Below are positions 1 to 64,000 of a DNA stretch of 64,000 nucleotides, piece by piece. How positions within the stretch are numbered: the first letter of the stretch is position 1; every line of letters starts with the position of its first letter. The stretch covers positions 4,282-68,281 of the forward strand of contig CAVIBR010000008.1 in the NCBI GenBank assembly GCA_963641445.1. The letters are read 5' to 3'. Under the pieces are notes generated by a model that had not been told where the DNA came from, made no database searches, and saw only the letters and a program-made list of their open reading frames with translations. The DNA is from Bacteroides uniformis (GTDB taxonomy: Bacteria > Bacillota_I > Bacilli_A > RFN20 > CAG-826). Both the position numbers and the translations under genes were made by a program.

Positions 1-498
1 ACCGATAATTTCGACAAAATCATTAAGAAATCAATGTTTGTTAGTAGAACAAACTTATACAAAGAAAATCCAAAATATGAAGAAATAGAGTCGGCGATTT
101 TCCATGATAATAAAATTAGCATCGAAGAAATAGCTACATCAGTTGGATTAAGCAAGGATGGCGTTAAATATAACATTCGAAAAATGAAAGATGCCTGTTT
201 GATAAGACGCGTGAAAAACGGCTATGAATTGGTTAACGACACTGATAGGCCATCTGATTATTTATCCCTTGAAAAGGATGTGCTAGTTGGCGCTATTAAT
301 TGGTGCAAGAACAATTTTGTTGTTAATGCTGATTTATTAGAAAGCAATGATTCCTTCGAGCTTAAGAAAAAATTGGAAGAAGAAGCTAGCATTTATCTTA
401 GCAATGGGCAATTTAAAGCGGTGATGTTACTTGCTGGATTTGATGCGGATAACATCGAAAAAATCAACTGGAATTTCAATGTTTCTCTCACTAAATAG
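1..498 (+). CDS. Partial CDS (5' end outside window): C-terminal winged-HTH domain, probably the C-terminus of an AlbA_2/HATPase_c_4-type regulator
   Basis: The frame is open from nt 1. The HTH-like segment IEEIATSVGLSKDGVKYNIRKMKDACLIRRVKNGYELVN resembles the C-terminus of the 62238..63545 protein. Confidence 0.45.
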   Translation, partial: TDNFDKIIKKSMFVSRTNLYKENPKYEEIESAIFHDNKISIEEIATSVGLSKDGVKYNIRKMKDACLIRRVKNGYELVNDTDRPSDYLSLEKDVLVGAINWCKNNFVVNADLLESNDSFELKKKLEEEASIYLSNGQFKAVMLLAGFDADNIEKINWNFNVSLTK

Positions 499-641
499 AT
501 AGAAAAATAAAAAAATGACTACACCGCTCACTACACCGATGACTGCACCGGCTCTAACTTTTGATGCCACGCTTCATCTTTTCAGATGGCTTTGTCTTTT
601 CCTAAATGTTGTTCAAATGTTATTATTTCTAGGCGAAAACT

Positions 642-1229
642 ATGAAGAAACATAAATCTAAAATTGGAACAATAATCAAAGCTACTTTCATCGTTGCTTT
701 GGCCGCATTCACCTTATCTTCATGTTCCTTAAGTTATAGCATCAATCATTATGATATCGATGAATTTAGCAAATGCGCTATCGGATATAGTAAAAGAAAT
801 GCCTTTATAGGGTACGTAACATATAACTTAGATACTAAAGAAATACATCTACCTTCTGAATTTAGGGGAGTTAAGATAGAAGATCTAGGCGGATATTATG
901 GAAAAGGTGTTCCAACTCCATTTTTCTTAGAATATGCTGGTATTGAACATGGCTTTATCACTGGTTTTGATGAGATAAATGAAGAAGATACCATTATTGA
1001 AACGAATATAGACATATATCTACCAAAATATTTAAAAAGCCGTTCTTATATCGATGAATATGTGACAGGTTTTAGGGAAAAGGGAAAAGAACCTGCCACA
1101 ATTTATATAGCTAGATGCAATTACTATATCGATAGCGAAAACGAGTATTTCTATACAAAGAACGGCAAGTTATTCAATAGAAGTGATGATAGTGTTGTAG
1201 ATAACCTGATATATCAGAACGATAACTAA
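642..1229 (+). CDS. Putative lipoprotein (signal peptide with LSSC lipobox)
   Basis: N-terminus MKKHKSKIGTIIKATFIVALAAFTLSSCS. There is no recognisable catalytic motif. Confidence 0.55.
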   Translation: MKKHKSKIGTIIKATFIVALAAFTLSSCSLSYSINHYDIDEFSKCAIGYSKRNAFIGYVTYNLDTKEIHLPSEFRGVKIEDLGGYYGKGVPTPFFLEYAGIEHGFITGFDEINEEDTIIETNIDIYLPKYLKSRSYIDEYVTGFREKGKEPATIYIARCNYYIDSENEYFYTKNGKLFNRSDDSVVDNLIYQNDN

Positions 1230-1356
1230 TACTTTTTTCTATTGCTCAAAACAAACCTTGAAAATGGTAAAATACTAATGGAAATCGAGATGTTTTCTTC
1301 ATTGAAAACAACTAACTGACATTATGAATATTTAGCGAAAGAAAGGGAGAATCAAT

Positions 1357-1947
1357 ATGTTTTCTATCGAAATAATAAAAGGCAATATAGTTGATTGCGA
1401 CACTGAAGCTATTGTAAATGCCGCTAACGAAGGCTTATATGGCGGAAGTGGAGTTTGTGGGGCGATATTTGAAGGCGCAGGATATGCAAAGATGCAGGAT
1501 GCTTGCAGGAAAATAGGCCATTGCAATATAGGTGAAGCAGTAATTACCGAAGGATTCGATCTGAAAGCTAAATACGTTATTCACGCGGTTGGTCCAAAGT
1601 ATCGTGATATAAACAGAGCATATAAGTATACGATTGAAGAAATCGAGGAAATCGGATACGAAAATATAATCGTTAACGAAAAACTCACCAATAAGCAATT
1701 GTATGATGCATATAAGCATTCATTGATGTTAGCTGAAAAGAATAAGATTACCTCTATTGCCTTTCCGACCATATCGGCAGGTGTTTATGGCTATCCAATT
1801 GATTTGGCGGCAAAAATTGAAATAGATGCGATAAACGATTATAGGAGAAACCATCCAAATTCATGCATTAGGAAGGTCGTGATCTGTGCGTTTATGGATA
1901 AAACTTATGATGTACTTATTAGGCTATCTAAGGAGATAAACTTATAA
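1357..1947 (+). CDS. Macro-domain protein (ADP-ribose binding / O-acetyl-ADP-ribose deacetylase-like, MacroD/YmdB family)
   Basis: Motifs IVNAANEGLYGGSGVCGAIFEGAG and HAVGP are present. An RBS (AAAGGGAG) lies upstream. Confidence 0.8.
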   Translation: MFSIEIIKGNIVDCDTEAIVNAANEGLYGGSGVCGAIFEGAGYAKMQDACRKIGHCNIGEAVITEGFDLKAKYVIHAVGPKYRDINRAYKYTIEEIEEIGYENIIVNEKLTNKQLYDAYKHSLMLAEKNKITSIAFPTISAGVYGYPIDLAAKIEIDAINDYRRNHPNSCIRKVVICAFMDKTYDVLIRLSKEINL

Positions 1948-2001
1948 GCATCGTCTAACGATGGCATGGGACTATTTAAATATGATTTGATTGATCAAAA
2001 T

Positions 2002-2592
2002 CTATTTTTCATATTCCCTTTTGATGAGTTTTACTAACAATTTCAGGTTAGTCTTGTTATATAATCCGGCTAGCCTTTCCATTAATTTGAAATCACAGGT
2101 TTCAAATTCATCCTCATCGATTCTCTTATCTAGAAAAAGAAGTTCTTTTAACTCTTTGACATTTTTCACCACTCGCCACTTGCAAAGTGAGTCACATAAC
2201 GCTTTTTCTTTCATTGCAATCTTAACGATATAGTCTCCATTTTCTAGATATGTGAGTCCTTCAGAGAATGCGTTTACAGGTATATCCGTATACTCATATC
2301 GTCCAAAAAAGTTCTCAAATGTCTTGTTTTTCCTATTTCCTAATGTAGCGGAAGTAATAGAAGTAACCCTTTCAGGAATCAATCCATAATAAGACAAAGC
2401 CCAATCAAAACTAAGATATGAAGGAGAAAGGATGACTGATGCTAACAAACATGGGTCAACGTTCTTATCCGTTTCATAGATTCCATTGGTTAATCTAATG
2501 ATCGTTCCCTTATCCGCCTCTCTTTTTATTTTGTCGAGAGGGTTTGAATAGTCATGGAATTTATCCTTTAACATGGATGTAGTAAGTATCAT
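2002..2592 (-). CDS. AbiEi-like / COG5340-like wHTH protein (putative antitoxin or regulator)
   Basis: The N-terminal motif DKGTIIRLTNGIYETD fits the AbiEi wHTH signature (G.i.Rl..GiY). The ATG at 2592 is preceded by AGAGG, whereas the ORF track started at a TTG at 2640. Confidence 0.4.
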   Translation of the reverse strand: MILTTSMLKDKFHDYSNPLDKIKREADKGTIIRLTNGIYETDKNVDPCLLASVILSPSYLSFDWALSYYGLIPERVTSITSATLGNRKNKTFENFFGRYEYTDIPVNAFSEGLTYLENGDYIVKIAMKEKALCDSLCKWRVVKNVKELKELLFLDKRIDEDEFETCDFKLMERLAGLYNKTNLKLLVKLIKREYEK

Positions 2593-2691
2593 ATTTGCAC
2601 CTCTAAATACAATTATATTGGATTTATTGGAGCAAATCAATTATATGAAATGGTGAAATATTTAAAATACAATTGAATTTTGAAGATAGAC

Positions 2692-3738
2692 TCATTTCAG
2701 ATGGTAGAAGGTAGCTCTCCCATTTCCTTCCTTCTTGATGAGGCGTTTTTCACAAAGTATTTTAAGCGATTGCTCGACAGAGCCTCTTCCAATTTCAGGG
2801 CATAGCTCCATGATGTCGTTCTTAGTGAATTTGCCAAGCTTTGATTTCACAGCTTTCTCAACCATCTCTAGTGCTGACATCTTATGCCCGACCATATTGA
2901 CCCTTTCTTCGAAATCTCGATAGGCGGCGAGTATTGTGCCTAATAGATATTTGATGAATGGGGTGTCATCATTCTCTGATTCCATCCATCCATTAGAGCT
3001 TAGCTGCAAGGTATCGTAATAATCGGGCTTCGTGATTTGGATTTTCTTTTCAAGCGAGATGTATTTTCCGATGACGTATCCGCTCCGATAGAGAAGAAGA
3101 GTTGTTAGCAGTCTGGACATTCTGCCATTCCCATCATTAAAGGGATGGATACAAAGGAAGTCATGAATGAAGATTGGGATAACGATCAAAGGATCCACAT
3201 TATATTTGTTGATGGCTTTGTCGTATTCCTCGCAAATGGCTTCAACGGCTTCCGGAGTCTCATATGGCTCTAGAGGCTTGAAGAGAACAACCTTGGTTCC
3301 GTCTGGATATACAGCATCTATCTCATTAGGAATATCCTTGAATCTCCCACCAAATCGGACATCGAGAAATTGGTACATTTCCTTATGAAGCTGAAGGATC
3401 GTGTTTGGCCTGATCGGGATATATTCAAAGCTCTCATGAACCATATTCAATGCGTAGCGATATCCTTGAATCTCCTTTTCACTTCTATTTCTAGGAGTTG
3501 TCTTATCTGTCATCAACTCTTTGAGTCTTTGATTGGTAGTGATGATTCCTTCGATTTCATTAGAAGCCTCGGTACTCTGAATTTTCGATATCTCCACGAG
3601 CTTATCTAAATCTTCTTTCTTTTGTTCAAGGAAGAGCTCTTGTCTTCCTTTGAATTCATGGATGAGACCGATGTAATTGATGATTTCCTTGTCGAATTTC
3701 CTATCGACTAGTTTTGAATAATCAAATTCTTTTCTCAC
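2692..3738 (-). CDS. Fic/DOC family protein (AMPylation-type NMP transferase) with C-terminal wHTH
   Basis: Canonical Fic motif HPFNDGNGRMSRLL. The C-terminus has an HTH-like segment. Confidence 0.85.
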   Translation of the reverse strand: MRKEFDYSKLVDRKFDKEIINYIGLIHEFKGRQELFLEQKKEDLDKLVEISKIQSTEASNEIEGIITTNQRLKELMTDKTTPRNRSEKEIQGYRYALNMVHESFEYIPIRPNTILQLHKEMYQFLDVRFGGRFKDIPNEIDAVYPDGTKVVLFKPLEPYETPEAVEAICEEYDKAINKYNVDPLIVIPIFIHDFLCIHPFNDGNGRMSRLLTTLLLYRSGYVIGKYISLEKKIQITKPDYYDTLQLSSNGWMESENDDTPFIKYLLGTILAAYRDFEERVNMVGHKMSALEMVEKAVKSKLGKFTKNDIMELCPEIGRGSVEQSLKILCEKRLIKKEGNGRATFYHLK

Positions 3739-4146
3739 AAAATATACCTCATTTCTTATTTATCGCCAAAATTATAATGTATTTTTGGTGATAAATGGAA
3801 GATTGAGTTATTTTATATGTATATAACCTTAATCTACTGCACAAAAAATCGATTTTATATGCAAAAAGCAGTTAAGAATATGCGAATAGATCAAAACGAA
3901 ATTCAAGGAATTCTTATAGATGAATAAATTGGATTGCTAGTGGAAGTGGTTTTCATCAAATCACTATAACGAAGATGAATTATTATCTTTGAACTCGATA
4001 TATGACAATTTTCATGTCATTATTGCGAAAAACTCGCAAATAAGCGTTCGTAAGTGTGATGGAGGGATTTTTTCACATACTAATAGATAGTATCTAGAAA
4101 AAGAAAAACACGAAGTTTCCCTTGTGTCAGTCTAAGGAATTCGTAT

Positions 4147-4314
4147 TAAGGAGGAAATCGAAGAGATTTAGATGAAGAATGCCGTATTCATCGTATTTTC
4201 CAGATCCATCATATTTTGTGATTAAGACTTTTTTATATGCATTATCGACTTTCTTTAATGGCCTAAGCTCTTGATTCATCTTATCTTTGGTAACGATGCT
4301 TGCATTTACCGGCT
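4147..4314 (-). pseudogene. Remnant of the C-terminal (DUF4143-like) end of an AAA_14 ATPase paralog
   Basis: A short ORF, ...KVLITKYDGSGKYDEYGILHLNLFDFL, resembles the C-terminus of the 5141..6424 protein (KMILTSHGGARKTEDGIYIVPISVL). Confidence 0.3.
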
Positions 4315-4619
4315 TGATATTGCTCCTAACTATATTTTCATTCGCTAGAAATATTCGAAGAGAATAGCGTTTTCGTTTGCTTTTGACTGGGATTACATTT
4401 CATAAAATTATCTCAAGAACACCGTTTTTTTATTAACGATTCGGAGAAAATGGGTCAGTTTTAGAGTGGAAATATCGGTCAGTTATAATAGAAAATATGG
4501 GTCAATAACTTCCTTTGCTAGTTTAGATTAAAGGCATTTAATAATGGCTTGTTCGACACTAAAATGAGTTCAAAGAAAATGCTAAATGGTTTTAGATACG
4601 ATGGCTTTTATTCGAAGGA

Positions 4620-4931
4620 ATGGTTGAAAGAGACATAGCGTTTTATGATTATGCAATCAATGCTAAGCTTTTCCATTATCAAGACTACAAAGGAAAAGAA
4701 ATTGATGCGGTTATTGAACTTGAAGATGGTTCTTGGTGCGCAATTGAAATCAAACTCGGCATAAATAAAGCGGAAGAATGGGCTAAAAACCTCGTCAAAG
4801 TGCGTGATGATATAGTGAAGAATGGTGGAAGAGCTCCTTTACTTAAATGTGTTATCTACGGTGTTGGAAATAAGGCATATAAGAATGAAGATGGAGTTTA
4901 TATTTTCCCTATAAGTGCTTTGAAAGATTGA
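4620..4931 (+). pseudogene. C-terminal fragment of an AAA_14/DUF4143 ATPase (N-terminal ATPase part missing)
   Basis: AVIELEDGSWCAIEIKLG...GVYIFPISALKD parallels the C-terminus of the full-length neighbour at 5141..6424. Confidence 0.5.
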
Positions 4932-5025
4932 AAAAGATTAACTTTTTGCTTATTTTAGGCGATAAAAAGCAATTTTTCGGATGCAAATGAACGCTTTTTA
5001 CTGATGAGAAATATACCTATTTTTT

Positions 5026-5088
5026 CAAAACACCGAAAATGAAACCTTCAAAACACCGAAAATGAAACCTTCAAAACACCGAAAATGA
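5026..5088. repeat. 23 bp tandem direct repeat (caaaacaccgaaaatgaaacctt), about 2.7 copies, upstream of the ATPase gene
   Basis: Seen directly in the sequence. It sits about 55 bp upstream of the ATG at 5141. Confidence 0.8.
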
Positions 5089-5140
5089 TTGATAAGCACC
5101 TTTTATTATCATAAAATAATGAAGAAGAGATGTATTAACT

Positions 5141-6424
5141 ATGAAGAAATATGTGAGTAGAACTATAGAGCCATATTTTCAAAGAAAATTGAACTCGTCT
5201 GGATGCGTCTTGGTTAGTGGCCCTAAGTTTTGTGGCAAAACGACTATGTGCAAGCATTATGCAAAATCAGTAATTTCTTTGAAAACAAGTAATGCTATTT
5301 TGCTTGCTTCTTCCGATCCTCGTTCAACTTTAATTGGAGAAAGGCCTCATTTGATTGATGAATGGCAGAAAGTTCCTGAAATATGGAATTTAATAAGAGA
5401 CTCTTTGGATGAAGATTATCAATTTGGAAAATATATACTTACAGGAAGTACAACTCCCGTTGATCCATCGAAAATCCAACATTCAGGCGCAGGAAGAATA
5501 TCGTCACTAATATTGAAGCCATTTACTTTGTGGGAATCGAAGGACTCGAGTGGGGAAATATCCTTGAGCGAGCTTTTTAGCAATTTAAAGTTCAAGACAG
5601 TGCATGAAAATGATAATCCAATGACTCTTTCAAAAATTGCTTATCTAGTATGTCGAGGTGGATGGCCTATTTCTCTTGAAGCGGAAGAAGAATACTCTAT
5701 TGATGTTACAACAAATTACTATGATGGATTGTTTAGGATAGAAGACGAGAATGACGAATTCGCCTTATTTTTGAAGAACAAAAATATCGATTTATTAAAA
5801 CTAATACTTAAGTGCTATGCCAGAAATATCTCGACTGAAGCAAAGAAAACTACCATGATAAAGGAGATATTAGATTCAGGAATTCGTTCAAAACTAGATG
5901 AAGACACTTTCGACTCATATGTAAAAATATTAAAAGATTTATATATCGTCTATGATATGCCTGCTTGGAATCTAAATCTTAGGTCCTCGGTTGCAGTAAG
6001 AAGCGCACCAACGCATCATTTTATAGATACCTCGATTGCAACTGCATCTTTAGGCATAACCCCAGATGATTTATTAAACGACATGCGATCATTTGGCTTC
6101 TTTTTTGAGGATATGGCCGTTCGTGATTTATCAGTTTACGCTGAGTCAATTGGCGGAAAACTAAAGCATTATCGAGACAGTATTGGTCAGGAAGTGGATG
6201 CTATTATTGAAACTAAAAATGGCGATTATTGTGCGATTGAAATCAAGATTTATTCTGAAAAAAATATCGAAGATGGAATTGCATCATTAAATAGGTTTGA
6301 AAACAAAGTTGCAAATAGCGGTAATAAGTTGCCAAGATTCAAAATGATTTTGACTAGTCACGGTGGAGCTCGCAAAACGGAAGATGGGATCTATATTGTC
6401 CCTATATCAGTTCTTAAGGATTGA
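5141..6424 (+). CDS. AAA+ ATPase, AAA_14 + DUF4143 family ('ATP-binding protein')
   Basis: Walker A VLVSGPKFCGKTT. The C-terminal DUF4143-like region ends ...YIVPISVLKD. The start has a good RBS. Confidence 0.8.
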   Translation: MKKYVSRTIEPYFQRKLNSSGCVLVSGPKFCGKTTMCKHYAKSVISLKTSNAILLASSDPRSTLIGERPHLIDEWQKVPEIWNLIRDSLDEDYQFGKYILTGSTTPVDPSKIQHSGAGRISSLILKPFTLWESKDSSGEISLSELFSNLKFKTVHENDNPMTLSKIAYLVCRGGWPISLEAEEEYSIDVTTNYYDGLFRIEDENDEFALFLKNKNIDLLKLILKCYARNISTEAKKTTMIKEILDSGIRSKLDEDTFDSYVKILKDLYIVYDMPAWNLNLRSSVAVRSAPTHHFIDTSIATASLGITPDDLLNDMRSFGFFFEDMAVRDLSVYAESIGGKLKHYRDSIGQEVDAIIETKNGDYCAIEIKIYSEKNIEDGIASLNRFENKVANSGNKLPRFKMILTSHGGARKTEDGIYIVPISVLKD

Positions 6425-6611
6425 TTTTGCGTCCTTTAAATTTACAAATATTTAGATGCTTGTTTTTTGAAAATTATGAGGATATTCCATGCGAGAAATA
6501 ACAAATTTTCGAATATGGATTTTTGCTGTATTTCACAAATTTTCGAACATGAAAATGTTATTAAACAAATGATAAATTCATTGAAAATGCCGATAATATC
6601 GAAGAATTCTA

Positions 6612-7262
6612 TTATAGGAGGACAATTCTATCCATCAATTCGTTGCAATAATCATTTACAAGATCTTCAGAATGTTCTTTATTGAATGATAAATATAGAG
6701 ATGAAATGAGTGTATTTTTTGAATACATAGATATATTCCATTTATTTGAATTTTCTTTCTTTTTCTTATACGAAAGATCATCTAAGGTAGGTGAACCAAG
6801 ATTTATCACATTATCTATTTTTAATAACCTGCTATCATCACTAGAGACAGTTTCACGTTTTTCTTCTAAGAAGGAAAAAGAGAATTTGAAATATTGGAAT
6901 GTTGTTTTAGAACCATCATTTCTTTTCGTTGATGCAGGAACAGGAGATCCCTCAAAGAGGAACTCAGAAACCATTCCAGAATAGTTATCAAAATCAAAAC
7001 ATGCAAAAGAAACAGAATTCATTTTCTTGAAATCAGAAACGAAATCTTTGAATTCAGCAAAAGAAGAGGAAGAATAGGAATAAATAGAAGATTCTCCATC
7101 TTGATGATCACTATATGCGGATTCACCGTTACTAGATGAGATATTGCTTTCTCCTGAAACTGAAGAACCTTTGGTTTCTTCCTTACATCCAATAAGTAAA
7201 AAGGCAAAAGAAGAAATGCAAATAAGTCTTTTGAATCTTTTGCTTTTTTCGATGTTTTTCAT
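6612..7262 (-). CDS. Putative lipoprotein (LLIGC lipobox), Ser-rich
   Basis: N-terminus MKNIEKSKRFKRLICISSFAFLLIGC. Confidence 0.55.
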   Translation of the reverse strand: MKNIEKSKRFKRLICISSFAFLLIGCKEETKGSSVSGESNISSSNGESAYSDHQDGESSIYSYSSSSFAEFKDFVSDFKKMNSVSFACFDFDNYSGMVSEFLFEGSPVPASTKRNDGSKTTFQYFKFSFSFLEEKRETVSSDDSRLLKIDNVINLGSPTLDDLSYKKKKENSNKWNISMYSKNTLISSLYLSFNKEHSEDLVNDYCNELMDRIVLL

Positions 7263-7767
7263 GTTTCTATTTTATTATATGAATCACCTAAAAACTATGA
7301 AAAAAAGAGGCTAAATATATTGAAATATTCAAAAATACCCTATATTTCGTGGATATTCGTAGAGTAACAAAAAACATAGAGATATTGGCATTTCATCAAA
7401 CGATTTCTCGTTTAAAAATGCAAAAATTCATTGCAAAACCCCATTATTTCATCTGAATGGTGAATAGTTTATGATTTAATGAGTGTTTTAAAGAGACTTC
7501 AACATATCTCGCTCTAAATCATATGTTTTGCCTGCTGATTAATTTATTTAATTTTTAGCTTCTTTCCATTTTCTATTCCGCTTTTTTGTGGAATTCCACA
7601 CTTTTGCTGAATAGAAATTTAATGGTCGACCCCTTCTAACGGAAGAACACCAAGTAGAAAAATCAATAACCTATTGATGAATTTTAATCGTTAACTCAAA
7701 ATTCCATTCGCCACTAAAAAAATGAATAGAAGAAGATGTAAAATATCTAAAAAGGAAGAAATAACAT

Positions 7768-7920
7768 ATGAAATACGAATACAAGATTATCAGCGAATCT
7801 GATTTAGAAGTCTTAGAATCTACGATTAATGAATTAGGGAGGAATGGCTGGAAGGTAATTTCCATGTTACATGAATATGAAGATGGCTCTTATACTGTAA
7901 CTCTAGAAAGAGCTAAATAA
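7768..7920 (+). CDS. Small DUF4177-like protein (50 aa); not in the ORF track
   Basis: MKYEYKIISESDLEVLESTINELGRNGWKVISMLHEYEDGSYTVTLERAK. The RBS is AAAAGGAAG. Confidence 0.5.
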   Translation: MKYEYKIISESDLEVLESTINELGRNGWKVISMLHEYEDGSYTVTLERAK

Positions 7921-8195
7921 GTTTCAAATAGTAGGAAGGCAATTATATCGCAACTGATTGCTTTGAAAGACACGCATTATCGGGTATGTTGAAAATCAAA
8001 GATAATGATGATAAGACCCTAAAAGATGAATATTATCGTATCAAGGGGCATTATGATGCACGTACGGATATCGCTAAAGATGAGTATTACCGTATCGTTG
8101 GTATGGTGATATTCTTACTTCATTGTTGAAATAAGTTTTTGTTTCATCTTCCAATGAACTATCAGTTGTTTTTTTAATGCGTAAAGGTAATTACG

Positions 8196-8570
8196 ATGCA
8201 GGGCTTAATGATGTTAAGAGAATATCTCGATGAGATTCTTTCTGGAAAGAAGACTTTCGATGCTAGAAACTATCCAACAAGTATCCGTGGAGATATTGCT
8301 TTAGTTGATACAAGGAAATCGGAAATTATTGGTTTGGTTAATTTAGTTGGTATCCATGTTATTAGACCGGAAGAATACCTTACCTGGCATCAAACAGGGA
8401 AATATAAGAATGCGATCTTTCAGCTGAAAGATACGAATTCAACGTATTATGCCTATGATTTCATCAATCCTCGAAGACTAGTGACTCCAATAAAGATAAA
8501 GAAGACGGGGAAGGTTTGGACTTTAATAGACGATAGCCTTCTTTTGGACGTGCAAGGAACATTATTCTGA
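8196..8570 (+). CDS. ASCH (PUA-like) domain protein
   Basis: N-terminal ...LREYLDEILSGKKTFDARNYP resembles the ASCH-domain signature. Confidence 0.6.
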   Translation: MQGLMMLREYLDEILSGKKTFDARNYPTSIRGDIALVDTRKSEIIGLVNLVGIHVIRPEEYLTWHQTGKYKNAIFQLKDTNSTYYAYDFINPRRLVTPIKIKKTGKVWTLIDDSLLLDVQGTLF

Positions 8571-8573
8571 AAT

Positions 8574-8638
8574 AAGGAACACTTAATGCATAAATAAGGA
8601 ACGAATAAGGAACCAACAAGGAACGAATAAGGAACGGA
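8574..8638. repeat. 11 bp tandem repeat (aataaggaacg), about 5 copies
   Basis: Seen directly. It lies between the ASCH gene and the next ATPase paralog. Confidence 0.8.
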
Positions 8639-8846
8639 AATTTAAGAATAAATATAGATATCATCGCATTTTATTCATGATTGTTATAAATTAACATTGC
8701 GTTGCCTAAAAAGAAGAAAACATACCTAATTTTATCGTTTGAGAAAAGAAGAATACGCCAAAGTATCCATCAAAAGTGCGCCAAAGTCTCCATTACTATT
8801 GCCTACTTTGGCGTTTTCTAGTAATATATCTCCAGAGAAACTTATT

Positions 8847-10121
8847 ATGAATGACTACAAAAAGAGAATAGTTGATGAGATATTAAAAGAAAAACTAGAA
8901 AGCAAAGCTGCGATTTTGATCGAAGGGCCTAAGTGGTGTGGCAAAACCACCGCGGCAGAACAAGCTTCAAAAAGCGTTCTATACATGACAAATCCAAGGT
9001 ATCTAAAACAAAACCTGATGCTTGCAGATTCTGATCCGACAATCCTTCTAAGAGGTGAAACGCCAAGACTAATTGATGAATGGCAAGTTGCTCCGAAGTT
9101 ATGGGATGCTGTTAGATTTGAAGCCGATCAAAGAAGAAGCTTTGGACAATTTATATTAACTGGTTCATCTCTTCCGCCAGATACTAGTGAAATTATTCAT
9201 ACTGGAACTGGCAGGTTTACTTGGGTTAAGATGCGACCTATGTCATTATTTGAATCAGGTGAGTCAAATGGCGTTATAAGTTTAGAAAAATTATTTGATG
9301 GCGAGACTGACATATATGGAGAATCTCATCTTTCCTTGGATGATGTTGCTTTTTTGACTTGTCGTGGAGGATGGCCTATTTCAACATATCTAAAAGGGAA
9401 AAGCGCTCTTTCGCAAGCTTATGATTATTTTGATGCAGTCGTTAATTCCGATATATCACGAGTTGATAATGTTGCTAGAGACCCAGAAAAAACCAAAAGA
9501 ATCATGGCTTCATATGCTAGATATCAAGGCGCACAAATAGGTGATGATGCAATAGTTAACGATATAAAGACATATGAAGATGAGCAAATAAGCGTTAAAA
9601 CGGTTCGTTCATATATTGATGCGTTGAAGAAAATTTTCGTTATTGAGGATATGAGGGCGTGGAATCCTAATTTACGTAGCAAAACCGCTATCAGAACATC
9701 GGATACAAGGTATTTCATCGATCCTTCGATAGCGGCAGCATCTTTAGGGTTTGGACCTGGCGATTTGCTTAACGATTTAAGAACGTTTGGCTTTATGTTT
9801 GAAACATTGGCTATTAGGGATCTAAGAATATACGCTGAAGCATTGAATGGTGATGTATATCATTTCAGAGACAAGAACGGCCTTGAATGTGATGCGGTCA
9901 TTCATTTAAGAAATGGCAATTATGGTTTAGTGGAAATCAAACTTGGTGGAGATATTCTTATCGAAGAAGGTGTAAAGAATTTGCTCAAGCTTAGAAATAT
10001 TATTGATACAAATAAGATGAAAGAACCATCTTTCTTGATGGTTCTAACTGCCATGGGAGATATTGCTTACAGAAGAGATGATGGTGTTCTTCTTGTACCT
10101 ATAGGTTGTCTTGGCAAATAA
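8847..10121 (+). CDS. AAA+ ATPase, AAA_14 + DUF4143 family (paralog of 5141..6424)
   Basis: Walker A ILIEGPKWCGKTT, with the same architecture as 5141..6424. Start is placed at MNDYKK by alignment of N-termini with the paralog. The ORF-track start at 8739 is probably over-extended. Confidence 0.75.
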   Translation: MNDYKKRIVDEILKEKLESKAAILIEGPKWCGKTTAAEQASKSVLYMTNPRYLKQNLMLADSDPTILLRGETPRLIDEWQVAPKLWDAVRFEADQRRSFGQFILTGSSLPPDTSEIIHTGTGRFTWVKMRPMSLFESGESNGVISLEKLFDGETDIYGESHLSLDDVAFLTCRGGWPISTYLKGKSALSQAYDYFDAVVNSDISRVDNVARDPEKTKRIMASYARYQGAQIGDDAIVNDIKTYEDEQISVKTVRSYIDALKKIFVIEDMRAWNPNLRSKTAIRTSDTRYFIDPSIAAASLGFGPGDLLNDLRTFGFMFETLAIRDLRIYAEALNGDVYHFRDKNGLECDAVIHLRNGNYGLVEIKLGGDILIEEGVKNLLKLRNIIDTNKMKEPSFLMVLTAMGDIAYRRDDGVLLVPIGCLGK

Positions 10122-10190
10122 GTCTATAAAAAACCCTATCCTTTGCTAATTTGACATGCGGAAACCATTAAAATCTAAAGAAATAATATC

Positions 10191-10245
10191 TTTGCCCTTA
10201 TTTTGCATCAAAAATTAAGGGAAAGCAAAAATGATTAAGGGCAAA
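10191..10245. repeat. Long-loop palindrome: tttgccctta ... taagggcaaa, 10 bp arms with a 35 nt loop
   Basis: The arms are exact reverse complements. It lies downstream of the ATPase gene. Confidence 0.6.
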
Positions 10246-10701
10246 CTAAGTTGTTGATCATTTAATTGAAGAAATGCAAATTTATAGGGTTATTGCGCAT
10301 GATTTTTGGATTTTTGATGTATTCAAAGAAAGATTTGATTGAGTTTTTCGATAGGTTTTAGTGATGTGCTTTGAATATACGTGTCCAGTGTTTCAAATAG
10401 CTTTTCTTGGCTAAATTAGTTGATGAACGAAAAAATGTACATGTCTTTCTTCATAATTAGAGAAGGGCTGGGAGAATGTAAGAATATATTATGAGTTTTT
10501 CAAGATGAATGAAGAAGCTAGCTTTGAATATTCGCTAGCTTTGGGCGGAGAAGTTCCAGGAAAGCTCAATTATTTAGATTTTGATGATATAGAATATGCC
10601 ATAAACGGAACGCCAAAATACCGAACTAATCTTTTTGCATTTCATTAATTGAGATGCATGCGTATTGTTTTAGCATTAGAATTTAAATGCGGAGTATTCA
10701 T

Positions 10702-11012
10702 ATGATAATCAAATGTCCTGAATGTGGAAAAGATGTGTCCTCAGAAGCCAATGCGTGCCCTTTTTGCGGATATCCTATTAATAAGAATAGAAAAAAGAAG
10801 TAAAACACAACGCAAATCATCACGCCGTTTGGAAAGATGTTGTTGGAGTTTCTGTTTCTGGCGGAGCGATGATCACCCTTTGCCCTATCCTAGTTTATTT
10901 TGGCCTTAAGAATCAAAATGATCTTCTTATTTTATCTGGGGCCATAGGCTTCATATTGTTGCTTTTCCCATTTATTATTTGTTTGCTAAATCTTGCCAAA
11001 CGGAATAGATAG
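10702..11012 (+). pseudogene. Zinc-ribbon ORF (33 aa) joined to a 2-TM ORF by a -1 frame change at A-AAA-AAG. Either a frameshifted gene or programmed -1 frameshifting.
   Basis: MIIKCPECGKDVSSEANACPFCGYPINKNRKKK stops 6 nt after the heptamer. The -1 frame continues EVKHNANHHAVWKDVVGVSVSGGAMITLCPILVYFGLKNQNDLLILSGAIGFILLLFPFIICLLNLAKRNR. Confidence 0.35.
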
Positions 11013-11068
11013 AGATTTTGCGAAAAACTGGTGTATCGGTGAAATATGAAAAAATAAAAAGTCGTTTT

Positions 11069-11776
11069 TGCACATGACTGATGATGAAGGCCTTTGCGGT
11101 ATAATCTGCTAAGCCCATGAATGACCAGAAAGAGATTTTCCATGAGGGCCGTTTGGCTCTCAGACTTGGCGGCCTGGCCAAGCGCCCTCCGTGAAAAGCA
11201 GACCGCCAAAATGAAAAATAAAAACGACCCAAGCTGGGCCGGCTCTTTGAAGTCGTATCCAGCAGATGACCAGAACCCGCTTTCGCCATCAGTGGAGCTC
11301 GTGGACAACACAATCTCCGAATGGTATCGCAAAAAGTGTGGTCGCCGAATGACTATCCAAGCCATCGAAGCTAAGAACGTTCTCGCTTTTCGAGGGCCAC
11401 ATAGCCCTAGGCTCAACGCTCGTCCACGACGGCGACAACTCTCATTCCCTGCTGATAGAGAAACTCGGGTTGAAGAGCGAGGCGCACAAGACGTCGGAGA
11501 CGGATGGAATGCCCGATTCGGAGAACCAGATGAGGGCCGTAAACGAGATCCACGCATTGCTGAAATCCTTCCTCCACAGCCACAGCAACTTCAAAAGAAG
11601 GGACCTTCAGGGGGTGGCTGAACCTGTTTTGGGTGATTTGGTCTGAGCCGGCGAACAGGATGGAGAAGATCGCCGAGTTCATAGAGATGGCGATATCGAA
11701 ACGGAAACGCATCAAGTATAGGGATGTCTTCCACAAAAAGCGCATAATTTAGGATATTTTCATCAGTCATGTGCAA
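11069..11776. mobile_element. About 710 bp GC-rich (roughly 50% GC, host about 32%) segment bounded by 16 bp perfect terminal inverted repeats (tgcacatgactgatga); MITE-like or a foreign insertion
   Basis: The left repeat is ttgcacatgactgatgatgaa at 11068-11088. The right repeat is ttcatcagtcatgtgcaa at 11759-11776. There is an abrupt composition shift. The internal ORFs are low-complexity and not convincing. Confidence 0.4.
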
Positions 11777-11893
11777 AAAATGACTTTTTTCAAAATCATG
11801 GTGAATATCATTTTTAGAACGTATTTTTGAGTCAGTTTTGCTATCAAAATAGCATATAATATTTGAGATGTGCGTAATTTCGGAGGTTGAAGA

Positions 11894-14800
11894 ATGCCAA
11901 AAGCCTTTAAATTTAAAGATGCTAACAAGCAATTGAAGTTTTATAAGAAACTTTTCTCTGATATGGATTTCGCCGAACGTTTTCCGATTTCTTGCGAAAA
12001 TGATCTTTTAAAACAGTTGAAATTATTGCAAACTAGCGGCTTTTTCGATGAATTAGTTGAAAAAGGAGTGAATGGAGGAGAATTTGATTTCAACCAGCCA
12101 AAACTAATGAGTTTCATTTCTAACGTTTATCGTCTTAAAGAAGGAACTAACTACGCTAAAAAATGCAAAGAAATACACGAATCGATGATTAAAGAAATGG
12201 TTCCTCCGATGACCGCATTATCGGATTCGTCTTTCATTTTACTTTGGATATTTTCTTCGAAAGCAGAGAAAAAAGCCGCTGAAGAAGCCTATAACAAACT
12301 AGTGAACAGCAGAAACAGCGATCTAGTTTTATCTGCAGTACACATTTTAGAGACAATTGATGGCTTGCCAAAAAGCAGTCTTGAAACCATAAAAAACGAT
12401 TATTCTACAAATAGGATAAGGTATAAACAGATCCTAAAGAAAATGAATCCTGATGTTTTCACCGAAGGTGGGAATGTTAAGATTTTCGAGGAATATATAA
12501 AAGAGCATGAAACGTTAATTGTGGAGCTAAATGAAATCGGCGCTTCCATTCAGCAAAGCAAAAAAGAAATCAAAGATTCTTTAGAGAGATTGCTTGCGGA
12601 AAAATTGATAAGCTCATTAAAGGCGATACCGGTAGAAGAACTTGCCAAGTCAAAAACGGGCATAAAGGTTAAATATTTAAAAGATGCAGGATATCATGAT
12701 TTAGCCGATATTCAACTTGCTTCTGGAGCGCAATTAGCATCCGTTTATGGCATTAGTCAAGATAAGGCGTATACAATCAAGAATGTTTGTAACGAATATT
12801 ACAAGCAAATACTTAAAGTTACCAAAATTAAGTTAAGCACCGATGACAAATCAAAAGCAGCCACTAGAGTTGTTAAGTCAATCTACGTTTATGCGAAGAA
12901 ACTGGAATTTTCAAAAAGAATAGGCAATCTTAATGCTGAATATGGCGATTCATTGAACCAAGCGTTTGCTAAATTAAAGAAAATTGGCAATGGTGTTATT
13001 TGGCCTTTTTTAAGCAAACTTGAAATTGGTGAAACTAGATCTGCTTTTGAATACGTTAAAAAAACTTTGTCAACAAATTACGAACCAAGTGCGAAGAAAG
13101 TATTGCAGGAATTTAGAAAAAATAAATCGAATTCAGACAATGCTTGGGATGATTTTGCCGTTAATTCTATTAACTATTACAACATTATTGAGGAAATATG
13201 TCCTGGATTGCTAGGAAATGGTGATTCTTTGTATGGGTTGCCGGAAGACCTTGCAAGGCAAATACAAGATGAATGCTATTTTCCTGATGGATTATTGTGC
13301 ACATTAAGAAAATACCAGGAATGGGGCGTTAAATATATTCTTCACCAAGAAAAAGTCCTTTTAGGCGATGAAATGGGTTTAGGAAAAACCATTCAAGCGA
13401 TTGCGACTATGGTTTCTTTAAAAAACACTGGTGGCACGCATTTTCTTGTTATTTGTCCAACTTCGGTTGTAACGAATTGGTGCAGGGAAATAATCAAGCA
13501 TAGTAAATTAAGAGTTACAAAAATACACGGAACAGGTAAAGAAACTGCTTTTAATTCGTGGTTGAAAACCGGTGGTGTAGCAGTTACAAATTACGAATCA
13601 ATTCCATATATAAATCTAAGAGAAAACTACAAAATCTCTTTGCTAGTCGTTGATGAGGCGCACTATATCAAAAACCCAAACGCGAGAAGAAGCGTTAATG
13701 CACGTTTATTAGCCTCTCATAGCGATAGACTTTTGTTTATGACTGGAACGGCTTTGGAAAACAGAGTTGATGAAATGATATCTTTGATTAGTGTCTTAAG
13801 ACCATCAATCGCCGATCAAATCAAACATCTAGCTTTCATGTCCTCGGCCCCGGAATTCAGAGAGAAAATAGCGCCTGTCTACTATAGGAGAAAACGTGAA
13901 GATGTTTTGACCGAATTGCCTGACAAAATAGAAAGTAAAGAATGGTGTGTTCTGAATCCTGAAGAAGAAACAATTTACGAAGAATCCATTCTTAGCAAAA
14001 ATTTTCAAAAAGCGAGAAGAATATCTTGGGATGTTGATGATTTAAATAAATCTAGCAAGGCTCAAAGGTTAAAGGAAATCGTTGATGAAGCGGAAGCTGA
14101 AGACCGCAAGATTTTGGTTTTTTCTTATTTTTTGGATACAATAAACAAAATCCATGATTTTCTTGATGGCAAATGCTTAAACCCGATTAACGGTTCAATT
14201 AATGTTAATAGAAGACAAGAAATTATCGATGAATTTGATAAGGCTCCGGCCGGAACGGTTTTGCTTGCACAAATTAATTCAGGCGGAACTGGTTTGAATA
14301 TACAATCTGCATCGGTTGTTGTAATTTGCGAGCCTCAATTTAAGCCGTCTGTTGAAAACCAAGCCATTTCTAGGGCTTATAGAATGGGACAATCCAGAAA
14401 AGTTCTCGTTTATAGATTGTTGTGTGAAAATTCTATCGATGAGAAACTTGTGGATATTCTTGAGGAAAAACAACAGCTTTTTGATGCGTTTGCGGATAAG
14501 TCCGTTGCTGCGGAAAAGACTTTTGAAATTGATGAAAAGACTTTTGGAGATGTTATTAAAGAAGAAATTGATAGAATCAACAAAAAACGTGAAATTCCTT
14601 CTGAATCAAGCCTAGATGTTCCTCCGAAAATCGAAAATCATGATAAGCCAACCGATTTAAAAGATTTTGACTATGAGCCAATCAATGTTACAAAAAACGG
14701 TAAAGAATATTATAAATCAATAATGAAGATGTCCTATGATGAATTGGTTCAATTTTTAATCAATAAGTATGGTCCAGCCAAATACGATTACTACACCAAT

Positions 14801-15292
14801 GAATATTGCACGACTAAAAACAAGAATGTTACTCGAACAAAAGAAGGACTTTACTGCCATCATATAGATGAAGATAAAGCTATTATGCTTTCAAATGATG
14901 CTTTCGCCAGGGCGAATCCTTTTGAATACCAAAAAGCGAATAGATTAGTTTATTGTAATTTTTTGGAACACTTTCTCTTACATATATTAATTGCGGAAGA
15001 GCCTAAAAAAGCTAATGCTAACAAAAAAGAACTTCAAGGAATCGGTGGAGCAGTTAGCTTTATTTGCAAACAACTTAATGATTTGTACAATGGCTACGAA
15101 TTTAAACAAGGGTGGATGAATAACACGACATCTATTGTAAAAAACGACTATGAAAGTTACATAATGATGCTAAAAAGGCTTTGGAACGATATTAAAAACG
15201 ATGAACTTTTATCGTTTATGATAAGAAAAAAAGAGTTGGCGATGGGCTGGGATGGCAGAATTTATCCAAAAGTATTAGAAGAACTAAAATAG
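11894..15292 (+). CDS. SNF2-family (Swi2/Snf2) helicase, 1132 aa, with a roughly 450 aa N-terminal domain (HhH-like) and a roughly 250 aa C-terminal extension
   Basis: Motif I LGDEMGLGKTIQAIA, motif II DEAHYIKN, MTGTALENR, and motif VI QAISRAYRMGQSRKVLVYRL. Confidence 0.85.
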   Translation: MPKAFKFKDANKQLKFYKKLFSDMDFAERFPISCENDLLKQLKLLQTSGFFDELVEKGVNGGEFDFNQPKLMSFISNVYRLKEGTNYAKKCKEIHESMIKEMVPPMTALSDSSFILLWIFSSKAEKKAAEEAYNKLVNSRNSDLVLSAVHILETIDGLPKSSLETIKNDYSTNRIRYKQILKKMNPDVFTEGGNVKIFEEYIKEHETLIVELNEIGASIQQSKKEIKDSLERLLAEKLISSLKAIPVEELAKSKTGIKVKYLKDAGYHDLADIQLASGAQLASVYGISQDKAYTIKNVCNEYYKQILKVTKIKLSTDDKSKAATRVVKSIYVYAKKLEFSKRIGNLNAEYGDSLNQAFAKLKKIGNGVIWPFLSKLEIGETRSAFEYVKKTLSTNYEPSAKKVLQEFRKNKSNSDNAWDDFAVNSINYYNIIEEICPGLLGNGDSLYGLPEDLARQIQDECYFPDGLLCTLRKYQEWGVKYILHQEKVLLGDEMGLGKTIQAIATMVSLKNTGGTHFLVICPTSVVTNWCREIIKHSKLRVTKIHGTGKETAFNSWLKTGGVAVTNYESIPYINLRENYKISLLVVDEAHYIKNPNARRSVNARLLASHSDRLLFMTGTALENRVDEMISLISVLRPSIADQIKHLAFMSSAPEFREKIAPVYYRRKREDVLTELPDKIESKEWCVLNPEEETIYEESILSKNFQKARRISWDVDDLNKSSKAQRLKEIVDEAEAEDRKILVFSYFLDTINKIHDFLDGKCLNPINGSINVNRRQEIIDEFDKAPAGTVLLAQINSGGTGLNIQSASVVVICEPQFKPSVENQAISRAYRMGQSRKVLVYRLLCENSIDEKLVDILEEKQQLFDAFADKSVAAEKTFEIDEKTFGDVIKEEIDRINKKREIPSESSLDVPPKIENHDKPTDLKDFDYEPINVTKNGKEYYKSIMKMSYDELVQFLINKYGPAKYDYYTNEYCTTKNKNVTRTKEGLYCHHIDEDKAIMLSNDAFARANPFEYQKANRLVYCNFLEHFLLHILIAEEPKKANANKKELQGIGGAVSFICKQLNDLYNGYEFKQGWMNNTTSIVKNDYESYIMMLKRLWNDIKNDELLSFMIRKKELAMGWDGRIYPKVLEELK

Positions 15293-15348
15293 CATTCACC
15301 TGAACACATTCAAAAACATGCTATAATGAGCATATATTTTATAAACTT

Positions 15349-16335
15349 ATGCAACCTAATGAGACAATGACTCCATCATATATCGATGATTGGTTGACAA
15401 TCATTGAACAAATGAACAATGACAATACGTATAAATTAGCTTGGGGAAGAGCGGTTATTGAATGTATTTGTCTTGATCGTTCTTATGAAGAAAATGGTGA
15501 GACCATTGTCGCATTCGATGAAATTGCCAGGTGCATGATTAGATATTATTGGAATCAGTTGTTTTTCTTCAAACTCAAACAATCTCCATATAAAGACAAA
15601 GAACCAATCATTTGCTCTGATGTTAATAAGCTAATTGATGAATGGAAAACGAATAAAAACAGCGTCATTCCTACCTGGTACGACGAAAAAGATGTTAGGA
15701 AAAATAATGAAGAATTGTTTGATAAGGTTCTAAAACACGTCTCTAAGACTTTGCATGAGAATGTTAGCTGGAGATTTAAGAATGTCCCCGGCAAAACATT
15801 AGAGATTTATAACTATGATAAGGCTAATTCCAGACTTATTTTCTCTAACGACGACGCGTCTTTGCTTAAGGACGCATACGGAATAATCTTATCGAAGTTA
15901 TTGAATTACAAATGGACTCAATTGCTAGAAAAGTTCAACTATCAGCCAAAGATTGCTTTGAAGGTTTCAGGCATTTCCGATAACAAAATTAGAAGAAACA
16001 ACCTTTCTAAATATAAGGAAGAATTGCTTAAGGAATATAATGGCAAAGCAATTGATTTCTATACGGGAAAAGAACTAGAAATGAACGATATTTCCATTGA
16101 TCATGTCATTCCATGGAGTTTTATGTATTCCGATGACATCTGGAATTTGGTTATCACATCAAAATCGAATAATTCTTCAAAGAGTAATTCCATACCTAGC
16201 GAGAATGTTATTGAGAGATTGAAGGAAAGAAATAACAAATTGAAAGACATTGTGAGCGGTTCATTCAAGTTAGATATCGAAGAAGCACTTAAAAACAATT
16301 ATATCGATAAGTTCTATTACGAATGTAGGTTATAG
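15349..16335 (+). CDS. HNH-endonuclease-domain protein with an N-terminal domain of unknown function
   Basis: C-terminal ISIDHVIPWSF...DIWNLVITSKSNNSSKSN fits the HNH spacing (DH...N...N). It is 56 bp downstream of the SNF2 gene. Confidence 0.55.
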   Translation: MQPNETMTPSYIDDWLTIIEQMNNDNTYKLAWGRAVIECICLDRSYEENGETIVAFDEIARCMIRYYWNQLFFFKLKQSPYKDKEPIICSDVNKLIDEWKTNKNSVIPTWYDEKDVRKNNEELFDKVLKHVSKTLHENVSWRFKNVPGKTLEIYNYDKANSRLIFSNDDASLLKDAYGIILSKLLNYKWTQLLEKFNYQPKIALKVSGISDNKIRRNNLSKYKEELLKEYNGKAIDFYTGKELEMNDISIDHVIPWSFMYSDDIWNLVITSKSNNSSKSNSIPSENVIERLKERNNKLKDIVSGSFKLDIEEALKNNYIDKFYYECRL

Positions 16336-16337
16336 AT

Positions 16338-16910
16338 ATGAGCGATTATTATAATGAGAACGCAAAATCTTTCATCGAAGACACGTTTAATTGCGACATG
16401 TCTGGCTTATATGAGTTTTTTGAACGATATTTGAATGATGCAAAAACTATCTTGGATTTAGGCTTTGGAAGTGCGAGGGATTCCCTATATTTCCAAAATA
16501 AAGGCTATACCGTGTATTCAATCGATCCGGCCTTAGAGTTTTGTGAAAATGCAAAAAAGCTAGGCCTTAAGCATGTATTTCAGATGAACGCTCAAGAAAT
16601 GAATTTTGAAAACCTTTTTGACGGAATCTGGGCTTGCGCGTCTTTGTTACACGTTCCATCAAATGAATTGAATGAAGTATTCAAGAAATGTAGTAATTCC
16701 TTAAAGGATAGTGGGACCATGTATGTTTCTTTTAAATATGGGGATTTTGAAGGAACAAGAAACGGAAGATTCTTTTTGGACTTGAATGAAGAATCCATAA
16801 AGAAGTATTTGGAAAATACAGGTCTATCGATTGTAGATACGATGATTACTAATGATGTAAGAGAAGATAAGTCTACAAAATGGTTGAATGTTATTTTGAA
16901 GAAAAAGTAA
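16338..16910 (+). CDS. Small class I SAM-dependent methyltransferase (Methyltransf_11/TehB-like)
   Basis: Motif I ILDLGFGSARDSLYF and post-I IWACASLLHV. It starts 2 bp after the HNH gene. Confidence 0.7.
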   Translation: MSDYYNENAKSFIEDTFNCDMSGLYEFFERYLNDAKTILDLGFGSARDSLYFQNKGYTVYSIDPALEFCENAKKLGLKHVFQMNAQEMNFENLFDGIWACASLLHVPSNELNEVFKKCSNSLKDSGTMYVSFKYGDFEGTRNGRFFLDLNEESIKKYLENTGLSIVDTMITNDVREDKSTKWLNVILKKK

Positions 16911-17019
16911 AAACCGTTTTGACTATTGGCGTTCAATTACGTTTAAATCGAGTTAATTTTTCCTATATTGAACTTTTTTACAATATATTGTAAGTTATCA
17001 TCGGAATTTAGAAGAGATT

Positions 17020-18384
17020 ATGTGGAGCTACTTTACCCCTATTGCAATATTCGAAGAACTTCGTTTCATTATCGAATTATTAGCCGCAGAAATCCTTTTT
17101 GTGATGCCAAATATCAAAAGAAGGAGTCATTTCTGGCTGAGGTTTGCCCTTGCTACATTTGTTATGCTCCTTCTATCTCAAGGCTATATTCTTCTTAAGT
17201 ATATGTTTGTCGCCTTAAGCATGCCACATATTGCAACTAACGTTATTGTCGTCGCATGGTATTGCTTATTGACTCTTGGGACTTGTTTTTATCAGCTTTT
17301 CCTATTTGATTTTGGCTTTGAGCAAGCAATTCTTCATACTATTTCAGGCTATGCTGTCTCGCATATCGAATACGCCTTCATTAATGAGATGCTAGCCTTA
17401 ACTCTTTTTCCGTCCTTAGGCGCAGGAGAAGATGTAACATATTTCCTTTTGTATATTCTTATTTCCCTCGTTTCTTATGCGGTTGTTCTCACTATCACGT
17501 ATTTCCTCTTAGTACGTCCATTTAAGGGATTAACATCTATCTACATGCCAAATAAGAAATCATCGATATTTGTTTATATCGTTATTCTTATTTTAACTGT
17601 CTTCCTTTGCTTTGCTGGGCAATATATCTATCGAGGGGATGATGTTTTGTATCCGGAATATATTGGTTTTACGGTTGAGATATTAGTATGTATCCTCGTT
17701 CTTTTCATTCAGTATTTCCTTTATGCGGAAAACAAGAGGAAGAGCGAGAAAGATATCGTTGATCAGCTTCTGCATGAGAATTCCCGTCAATTTGAATTGA
17801 AGAAGGAGTCAATCTCCTTGATCAATCAGAAATGCCACGATATGAAACATCAAATATCCGCGTTAAGGAATATGTCTATCGATGATAAGGAAGACACGAT
17901 TAAGAAGCTATCTGAAGAAATCATGATTTATGATTCATCGATAAGAACGAATAATGAGACATTGGATGTTCTTCTAATGGAAAAGCAATTATATTGCATC
18001 AACAAAGGCATCCGTTTGACTTATCTAGGGGACGGATCTCTTCTAAAAGGAATATCAACGACTGATTTATATACGATATTCGGGAACGCCCTTGATAATG
18101 CCATTGAAGCGGTATCCCTCACCGATAAGAAAGTAATTGATATTTCTTTGAAAGAACATGATGGAATGGTTCTTGTTTCAATATCGAATTATTATTCTAG
18201 CAAGATTGAGATGGAAAATGGTCTTCCTAAGACTTCAAAAGAAGATAAGAACTACCATGGATTCGGCATTAGATCAATCAATACGGTTGTTAAGAAATAT
18301 CACGGGATGATGAATATTTCGACTAAGGATAATATCTTTAGACTCAATATTCTTTTGCCCTTAAGTAAGGAGAGGAAGAAATGA
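17020..18384 (+). CDS. Membrane sensor histidine kinase, AgrC/LytS-like GHKL family (HATPase_c_5)
   Basis: Polytopic N-terminus. C-terminal GHKL motifs GNALDNAIEA and HGFGIRSI. Confidence 0.7.
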   Translation: MWSYFTPIAIFEELRFIIELLAAEILFVMPNIKRRSHFWLRFALATFVMLLLSQGYILLKYMFVALSMPHIATNVIVVAWYCLLTLGTCFYQLFLFDFGFEQAILHTISGYAVSHIEYAFINEMLALTLFPSLGAGEDVTYFLLYILISLVSYAVVLTITYFLLVRPFKGLTSIYMPNKKSSIFVYIVILILTVFLCFAGQYIYRGDDVLYPEYIGFTVEILVCILVLFIQYFLYAENKRKSEKDIVDQLLHENSRQFELKKESISLINQKCHDMKHQISALRNMSIDDKEDTIKKLSEEIMIYDSSIRTNNETLDVLLMEKQLYCINKGIRLTYLGDGSLLKGISTTDLYTIFGNALDNAIEAVSLTDKKVIDISLKEHDGMVLVSISNYYSSKIEMENGLPKTSKEDKNYHGFGIRSINTVVKKYHGMMNISTKDNIFRLNILLPLSKERKK

Positions 18385-19076
18385 TGAAGATTGGCATAGT
18401 TGAAGATGATGTTTTTGATCAAAAATCATTAGAAGAGATGGCTAAAGATTTCTTTGAAAGCCATTGTATCGAACATGAGATAAAAATCTTTTCTTCCGTG
18501 GATGAATATCTCAATTTCAAAGAGAAATTTGATTTATTGTATTTAGATATCATGCTAGGAAATAAGACTGGCATGGATTTAGCAAAGAAGATTCGTTCCT
18601 TTGGAGATGATGTGACTATTGTCTTTGTTACATCGTTGATGTCTTATGCGACAGAAGGCTATAGCGTGGATGCCTCCGCATATATCCTCAAACCTCTTTC
18701 AAAAGATGAATTCAAATTGAAGATGGAATGGGTCTTAAAGAAACTTGATGGCAAGAAAGTCTCGAAGATTGCTATAAATACCGATGAAGGAATTGTTAGT
18801 GTATCTATCAAAGACATCGCCTATATCGAAGTATTTGGCCATTACCTAACCTATCACATCAACGAGAAAGAATACAAGGCTAGGCAAACATTAGCCTCCG
18901 CGGAATCTTCTTTAGCGGATCATGGCTTTTTCAGGATCAGCAAATATTGCTTAGTGAACATCAATAAGATAGATAAATTCGAAGATAATTCCTTATATAT
19001 CGGTTCAGCTGAATTATCGATTTCTCGAAGCAGGAAACAGACTTTAAAGAGAAAAATCTTAGCAAGCATTGAATAG
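18381..19076 (+). CDS. Response regulator with LytTR DNA-binding domain
   Basis: REC domain (IVEDD...LDIML) plus a C-terminal LytTR-like region (SIKDIAYIEVFGHYL). It overlaps the kinase stop by 4 nt. Confidence 0.8.
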   Translation: MMKIGIVEDDVFDQKSLEEMAKDFFESHCIEHEIKIFSSVDEYLNFKEKFDLLYLDIMLGNKTGMDLAKKIRSFGDDVTIVFVTSLMSYATEGYSVDASAYILKPLSKDEFKLKMEWVLKKLDGKKVSKIAINTDEGIVSVSIKDIAYIEVFGHYLTYHINEKEYKARQTLASAESSLADHGFFRISKYCLVNINKIDKFEDNSLYIGSAELSISRSRKQTLKRKILASIE

Positions 19077-19205
19077 GGAGAAAAAAGAATTCTCTCTTTT
19101 CTTTTTCCTCACGTGCCTATTTTTTGACTTCTCATGCCCAATTTATGAAAACGCTTACATATTTTCCTATACTAGCCACGATCTTTTTCTAGGAGGAAAA
19201 ATAAC

Positions 19206-20468
19206 ATGAAAAAAGTCAATTTGGTTTTCTTGCTTGCATCTGCCTCTCTTTTAGCAGCATGCGGAGATAACACCACAAACTCATCATCACCATCTGATAC
19301 TAAGGATACTTCAGTTGCCTCATCATCAGTCGTTGAAGAAATCTCTTCAAAAGAAGAAGTTAAAAACGCTAAGTTAGTTCGTAGCTACATCGGGACCTTC
19401 GAAGGGGGTTATTACATCCCGGCCTATAAGATGGTTCAAGCTGGATTTGATAACTACGTCGTTGATCTATATGACGATAACACCTACGTTTCTAATCGTG
19501 TCACCTATATGGATATGTATGGCACACAAGGTTCAGTCGTTATCACGACAACTGGTTCCTATTCCACATCAGAAAATGAAGATGGAGATGGAATTGTTTC
19601 TTTATCTGATGCTCAATCAATCCTTTATACGACATGCGGAATGTTCTCTTTGCAATATTCTTGGAACAATGAAGGAATTGAAGATAGCACCTTCCCTGTT
19701 GCCTTATTAGGAACGTCCTCTGCCTCAGATACCCTTGATTTCTTTAAAGAAGAATACGGATTTGGCTATTCTTTCTTAACAACCGATACCAATTCTTTGA
19801 TCAAAGAAGTATATCTTCCAACAGCCTATGCTGAGCATTTCCATACCCCAGCTAAGGAAGCAACCGACACCGATCCAGCAACAGAAGAAAAGATTCTTTA
19901 TTCTCTTGATGGAGTTGTTAACCCATACAAAGGTGAAGCTAAGATCCATTCCTTTGGGAAAGCCATCAAGCATGTTTATATTGGCACTTTCGAAGGAGGA
20001 TATTACATCCCTGGATATTCCATGTTACAAGCCGGATTTGATAACTATGTTGTTACAACCTTTGCCGATGGAAGCTATAACGCGATAAATGTCAAATACA
20101 TGGATATGTATGGCACACAAGGTTCAGTCGTTTTAGAAACTGAAGGAAAATACACCGAAGATGAGAACGAAGATGGCGATACAATCATTAAGATCGGCGA
20201 AGCATCTTCCATCCTTTATACCACCTGCGGAATGTTCAACCTCCAATATAACTGGGGAGTTTCTGGCATGGAAGATTCCACATTCCCTGTTGCATTATTA
20301 GGTTCATCCTCTGCCTCTGATACCTTAGATTTCTTTAAGAGCGAATATGGCTATGCTTATTCTTTCTTAACAACCGATACAAATTGCACGGTTGGCGAGC
20401 TCACTCTTCCGGAAGAGATTGCTAAGCATTTCGTTAAAGAAGATTTAAACACTTCAGAAGCTGAATAA
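19206..20468 (+). CDS. Lipoprotein with two tandem, roughly 180 aa, homologous domains
   Basis: Lipobox LLAAC. The YIGTFEGGYYIP...YMDMYGTQGSVV...FPVALLG...SASDTLDFFK block occurs twice. Confidence 0.65.
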   Translation: MKKVNLVFLLASASLLAACGDNTTNSSSPSDTKDTSVASSSVVEEISSKEEVKNAKLVRSYIGTFEGGYYIPAYKMVQAGFDNYVVDLYDDNTYVSNRVTYMDMYGTQGSVVITTTGSYSTSENEDGDGIVSLSDAQSILYTTCGMFSLQYSWNNEGIEDSTFPVALLGTSSASDTLDFFKEEYGFGYSFLTTDTNSLIKEVYLPTAYAEHFHTPAKEATDTDPATEEKILYSLDGVVNPYKGEAKIHSFGKAIKHVYIGTFEGGYYIPGYSMLQAGFDNYVVTTFADGSYNAINVKYMDMYGTQGSVVLETEGKYTEDENEDGDTIIKIGEASSILYTTCGMFNLQYNWGVSGMEDSTFPVALLGSSSASDTLDFFKSEYGYAYSFLTTDTNCTVGELTLPEEIAKHFVKEDLNTSEAE

Positions 20469-20488
20469 GAAAAAGGGAGGAAAAATGA

Positions 20489-23410
20489 ATGGCTAAAAAC
20501 AAAAAACCATTTGCCCTTTGGAAATTGCTAACCGTCACTGGCGTTGGGGTGATTCTATCTGCAGCGATGGGTGTTGGCACAAGCATTGCTTATAACTATG
20601 AGAATCTTCTTGATGTTTATTTCACTCGTTCCGATTATAAGCCGCTTGATGGGGAAAAGGACAAATGCGAAGAAGTGGCCCGTGAGGGTATCGTTCTTCT
20701 TCAAAACAAAGATAATTTGTTGCCTTTGAATGTTGAAAAGCAAAACAAAATTGCCTTCTTAGGACAAGATAGCGCGGACTTCGTCTATGGCGGGTCCGGA
20801 TGCGGATCGGTTGATACAAGCTCTGCGCCAACCTTGAAAGACTCCTTTGAGGATGCAGGTTTCTCCGTTGATGAAGCAGCCTGGAAGTTCTACACCGAAG
20901 GAGAAGGCAAAAATTACCGTAAATCCGTTAAGGATGCTCAAGGTTCAGGAACTTTCGAAGTCAATGAAGTTCCCGCTAGCAAATACACGGATGATTTGAA
21001 GAATTCCATCAAGAAAGATGATGTCATTGTTTGCTGCATTGGCCGCTCTGGTGGAGAATCATATGATTTGCCATTATCTACATCATCATCTTTATATAAC
21101 TTGACTGGCGGGGAATATCTCTATCTCCAAATTGATGACAATGAGCGTGATATGTTGCGTCTTGCTTGCGAAACATCCAAAAACGTCGTTCTTATCGTCA
21201 ATTCAAATAATGCGATGGAATTAGGTTTCCTTGAAGATGAAGAATTCTCCAATATCAAATCCGTTTTATGGGTTCCTGGAGTTGGTCAAGAAGGTTTACG
21301 TGCCGTTGGAAAGGTGTTCAATGGCAAAGTGAATCCATCAGGTCGTCTTCCAGATACCTGGGCTTATGATTCAACATCTGCCCCATCTTTCAAGAATTTA
21401 GGCGATTTCTCACTTAATGGAATTAGCTATCCAAGTGCAAACCACGAAAGTGAATACCAAAAAGGTTCTAGCTATATTGTCTATGAAGAAGGAATCTATG
21501 TTGGCTATAAATATTACGAAACACGTTACGAGGATGTCGTTTTAGGAAGAGAAAAGGCTGGAATTTACGATTATTCCAAAGCTGTTCAATTCCCATTTGG
21601 CTATGGCTTAAGCTATACCGATTTCAAGTGGTCGGATTTCAAGGTTAGCGAAAAAGAAGACTCTTTTGAAGTTAGCATCACCGTTGAAAACGTTGGTGAT
21701 CAAGCTGGAAAAGATGTCGTTGAGATCTATATGCAATCGCCATATACCGATTACGATAAGGAAAATGGCGTTGAAAAGAGCTCCGTCCAACTTGTTGGCT
21801 ACGCTAAAACAAACGAACTTAAAGCGGATAAGACTTCTTTACGTAAGCAAACTCTCACAGTTACAATCGATAAGGAACAACTTGCTTCATATGATGCAAA
21901 AGGTGCAAAAACCTATATCGTTGATGCTGGGCAATATTATTTCTCCGCTGGAAGAAATGCCCATGATGCCTTAGATAACATTTTAACTAGGAAAGGTGCT
22001 ATAACTACTGGAGATTCTAGTTTAGTTGATTCTTCCTATTCTCCAAAAGAGATTGATAAGACGACATATTCTAAATCTAAATCCACGGGTTATACGATCA
22101 CTAATCAATTTGATGATTGCACGCCTGAATATTATGGCGAAGAAGCTGCAACCTATGTGACTCGTTCAGATTGGGAAGGAAGCCTTCCTGCAACATCTTA
22201 TAAGGATGGGTCTTGGACGGTTAACGAAACGATGAATGCTGCATTAGCTTGGAATAGAAGTGCCGATGTCGTTGATGCGACTGGCGTTGAGATGCCAACG
22301 AATTCATCAGGAGAAGGAGTTACAATCCATGATGCAGTCGTTGATGGAGTGGCAAAAGATTATTCCGATCCAATCTGGGATAAGCTTGTTAATGCCGTTT
22401 CCAAAAAGAAGATGCTTGAGCTTGTCCGCATGGGTGGCTATGCGACTATTGCCTTAAAAGCAATCGATCTTCCTGCAACCCAAGATAAAGATGGCCCATC
22501 AGGTGTTTCTGGAACGTTAGTTGGCGGAACATCATGTATGGCTTGGCCAGTTGAAACGATGATGGCTGCCACATGGAATGATAAATTAATAGAAGAAGTC
22601 GGTGTTATTATCGGAGATGATTCAATCCGTGTTGGAGTTGCCGGATGGTATGCTCCAGGTGCCGATATTCACCGTTCGCCATATTCTGGACGTAACTTCG
22701 AATATTATTCAGAAGACGGCTTCTTATCTGGCAAAATCGGTGCGGCTGAAGTTCGTGGCGTCCGTTCTAGAGGCGTTATTGCCTATATGAAACACTTTGC
22801 CTTGAACGACCAAGAAACTGGTCGTGGTGGCGGAGTTGTTATGGCCAATGAGCAATCAATCCGTGAAATTGCCTTAAAAGGTTTCGAACTTATCGTTCGT
22901 GAAGGTAAGGCAACAGCTGCAATGGCTGGCATGAATAGAGTTGGCGCGACCTGGGCTGGCTCAAATAGACACCTTATGACCGAAGTTCTTAGAAATGAAT
23001 GGGGGTTTGAAGGAATGGTTATCACCGATCAAGCCTCAGTCTCTGCAATGTTCTATGAAGATATCATCTCTGGCTTATGGGCTGGAACTGATATGTGGCT
23101 AAATACCGGATCTAGCTATTGGAATCTTGATACATTCTACGATAATGCGACAAATAACGCCAAAATCATGCAATCAGTCCATAAGGCCGCAAAGAATATC
23201 ATCTATGCCGTTGTTACATCAAATGCTAACGCAGATATGAATTTCAAAGTTGGTGATGAACTTGAAGGGGCAGAAACAAATACAAGCGTTCTTCCTTGGA
23301 GAGGATGGCTAACTGCCGCTGATGCAACAATCTGGGCCTTATCTGGTGTTGGAATTGGCCTTGCTACATTCTTCTACATCAAAGGAAAAAGAAAGAAACA
23401 AGCGGAATAA
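20489..23410 (+). CDS. Glycoside hydrolase family 3 (beta-glucosidase / beta-hexosaminidase-like), membrane-anchored at both ends
   Basis: GH3 signatures KHFALNDQETGR and GQDSADFVYGGSGCGSVDT. There is an N-terminal signal anchor and a C-terminal TM helix plus KRKK. Confidence 0.75.
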   Translation: MAKNKKPFALWKLLTVTGVGVILSAAMGVGTSIAYNYENLLDVYFTRSDYKPLDGEKDKCEEVAREGIVLLQNKDNLLPLNVEKQNKIAFLGQDSADFVYGGSGCGSVDTSSAPTLKDSFEDAGFSVDEAAWKFYTEGEGKNYRKSVKDAQGSGTFEVNEVPASKYTDDLKNSIKKDDVIVCCIGRSGGESYDLPLSTSSSLYNLTGGEYLYLQIDDNERDMLRLACETSKNVVLIVNSNNAMELGFLEDEEFSNIKSVLWVPGVGQEGLRAVGKVFNGKVNPSGRLPDTWAYDSTSAPSFKNLGDFSLNGISYPSANHESEYQKGSSYIVYEEGIYVGYKYYETRYEDVVLGREKAGIYDYSKAVQFPFGYGLSYTDFKWSDFKVSEKEDSFEVSITVENVGDQAGKDVVEIYMQSPYTDYDKENGVEKSSVQLVGYAKTNELKADKTSLRKQTLTVTIDKEQLASYDAKGAKTYIVDAGQYYFSAGRNAHDALDNILTRKGAITTGDSSLVDSSYSPKEIDKTTYSKSKSTGYTITNQFDDCTPEYYGEEAATYVTRSDWEGSLPATSYKDGSWTVNETMNAALAWNRSADVVDATGVEMPTNSSGEGVTIHDAVVDGVAKDYSDPIWDKLVNAVSKKKMLELVRMGGYATIALKAIDLPATQDKDGPSGVSGTLVGGTSCMAWPVETMMAATWNDKLIEEVGVIIGDDSIRVGVAGWYAPGADIHRSPYSGRNFEYYSEDGFLSGKIGAAEVRGVRSRGVIAYMKHFALNDQETGRGGGVVMANEQSIREIALKGFELIVREGKATAAMAGMNRVGATWAGSNRHLMTEVLRNEWGFEGMVITDQASVSAMFYEDIISGLWAGTDMWLNTGSSYWNLDTFYDNATNNAKIMQSVHKAAKNIIYAVVTSNANADMNFKVGDELEGAETNTSVLPWRGWLTAADATIWALSGVGIGLATFFYIKGKRKKQAE

Positions 23411-23430
23411 TTGTTACCTAATCTAAAGTT

Positions 23431-23460
23431 AAACCTTCACTTAATCGTGGAGGTTTTTCT
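23431..23460 (+). terminator. Rho-independent terminator after the GH3 gene
   Basis: aaaccttcac-ttaatc-gtggaggttt followed by a T-run. Confidence 0.55.
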
Positions 23461-23489
23461 AATAGGCTTGCAGGAATTGATTGTTTGGA

Positions 23490-23575
23490 TACTTTGCGTT
23501 TTGCGGCATTTTGAGGCAAAAAATACTTTGCGTTTTGAGGAATTTCAATACAGTAAATACTTTGCGTTTTGCTCG
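23490..23575. repeat. About 3 copies of the motif tactttgcgttttg (direct repeats)
   Basis: Seen directly. Confidence 0.6.
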
Positions 23576-23608
23576 GTTGTTTGTGTAAAAAAGACCTTAA
23601 TATCGAAA

Positions 23609-24949
23609 CTATAGCAAAAATGTCATGTATATTGGCAAATATGTTGTTTCACCATCGTAGCTTAGGGTTTTTGGTGAGACAACGATTCTATTGAATTTCA
23701 ATTGAGGGTATTTCTCTTTTAATGTAGATAAAGATGAAGTGGTGAAACGTTTTGTTGGTTTTAATTCGATTGCATTCATCTTGCCTTTTATGAACGTGAC
23801 AAAATCTATCTCATATCTTTTATTTTCATATTCAAACGTATGGTAGAAACATTTTCTTCCATTGAAAACAAGGCTTTGAACGACCAATTATTCATAAAGA
23901 CTACCGTAATTTGCTCCATCGAGATTTCCCGTTCTTATTTTTAAATATGTTTTTTCACAATCTTCGTTCATATCTCCAATTAATGAAGATAACATTAGCC
24001 CGACATCAAGGGGGTGTAGTTTGAAATTGCTTTCTTCTTTCATAAATGAGCCAAAGCTTAAATCAGAACAACGATACACTGAATTAACGATTTTAGAATC
24101 TTCTAAGTCTTTTAGTGATCTTTGATAAGACTGCATCATCCTAGGGTTTCTAGCGTTTGTTTTTATTCTTTTTGACCATGATTTCAAGGCCGGAAGCATG
24201 GAATTGTATATATTCAAAGCGTTAGTATGAGATTTGCTATCATGTTTTCTTAAATCACCTTCGTATAGCTTTAAGATATCTTGTTTTTCTTTTTCACAAC
24301 GAATGAAAGAGTTTGTTTCTTGATATAAAGAGATGACTTTTGGCATGCCGCCTAGGGCTAAATACAATCTGAAATCATTCATTAATTGAGCATGAACTGA
24401 TTCATTTATCAATCTATGTTGATTTAGGATGTCACGTAGTAGGTCGCACTTCTCATTCCAGCCGAAAGCCCAGCAGAATTCTTCAAAATCAAGTGGATGC
24501 ATCTCAATTCTTCTTTCTTCGGAAGGAATTTGGATATCCTGCGTATTTTCTCTTATTGAAATTAGGGAACCTGTTTCTATATAGTCGAATCTTCCATCTA
24601 AAACAAGTGCTTTTATTGCTTGTCTTGCGAGAGGAAAATGCTGAACTTCATCAAAGATGATTAAGTCGCCTTTTTTCAATACCTTTCCAAATATCAAAAA
24701 CAAATCGGAAAAGAATTGATCCATATAGAGATTATTTGATGGATCGATGTTTTTGAATAGGTTCTTAACTTCGTCAGAAGCATAGGCGAAATCGATATAG
24801 ATGTAGTTGCTATACTCATTTTTAGCAAATTCTTTGACGGTTGTCGTTTTTCCAACTCGCCTTGCTCCTTCGATTAAAAGAACGAAATTTTTGTTCTTCT
24901 CATTTTTCCATTCTAACATCTGATCATATATTTTTCTTTTGAATTCCAT
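23609..24949 (-). pseudogene. AAA_14/DUF4143 ATPase interrupted by an in-frame TAA (353 aa + stop + 92 aa, same frame)
   Basis: Walker A LLIEGARRVGKTT. The downstream 92 aa is the usual C-terminal domain. The TAA at 23888-23890 is in frame and the next ORF resumes immediately. Confidence 0.6.
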
Positions 24950-24987
24950 AAGCTCTCCTTGTACATTTTCTAAATGAAATTAACGAA

Positions 24988-25045
24988 AAAAACATGAAAA
25001 ACTTGTATTTGGAAGCATCCAAAAACATGAAAAACTTGTATTTGG
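24988..25045. repeat. 25 bp direct repeat x2 (aaaaacatgaaaaacttgtatttgg) in the upstream region of the ATPase pseudogene
   Basis: Seen directly. Confidence 0.8.
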
Positions 25046-25146
25046 GTTTTGTTCAAATTTTTGAAACAAAGAATTTTCGAATCAAATTGAGCGTATTTAT
25101 TACAAATTTTGCTTTTATAATTTTGCAAAAAGGCAATAATAAAAAC

Positions 25147-25191
25147 GAAAAGACCCTACTGTTGGCAGTCCAACATTCGGGTCTCACTTCA
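25147..25191 (+). repeat. 45 bp hairpin element, copy A (agaccc ... gggtct stem, 22 nt loop)
   Basis: 43 of 45 nt are identical to the reverse complement of 57785..57829. Confidence 0.75.
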
Positions 25192-25599
25192 GAAGTAGCA
25201 GATGATATAGGTTAAGATGAACTTGATTATTGGGATATAGAGTTTTTTCTTGCTTGTGACATTCAAATCTAAAACAACTAGCATGAAGGTATATAAGCCA
25301 ATTGAGATGAAGAACATCCAATTAGAAATTTCGTTGAAATACAAAGTGTATGCTTGCGTGAAATCCATATATTTTGATTTTATACGTACATATCATTTAA
25401 AAACAATGCGAAAAAAAGAAAGAAAAGAGTTCGTTTATGGGAGTTTGAAATTAATATCGATTTCAGAAATATGTTTGTTATGAAATAAAAACAAATGGCA
25501 AGAATATCGGATATTTCAAGATCATTTGCTTAATTTAAGTGGTTTTTGTGGGGATATTTTGATTTTGAAAGATTATTATTTAACTGATTTTTTAGATTA

Positions 25600-25655
25600 C
25601 TTCAATAACACTTCAATAGTTACTTCAACAACACTTCAATAAAGTGGTGACCTGA
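25600..25655. repeat. Short tandem repeat, roughly 12 bp (acacttcaata), about 4 copies
   Basis: Seen directly. Confidence 0.6.
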
Positions 25656-26948
25656 TTTCAATAGGAGAATCATTAGAATTTATAAGATTTAGAAATTACG
25701 TTTGGCAGAAATAAAAAAGCAATATCTTTCATCCCCTTTATTTCAACATGATTGTTGTTTTAAAAGGGATTTGGCGGTGATATTGCGTTTTTGTAATGGA
25801 TCTATTTACGTTTTGACATTCTTCGCTTAGCTCCCATTGTCTATCATTACGTGGAGTTTTGGAACCGCTCGTGGAATTGCACCACAAACTACCTTACTTA
25901 GACGGCCATAAGTGACGTGCGGAAGAGTTATAGAGGTCTTAACTATCTCTTGCTTCGGGTTTCATTATGGAGGGGTGAATAAGTCCCATAGAATTTTTGA
26001 GTCTTAACAAAGACTTATTTCTCATGCTGCGTATACTTACAACTTTGCCAACGCATGTTAGTTTTATCGAGTTTGCCTTCTCTAGATTATTAAGCCCAAA
26101 TAATCATGGGAGTCGCTACGTGATCATCTTTACCCTACATCTTTTTTAAGATGTAAGAGGAAGTGCGAGCACGAGCAATTTTCTAGGCATTGCTAATCGC
26201 CATCGGAGTTACTAACTAGTGGTTCCTTAATTTAACCGATACTATACCCGCTTCGATTAATAGCGAATGCTTCTACCCTATCGGAGTTGAACCGATACTC
26301 TACCTATTTAGGCATGCTTTACCATGAGTGTTGCTCTTAAGCTAAGGGAACGCGTATTTCTATAGCGCATCAGCTAGCGGCTTGTAGGTATCTTTTCATA
26401 AGTAAAAACATTTGTCAAATGGTGGTGTTTGCTTACCTTTATTAACTATCTAATCATCTATTTAATACAAAATATTAATGTAGTTAATAAAGGTAAAAAA
26501 ATGTGTTCAAAAAGAAAGGGGTTTTGATAGGCTTTTTTGAATATTTGAATTTTATATGCCTAACAAATGCATAGGGAAATAATATGCTTTTTCATTAATT
26601 GGACGAATTTTATCCGTGCAATCAATAACTAAGCCAGGCTTAATGTCTTTTTCCCTATTTGCCAAGAACATTTTGCCTTTGTTAGAACTGAAATTTTATG
26701 AAAATGCCACCTTAAGTCTAAAATTCATCAATTTTTAAATAGATACTCGCTAAAAAAGTTGGCTTGGCATCGATATAAAAAGACTTTTTTTGATTAAATG
26801 ACTAATCGACTAGCAATTTAATCGCAATTTTGATTTTTGGCTATGAATTTAGATCGTTATTTATGTTTTCTTTTTCTATCTATTTCATCTGACTTTTAAA
26901 GGAATATTCCGTTCGATATAATGTTTCTAGCGAAGGAAATAAACATAT

Positions 26949-27944
26949 ATGTATAAAGCGAATGATAAGAGATATTCTAAAATGCAATATTCAAAGTGCG
27001 GAAGAAGCGGGCTGTATTTACCTAAAATAGCTTTAGGATTTTGGCATAATTTCGGAGAACTAAGCGATTATAAAACGATGAAGGAAATCGTTTTTACGGC
27101 TTTTGATAATGGAATAACTTATTTCGATCTTGCTAACAATTACGGTCCAGAAGCAGGAGCGGCAGAAGAAAATCTAGGAAGAATCTTAAGTACTGATCTA
27201 AAGCCTTATCGTGATGAATTGATTATTTCAACAAAAGCAGGGTTCTATATGTGGGATGGCCCTTACGGAGATGGTGGAAGTAGGAAATACCTTATGGCTT
27301 CAATTGATCAATCATTAAAAAGATTAGGCTTACCATATGTTGATATTTTCTATCACCATAGGATGGATAAGGATACTCCACTAGAAGAAAGCATGCTTGC
27401 TCTTGCTGATATTGTAAGGCAAGGAAAAGCTTTATATATCGGTCTTTCTAACTATGATGCACCAACATTAAGGGAAGCAAGTAAGATTCTGAATGATCTT
27501 CATGTTCCGTTCATCGTGAATCAAAGTTGTTACAACATGCTAGATAGAACATATATGAATAATGGATTGATAGATACATCCTTAAAGTTAGGGCAAGGAA
27601 ACGTTGTTTTCTCTCCTTTAGCACAAGGATTATTAACCGATAGATATCTAAATGGTATTCCGGAAGACTCTAGAGTAAGACGTGATCCACGTTTCCTAAA
27701 TGAGTCTAGATTAACGGATGAATTATTAGCAAAACTTAGAGCATTAAACGATATCGCTAAAGAAAGAGATGAAAAGTTAGCGGATATGGCTCTTGAATGG
27801 ATATTGAAAGATAACAAGGTTACATCTTGCATTATTGGCGCTAGTAAGAAAGAACAAATTCTTATCAATTGCAGAGCCATCGAAGGAAAAGATTTTACTT
27901 CCGAGCAGTTAAAACGTATTGATGAAATTGTTTTAGGGAAGTAG
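26949..27944 (+). CDS. Aldo/keto reductase, YghZ (AKR14, L-glyceraldehyde-3-phosphate reductase)-like
   Basis: The N-terminus MYKANDKRYSKMQYSKCGRSGLYLPKIALGFWHNFG is colinear with E. coli YghZ as I remember it. It also has DLANNYGP and IISTKAG. Confidence 0.85.
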   Translation: MYKANDKRYSKMQYSKCGRSGLYLPKIALGFWHNFGELSDYKTMKEIVFTAFDNGITYFDLANNYGPEAGAAEENLGRILSTDLKPYRDELIISTKAGFYMWDGPYGDGGSRKYLMASIDQSLKRLGLPYVDIFYHHRMDKDTPLEESMLALADIVRQGKALYIGLSNYDAPTLREASKILNDLHVPFIVNQSCYNMLDRTYMNNGLIDTSLKLGQGNVVFSPLAQGLLTDRYLNGIPEDSRVRRDPRFLNESRLTDELLAKLRALNDIAKERDEKLADMALEWILKDNKVTSCIIGASKKEQILINCRAIEGKDFTSEQLKRIDEIVLGK

Positions 27945-28083
27945 AAGATCTTTTAGCGCTTAATATATAAGAAATTGACTAACAAGAATTTTTAGATATC
28001 AAAAATCAAGGTATTTTTGTCTTCGAAAAAGGGTAATAAATTAAAAAAACATAGAAAACATCTAACTTCTTAAAAAATACAAT

Positions 28084-28180
28084 CTCCGATTTTTATTCCT
28101 TTTTTGAGAAAACGATACCCCGATTTTATTCCTTTTTTTGAAAATCGATGTCCGGTTTTTATTCCTTTTTGCTTTAAGTT
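28084..28180. repeat. About 33 bp tandem repeat x3 (ccgatttttattcctttttt...)
   Basis: Seen directly upstream of 28284. Confidence 0.7.
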
Positions 28181-28283
28181 GACTAAAAGCAATGCATCTT
28201 TAGAAATAAACAAAATCTTTTATTAAAAGTTATAATTGAGGGAAAGAAAGTATAATTGCTTTATTACAAAGGAACGGTTAAAA

Positions 28284-28919
28284 ATGAAACAACTAGAAGA
28301 GAAACAATTAAAAGGCTTTCAAAATGAATTAGATAAAGTGCTGAATAGCTATATAAATATAAAGGATAAAAATGGTAAAGTTGTTTTTCAAATCGAACCT
28401 TTATGGATTGAGTATTATTTTTGGCTTGAAAATGGTGATAAATTGCAAGATCCTTCGTGTGATTATGGCAAAGTGGGCACGGAAAATAAGTTAACTGGCA
28501 ATAAATTATATTTTAGAAGTTTTAAACCTGGTAGTGATTGGAAACGTAACCGAATGGATATATGCGTAGGAAAAGACAATGGATATAGGTCGATTCTAAT
28601 AAAAAGAGCTAGATTTTTAAAAGCAGATGGAAAAGATGCGACTAGTGATAAAACAATTTATACTGACTCTCAAATCGCAAGCAAACTACTTGTATATGAT
28701 GGATACAAAAAATCTAATGCCAATGATGAATACGATTATTATAGTTACGAATTGATATCTAAAAATGGTGCATTGGAAAAAGAAAAAATAGGTTATTGTG
28801 GACGTATCGGAATATATGGGGACAAAAGCAATCCATTTAATGAAGAGCCATTGGCAGCATATATTAAAGACTTATTCGAAATTCGGACTTTTATAAAAGA
28901 TAAAACTGATAAAAACTAA
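28284..28919 (+). CDS. Hypothetical protein
   Basis: Start chosen at MKQLEEKQL with RBS AAAGGAACGG. I recognise no motif. Confidence 0.45.
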   Translation: MKQLEEKQLKGFQNELDKVLNSYINIKDKNGKVVFQIEPLWIEYYFWLENGDKLQDPSCDYGKVGTENKLTGNKLYFRSFKPGSDWKRNRMDICVGKDNGYRSILIKRARFLKADGKDATSDKTIYTDSQIASKLLVYDGYKKSNANDEYDYYSYELISKNGALEKEKIGYCGRIGIYGDKSNPFNEEPLAAYIKDLFEIRTFIKDKTDKN

Positions 28920-28993
28920 ATTGATTTTTCATCCAATTTAAACTACTTTTCTTAGTTCTTTTTTATACATGTTTTTTGATAAAAATTATTTCA

Positions 28994-29110
28994 GGGCGAA
29001 AAAGCATAAAAAATATACGATTTCGCCCTAAAAAGCAATTGACTTGAGATATACGGCTTTTAAAATATATTATATAGAGCGAAAAACACTAAATTTTATA
29101 CGATTTCGCC
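28994..29110 (+). repeat. Two copies of hairpin family 1 ([ag]gcgaaaa - 19 nt loop - tttcgc[ct]); the second abuts the RBS of the ATPase gene
   Basis: Copies at 28994-29030 and 29077-29110. Confidence 0.8.
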
Positions 29111-29120
29111 GGAGAATATT

Positions 29121-30542
29121 ATGATAGGCAGAGAAAAAGAAGTAAATGAGTTACTAGATTTATACAATGATTCTAGGGCGGAGTTAGTCGCCGTTTATGG
29201 CAGAAGAAGAGTTGGTAAAACGTTTTTAATCAACCAAACATTTAAAGACAAATTTACTTTTAAACATACCGCTTTATCCCCGGATGGCAATGAAGATGAA
29301 ACAATAGCATTACAATTAGAAAGTTTTTATAGCAGTTTAGTTAAATATGGTTTAGAAGAAACTAAGAAGCCTTCCACTTGGTTCGAAGCATTTGATTTGT
29401 TAGAGAAATTGCTTATCAAGAAAGATAACGGATCTAGGCAAGTTGTATTTTTCGATGAATTACCTTGGCTGGATACTACGAAATCATATTTTATAAAAGC
29501 ATTTGAGTCTTTTTGGAATTCATTTGGCTGCGATAGAGAGAATTTGATGCTGATTGTTTGTGGAAGTGCCAATTCTTGGATTCAAAACAATTTGATTAAC
29601 AATCATGGTGGTTTGTATGGACGTGTCACATATGAGATAAAACTTAGCGCTTTTAATTTAAAAGAGACAGAAGAATATCTAAGGTCCAACGGAATCCTTT
29701 TATCAAGATATGATATTGCAACCGCATATATGATAATGGGGGGAATACCTTATTATTTAGGATATCTCAAAAAAGGAAAAAGTCTTCCTCAGAATATCGA
29801 TGATATTTTCTTCAAGAAAGATGGACAATTATCGTTGGAATTTGATAGATTATTTCAATCATGTTTTGAAAATCCTGATTTTGCAAAGAAACTTGTTATT
29901 TTGCTAAATGAAAGAAAAATCGGATTAACGAGAAATGAAATTGTTGAAAAGCTATCTATTGGTGATGGAGGAAATTTAACAAAAGTTCTTAATTCATTAA
30001 TCTCTAGCGATTTTGTAATTAAATATATTCCATTTGGGACTAAATCAAAAATAAGCTATTACAAATTGATTGACCCATTTTGTATCTTTTATCTGAAATT
30101 TAAATACGAGAAAAGTCCAAGCGAAAGTTATTGGTCCGATAACGATACAAACTCCCAACTTAATTCATGGAAGGGACTAGCTTTTGAAAATGTCTGTTTC
30201 AATCATATAAACCAAATCAAAGATGCGTTAAGAGTTGGTGGAGTGGCAAGCAAAGAATCACCTTGGTATTTCAAAGGTATTGACAACAACGGACAAGTTG
30301 ATTTGGTTATTGAAAGAAATGATAATGTCGTAAATCTTTGCGAGATTAAATTCTATCAATATGATTTTTCCGTTGATCTGAATTATTACAAAAAATTAAA
30401 TTTAAGAATAGAAGCGGCTAGACCATATGTTTCTAAGAGAACTTGCATTTTCAATACTTTGATTACGACTTATGGGTTGCATCAAAATGAGTACAGCAAT
30501 GTTTTCCAAAACGTGATAACTCTTGATGCTCTATTTGAGTAG
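29121..30542 (+). CDS. ATPase of a second family (Arch_ATPase/DUF234-like), paralog 1
   Basis: N-terminus MIGREKEVNELLDLY...VYGRRRVGKTFLI. Confidence 0.8.
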   Translation: MIGREKEVNELLDLYNDSRAELVAVYGRRRVGKTFLINQTFKDKFTFKHTALSPDGNEDETIALQLESFYSSLVKYGLEETKKPSTWFEAFDLLEKLLIKKDNGSRQVVFFDELPWLDTTKSYFIKAFESFWNSFGCDRENLMLIVCGSANSWIQNNLINNHGGLYGRVTYEIKLSAFNLKETEEYLRSNGILLSRYDIATAYMIMGGIPYYLGYLKKGKSLPQNIDDIFFKKDGQLSLEFDRLFQSCFENPDFAKKLVILLNERKIGLTRNEIVEKLSIGDGGNLTKVLNSLISSDFVIKYIPFGTKSKISYYKLIDPFCIFYLKFKYEKSPSESYWSDNDTNSQLNSWKGLAFENVCFNHINQIKDALRVGGVASKESPWYFKGIDNNGQVDLVIERNDNVVNLCEIKFYQYDFSVDLNYYKKLNLRIEAARPYVSKRTCIFNTLITTYGLHQNEYSNVFQNVITLDALFE

Positions 30543-30580
30543 AAGATATTTCATTTATTTCCTTTATATATCAATAAACT

Positions 30581-30615
30581 AGAGCGAAAAACACTATAAT
30601 TGATACGATTTCGCT
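30581..30615 (+). repeat. Hairpin family 1, downstream copy
   Basis: agagcgaaaaacactataattgatacgatttcgct. Confidence 0.8.
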
Positions 30616-31031
30616 TTAGCTTATTTTCTATTGACATAATTATCTATATGAATGAGGGGTTTGTTTTCGCTTTCTAATAGATAATTAATATCCTATTTAT
30701 ATACAAAGATATAGATAACTAAATAATGGATATTCATAATTTTTTTGATCTATACGCAAAAGATACTGGAGTAAACATTTTTTATATAAAATGAAACTAC
30801 TGTAATCTCCATTCTTACAAAAAGTCCCTATTTTCCTAGGTTTCCTATTTATATAAAGATATTTATAGGATTACAAGAAAACAAAATATGTTTCATATAA
30901 AAATAGTAAAAGTAACAAAAATATAAAAAATATTACATTTTCTCTTGCAATGGTTACAAAAGGGTGTATTATATAGCCAAGAGATACAAAGCAGTTGAAC
31001 TTGTAACTCTTAGAAAAGTGAGGCAAAACTT

Positions 31032-32687
31032 ATGAAAAAGAAAAAATTACTCCTAACTGCATTGGTTCCTGCCACTTTATTTGGCATGGCCTCATGCGGT
31101 AACAACAACACCAGCTCAGATACAACTGAGAATTCAAATACTTCGGAATACAAAGAAGAAGACACATCCTTCGATAACTCCTTCTTACTAACATCCGGAG
31201 GCAACCGTCGCTTATCCGCAGAACCATTCATTGATGACGCGACACAGCAAATTATCGATGCGTTAATTTCTAAGGGTGGCGATCTTATCACCGGAGGTAT
31301 TACAACCTATGGTAAGACTGTCGTCATTAATCTTCTTAAAGAATGTGGAATTGACTTCAGAGACGCAACAGCTAAGACTCTTGATAAAATCCAAGAACAA
31401 CTTGGCGCCATCCAAGAGAAGATCACCGCTTTAGCGGAACAAGAAAATCAACACCATTCTGAAGAAATCCTTAACCCAGTTCTTAAACTTGTTAAGAAAG
31501 GTTCCCATTATAGCACCTACTTCGTTGTAAATGGCTTATGTGACTTAGTTGAGCTTGAAACGGATTCCACTTTAACCGAAGATCAAGTTGAAGCGGCAAG
31601 AAAACAATACTATACAGACGCAATCAGCAAACTCTTTATCGATGGTAAGCCATTCGCTGACTTCGTTACTGAAATAGCTGAAGCAGTTCTTACGCCAAAC
31701 GGCGCTGACTTATCAAAAGATATCTTCTATTACTATGATGAAACACTTGGCGTATACGATACCTGGTCAACATTGAAGATCCAAAACATCCAGAACTTCG
31801 CAGCCTATATCGATAGCGTTCTTGTCTCTTGTGCAAACATCGCTAAATTCCAGATGTATTATTACACCCAAGATATGGGCGATATCGCTAAGAAGAGCTA
31901 TGCGAAGATGATTGATACGATGGCCACTTCGATTAACGCCGTTAACGAAAAATTCAAAAAGACTCTTGAATCCCTTCAACCTCTTATCGAAAAGAGAGAC
32001 AAAGGCATTGTCACCTATATGAAGAGTGGCAAAGACTATTCAAGACGTATGGCAACCTTAACATATGACATCAATGATAAGGTTGGAGATAACGATTCTC
32101 GCCAAGGATTAATCAAAGACTTCCACCAATATGAAGATGGCAGAAGGGGTAACTTACTCCGTTACGCCTTACAATATGTGCCAGATACGACATTCGTTGC
32201 ACAAGTTGCAGCAGACTTCAAAACATATTCTCAAGCCTTCTATACACCTGATTACACGCTTATCGATTACTTGAAATATGCTGGATTCTATGCGGTAAAC
32301 CAAGATCTATTCGATAAATCACTTGGCTTGTATAACGCTAACATGTATGCCGATGGATATGGCTGGTATGGTGAAGACTATGACTATTGCGGTACATATT
32401 ACGACACACATGGCGATTATAAGAGAAAGGTTAACTACAGAGTTGCATCCTACCATAACTGGAATGGTAACCCCGTAAGGACAAGACTTGATAACGTTGA
32501 TGCTGGTAACTACTATCTCTGCTTCGCAACTCCTAGTGGAGATAAGCAAGTATTAGATGGCAAATACAGCCTTGTCTATATGAAAGATGAACTCTACACA
32601 GTTCAAAAAGCATCCTTCTTCGATGAATATTACGATGATGTTTATGACAACAACAAGACTGGTTGGTATTTACATGATTGCTGGTAA
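31032..32687 (+). CDS. Large lipoprotein (lipobox GMASCG), function unknown
   Basis: MKKKKLLLTALVPATLFGMASCGNNNT. Confidence 0.65.
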   Translation: MKKKKLLLTALVPATLFGMASCGNNNTSSDTTENSNTSEYKEEDTSFDNSFLLTSGGNRRLSAEPFIDDATQQIIDALISKGGDLITGGITTYGKTVVINLLKECGIDFRDATAKTLDKIQEQLGAIQEKITALAEQENQHHSEEILNPVLKLVKKGSHYSTYFVVNGLCDLVELETDSTLTEDQVEAARKQYYTDAISKLFIDGKPFADFVTEIAEAVLTPNGADLSKDIFYYYDETLGVYDTWSTLKIQNIQNFAAYIDSVLVSCANIAKFQMYYYTQDMGDIAKKSYAKMIDTMATSINAVNEKFKKTLESLQPLIEKRDKGIVTYMKSGKDYSRRMATLTYDINDKVGDNDSRQGLIKDFHQYEDGRRGNLLRYALQYVPDTTFVAQVAADFKTYSQAFYTPDYTLIDYLKYAGFYAVNQDLFDKSLGLYNANMYADGYGWYGEDYDYCGTYYDTHGDYKRKVNYRVASYHNWNGNPVRTRLDNVDAGNYYLCFATPSGDKQVLDGKYSLVYMKDELYTVQKASFFDEYYDDVYDNNKTGWYLHDCW

Positions 32688-32704
32688 GCACTAAGCAGAG
32701 TCTT

Positions 32705-32741
32705 AGAGGAACTAAAGAGAAATCTTAGTTCCTCTTTTTTG
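32705..32741 (+). terminator. Rho-independent terminator
   Basis: agaggaactaa-agagaaatc-ttagttcctct + tttttt. Confidence 0.75.
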
Positions 32742-33095
32742 TGCTAGAAAATCCAAATATCATATGCAAAACCCATCTAAAACTTCATTTCTAGAAATAT
32801 TAAATTCTTTTTGAACGTTACATAAATAATGTTACAAACGTCAATATGATATTATTCGCATCTCTAGCAAAAAGATGCTTAGCAATACGTATTTTTCTTC
32901 CTCTTGTATCTTAAGGATGAACCAATCTTAGAGAAATATCTAAATTAATGATGAAAATAGGAACAAATGTTCGATTAGATATGGGTCTCACTTAGACATC
33001 CTTAAGAATATAAGATTATTCTGGGAGGTGTTCGATATTAGAAATAAGAGAATTAGAAAGAAGAATACGAGTCTAGAAATTAAGGAGGAAAAAGA

Positions 33096-33728
33096 ATGAG
33101 TGTTGTTGTGGCGATAAAAGAAAATGGAAAGGTTTATATGGGTTGCGATTCCCAAGTTACTTGTGGAACGACCAAAAGCACTCTAAGCAATCCTAACAAC
33201 TTTAAGATGTGGAAAGTCAAAGGAGTTGATAATTGCCTTATGGCAAGCGTTGGGGACGTAAGAAATGCTTGCGTGATAAGAACAATAGAAGATCTTGTTA
33301 CCGAATACGATGCCTATAAAGGACGTATTTGTTATGAGTTTGTTGTGAATAGGATTCTTCCTACAATCATTGAACGTCTTCAAGATGCTAATTATCTAAA
33401 AAGAGATGAAGTCTTTAGAGATTTAGGCTCAAGCATCTTGTTTGCCTATAAAGATCAGCTATATGAGATCTGTTACGATGGGTCGGTGTTTGAAATTGAT
33501 GGCTGCGTAGCGCTTGGAAGTGGAATGAAACAAGCTCTTGGAAGCATGATTGAAAGAGAAGGGGAAGATCCAAAAACAAGGATCGTCAAAGCAATCAAAT
33601 CAAGCATGTCTGATATCTATGTCGATTATCCGATAATCTTATCTGATACGGAAACAACAGAATTTAATATAATCGCTAAGGAAAACGAAACAGATTACCT
33701 TAAATCCATCGAAGGTCAAACTAGATGA
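33096..33728 (+). CDS. HslV-like / proteasome-beta-like Ntn hydrolase (peptidase T1 family)
   Basis: MSVVVAIKENGKVYMGCDSQVTCG compares to HslV [23 protein letters not shown], and CVALGSGMKQALG to AIGSGGPYAQAA. The predicted N-terminal nucleophile is Ser2 rather than Thr. Strong RBS. Confidence 0.6.
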   Translation: MSVVVAIKENGKVYMGCDSQVTCGTTKSTLSNPNNFKMWKVKGVDNCLMASVGDVRNACVIRTIEDLVTEYDAYKGRICYEFVVNRILPTIIERLQDANYLKRDEVFRDLGSSILFAYKDQLYEICYDGSVFEIDGCVALGSGMKQALGSMIEREGEDPKTRIVKAIKSSMSDIYVDYPIILSDTETTEFNIIAKENETDYLKSIEGQTR

Positions 33729-33855
33729 AGTTCTTAGGACATATTTTATCTGGCTTGTCCTAGTTTCTTTAGGATATGTCATTTGCTATTTTGGTTGGTT
33801 AAATACGCTAATTAGATGGATTGAAAATTTAGACCATTAATTAAGGAGAATTTGA

Positions 33856-35148
33856 ATGGAAAAATATACTTTAGATAATTTTGGTGGATATGAAGAAGAA
33901 AAGATTGAAGCGGAGAAAATAATCAATTTCTTAAAAAATTATGATTATTACGTCTCACAAGGGGCGTATCTTCCTAAAGGGATGCTCATATACGGTCAAC
34001 CAGGAACAGGAAAGACGATGTTATCGAAGATCATCTCTAGCGAAGCAAACGTTCCTCTTGTCACTCTAGATTTGAAGAATTCTGCTAACTTCAATTTGAT
34101 TGACGCGATAAATAAGGTCTTTGATCAAGCGCTTAGCAAGACTCCATCCGTCTTATTGCTTGATGAGATTGATCAAACCGTTAAGATGAGAAGATACGGT
34201 GATGCGACCGATAGAGAGAATGATGTTCTTAGAACATTGCTAACAAGAATTGATGGAATCAATACCTCTGATGGGGTATTTATCATTGCAACATCAAACG
34301 TTTCCTCGGTTGAAGAATGTGACCAAGCCTTAACTAGACAAGGAAGAATTGAAAAATACATCAGCCTACATTTACCGAATATCGATGAAAGAAAAGAAAT
34401 TCTAAAAATCTATCTCAATAAGAATCACATATTCGATGATGTCAATGTTGCTACACTTGCTAAACGTACAAAAGGGTTTAGTGGATCATCAATTAAATCC
34501 TTGATCAATTCCGTCTTGATATGGGCCTTAAATGAGAAAGTGGATAATGTTTCTACAGATGATTTCTATCAATATATCCAGCAAATATCTCATCGTGGAA
34601 TCAATAAGAAAAAGACTTCTGATACGGATTTAAAGGCTACGGCATATCATGAATTAGGACATTTCATCTGTGACTATATTCTAAATAAGAATATTGGAAC
34701 AATATCAATTGAAACATATGGTGAGACCGCTGGAGCATATAGACGCGTTCAAGACGAAGAAAGAGAAAATACTAGCTATACAGCCTTAAAGAATGAAATT
34801 ACTGTTGCCTTAGGAGGACTTGCTGCAGTTGAAGTGTATCTAGGAGAAAAATACACTGGAGCAGCAAGCGATATCAAAAAGGCTAGAGGCATATATGAAG
34901 AAATGCTTGATAATGGGATGCTCGGCCTAGATAGACTAAATGAAGCACCATTAAGATTGAGGTCAATTGCTGTACTTAGCTTATCTGAGGAATACCTATC
35001 TAGAGAAGGAAAATTCATGACTGAATGTTATCAGGCTGCAACGAACATTATTAAAGAAAACAAAGAAATAATTGATAAGCTCTATCCAATCTTAGTTAAG
35101 AATAAAATCATCTTCGAATCTAAGATTAATGAGATATTGAAGAAGTAG
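33856..35148 (+). CDS. Soluble FtsH-like AAA+ ATPase with M41 metallopeptidase domain (no TM or periplasmic region)
   Basis: Walker A GQPGTGKT, Walker B LLLDEID, second region of homology ATSNVSSVEECDQALTRQGRIEKYI. M41 zinc motif TAYHELGHF plus a TGAASDIKKAR block like FtsH TGASNDIKVAT. Confidence 0.75.
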   Translation: MEKYTLDNFGGYEEEKIEAEKIINFLKNYDYYVSQGAYLPKGMLIYGQPGTGKTMLSKIISSEANVPLVTLDLKNSANFNLIDAINKVFDQALSKTPSVLLLDEIDQTVKMRRYGDATDRENDVLRTLLTRIDGINTSDGVFIIATSNVSSVEECDQALTRQGRIEKYISLHLPNIDERKEILKIYLNKNHIFDDVNVATLAKRTKGFSGSSIKSLINSVLIWALNEKVDNVSTDDFYQYIQQISHRGINKKKTSDTDLKATAYHELGHFICDYILNKNIGTISIETYGETAGAYRRVQDEERENTSYTALKNEITVALGGLAAVEVYLGEKYTGAASDIKKARGIYEEMLDNGMLGLDRLNEAPLRLRSIAVLSLSEEYLSREGKFMTECYQAATNIIKENKEIIDKLYPILVKNKIIFESKINEILKK

Positions 35149-35519
35149 ATTACAGGTATCTCGTAGTGGGATGCCTTTTAATATTGGAAAAACGGATTGA
35201 TTCTTTTTGATTTCGAATGGGATATTTGGATTGCCTAAAAGGTTATTCAATCTAGAGGAAATAGGTGCAAAGAGTTTCTTAAGGCGAAAGAAACATTATA
35301 ATGAAGAACCAGTCAATGAAAGTAAAAACATTCATCTTAGCAAAAATGTTTGGACGGCTTGTTAGAGAATAAGCAGATGTGCTTATCAAAAAGATGAATA
35401 AAGAAAAAACTACAGAAGTGATTAACAAGAGAATTTTCATCGTAGATTAGCAAAATAATAAAGCTTCACATATGTTTTTTGGATTTTTGAGCAATAAATT
35501 CTTTAAGTGGAATTTTTAT

Positions 35520-35640
35520 TTTTGGCGGAAAGTGTCAAAAAAAATTGAGTTTCCGCCAAAAATGTTTAGAATTTTTTCTTATTTTTATGATAAGATAATT
35601 GGCGGAAAGTACTAAAAAAATTGAGTTTCCGCCAAAAATG
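35520..35640 (+). repeat. Two copies of hairpin family 2 (ttttggcggaaa - 18 nt loop - tttccgccaaaa); the second abuts the RBS
   Basis: Copies at 35520-35564 and 35598-35640. Confidence 0.8.
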
Positions 35641-35652
35641 GAGGTTTAAAGT

Positions 35653-37071
35653 ATGATTATCGGAAGAGAAAAAGAAGTCAATATCTTGCAAGAAAATTAT
35701 AAGTCGGATGGATCATCATTTATTGCAGTTTATGGCAGAAGAAGAATTGGTAAAACTTTTCTTATCAATGAAACTTTGGGCGATAAAATTCTTTTTAGGC
35801 ATGCAGGCATTTATGGTGGCACTTGCAAACAGCAAATAAAGTCTTTCATGAAATCTCTTGCTGAATATGGATATGCTCCCCAAGACAACGTTAAGGATTG
35901 GTTTGACGCTTTCGAAGAATTGAAAAATTATATAAAGTCTTCCAATGAAAGCAAAAAGGTTTTGTTTTTTGATGAAATCGCTTGGATGTATACGAAAAAA
36001 TCTGATTTCGTTCGTGCATTAGAATATTTCTGGAATAGCTGGGCAAGTGCTAGAAAAGATATTATGTTAGTGATTTGCTCTTCTGCAACATCTTGGATAA
36101 TCAACAATATAGTTCATAGCAAAGGCGGTTTATATAATAGGATTACGGCACAAATATATTTAGAACCATTTACATTGAATGAGTGTGAAAAATATTGTGC
36201 ATACAAGAATTTAGCTTTGACTCGTAAACAAATAATTGAAACCTATATGGTTATTGGTGGTGTTCCATATTATTGGAATTATCTAAAAAAAGGAGAATCA
36301 GTTGCTAAATTTATTGATAACAATTTCTTTGCTAACAATTCTCCATTAAGTGATGAACTGAAATATATATTTTCTTCTTTGTTTTCTTCGCCTGAAGCTT
36401 ATTTAAAAATCATTGAGGCGTTATCAGAGAAAAAATATGGCTTAACTAGGCAAGAAATTCTAATTGAAACAAAGCAGGATGAAAACGGCAATTTCTCACA
36501 AAAAATAGAAGATTTAGTAAACTGCGGATTTATAAGAGAGTATTCATCTTTCAAATCGAAAAAGAAAGAAGTACTTTACCAATTGATTGATCCTTTTACC
36601 ATTTTCCATTTTCATTTTTTGAAGAAAAGAGTGAATGATGAGAATTTTTGGGCAAATCAAATAAATTCTCCTACTATAAACGCATGGAAAGGCCTTGCTT
36701 TTGAAAGAATCTGCCTGTTGCATCTAAATAGTATTAAGAAAGCAATGGGAATATTTGGAGTATATACATCAGTTTATCCTTTTTCATGCAAGCAAAATGA
36801 GGAGAAGAACATATTCGGATCTCAAATTGATATGGTTTTAGAAAGAAAAGACGATATTGTGAATCTTTTTAAAATTAAATATTATGATGAGCCTTTCTCA
36901 TTAACTAAAAAGCATCTTGAATTATTTTCAAGGAAAAAACATGATTTTGTGGAAGTTACAAAAACCAAATCATCTATTCATTTATCTTTGATTTCATTGA
37001 ATGGCGTAGTTGAAAACGAGTATCTTAATGAGATTCAAACCGTTCTTAACGAAGATGATTTGTTCTTATAA
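35653..37071 (+). CDS. ATPase of a second family (Arch_ATPase/DUF234-like), paralog 2
   Basis: MIIGREKEVNILQENY...VYGRRRIGKTFLI. Confidence 0.8.
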   Translation: MIIGREKEVNILQENYKSDGSSFIAVYGRRRIGKTFLINETLGDKILFRHAGIYGGTCKQQIKSFMKSLAEYGYAPQDNVKDWFDAFEELKNYIKSSNESKKVLFFDEIAWMYTKKSDFVRALEYFWNSWASARKDIMLVICSSATSWIINNIVHSKGGLYNRITAQIYLEPFTLNECEKYCAYKNLALTRKQIIETYMVIGGVPYYWNYLKKGESVAKFIDNNFFANNSPLSDELKYIFSSLFSSPEAYLKIIEALSEKKYGLTRQEILIETKQDENGNFSQKIEDLVNCGFIREYSSFKSKKKEVLYQLIDPFTIFHFHFLKKRVNDENFWANQINSPTINAWKGLAFERICLLHLNSIKKAMGIFGVYTSVYPFSCKQNEEKNIFGSQIDMVLERKDDIVNLFKIKYYDEPFSLTKKHLELFSRKKHDFVEVTKTKSSIHLSLISLNGVVENEYLNEIQTVLNEDDLFL

Positions 37072-37091
37072 ATTGTAGCTTTTTAATTATT

Positions 37092-37134
37092 TTTGGCGGA
37101 AAGTGCCTAAAAAATTGAGTTTCCGCCAAAAATG
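37092..37134 (+). repeat. Hairpin family 2, downstream copy
   Basis: ttttggcggaaagtgcctaaaaaattgagtttccgccaaaaatg. Confidence 0.8.
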
Positions 37135-37443
37135 TTAAAAATATCAATCAAAAACAAAGTTAAAATAAAGTATTTATCGAATTCTTTTGTTACCTATTTT
37201 TCACACCAACAAATTGTTGTTTTAACGCATTATAACGATGACTGTTTTGAAAAATGATAACAAATGATAACAAATGACAACAAATTTGACATAATACTCT
37301 AAGCAAGGAGGCTTATATGATAGGGAATTATACAATAGCCCATTCAATGTATCGTATGCGAACAACCAAAATGCTTTATTCCAAGAAAAGGCGAATTTGA
37401 AGAAATAAGAACTGTTTTTTCATCTGATGACCCTAGGACAAAA

Positions 37444-38376
37444 GTGTTTCTTATTGGTGGGTCTAGAGGATGTGGGAAGACCGTTTTACTTTCTCAACTC
37501 AAAGAACATTTCGATAAAAGTGATGATTGGGTTTGCGTTGATTTAAATCCGTTTTTAGATATGTTTGAACAACTTGCCTCTAAACTCTACTCGGAAGGAA
37601 AACTTAAACATCTATTTTTGAAAAGTGAATTTTCTATTTCTTTCAAGGGCATTTCCTTTTCTCTTTCTGGAGAGAATCCAGTTACTGATGCATCCTCATT
37701 AATAAAGGCGATGTTGCAGTATTTAAAAAAGAAAGGGAAACGTGTCTTGATAACTATTGATGATATATCAGGAAATTCTGAAGCAAAGGCTTTCTTCCAA
37801 GGCTACCAATCGTTCATTAGAGAGAAGTTTGATATCTTTCTCCTTATGACTGGTTTATATGAAAATGTATCTAATATTGTTAACGATAAAAGTCTAACCT
37901 TCCTTCTAAGGACTCCTAACATATACTTATCAAAGTTAAACGTTAGGGGGATTAGCCTTTCATATCAAAACCAGTTGGGCGTTGGCTTTGACAAGGCTTT
38001 AGAATTCGCAAAGCTTACTAAGGGCTACGCCTATGCATATCAATTACTTGGCGACCTTTTATACCGCACTGACAAAAAAATTACTGAAGAAATTCTTCAA
38101 TCTTTTGATTCTACATTAGAAGATAACGTATATAACAAGATTTGGAGCTCTTTATCTAAGAATCAAAAAACGATATGTTATGCGTTGTCTTCATTAAATA
38201 AAAAAGAAGTTAAAGAACTAATTGATTCAACTGGCTTCTCTAATTCGATGATTCAAGTATACAAAAAGAGAATGTATTTAGTGGGTATATTAGATTTATC
38301 AACTAGAGGAGAAATAGATTTTTCTTTGCCTAGATTTAAAGAATTTGTTAAATTTCAAAAAGCGTTAGAAGAATAA
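37444..38376 (+). CDS. Divergent P-loop ATPase paralog with no canonical start; possible pseudogene
   Basis: GGSRGCGKT. The frame is open back to 37339 with no ATG. The ORF track begins at a GTG. Confidence 0.4.
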   Translation: MFLIGGSRGCGKTVLLSQLKEHFDKSDDWVCVDLNPFLDMFEQLASKLYSEGKLKHLFLKSEFSISFKGISFSLSGENPVTDASSLIKAMLQYLKKKGKRVLITIDDISGNSEAKAFFQGYQSFIREKFDIFLLMTGLYENVSNIVNDKSLTFLLRTPNIYLSKLNVRGISLSYQNQLGVGFDKALEFAKLTKGYAYAYQLLGDLLYRTDKKITEEILQSFDSTLEDNVYNKIWSSLSKNQKTICYALSSLNKKEVKELIDSTGFSNSMIQVYKKRMYLVGILDLSTRGEIDFSLPRFKEFVKFQKALEE

Positions 38377-38447
38377 AATCATTTCTTAAAATTCAAATAT
38401 TGCATGCAAAACCCCTTTCTTTTCATGGAAAGGGGTGATTTTAGTTC

Positions 38448-48583: not shown

Positions 48584-51007
48584 ATGAAAAAAAGAACGTT
48601 AACGATCCTTCTAATTATTCCGTTTGTAATTTCTTTGATGACTTTTGCCTCTATCAAGATTCTTGATAACCAAGTCGCAGTAGATATTCTTGGCATTGAA
48701 TGGGATTATGATGAGAATGAAGGCTTCCAAATTGATAGCAATAATGGTTATGAGCTTAAAGCAAAGCCAATCATTGATCCAAATCTCATTTTAGCAAAAG
48801 GAAATGACCTCGTTTGGTCTTTGAAAAAGATCAATGAGACTGATGAAGATTTTGCCTCAATTGAAGAAAAAGATGGGAAATTCTATTTATATGCCCTCAA
48901 AAAAGGTGAGGTTGAAGTAGTTTGCTCAAACGAAAGAGGGAGCAAATCTAAGTATTTCACGGCGACAATATTTGAAGACGGAGCGATGGTTATCAATCCA
49001 AAACGCAAAGGCAGTGGATCGTCTCTTTCTTCACTTAAATATTACGGCTTATATGATTTTAATGAAGGCAAGAAGACTCTTTCGTCTTTTGAAATAACGT
49101 CTACATCTTATTTAGACAATGGAAAAAAGAGTGAAGAGAATCGTTTAGTTGATTCATCTAATAACGTTTCTTATTCAAATGGAAAGGTATCTCTTCTTTC
49201 TCCAGGTGAGGCATATCTTACCCTTGAAGAACCGACATATCGTTATCGTTCAACATATAAATTCAATGTAGTAGACGGAGTTAATGTTTATTCTTATTCA
49301 GATCTTCTTTTGGGAACAAATAAATCGCAAGATGGAGAAAATATCGTTTTACAAGTTAACCTTGAATCTTTGAAAAATACTTATTCATATGATACTGAAA
49401 CAAATAAATATATTGATACAAAGCTATCTTCTAGCGAAGGCAATACAGAATTATTTGGAAACTTTGATTTTACTAGCCAAAGATTCTCTTTCGATGAGGA
49501 ATATTACACGTTTACCACGACATACGATTCGACATATATCGATCAATACAACAAAGAGAAGAATGCATCAGTTAAGAAAGATGTTATTGCAGGTATTCAT
49601 TTAAGAAAGAACCTCTATGGAAATGGCTTTACCATCAATATGAATGGACTTTGTTATCCAAATCATGGCGAGATAGATAAATTCACTGGTAAAAGAGTTC
49701 CAAAAAAGAAGGATGAAGCGGCAGGCGGAGCATATGACTATTTCTATGGCCCATTACCATTCGTTTCCGTTGGAGATATGGTTTCTTTCCCACTTGTTAC
49801 TGCCTTAGGACAAGATAATTCTGGCATCTATATTGATGATGACAACGTCACATTAAACGATGTTAAGTTATCTAATTGTGATGAAGTGGATAATCTTTAC
49901 AATCTTTCTTATACGGGATCAATAATCGACATCAAAGGAAAGAACGTGACTATTTCTAATTCTATTCTTTCTAATGCGAAAGTATGTGTTAGAGCCTATG
50001 ATAGCGATAATCTTTTGATTGATAATTCAATCCTCAAGAATTCAGGCGATTTCACTCTCTTATTAGGCAGCGATAAGAAAGATTCGTATGATACAAATAG
50101 AAGAATCCAAGATTACGGCCTTGATATGTCTTATTCTGATTTCTTTGATAACGTTGATGAAAATAGGCAAGATACTGCAAACGGAGTATTAAATTCCTTC
50201 CTTAATGCGACAATGAATGGAACCCTAAAAGAAGGAGATTACAAGACTAAATTAGAACTTATCCAGAAATATCTTGATAACGATAAGAACGCTAAAAACT
50301 TTGTTGCGAATATCACCGTGAAAGATTCTTTCTTTGGAAGAAGTGGAGTCTTCTCAATTGCCTTTGAATCTATCTTTAATGGAGCGTTGCTCTATGGAAA
50401 GATCCCAACGATGATAACGAAGTTACTAGGCAGTTATCTTAACGCGCCATTGCCGGAGAAGTTAGGCGGAACCTCCTCCCCAGTTCATCTTACTTTAGAA
50501 GGAGATACAAGATTCTATGACTGGAAAGATGTCGATACAATCGATGTTTCTTCCCTTATCGAAGAAAACATTTCAAGAACGCTTAACCAAATGGGATATG
50601 GCGATAAGAATGTTACAATCGATGATATATTCCCAATGAAATCTGCTTTAAAGAAAGAAGCAGCTTCTAAGAACTTAGTGTATTCAAAAGATGGAAAGTC
50701 TTATTTGAATACTTCAATTGCCTATTATGGCGGGGGATTGAATAACTCCGTTATCGATATTAAGTCTGATTTGGCCTACAATACCTATAGCGATGAAACG
50801 GAAGTCTCCTTGCTTGATGAGACGATTGAAAATAATAAAGGCGGAGGCTATTCTTCCTTATTTGTCGATTGTGTTATCGTTACCATTGGCACTCATCCAT
50901 TTAGATTCATCACAAATGGAGAAAAAGAAAGTGATAATCCTATCTTATTTGATCAAGTTCCTTCCATTGAAGGATTAAAGAAACATTTGCAGGAGGCAAA
51001 AATATGA
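48584..51007 (+). CDS. Large secreted or surface protein with parallel beta-helix (pectin-lyase-fold) repeats
   Basis: N-terminal signal anchor. Repeated NxSIxxN-type rungs (NVTISNSILSNAKVCV...DNSILKNSGDF). Confidence 0.55.
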   Translation: MKKRTLTILLIIPFVISLMTFASIKILDNQVAVDILGIEWDYDENEGFQIDSNNGYELKAKPIIDPNLILAKGNDLVWSLKKINETDEDFASIEEKDGKFYLYALKKGEVEVVCSNERGSKSKYFTATIFEDGAMVINPKRKGSGSSLSSLKYYGLYDFNEGKKTLSSFEITSTSYLDNGKKSEENRLVDSSNNVSYSNGKVSLLSPGEAYLTLEEPTYRYRSTYKFNVVDGVNVYSYSDLLLGTNKSQDGENIVLQVNLESLKNTYSYDTETNKYIDTKLSSSEGNTELFGNFDFTSQRFSFDEEYYTFTTTYDSTYIDQYNKEKNASVKKDVIAGIHLRKNLYGNGFTINMNGLCYPNHGEIDKFTGKRVPKKKDEAAGGAYDYFYGPLPFVSVGDMVSFPLVTALGQDNSGIYIDDDNVTLNDVKLSNCDEVDNLYNLSYTGSIIDIKGKNVTISNSILSNAKVCVRAYDSDNLLIDNSILKNSGDFTLLLGSDKKDSYDTNRRIQDYGLDMSYSDFFDNVDENRQDTANGVLNSFLNATMNGTLKEGDYKTKLELIQKYLDNDKNAKNFVANITVKDSFFGRSGVFSIAFESIFNGALLYGKIPTMITKLLGSYLNAPLPEKLGGTSSPVHLTLEGDTRFYDWKDVDTIDVSSLIEENISRTLNQMGYGDKNVTIDDIFPMKSALKKEAASKNLVYSKDGKSYLNTSIAYYGGGLNNSVIDIKSDLAYNTYSDETEVSLLDETIENNKGGGYSSLFVDCVIVTIGTHPFRFITNGEKESDNPILFDQVPSIEGLKKHLQEAKI

Positions 51008-52119
51008 AAAAGAATTTATTGACGAGAATAGGGTTGCTGTTTGCAGCATTCGCTCTTTCTTCCCCTTTAGCATCATGCACATTTTTTAGCAGTGGCGGAT
51101 CGCAAATATCTAATGTTATAACAACATACGACGATACGACCGGGAATACCGTTGTTACCATTACCTTTACTGATGATGAACTTTCTCCTGTAACCTTTAT
51201 TATTCCTCGCGGAATCTCCGGAAAAGATGGCGTTTCTATCAAAAACGTTACATCGAAATTATCTAGCGATGGAAATAGCATCGAACTTACTATTTCTTAT
51301 TCTGATAGCAGTGTTCAAGATACCGTTATTACCGTTCCTGTCCTTCAAGGAAGAGGCATTAAAGAAGTCCATGTTGATAAAGATGAAAATGGAAATCCAA
51401 CAATTCAATTTATCTATACTGACGGAACGCTTAGCCCAGTGATCACTATGCCAGCCGGAAAAGATGGAAAAGGAATTGAAAGCTTTGAGGTTTCTGACCC
51501 TGACACATCAGGAAGAATAACGATTGTTGTTAAATTTAGCGATGGCACATCAACAAGTTTTGAAGTCAAAAACGGTAAAGATGCAGTATCTATTGCCAAT
51601 ATCACTTATAACGAAGAGGAATCTGATGAAACTCATTACGTCTTAACTATCACCTATACGGATGGATATGAAGAAAATGTTTCTTTAGATCGCCCACGTA
51701 CCAATCGTTGGTTTACTGGATCGACATCTCCTGAAGAAGATAATAATCTTTCTGAAGCAACAGAAGGAGATTTCTATATCAACCGTGTTAATGGCTATCT
51801 CTATCAAAAAGGAAGCGATGGCAAATGGGCATTCCTTTTTAGCATGAAAGGCGATAGCTCAGCAAAAGATGATGTATATTATGATGTCATATTTGATCCT
51901 AAAGAAGGGAAGATAAAGAATTATCAAGGCATGTATGTTGTGCCTGTCCTTGAAGGAAAAACGATTGCGTTAGCAAACATTCCAACCCCAGAATATGAGA
52001 ACCACACATTCTTGGGCTGGTATACGGATTTAGATAACGTTAATGCAGGCAAGTTCACTGATTTAACGCCAGTCACGACGAATTTGCATTTATATGCAAA
52101 ATATTCGGTTAACGATTAG
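51004..52119 (+). CDS. Lipoprotein with four roughly 45 aa tandem repeats and a C-terminal Listeria-Bacteroides (Flg_new) type repeat
   Basis: Lipobox LASCT. Repeats of the form T..I.Y.DG....I..GKDG. C-terminal FLGWYTDLDN...LHLYAKY. Confidence 0.6.
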   Translation: MKKNLLTRIGLLFAAFALSSPLASCTFFSSGGSQISNVITTYDDTTGNTVVTITFTDDELSPVTFIIPRGISGKDGVSIKNVTSKLSSDGNSIELTISYSDSSVQDTVITVPVLQGRGIKEVHVDKDENGNPTIQFIYTDGTLSPVITMPAGKDGKGIESFEVSDPDTSGRITIVVKFSDGTSTSFEVKNGKDAVSIANITYNEEESDETHYVLTITYTDGYEENVSLDRPRTNRWFTGSTSPEEDNNLSEATEGDFYINRVNGYLYQKGSDGKWAFLFSMKGDSSAKDDVYYDVIFDPKEGKIKNYQGMYVVPVLEGKTIALANIPTPEYENHTFLGWYTDLDNVNAGKFTDLTPVTTNLHLYAKYSVND

Positions 52120-52127
52120 TAATATTT

Positions 52128-53090
52128 ATGTGTACGGCTGCATCATTTAAGAGTAAAGATACATATTTCGGGAGAAATCTCGATTATGAGTTTTCCTATG
52201 GCGAGAAAATTGCAATAACGCCTAGGAGATATCCATTTCATTGGAGACATATAGGAATTAATGACAACCATTATGCGATTATAGGCATGGCTCATATAGA
52301 TAATAGTTATCCGTTATATTATGATGCGATGAATGAATGCGGTTTAGGAATTGCAGGATTAAATTTCGTTGGGAATGCTTCGTATAATGAAATAGATTTT
52401 TCTAAGACAAACGTTGCTCAATTTGAATTCATTCCTTATATTCTTGTAACATGCAAAAATGTTGCTGAAGCAAGAGAAGTAATTAATAAAATCAATATAA
52501 CGAATACTCCATATAATCCTCATTTCCCTCCATCAAGCTTACATTATATTTTGAAAGATTCATCTTCATGTATTGTTGTAGAATTTCAAAAAGACGGGAC
52601 CCATATATATGAAAATGAAACTGGATGCCTTGCAAACAACCCTCCATTTAATTATCAATTGGAGGCGTTAAAGAAATATTCTTTCCTCTCAAACTCTGAA
52701 CCAAGAAAAGATTTCTCATTTGATGACACTTTCTATTCCAGAGGAATGGGCTCTTATGGCCTTCCAGGCGATTTATCGAGTCAAAGTAGATTCATCCGTG
52801 CGGTTTTTGCTAGCCATTTTTCGATTTCTGAAGAAGATGAAAGATCTTCAGTGAATCAATTCTTCCATATTTTGGAAACTACTTGTCAGACAAGAGGACT
52901 TTGCAAGATTAATGATAAATTTGAGATAACGATATATACCTCATGTATGAATCTGGAAAAAGGAATCTATTATTACAAGACGTACGATAATAGTGAGATT
53001 GATGGAATTAGTCTAAGAAAAGAAAATTTAGATTCCGATCATTTGATAACGTATGAACTATTAGAAGGTTCTTTGAATATAAGAAATTAG
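52128..53090 (+). CDS. Choloylglycine hydrolase / penicillin V acylase family Ntn amidase (linear amide C-N hydrolase)
   Basis: Nucleophile Cys2 (MCTAASF...GRNLDYEF). The N-terminal MCTA...NLD motif is consistent with the CBAH family as I remember it. Confidence 0.75.
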   Translation: MCTAASFKSKDTYFGRNLDYEFSYGEKIAITPRRYPFHWRHIGINDNHYAIIGMAHIDNSYPLYYDAMNECGLGIAGLNFVGNASYNEIDFSKTNVAQFEFIPYILVTCKNVAEAREVINKINITNTPYNPHFPPSSLHYILKDSSSCIVVEFQKDGTHIYENETGCLANNPPFNYQLEALKKYSFLSNSEPRKDFSFDDTFYSRGMGSYGLPGDLSSQSRFIRAVFASHFSISEEDERSSVNQFFHILETTCQTRGLCKINDKFEITIYTSCMNLEKGIYYYKTYDNSEIDGISLRKENLDSDHLITYELLEGSLNIRN

Positions 53091-53116
53091 GTTTTTTGAT
53101 AAGCAAAATCTTTATA

Positions 53117-53157
53117 TTTCCCTAAAAGTAGTATTTTTCACCAAGTTTTAGGGAATT
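53117..53157 (-). repeat. Hairpin family 3 (ttccctaaaa - 20 nt loop - ttttagggaa), copy downstream of the minus-strand ATPase gene
   Basis: atttccctaaaagtagtatttttcaccaagttttagggaat. Confidence 0.8.
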
Positions 53158-53164
53158 ATAACTA

Positions 53165-54592
53165 TTAGAGGAATAAGTCTTCTCCGATAATTTCCTTTTG
53201 AATTACATCGGAATGAGAATTCTCTTTCAAACCGTTATTAGTAATCATCGTTAACACCAATTGTTCATTTGGTTTAACTTCATTTGCAAAGACTTGTATT
53301 TTGTGAAGAAGATTCTCTTCATAATCTTTTGTTATTTCATATTTGCCAATGGAATGTTTGATTTCACATACGTTTATGATCATGTCTCTTCTATGAATCA
53401 ATAAATCGATTTGAGCGCCAGGATCTGATTTTTTGCTTTTCCAGGAATATTCTTTTGTCATTACTCCTGATATCCCTAAAGCATTTTTAATCGAAGATAT
53501 ATTGTTTAGGCAAAGAATTTCAAAAGCATGTCCTGCCCAAGCATAATATGCAGGCGTATTTATGAATGATAGCCAATTGTCGAAAGAGGGTGAGATGAGA
53601 AAAGTTTTAGCAAACAAAGTGAATGGATCAATTAATTGGTAGAACTTATTGTTTTTTGCCGTGTTATAGTTTTCATAGGCTCTTACAAAACCACACTCGG
53701 ATAATTCTTCTAAAGCAGTAGTTAAGGATTTTCCATCACCTATAGATGAAATCGAAGCAAGTTCTTTTCTTTGCATACCCATGCTTTTCTTCATCAATGC
53801 TTCGATTATTTCTCTATGTTTCCCTTTTGCGTTGAATAGAGACCTAAACAAAGCCTGATATTCGTCATGCAACTGACCACTTTCTTTGAAACATAAATTA
53901 TCGATATTTTGAGCTAAGCTCATTTCTGAATCTAATAAATCCCAATAATATGGGATTCCGCCAAAAACCATGTAAGTTTCAATTATTTGGCTTTTTGTAT
54001 AATGCAATTTCAATTGCTCGCTATATAAAAGACATTCTTTCAATGAGAAAGGCATTAGATGTATTTTTCTTGTCAAACGATTATAAAAACCGCCAGTATC
54101 TTTGACCATGTTGTTCATAATCCAAGATGTAGCAGAACCACATACAATGAAGACTAAGTCGTTTTGCATTGAACCATAGGTATTCCAGAATGAATCTAAG
54201 CCTGCTTTAAAATCGCTTCTTTTCCCATCCATCCACGGTAATTCATCTAAGAATACAATTCTTTTCTTATAAATTGGATCACGATAAACGTTATCGCTTT
54301 CTAAGAATTTCTTTAGAAGCCTAAAAGCGTCAAGCCAATCCTTTGGCTCAGAGCCATCTTCAATCTTATAGCTATAATCAACCAAGGCATTGGTGAAATT
54401 CTTTAGTTGAAAAGCATTGTTTTTGTTATTTATGCCACTGGCATAGAAAGAGAACTTGTTGTTAAAGAACTTTTTAATAAGATATGTTTTGCCGACTCTT
54501 CGTCTTCCGTATAAAACCAAGAATTCTGGTTTAGAAGATTTTAGGCAAGATAGAAGTTCTTTTTGCTCATCAACACGACCGATTAAGTTCAT
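53165..54592 (-). CDS. ATPase of a second family (Arch_ATPase/DUF234-like), paralog 3
   Basis: MNLIGRVDEQKELLSCL...LYGRRRVGKTYLI. Same architecture as 29121 and 35653. Confidence 0.8.
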   Translation of the reverse strand: MNLIGRVDEQKELLSCLKSSKPEFLVLYGRRRVGKTYLIKKFFNNKFSFYASGINNKNNAFQLKNFTNALVDYSYKIEDGSEPKDWLDAFRLLKKFLESDNVYRDPIYKKRIVFLDELPWMDGKRSDFKAGLDSFWNTYGSMQNDLVFIVCGSATSWIMNNMVKDTGGFYNRLTRKIHLMPFSLKECLLYSEQLKLHYTKSQIIETYMVFGGIPYYWDLLDSEMSLAQNIDNLCFKESGQLHDEYQALFRSLFNAKGKHREIIEALMKKSMGMQRKELASISSIGDGKSLTTALEELSECGFVRAYENYNTAKNNKFYQLIDPFTLFAKTFLISPSFDNWLSFINTPAYYAWAGHAFEILCLNNISSIKNALGISGVMTKEYSWKSKKSDPGAQIDLLIHRRDMIINVCEIKHSIGKYEITKDYEENLLHKIQVFANEVKPNEQLVLTMITNNGLKENSHSDVIQKEIIGEDLFL

Positions 54593-54604
54593 ATAAAGCC
54601 TCCT

Positions 54605-54729
54605 ATTTCCCTAAAAGTTGTGGATTTTGATAAGTTTTAGGGAATTATAGATATATTATAGACTACTTTTTGAACTTATAAATAGTTATATTTCCCTAAA
54701 AGTTGTGTTTTCTAATAAGTTTTAGGTAA
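54605..54729 (-). repeat. Two copies of hairpin family 3 upstream of the minus-strand ATPase gene; the proximal one abuts the RBS
   Basis: Copies at 54605-54645 and 54689-54729. Confidence 0.8.
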
Positions 54730-54774
54730 TTATTAATTTTTGGAAGAGCTGTTTTTAAAATTAGAATATGAAAT

Positions 54775-57573
54775 TTATCTCCCTCTTGTTGGAGTATTTC
54801 TAGCAAGTACGATAAAGCTCTCTGCATGACTTGTTGGATTCTCTTTGAATGGATGGAAGAAGAGGCAGTAGCCATTTCCAGCATCTCTTCTTACCCAGGA
54901 ATTCCCGCTCATCGATTTTACAAAATCAGCTGTCAATCCCTCGTCGATTTTAATCCAGTGAGGATTGAAAAGGTTGGATTCAAGGAGTTCTTCACGTTTA
55001 TGGGAATTAAGATATTCTTGGAATATTGCATCGCCTTTCATGAAACGAATATATCCGTCTTTACATTCGATGATGCCAATTCCAACACGGCCAAATTCCA
55101 TAGATAGATCTAATGTTTTGCTATCTAATGACGCGCTTGTTAAGGAAAGAGATTCTAATTCCTTATAATATTGAATTTCCTTTTTGCTATGTGGCAAATA
55201 TTCTTTCTTTGTTTCTAGGAAGGAATATATTTCATCTGCTGGCAATGGTTTTGATATTAAATAGCCTTGTATATACTCGCATCCAATATTTTTAATAAAG
55301 GTGTATTCCTCAATGGTTTCGACTCCTTCCATAAGAGTTCCTATTGATAGTTTCATTCCCATTTCGATGATGCTATCGATGATCGCACGGCCTTTGTCTC
55401 TATTGGAGCCTTTAGGAAGGAATTTCATATCAAGTTTGATGACATCAAAGGAGAATTCCTTTAAAAGATTCAAAGAAGAATATTCAGAGCCAAAGTCATC
55501 CATCCAAATCTTAAATGAAGCGTCTTGTAATTTCTTGACAGCTTTCTTAAGAATCTCTTTTTCAGTAAGGAAGGTGCTTTCGGTTATTTCTAGGATAATT
55601 AAATCATGTGGAATGGAATATTTATCAACGATTTCAATGATTGTTTCGACAATATCATCTCTTTCAAAATCAAAACGTGAAAGATTGATTGAAGTTGGCA
55701 AAGGAGAGATTCCTTTCTTTAGGAGAATCGAATCTTTCTTGCATACTTCTTCAAGAACATATAAATCCAATTTAGATATCAAACGGTTTCCTTCCAAAAC
55801 GGAGATGAAATCGCTAGGAGGAATCAAACCTTTTGAAGGATGTTTCCATCTAGCTAACGCTTCAAGACTAGATATAGAAGAAGAAACGGTTTGGAGAATT
55901 GGCTGATAATAAACGACGATTTCATGATTTTCGATAGCAGAAGAAAAAGAAGTAAGTATCCATTGGGATATCTTGTTCTTTCTAGCCATCTTATCATCAT
56001 AATAATGATAATTTTCTTCAGGTTTTTCTTTGATGTAATCGCAAGCTATTTTGGCTAAGTCATTTCCTTGACGGATATTCATATCTTCTTTTAATAAAGC
56101 ACATCCGGCAATGATTCTTACGGCAGCATTCTTGCTAAAGGCCATGAATTCATCTTCGACTTTTTTAAAAGAAGCAGCAAAATCTTTCTCTTCACAAACC
56201 AAGGAAAAATGATCGTCGACAATTCTTGAAATCAAGCTTAATGGGAAATATTTCTTTAAGAGTTCTGCAACTTTTAGTAGTAATGAATCGCCATATTCAT
56301 AGCCAAGAGTGCTATTGAAGACTTTGAAGTTCAAAATGTTAATATGGCAAATAAGGATGTCTTTCTTCTCTTTTAACTCCTCTAGATAACGTTGACCATT
56401 TTGAAGATAACTTTGGAAAGTCATTAATTTAGTTAATGAATCGATGTTGTTAGAGGCTTTGCCTTCTCTCATGAATTCGTTTTTGTATGAATTTTTCATG
56501 AAGGCTTTTTGACAAATGACATTCTTTCCTTCGCTCTTAGCGTTATACAAAGTGAAATCAGCGGAATTGATCATCTCTTGGAATTCTTGTTCTGTTTTGA
56601 CATTCCCATAGACAAATCCAGCTGAAAATGTTGGATGTAACATGAATGTTTCTGAGATTTGAAGATTCTTAAGATCATTCATCGTTTTCTCTAGAAGTTC
56701 TTTGAAACGATAGGCATTTGAACCAGGATAAGCGATAAGGAATTCATCCCCGCCATAGTTAAAGCAAGAATCCGCGCCGAAATTTAAAATAAGAATATCG
56801 CCTAAGTCTCTTAAGATAATATCTCCGACATTATGACCATACATGTCATTGAAGAACTTGAAATCATCAATATCAATCATGCAAACGATCATGTCTTTAT
56901 TTAAGAAATCCTTGCTGTTTTTCTTTAAGGCATATCTATTCTTTAAGCCTGTTACTTCATGATGTTCACTTTTTTCGCGAACGGAAACATAGTTTTCAAG
57001 ATTGCTAAAACGAAGACTAAGAATAAGAAGAATAGCGCTTATGATCGCAGAATACGTGACTAAAAGGTGAACGGAGTCGATAGCGAATGTCTCTAATGAT
57101 TTGCTGAAATAATCTACGACAAGGAAGATAAGACAATAAACCGTTTGAATGGAAATGACTCTTAAAGGCAAATCAAAAACGAATAAAGGAAGAATGAATG
57201 ACAATATATAGAATGAGAAAGCATAGGAATCGCCGATATAGATACATCCATTTAAGATAGCAATGATAAAGGTTGGAATCTGAATGATATATAAGGTTGG
57301 AAGAATCCATTTAGAAGGAATCTCTTTTATGACTTTAGGCATTATGAGTAAAAGAAGAAGAGCATAGATTGTTCCAGTAAGAGAAAAAGAGAATAAAAGG
57401 ATGTTTTTCTCTAAAGCAATTCTCGAAATCATAACCGCTGTTTGGGTTATGAAATTTGCTATAAGAAAAAAGATGCATGATTTCCTGTTCTCTTGTTGAA
57501 TGTCACTCTTATAGAGGTAGTAGTCTCTTTTTCCGCGTAAGAGAACGATGTGCTTAAACAATCGAGATTTCAT
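54775..57573 (-). CDS. Membrane c-di-GMP signalling protein: polytopic N-terminus, GGDEF, a degenerate second GGDEF-like region, EAL, and an unassigned C-terminal domain
   Basis: GGDEF (NYGGDEFLIAY). EAL (LEALARW, DDFGSEYSSLNLL). The exact start is uncertain. Confidence 0.75.
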   Translation of the reverse strand: MKSRLFKHIVLLRGKRDYYLYKSDIQQENRKSCIFFLIANFITQTAVMISRIALEKNILLFSFSLTGTIYALLLLLIMPKVIKEIPSKWILPTLYIIQIPTFIIAILNGCIYIGDSYAFSFYILSFILPLFVFDLPLRVISIQTVYCLIFLVVDYFSKSLETFAIDSVHLLVTYSAIISAILLILSLRFSNLENYVSVREKSEHHEVTGLKNRYALKKNSKDFLNKDMIVCMIDIDDFKFFNDMYGHNVGDIILRDLGDILILNFGADSCFNYGGDEFLIAYPGSNAYRFKELLEKTMNDLKNLQISETFMLHPTFSAGFVYGNVKTEQEFQEMINSADFTLYNAKSEGKNVICQKAFMKNSYKNEFMREGKASNNIDSLTKLMTFQSYLQNGQRYLEELKEKKDILICHINILNFKVFNSTLGYEYGDSLLLKVAELLKKYFPLSLISRIVDDHFSLVCEEKDFAASFKKVEDEFMAFSKNAAVRIIAGCALLKEDMNIRQGNDLAKIACDYIKEKPEENYHYYDDKMARKNKISQWILTSFSSAIENHEIVVYYQPILQTVSSSISSLEALARWKHPSKGLIPPSDFISVLEGNRLISKLDLYVLEEVCKKDSILLKKGISPLPTSINLSRFDFERDDIVETIIEIVDKYSIPHDLIILEITESTFLTEKEILKKAVKKLQDASFKIWMDDFGSEYSSLNLLKEFSFDVIKLDMKFLPKGSNRDKGRAIIDSIIEMGMKLSIGTLMEGVETIEEYTFIKNIGCEYIQGYLISKPLPADEIYSFLETKKEYLPHSKKEIQYYKELESLSLTSASLDSKTLDLSMEFGRVGIGIIECKDGYIRFMKGDAIFQEYLNSHKREELLESNLFNPHWIKIDEGLTADFVKSMSGNSWVRRDAGNGYCLFFHPFKENPTSHAESFIVLARNTPTRGR

Positions 57574-57784
57574 AATAGTCTTGCAATTTTAAGTAAAGTC
57601 GCAAAAGAAGGAAATAAAATAATCTTTGCCTAATGAATGATTATCATTTCCAAGCTGTTTTATGTGACCGAATATATTCTAATATATTTCTCTACCAAAT
57701 TGTTAGATTATAAAGGAAATTCTTCATTTTCTTTATGCGGTAAACGAAAGAGAAAGAGCGATATCTTTTGAAAATATAGGGGTT

Positions 57785-57829
57785 TGAAGTGAGACCCGAA
57801 TGTTGGACTGCCGACAGGAGGGTCTTTTC
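57785..57829 (-). repeat. 45 bp hairpin element, copy B (inverted relative to copy A at 25147..25191)
   Basis: 43 of 45 nt match the reverse complement. Confidence 0.75.
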
Positions 57830-58086
57830 AAAATGAGAAAGTAAAAAATGTTATTAAGGAGTTATATAGAGCTGGTGCCGAAATTGGTGATGGCGGCACA
57901 GCTGATGCGATAAGGCATGAACTGGCCACCGACGAATTAGTCGGTGGAAAGAGTCACGTGAAGAAAGGAAAAGAACGATTAAAAAATCTTGAAAACATTT
58001 TGAAAAACCGTAATTTACCGGACAGTGACAAACAAATCGTCAAAGAATTATACGATGATTTGAAGGATGCATTAAAAGGAGTGAAA
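57793..58086 (+). pseudogene. Start-less ORF resembling an orphan C-terminal toxin module of a polymorphic toxin
   Basis: ...ELYRAGAEIGDGGTADAIRHELATDELVGGKSHVKKGKERLKNLENIL. There is no in-frame ATG. It opens inside repeat copy B. The toxin assignment is from memory of similar CT motifs and is unverified. Confidence 0.3.
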
Positions 58087-58087
58087 A

Positions 58088-58435
58088 ATGACAAGTAAAG
58101 ACTTAAATCAAAACCTGTTATCGAATTTGCCACAATTAAAGACTAAATTTGACGAAGAGACTTCTTGGCAAGAAGGGATTGATACCGGTAGTTTCATTGT
58201 TTTTGAAGACGTACTGATGCCTTATGTCAAAGAAATTGTAACCAACAAAAAGAAAAAAGAAATTGATCAGGTTTTCGAATATATAGAATCTTTAGCGAAC
58301 ACGAAGGATGAATATGTAGAAAATGTGGTTTATGTTGCTATCTTGGAAAACATCGCCTCATTTGATGATGAAGATAGGTACATCCAATATTTCAAAAGCA
58401 AAACTAAGGAAATTTTCGATAAAAACTATCGATAA
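58088..58435 (+). CDS. Small acidic cytoplasmic protein, immunity-protein-like
   Basis: 115 aa. It starts 1 nt after the toxin-like fragment. No motif recognised. Confidence 0.35.
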   Translation: MTSKDLNQNLLSNLPQLKTKFDEETSWQEGIDTGSFIVFEDVLMPYVKEIVTNKKKKEIDQVFEYIESLANTKDEYVENVVYVAILENIASFDDEDRYIQYFKSKTKEIFDKNYR

Positions 58436-58514
58436 GTTTCAAATAAAACCAAAATTCAACAAATTATTTGGTTACCGAAGGTAAATCCGAAACACATAGA
58501 AAATAATAAGAAAT

Positions 58515-58552
58515 GCATTTGAAAAGGCGTTCAGACTAATTGGAGAACGCCT
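58515..58552 (-). terminator. Rho-independent terminator of the P-type ATPase gene, overlapping its stop codon
   Basis: On the minus strand, aggcgttc-12 nt-gaacgcct followed by TTTTC. Confidence 0.6.
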
Positions 58553-61307
58553 ATAACAATCTTTTATATTTTCTTATGTATAGTTTCTTAACGAATTGAG
58601 TGAGAATTCCATAGATTATTACTTCAAGTAACAATATGAGGATGAAGATGGGTGATATGCTCACTAAATCGAATGTCTCATTCACTTTTGGAACATATAC
58701 GACAAAGAATCCAACAAGACAAGAAACGATAATGCCTAAACTAAGGGTGATTGATGGTCTAGCTTGGATAAGAGGAATCCTATCTGAACGTAAGAAGACG
58801 TATACGATGTTTTGCGTTATTAGTGATTCAATGAAGAAACCTGTTTGGAAGATACTTGCGAATATCAATCTATCAGACGTGCTTAGGTTGTAGTAATTAG
58901 TGAAATTAATTCCATCCGTATTTAGCATATTTGGACAAATGAAATACATCAATATAGCAAAGGAAGCCATATCTAAAAGACTTGATAATGGGCCAAAATA
59001 GAACATGAAGTTTCTTATTTGCTTAACAGAGAAATTAAGTGGCTGCATGATGTCTTTTTCTTCAACATTATCAAAGGGAATCATCGAGCAAGAGATATCA
59101 CTAATGATATCAAGCATGATGATATGAACGGCCTTAAGTGGGGCAAAAGGAATCCATAAGGCGCCAATGGATTGAGAAATCATATTGCCGAAGTTCGATG
59201 AAGTTTGACCTTTGACATATTTCATGACGTTGATATAGGATTTTCTTCCTTCGATTATGCCATCCTTTAAGGCTGTTAGATTGTTTTCTAACATGATGAT
59301 ATCGCTAGCTTGTTTAGCGATATCGGTTGCATCTTTAAAGGAGATGCCTACATCCGCGCTCTTTAATGCGGACGCGTCATTAATTCCATCTCCCATGAAT
59401 CCAACGACATGCTTATTCATCTTTAAAGCTTGAACTATTCTTTGCTTATCAAGTGGAGTGAGTTTCACGAAAAGGTTATGGCTTTCGACCTCTTTTTGAA
59501 GATCTTCATCACTCATCAAAGAGATATCATATCCAGTGAGATAAGATACATCCTTAAGATTTATCGCCTTGCAAATAGCAAGAGAAGAAGCGAGGGTGTC
59601 ACCAGTTAGAATTTTCACGTGAACGCCGTATTTCTCTAATGCTTCAATGGCAGCCTTTGCATCTTTCTTTGGACTGTCTTCAAAAGAAAGGAAGCCAATG
59701 AATGTCATATCTTTTTCATCTAAGGATGATATTTGCTCATTTTCCACGTCTTTTGTGGCAAGAATAAGGGTTCTTCTGCCTTTTGATGATTCTTTTTGAG
59801 CGATATCTTCAATCTTAGCGATATCATCTTTGTTTATCTCTCTTATTCCTGATGGAGTTTTAACGAAAGATATTGCCTCAAGCATATTATCTACCGCACC
59901 TTTGGAAACGATGAATTTCTTTCCATTTTTATCTTTCAATAAAACTGATAATTTCTTCCTAGCAAAATCAAAAGGAATCTCATCAAGCTTAATTATTCCT
60001 TCTTGCATTACCTCCGATATGGCTTTGTTTGTTGAAGCGTATTTAATGATTGATTGATCGATAACTGATTTGATTCCCGTTTGGTAATAGCTATTTAGGA
60101 ACGCTAAACGAAGAATCTTTATTGATGTATTCATATCAATATCGAAATATCGTGAAAGAGTAGAGGTATTTTCCGTCAATGTCCCGGTCTTATCCGTGCA
60201 AAGGACATCCATGCTGCCTAAATTGAAAATCGTATTGATATCTTTCACGATAACCTTTTTCTTTGACATTGAAACTGCCCCCTTTGCAAGATTTGATGTC
60301 ACTTGCATTGGAAGCAAGGAAGGAATAAGGCAAACAGCGACAGATATTGAGAATATGAAAGCGTTAATCCAGTTTGAGTAAGAGGTGAAGTCACCTGCTT
60401 TCAATATTCCATTCTCAAAATGAATATCGAAACCATCAATAAGGAAAATGATTGGAACGATGATGCAAATCAAAGTTAGAAGAAGTTTGGTTATTGATTG
60501 AATTCCTTTTTGAAAAGATACATTCACCTTCTTTTGAATGACCTTATCATTTAATTGGCCAAAAATCGTTTGGCTTGAAATGGAGAATACAACCCCTAAC
60601 CCTTTTCCTGAAACAACGCTAGAACCATTGAAAAGAATATTTGTAAGATCAAATGGGTTTACCTTGCTAATATCTCCTTGAGGGATATCTGTTCTTTTTT
60701 CAACTGGCAAAGATTCGCCAGTAAGACTAGATTGATCGATATATAAGTCTTTTGCATCAAGAAGTTTTATTTCTGCTGGAACCATATCGCCAGAAGAGAA
60801 TTCGATGATATCTCCTACAACAAGATCCTCGTTGCTTATTTCTTTTGAGACGCCATTTCTTATCACTCTAGATGTAGTCGCGGTTAAATCTTTTAATGAT
60901 GACGCGGATCTTTCAGATTTCAGGTTCTCCTTGTAACTAATCAAAGAAGAAATGAAAATGATTGTTAGGATGATTAATGGAGTGATATAGAAGGTTTTCT
61001 TATCGTTTTCTGATTCAGGAAAGAAATAGGAAATAAGTCCATTAAGGATGGCGATAACAAATAATATCAGGTTGAATAAAGTTAAGAATGATTTAATGAA
61101 TTTGACGAATTTGGAATCTTTTTTGGCTTTCTTTAGTGAGTTCCAGCCATATTTATTGACGGATTCTTCGACTTGAGAATCGTTTAAGCCTTTCGAAAGA
61201 TCCAAATTGAATTCTTTTTTCGTCTCTTCAAGACTCTTTTTGGAGAATTCATAAATTCTTTTTGAAGAATTGATGTTCTCTTTCTTTGTTGTTGCTTTCA
61301 TAAACAC
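58551..61307 (-). CDS. P-type cation-transporting ATPase (MgtA / Ca2+-ATPase-like, P2/P3 type)
   Basis: CTDKTGTLTEN phosphorylation site, TGESLPVEK, GDGINDASALKSADVGI. 918 aa with roughly 10 TM segments. Confidence 0.9.
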   Translation of the reverse strand: MFMKATTKKENINSSKRIYEFSKKSLEETKKEFNLDLSKGLNDSQVEESVNKYGWNSLKKAKKDSKFVKFIKSFLTLFNLILFVIAILNGLISYFFPESENDKKTFYITPLIILTIIFISSLISYKENLKSERSASSLKDLTATTSRVIRNGVSKEISNEDLVVGDIIEFSSGDMVPAEIKLLDAKDLYIDQSSLTGESLPVEKRTDIPQGDISKVNPFDLTNILFNGSSVVSGKGLGVVFSISSQTIFGQLNDKVIQKKVNVSFQKGIQSITKLLLTLICIIVPIIFLIDGFDIHFENGILKAGDFTSYSNWINAFIFSISVAVCLIPSLLPMQVTSNLAKGAVSMSKKKVIVKDINTIFNLGSMDVLCTDKTGTLTENTSTLSRYFDIDMNTSIKILRLAFLNSYYQTGIKSVIDQSIIKYASTNKAISEVMQEGIIKLDEIPFDFARKKLSVLLKDKNGKKFIVSKGAVDNMLEAISFVKTPSGIREINKDDIAKIEDIAQKESSKGRRTLILATKDVENEQISSLDEKDMTFIGFLSFEDSPKKDAKAAIEALEKYGVHVKILTGDTLASSLAICKAINLKDVSYLTGYDISLMSDEDLQKEVESHNLFVKLTPLDKQRIVQALKMNKHVVGFMGDGINDASALKSADVGISFKDATDIAKQASDIIMLENNLTALKDGIIEGRKSYINVMKYVKGQTSSNFGNMISQSIGALWIPFAPLKAVHIIMLDIISDISCSMIPFDNVEEKDIMQPLNFSVKQIRNFMFYFGPLSSLLDMASFAILMYFICPNMLNTDGINFTNYYNLSTSDRLIFASIFQTGFFIESLITQNIVYVFLRSDRIPLIQARPSITLSLGIIVSCLVGFFVVYVPKVNETFDLVSISPIFILILLLEVIIYGILTQFVKKLYIRKYKRLL

Positions 61308-62237
61308 CTCCTAATTAGTTTTGCTAACTAAGAGTAAGTTCAGTGGAGATTTTTCCAAATAAAAAAACCTTGCGACGCTTGAGCTTACACTTCTAGAGTA
61401 TTTGAATAATGTTATCTTTTACCTTGGCTTCGATAAGAGATGTTGACCAGCAATAGGAAGTCTCCTTCTTATTGCGGCAATTATCCGTGTCTACTAGTTA
61501 GCATGGCCTTGCTTAAGGCGGCAACAATATAGCATTAGAAAAATATGGTTGCAATAGGGGGAATGAATTTTTACAAATTAAAAATTTTTATGTTTTGATT
61601 GGCATGCCTCCCTTCATATTATTTGAGAAAAGAATAAGCGATAATTTATTCAAGGCTTATAAAAAACCTTCAATATTTAAGTAACTGCAATGTTATAAGA
61701 TTTTGGAACAACAGGATGACAAATGATGCGAGCGAAAAGAACGGAAAGGCGTCAATTGAAGAGTTCATGTCTTTAGATTAGAACCAAAATAAGAGTGCTA
61801 GACATAAGCTTTTAACGCTTCCATGTTAAAACATCTTTTCTTTCATAATGAATACATATCTTGACTGTTTTTGATATTTATTTTCTATTAAAATTTCACG
61901 CATTTTCATAAATCTTTACAAATTTCCGAAAAATATCGAATATGTCAAGGTTTTAAGAATTTAGGCGGAAAGAATTTTTGAAAATATGCCGCTTTTGCGG
62001 AAAGAATTAAATTCAAAAAGGCAAAATTACGGAAAGTATTTAAAGAATAAATGACTTAATATTCAAATAAAAATAATGATCTATCTTAATTAACGAAAGA
62101 TGATTTTTATTGTCTTAAAATGGTTTTACATAAACCATTAATTACTAATGTTCAGTTTTGGAAAATGTTTTAGTTTTCTAGAGATAACGAGCTTTCCATG
62201 GTAAAATTTTAATAGATAAAAGACGAGGTGATGGGAC

Positions 62238-63545
62238 GTGGATTTCAAAGAGGATCAGCATACAGAATTGAAGGAAAATTCAAAAAGCGGAACAATCATA
62301 AATGAGATTATTGCTTTTTTGAATACCTGCGATGGCGTTATCTATATCGGGGTTAAAGATGATGGACAATTAGTTGGAATAGATGATATTGATTCTGCAT
62401 CTTTATTCATTTCAAACATCGTTGCAGACCAAATTGAGCCAAGTCCTAGAGGACTCGTGGAAATTGACACGCCAATAATCGATGAGAAACAAATATTAAA
62501 AATCTCTATCAAGAAAGGCAATAAGCTTTATTATATCAAGAAATATGGAATGAGCAGTGCCGGTTGTTTTGAAAGAATCGGAACTTCATCAAGAGGAATG
62601 ACGCCTGAACAAATATTGAAGAGATTTGCTGAAACGATAAGCCTTCCGGAAAGGAAAATGGTTGATATACCATGCAATAGAACGGATTTGACTTTCTCAA
62701 AATTCAAGATGTATTTGGGCGCAAGAAACGTTCATTGGAACGAATCAAAGTTCGAAGAGAATTTCAATCTCTTAACACCAGACGGAAAATATAACCTCAT
62801 CGCTGATCTTCTTGCGGATGAAAATCTAGACTCAATAAAAGTCGCTATTTTCAGAGGCAAAGATAAATCTGATTACCTTAAAAGAAACGAATATGGATTT
62901 ACTTGTCTTTTGTATGCAATGGATCAGGCTAGCGAATACTGCTTAGCATTGAATGACACATATGTCGATACATCTAAAATGGTTAGACAAGAGAAGAAAT
63001 TATTTGATGAAGACGCATTTAGAGAAGCGTGGATTAACGCTGTTGTCCATAACAAATGGATCGATGGAATACCTCCAGCAATCTATTGGTTTGAAGATAG
63101 ATTGGAAATCATTTCATACGGAACGATTCCAAATGGAATGACAAAAGATGAGTTCCTATCAGGCAAGACCCATCCAGTAAACGAAGAATTAATGAAGATT
63201 TTTCTCCAATGTCACATCGTTGAACAAACGGGGCACGGAGTTCCAAAAGTTATTAAGAAATATGGCGTTAATGCCTATAATTTTGGCACGTCCACAATAA
63301 CCGTGACAATTCCTTTTGATAGGAATGGATTCAATGATGAACCCCAAAATGAACCCCAAAATGAACCCCAAAAAAGTATCTTTGAATTTATTATGGAGGA
63401 AATAGCTAACAATCCATCTATTTCAAAGACAAAACTTGCTGAGGATTGCGGCGTCTCGCTTTCAACAATTAAAAGAGTCCTCAAGAAAAATGGAATTGTC
63501 TTTATTGGTTCGAGCAAATCTGGGCATTGGGAAACCAAAAGGTGA
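62238..63545 (+). CDS. AlbA_2 (Schlafen-like) + HATPase_c_4 + C-terminal wHTH protein ('RecG-like putative transcriptional regulator' family)
   Basis: Domain-like N-terminus FKEDQHTELKENSK...GVIYIGVKDDGQLVGI. C-terminal HTH IANNPSISKTKLAEDCGVSLSTIKRVL. Contains an internal (EPQN)x3 repeat. Confidence 0.6.
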   Translation: MDFKEDQHTELKENSKSGTIINEIIAFLNTCDGVIYIGVKDDGQLVGIDDIDSASLFISNIVADQIEPSPRGLVEIDTPIIDEKQILKISIKKGNKLYYIKKYGMSSAGCFERIGTSSRGMTPEQILKRFAETISLPERKMVDIPCNRTDLTFSKFKMYLGARNVHWNESKFEENFNLLTPDGKYNLIADLLADENLDSIKVAIFRGKDKSDYLKRNEYGFTCLLYAMDQASEYCLALNDTYVDTSKMVRQEKKLFDEDAFREAWINAVVHNKWIDGIPPAIYWFEDRLEIISYGTIPNGMTKDEFLSGKTHPVNEELMKIFLQCHIVEQTGHGVPKVIKKYGVNAYNFGTSTITVTIPFDRNGFNDEPQNEPQNEPQKSIFEFIMEEIANNPSISKTKLAEDCGVSLSTIKRVLKKNGIVFIGSSKSGHWETKR

Positions 63546-63732
63546 TTTTTTCTGACGAAGCGTTTTTTGATGTTGTAGCGTCAAATAGAATTGCACGCAT
63601 TTTCCGCTTTAAATAACTTTATCGACTTTAGGCGAAAGTGATAATTATTCTGCGGTGTGCATGATGCTTTTTGAATAATTAAAATGCGCAAAACACCTTA
63701 CTAATGCTAAAAACAAGGCATACATGCATGAA

Positions 63733-64000
63733 TTAAGCAGCAGTTGCTGTATATTCATCTGCATTTATTTTCAAATAATAATTAGTATTGTTTCTAGTTA
63801 GATTGTAATCTGTTTTACTAATAGCTGTATCATCTTTTTTAATAGTGAAAACATAGCCAGTAGGAGATGTAACATTATCCGCACCTAAACTTACTTGTGG
63901 GAGATATGTATTAGTTATTGTTTTATCTTTTGCATTATCTTTAAGAGCAAGAGTGAAGATTTTATCGTTTATTACCTGATCATCTATTGAAGTAGGTGTT
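63733..64000 (-). CDS. Partial CDS (3' end only; continues beyond the window), hypothetical secreted or surface protein
   Basis: The minus-strand frame is open from the window edge to TAA at 63733 (...YLKINADEYTATAA*). Confidence 0.3.
   Translation of the reverse strand, partial: TPTSIDDQVINDKIFTLALKDNAKDKTITNTYLPQVSLGADNVTSPTGYVFTIKKDDTAISKTDYNLTRNNTNYYLKINADEYTATAA

What the first reader, a model, noticed from the sequence alone, without database searches (positions are those of the whole stretch)
53117..54729. Third hairpin-bracketed ATPase cassette, on the minus strand (family 3: ttccctaaaa / ttttagggaa)
Copies at 54689-54729 and 54605-54645 lie upstream; the latter ends 12 nt before the ATG and spans the RBS AGGAGG. 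A third copy lies downstream at 53117-53157. The arrangement relative to the gene is the same as in cassettes 1 and 2 despite the opposite genomic orientation. This argues that the hairpins travel with the gene rather than with the locus.
Basis: seen in the sequence. Interest (0 to 1): 0.55.

Follow-up and report, generated by a model that had tools for sequence, protein, structure and literature searches.

The report
Private palindromic sites flanking ATPase-nuclease gene
A gene for an ATPase fused to a nuclease (a widespread but untested "candidate phage-defence" protein) carries three copies of its own private ~50-bp palindromic DNA site, two around its promoter and one after its stop codon. 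The same layout recurs in relatives across many bacterial phyla, so the protein most likely binds these sites and controls its own gene.

Summary
TTCCCTAAAA-N18-TTTTAGGGAA occurs three times in 64 kb, only around the minus-strand gene 53165-54592 (0 expected by chance). The gene encodes a 475-aa protein with AAA+/STAND ATPase, winged-helix and PD-(D/E)xK nuclease domains. It is a full-length match to PADLOC candidate defence family PDC-S27. Two paralogues in the window (39-41% identical) have the same 2-upstream + 1-downstream layout with different arm sequences.

In 79 analysable loci (76 homologue loci from many phyla plus the window's three cassettes), 65 have a strong upstream palindrome, against 10 of 243 control windows.

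Aligned on the dyad centre, all sites share one geometry:
- A/T peaks at 0, ±10.5 and ±21
- TTT at +10 to +12
- G/C at ±14-15

Tandem sites lie 5, 6, 7 or 8 helical turns apart. There is no G·U bias, and the central A-tract lies on either strand. These features point to duplex-DNA protein-binding sites rather than RNA hairpins.

The best reading is cognate operators bound by the cassette's own protein, giving autoregulation. This is inferred, not shown.

A minority reading is recombination sites. Synteny breakpoints coincide with palindrome edges, and one solo palindrome exists in a close relative. No recent mobility was seen.

I found no description of these sites in the searchable literature.

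The parts
54685..54735 (-). Distal upstream dyad site (centre 54710.5; arms 54720-54729 / 54692-54701, one mismatch). It lies just upstream of the promoter-like hexamers.
   Evidence: It is the 5th-best hit in the whole window (21.0 bits) of a site model built only from foreign loci. Homology to relative L081 starts at 54733, 4 nt outside it.
54655..54682 (-). Best sigma-70-like promoter match (TTTATA-16-TATAAT), between the distal and proximal sites.
   Evidence: 10 of 12 matches. This is a consensus match only. The equivalent position holds the best match in the sister cassettes too.
54600..54650 (-). Proximal upstream dyad site (centre 54625.5; perfect 10-nt arms 54635-54644 / 54607-54616). 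It lies between the predicted transcription start and the ribosome-binding site.
   Evidence: I9; 19.9 bits. Centre-to-centre distance to the distal site is 85 bp, about 8 helical turns.
54599..54604 (-). Shine-Dalgarno AGGAGG, 6 nt before the ATG and directly abutting the proximal site.
   Evidence: Read from the sequence.
53165..54592 (-). Gene for a 475-aa PDC-S27-family protein. Domains: AAA+/STAND ATPase (aa 1-195), lid (196-255), winged helix (256-325), PD-(D/E)xK nuclease (345-475; D396, E410, K412).
   Evidence: Pfam ATPase_2/AAA_14. PADLOC PDC-S27, E = 5.6e-181, full length. AlphaFold2 pLDDT 91. Foldseek hits to 2qen, STAND, ORC/Cdc6 and Apaf-1. Invariant residues.
53111..53162 (-). 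Downstream dyad site (centre 53136.5; perfect 10-nt arms, extended 21-nt arms at 86%). It starts about 10 nt after the stop codon, between the convergent ATPase and choloylglycine-hydrolase genes.
   Evidence: I3; 25.1 bits.
28996..30614 (+). Sister cassette 1: sites at 28996-29026, 29079-29109 and 30584-30614 around gene 29121-30542 (473 aa).
   Evidence: In the 97%-identical relative L091 the junction lies exactly at 30584.
35524..37127 (+). Sister cassette 2: sites at 35524-35557, 35601-35633 and 37095-37127 around gene 35653-37071 (472 aa).
   Evidence: These are the three top hits of the foreign-locus site model (26.1-30.2 bits).

Best explanation
The three 'hairpins' are copies of a roughly 50-bp dyad-symmetric site in duplex DNA. 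The cassette's own product recognises this site. That product is an AAA+/STAND ATPase with a winged-helix domain and a C-terminal PD-(D/E)xK nuclease (PDC-S27 family).

A dimer, or a higher oligomer, binds along one face of the DNA. Each half-site has a family-wide core (TTT at +10 to +12, G-C at +14/+15) and gene-specific neighbouring bases. Phased A/T tracts lie at 0, +/-10.5 and +/-21.

The distal and proximal sites sandwich the promoter. The proximal site covers the start of the transcript up to the ribosome-binding site. Occupancy would therefore repress the gene and keep a potentially dangerous nuclease at a low, self-limited level.

The third site, just past the stop codon, would let bound protein bridge both ends of the gene, either as a loop or as a roadblock that insulates it from neighbouring transcription.

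Shown here: the existence, statistics, geometry, gene linkage and concerted arm variation of the sites, and the domain architecture of the protein.

Inferred, not shown: that this protein is the binder, that binding represses transcription, and what the 3' site does.
For: 1. Specificity must be encoded by the cassette. Three paralogues within 25 kb have three different arm sequences. Each occurs exactly three times and only at its own gene. The ATPase is the only gene in the unit.

2. The feature is family-wide. 65 of 79 loci have an upstream palindrome scoring at least 10, against 10 of 243 control windows. 69 have a full site, 16 have two or more upstream, and 10 have one within 200 nt after the stop. 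The 2-upstream + 1-downstream layout recurs in L025, L053 and L058.

3. The arms vary but stay complementary. Positions 11-16, which were not used for selection, are 65-77% complementary, against about 30% in permutations. All four Watson-Crick pair types occur at every position.

4. The signatures are those of duplex DNA.
- Aligned on the dyad, the A+T fraction is at least 0.9 at 0, +/-10-11 and +/-20-22.
- It is about 0.23 at +/-14-15, where G reaches 79% at +14/14.5.
- Neighbouring upstream sites are 52-54, 63, 72.5-76.5 or 83-85 bp apart, that is 5, 6, 7 or 8 turns. Resultant length is 0.84 at a 10.5-bp period.
- The central A-tract is on either strand (38 A, 29 T).
- Mismatches show no G.U excess (16 G.T against 24 A.C).

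5. A site model built only from foreign loci ranks 8 of the window's 9 cassette palindromes as its top 8 hits in 64 kb. They score 18.6-30.2 bits and the next best scores 14.2.

6. The best promoter-like hexamers lie between the distal and proximal sites in all three cassettes. The distal copy is therefore probably not transcribed.

7. The protein has a canonical winged helix (aa 256-325) in a confident model (pLDDT 91). Its fold matches ORC/Cdc6 and STAND proteins, which bind DNA through that domain.
Against: - No binding or expression data exist for any family member.
- I found no convincing covariation between half-site bases and winged-helix residues. Arm similarity correlates no better with winged-helix identity than with other domains. 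Mutual information is only marginally higher there (0.196 against 0.174-0.179). The sample of 69 loci is small and phylogenetically structured.
- A 3' operator is not needed for simple autorepression and is present in only about 10 of 79 loci.
- Half-site cores 29 bp apart (2.76 turns) are not on exactly the same face.
- Synteny breakpoints coincide with palindrome edges. Plain autoregulation does not predict this.
Confidence: 0.6

Rival explanations
1. The palindromes are recombination sites that delimit an exchangeable gene unit. The ATPase-nuclease, or host recombination between the direct copies, excises, deletes or replaces the gene at the palindromes. The layout loosely parallels an integron cassette with its attC, or an element flanked by attL and attR.
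For: - Homology between the window and the 84%-identical relative L081 begins 4 nt outside the distal palindrome (54733).
- In the 95-97%-identical relative L091, the cassette-1 gene is replaced by a different ATPase-nuclease gene. The junction falls exactly on the first base of the downstream palindrome (30584). That palindrome persists there as a solo copy.
- The cassette-2 segment 35478-37145 is exactly what is missing at a 10-N gap in L091.
- The distal and downstream copies are direct repeats. They are about 49 nt near-identical in L081. In the 1603-bp contig L217 the same ~30-mer forms both ends.
- The protein carries a nuclease domain.
Against: - There is no sign of recent movement. Paralogues are only 39-41% identical. 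The identical protein P0077 was read in 23 contigs, always in one context.
- No integrase or transposase is found among ORFs of 150 aa or more in the window.
- The L091 'empty site' is a run of N, so it is a scaffold gap and not a clean junction.
- Another close relative, L093, has cassette 2 in place.
- In the viral-contig group L222-L229 the break lies about 290 nt from the palindrome.
- Helical phasing of tandem sites and their placement around the promoter are not explained by this model.
- The genomes compared are heavily rearranged anyway.
Confidence: 0.15
2. The elements act as RNA stem-loops. A 5'-UTR hairpin next to the ribosome-binding site controls translation or stability, and a 3' hairpin ends or stabilises the transcript.
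For: - If transcribed, the proximal and downstream copies fold with dG of -11 to -20 kcal/mol and z-scores of -3.2 to -6.4 against shuffles.
- The proximal copy abuts the Shine-Dalgarno sequence.
- The downstream copy sits where a terminator would be.
Against: - The distal copy lies upstream of the best promoter match.
- There is no G.U-over-A.C bias among 68 arm mismatches.
- The loop A-tract appears on either strand.
- The 10.5-bp A/T periodicity and whole-turn spacing of tandem sites have no RNA rationale.
- Loops of 12-18 nt are poor hairpins.
- No terminator-like site was found: no G+C-rich stem and no T-run.
- Rfam gives no hit.
Confidence: 0.08
3. The sites are substrates or licensing platforms for the nuclease/ATPase activity rather than transcriptional operators. 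The protein is parked or assembled on its own locus and is released or activated on infection. Alternatively, the enzyme resembles a restriction enzyme, and its recognition sequence also occurs at its own gene.
For: - It shares the evidence above for cognate binding.
- The protein has a nuclease domain with an intact D...ExK motif.
- The family is listed as a candidate defence system (PMC12988326).
- The ORC/STAND-like fold suggests nucleotide-dependent assembly on DNA.
Against: - A target of 20 or more specified bases is too rare to be useful against foreign DNA. Exact arms gave 0 (family 3) and 1 (family 2) hits in 2.9 million viral contigs.
- Cleaving its own flanks would be self-destructive.
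- Placement relative to the promoter and ribosome-binding site points to expression control.
Confidence: 0.12

Closest known systems
PADLOC 'phage defence candidate' PDC-S27 (COG1672-type ATPase_2 + DUF234-like PD-(D/E)xK proteins)
   Same: All three window proteins match the PDC-S27 HMM end to end (E about 1e-180). They have the ATPase + PD-(D/E)xK architecture described for the family (PMC12988326; DUF234 listed as PD-(D/E)xK in PMC3424549).
   Different: The family is known only as a protein HMM found by 'guilt by embedding'. Most candidates of this class still await experimental validation (PMC12988326), and I found no experimental test of PDC-S27 itself. None of the papers I could search mentions flanking palindromes or DNA-binding specificity. 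The cis-elements are the new part.
Controller (C) proteins and C-boxes of restriction-modification systems; more generally autoregulated defence or toxin genes (comparison from established knowledge)
   Same: Dyad-symmetric operators sit at the promoter of a nuclease-encoding unit. They are system-specific in sequence and are presumed to keep nuclease expression in check.
   Different: Here no separate small HTH regulator exists, so the presumed binder is the ATPase-nuclease itself. The sites are much larger (about 50 bp, half-site cores 29 bp apart, phased A-tracts). One copy lies beyond the 3' end of the gene.
Archaeal Orc1/Cdc6 and origin recognition boxes (ORB)
   Same: The fold is AAA+ plus winged helix (Foldseek hits to ORC/Cdc6). 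Repeated dyad-containing boxes lie beside the protein's own gene and flank an A/T-rich stretch.
   Different: This is not an origin. There are three units with different specificities within 25 kb, and GC skew does not switch sign. The protein carries an extra nuclease domain. Sequence similarity to Cdc6 is only at fold level.
Integron gene cassettes with attC sites
   Same: Imperfect inverted repeats of variable sequence but conserved structure accompany single genes. One copy sits at the 3' end.
   Different: There are two further copies upstream with a promoter between them. No shared GTTRRRY-type core is present; the family core is TTT-N2-GC. No integrase was found, there is no cassette array, and the signatures are those of duplex DNA.
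PDC-S01-type genes (AAA_14 + DUF4143) in the same window and in relatives
   Same: This is a second ATPase + PD-(D/E)xK family. Its members also carry gene-specific repeats just upstream (L081; L091).
   Different: Their repeats are tandem direct repeats (2-4 copies, period 11-38 nt), not palindromes. That implies a different mode of assembly on DNA.

Membership tests
PDC-S27 (PADLOC candidate defence family) | Full-length match to the family HMM | tested here: met
   PDLC04984, E = 5.6e-181, residues 2-474 of 475 against profile positions 3-473 of 474. Both paralogues match likewise.
PDC-S27 (PADLOC candidate defence family) | [quoted passage not shown] | tested here: met
   Pfam PF01637 and PF13173 score above their cut-offs. 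G29-R-R-R-x-G34-K35-T36 and D116-E117 are invariant in 68 sequences.
PDC-S27 (PADLOC candidate defence family) | C-terminal PD-(D/E)xK nuclease domain with catalytic D...ExK | tested here: met
   D396 and K412 are invariant and E410 is at least 90% conserved. The model shows an alpha/beta domain at residues 347-475. One paralogue gives weak DUF234/DUF4143 Pfam hits.
PDC-S27 (PADLOC candidate defence family) | Protects against phage | not testable with these tools
   [quoted passage not shown] I found no test of PDC-S27.
Integron cassette / attC | One attC at the 3' end of a promoterless cassette, with conserved R/L core sites shared by all cassettes | tested here: not met
   Two further copies lie upstream, with promoter-like hexamers between them. 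Arms differ completely between cassettes. The family-wide core is TTT-N2-GC.
Integron cassette / attC | Integron integrase and cassette array nearby | tested here: not met
   No recombinase domain appears in the window ORFs of 150 aa or more that were scanned. The cassettes are separated by ordinary genes.
Insertion sequence / transposon | Near-identical copies in different contexts; transposase; target-site duplication | tested here: not met
   Paralogues are 39-41% identical. An identical protein read in 23 contigs has one context. No transposase domain was found, and no duplication is evident at the flanks.
Intrinsic terminator / known structured RNA | G+C-rich short-loop stem followed by a T-run, or a match to an Rfam family | tested here: not met
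   No terminator-like sites were found in any of the three cassette regions. Rfam gives no hit at E <= 1. Loops are 12-18 nt.
Autoregulatory operator (C-box-like logic) | Dyad-symmetric sites overlapping or flanking the promoter of the regulator's own gene | tested here: met
   Positions relative to the promoter-like hexamers and the ATG. The median end of the proximal site core is -52.
Autoregulatory operator (C-box-like logic) | The encoded protein binds the sites and changes transcription | not testable with these tools
   This needs EMSA or footprinting and reporter assays. Covariation tests were inconclusive.
Orc1/Cdc6-ORB replication origin | AAA+ plus winged-helix initiator fold | tested here: met
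   Foldseek hits to ORC/Cdc6 chains and 1fnn with probability 1.00.
Orc1/Cdc6-ORB replication origin | Acts as an origin (skew switch, single or few per replicon) | tested here: not met
   GC skew is positive across nearly all of the 64 kb and does not switch sign at the cassettes. There are three units with different specificity within 25 kb, and thousands of family members.

The most novel reading that the evidence does not exclude
PDC-S27 genes, and in parallel PDC-S01 genes with their tandem direct repeats, are self-contained units. Each consists of a sequence-specific ATPase-nuclease plus its own private DNA sites, and the sites also serve as the breakpoints at which these genes are excised, lost and swapped between genomes. 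This would be a previously unrecognised kind of gene cassette whose 'recombinase' is the AAA+/PD-(D/E)xK protein itself. The facts that fit this reading are the breakpoints at palindrome edges, the solo palindrome in L091, and the direct repeats of 30-49 nt that bracket the gene.
Probability: 0.12. Interest if true: 0.85.

Novelty: new variant of a known kind. Interest (0 to 1): 0.6.

Why it matters
PDC-S27 and PDC-S01 are among the most frequently annotated 'candidate defence' genes. One survey counted 3,503 archaeal plus 4,562 bacterial S27 loci and about 39,000 S01 loci (PMC12988326). Nothing is known about how they work.

Each member carries a private ~50-bp dyad site of fixed geometry around its own gene. 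This gives the first concrete handle on mechanism and has four consequences.

- It predicts that these proteins bind DNA sequence-specifically, and that each has its own specificity.
- It makes the autoregulation, looping and cleavage models directly testable, because the DNA substrates are now defined.
- It offers thousands of natural, probably orthogonal protein-site pairs from which a recognition code could be derived.
- It warns that 'defence' annotation of these very abundant genes rests on context alone.

The sites also explain why these genes often assemble as isolated contigs of about 1.6 kb.

Tried and rejected
1. Scan of metagenome contigs with the exact family-3 arms. It gave 120 hits, none next to a PDC-S27 gene. 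They are unrelated perfect stem-loops with short loops, including a recurrent human-gut element.

2. Viral-contig scans with exact arms gave 0 and 1 hits. This gives no support for phage targets.

3. The 'empty site' for cassette 2 in the close relative L091 looked decisive. It turned out to be a run of 10 N, that is a scaffold gap. L093 has the cassette in place.

4. More distant relatives anchored on the M18 aminopeptidase (84-93% identity) have unrelated neighbourhoods, so no further junctions could be read.

5. Tests for a domain-specific protein/arm correlation and for mutual information between half-site positions and protein columns gave no convincing signal.

6. RNA folding energies do not discriminate, because any palindrome folds.

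7. Rfam, a PDB sequence search and NCBIfam gave no hits.

8. Literature searches for DUF234, PDC-S27, DUF4143, COG1672 and PF01637 found no mention of these repeats.

9. The replication-origin reading is rejected on skew and copy number.
Full report
**1. Observation**

On the minus strand, the ORF 53165-54592 (475 aa, ATG, AGGAGG 6 nt upstream) is flanked by three copies of a palindrome.
- Two copies are perfect: TTCCCTAAAA-N18-TTTTAGGGAA at 54644-54607 and 53155-53118.
- One copy has a single arm mismatch, at 54729-54692.

The exact pattern is expected 0.00 times in shuffles. A relaxed pattern finds exactly these three sites in 64 kb, against 0.01 expected. Extended arms reach 16-21 nt. The proximal copy ends 12 nt before the ATG. 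It abuts the Shine-Dalgarno sequence but does not contain it.

Two more genes of the same family lie at 29121-30542 and 35653-37071. Each has two upstream copies and one downstream copy of a different palindrome, again exactly three copies in the window. The three proteins are 39-41% identical to each other.

**2. The gene**

Pfam finds ATPase_2 and AAA_14 in the N-terminal half. One paralogue also gives weak DUF234/DUF4143 hits in the C-terminal part. PADLOC's PDC-S27 model matches all three proteins end to end, with E about 1e-180. NCBIfam has nothing.

An AlphaFold2 model built on 68 sequences is confident (pLDDT 91, pTM 0.89). It shows four parts:
- an AAA+ core (residues 1-195)
- a helical lid (196-255)
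- a canonical winged helix (256-325)
- an alpha/beta domain (347-475) carrying the conserved D396...E410-x-K412

Foldseek's best solved match is the Pyrococcus Walker-type ATPase 2qen. It is followed by STAND proteins, ORC/Cdc6, Apaf-1/CED-4 and plant NLRs. A profile search of PDB sequences finds nothing.

The literature treats PDC-S27 as an unvalidated, very abundant 'phage defence candidate' with an ATPase fused to a PD-(D/E)xK domain (PMC12988326). DUF234 and DUF4143 were assigned to that nuclease superfamily in 2012 (PMC3424549). No paper I could search mentions repeats around these genes.

**3. The palindromes are a property of the whole family**

The protein search returned about 8,000 clusters. 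I fetched 80 loci from one-genome-per-species contigs. They cover Bacteroidota, several Firmicutes lineages, Treponema, Actinomycetota, Succinatimonas, Lentisphaerae and Kiritimatiellae.

Of the 79 loci that could be analysed (76 of these homologue loci plus the window's three cassettes):
- 65 have a palindrome scoring at least 10 within 250 nt upstream. Random 250-nt windows from the same loci give 10 of 243.
- 69 have a full site, 16 have two or more upstream, and 10 have one within 200 nt after the stop.
- The 2-upstream + 1-downstream layout recurs in L025, L053 and L058.

The arm motif hardly ever recurs elsewhere within +/-2.5 kb. Arms differ between loci but are shared by close relatives: L001 and L002, 66-67% identical to this protein, keep TTCCCTAAAA-like arms. 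Both arms change together. At positions 11-16, which were not used to pick the sites, complementarity is 65-77% against about 30% after permutation. All four Watson-Crick pair types occur at every position.

**4. Duplex-DNA site or folded hairpin?**

Several independent features point to duplex DNA bound by protein.

(a) Common geometry. When 97 sites are aligned on their dyad centre, they share one geometry whatever their arm sequence:
- The A+T fraction is at least 0.9 at 0, +/-10-11 and +/-20-22.
- It is about 0.23 at +/-14-15.
- T is at 65-86% from +9 to +11.5.
- G is at 79% at +14/14.5, and C is at 50-60% at +15/15.5.

This amounts to a 10.5-bp A/T periodicity along about 50 bp, with half-site cores 29 bp apart. 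The 'variable loop lengths' seen earlier came from accidental extra pairing.

(b) Helical phasing. Neighbouring upstream sites are 52-54, 63, 72.5-76.5 or 83-85 bp apart, that is 5, 6, 7 or 8 helical turns. The mean resultant is 0.84 at a 10.5-bp period, with phase +0.6 bp. Related loci are not independent, so the Rayleigh p-value is only indicative.

(c) A-tract orientation. The central A-tract lies on either strand (38 A against 29 T), sometimes differing within one locus.

(d) No wobble bias. Arm mismatches show no excess of G.U-compatible pairs (16 G.T against 24 A.C).

(e) Promoter position. In all three window cassettes the best promoter-like hexamers lie between the distal and proximal sites. 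The distal copy is therefore probably not in the transcript.

(f) Cross-validation. A dyad model built only from the foreign loci, scanned over the whole window, ranks eight of the nine cassette palindromes as its top eight hits. They score 18.6-30.2 bits and the next best scores 14.2.

The RNA evidence is weak. RNA folding of the copies is favourable, but that holds for any palindrome. No terminator-like features and no Rfam family are present.

**5. Mechanism proposed**

The variable part of the site is specific to each paralogue, and the unit contains a single gene. The simplest reading is that the ATPase-nuclease binds its own sites through the winged helix, perhaps with AAA+ contacts as in ORC (the ORC comparison is from established knowledge).

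The distal and proximal sites flank the promoter, and the proximal one reaches the ribosome-binding site. Occupancy should therefore repress the gene. That would be a sensible safeguard for a nuclease that moves between genomes. Whole-turn spacing suggests cooperative binding. The 3' site could close a loop around the gene or act as a roadblock.

None of these steps has been shown. My attempts to locate the specificity determinants by covariation failed for lack of data.

**6. The recombination rival**

Three comparative observations are not predicted by autoregulation.
- Homology to relative L081 (84% nucleotide identity) starts 4 nt outside the distal palindrome. Beyond that point L081 has a PDC-S01-like gene instead of the window's GGDEF/EAL gene.
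- In L091 (95-97% identity), window segment 28189-30583 is replaced by a PDC-S01-like gene. That segment holds a 227-aa ORF plus cassette 1. The junction falls exactly on the first base of the downstream palindrome, which survives there as a solo copy with compensatory arm changes.
- The cassette-2 segment 35478-37145 is what is missing in L091. However, the gap is 10 N, so it is a scaffold gap and not a clean empty site. L093 has the cassette in place.

The distal and downstream copies are also long direct repeats. They are about 49 nt near-identical in L081. In the 1603-bp Logan contig L217 the same ~30-mer forms both ends. This explains the many cassette-sized contigs, and it would allow deletion by homologous recombination.

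Several points count against an active mobile element.
- Paralogues are old.
- An identical protein seen in 23 contigs has a single context.
- There is no integrase or transposase in the window.
- In another group of loci the break is about 290 nt away from the palindrome.
- These genomes are rearranged everywhere.

I give this rival about 0.15.

**7. Comparison with known systems**

The protein is a member of PDC-S27: the HMM, ATPase and nuclease motifs are all met, and only function is untested.

The cis-elements work most like system-specific operators of nuclease-encoding units, such as C-boxes. They differ in three ways: the presumed binder is the enzyme itself, the site is about 50 bp with phased A-tracts, and one copy is 3' of the gene.

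The anatomy also recalls Orc1/Cdc6 with ORB boxes, and the fold matches. An origin function is excluded by copy number and by a GC skew that does not switch sign.

The defining features of integron attC sites, IS elements and terminators were tested and not met.

**8. Verdict**

The finding is real, statistically solid and general. It adds an undescribed cis-component to a very abundant, uncharacterised protein family. The kind of thing (cognate binding sites with probable autoregulation) is familiar, so I rate it a new variant of a known kind, with interest 0.6. The cassette or recombination reading is the most novel one that is still open (probability about 0.12).

Noticed in passing
window 5024-5092 (before gene 5141-6424), 8559-8636 (before gene 8739-10121), 24988-25045 (before minus-strand gene 23888-24949): Each AAA_14(+DUF4143) 'PDC-S01-like' ATPase-nuclease gene in the window has its own tandem direct repeats just upstream: 3 x 23 nt, an 11/22-nt AATAAGGAAC series, and 2 x 25 nt. 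This parallels the PDC-S27 palindromes, but with direct rather than dyad symmetry.
   Followed up: partly
window 28080-28175; L091 19050-19160: An orphan triple direct repeat (GATTTTTATTCCTTTTT-like) followed by TTGACT sits in the window with no PDC-S01-type gene after it. In the 97%-identical relative L091 the same repeats precede an intact AAA_14/DUF4143 gene (L091 17692-19014). In the window that gene has been replaced by a 227-aa ORF plus cassette 1.
   Followed up: partly
L091 17545-17579 (= window 30584-30618): A solo family-1 palindrome lies with no PDC-S27 gene next to it. Its arms (GGCGAAA/TTTCGCC) differ from the window copy (GAGCGAAA/TTTCGCT) by changes on both arms that keep the dyad, although the flanks are 97% identical.
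   Followed up: partly
L091 12676-12685 (between window-equivalent 35477 and 37146): A run of 10 N in a close relative's scaffold replaces exactly the cassette-2 segment. It may reflect presence/absence heterogeneity in that metagenome, or an assembly break at the repeats.
   Followed up: no
L217 1-30 and 1574-1603; L081 5017-5072 and 6598-6647: In relatives of cassette 3 the distal and downstream copies are near-identical direct repeats of 30-49 nt. The gene therefore assembles as a separate ~1.6-kb contig whose two ends are the same 30-mer. Many contigs of 1.6-2 kb appear in the homologue table.
   Followed up: partly
L081 4880-5000: The PDC-S01-like gene next to the cassette-3 orthologue has four direct repeats, CACATTTTATGAGGGAGTTTT (the last one degenerate), in its own upstream region.
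   Followed up: no
window 37444-38376: An ATPase_2/KAP/NB-ARC-like P-loop ORF (310 aa, GTG start) lies right after cassette 2. It is 349 aa in L091 and split into 191 + 134 aa in L093, so it is probably decaying.
   Followed up: no
window 1357-1947, 2692-3738, 11894-16335, 33096-35148, 62238-63545: The window is dense in defence-island-type genes: a Macro domain, Fic, an SNF2 helicase followed by an HNH protein, a proteasome-like subunit next to a membrane-less FtsH-like AAA protease, and a Schlafen/AlbA_2-HATPase_c_4-HTH protein.
   Followed up: no
L104, L114, L122, L125 and many other metagenome loci: A recurrent human-gut element...TGTGAAATT(N6)CCA-TTCCCTAAAAGTGTGCAGATGCACRGTTTTAGGGAA-TGAAAAG..., shares the 10-nt arms by coincidence. 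It is a perfect short-loop stem-loop unrelated to PDC-S27.
   Followed up: no
L220 2878-2918 and 4424-4459; L221; L231: IMG/VR 'viral' contigs also carry PDC-S27 homologues with upstream and downstream palindromes. One contig (IMGVR_UViG_3300021319_000137) carries two different ones. I did not check whether these are prophage cargo or host flanks.
   Followed up: no
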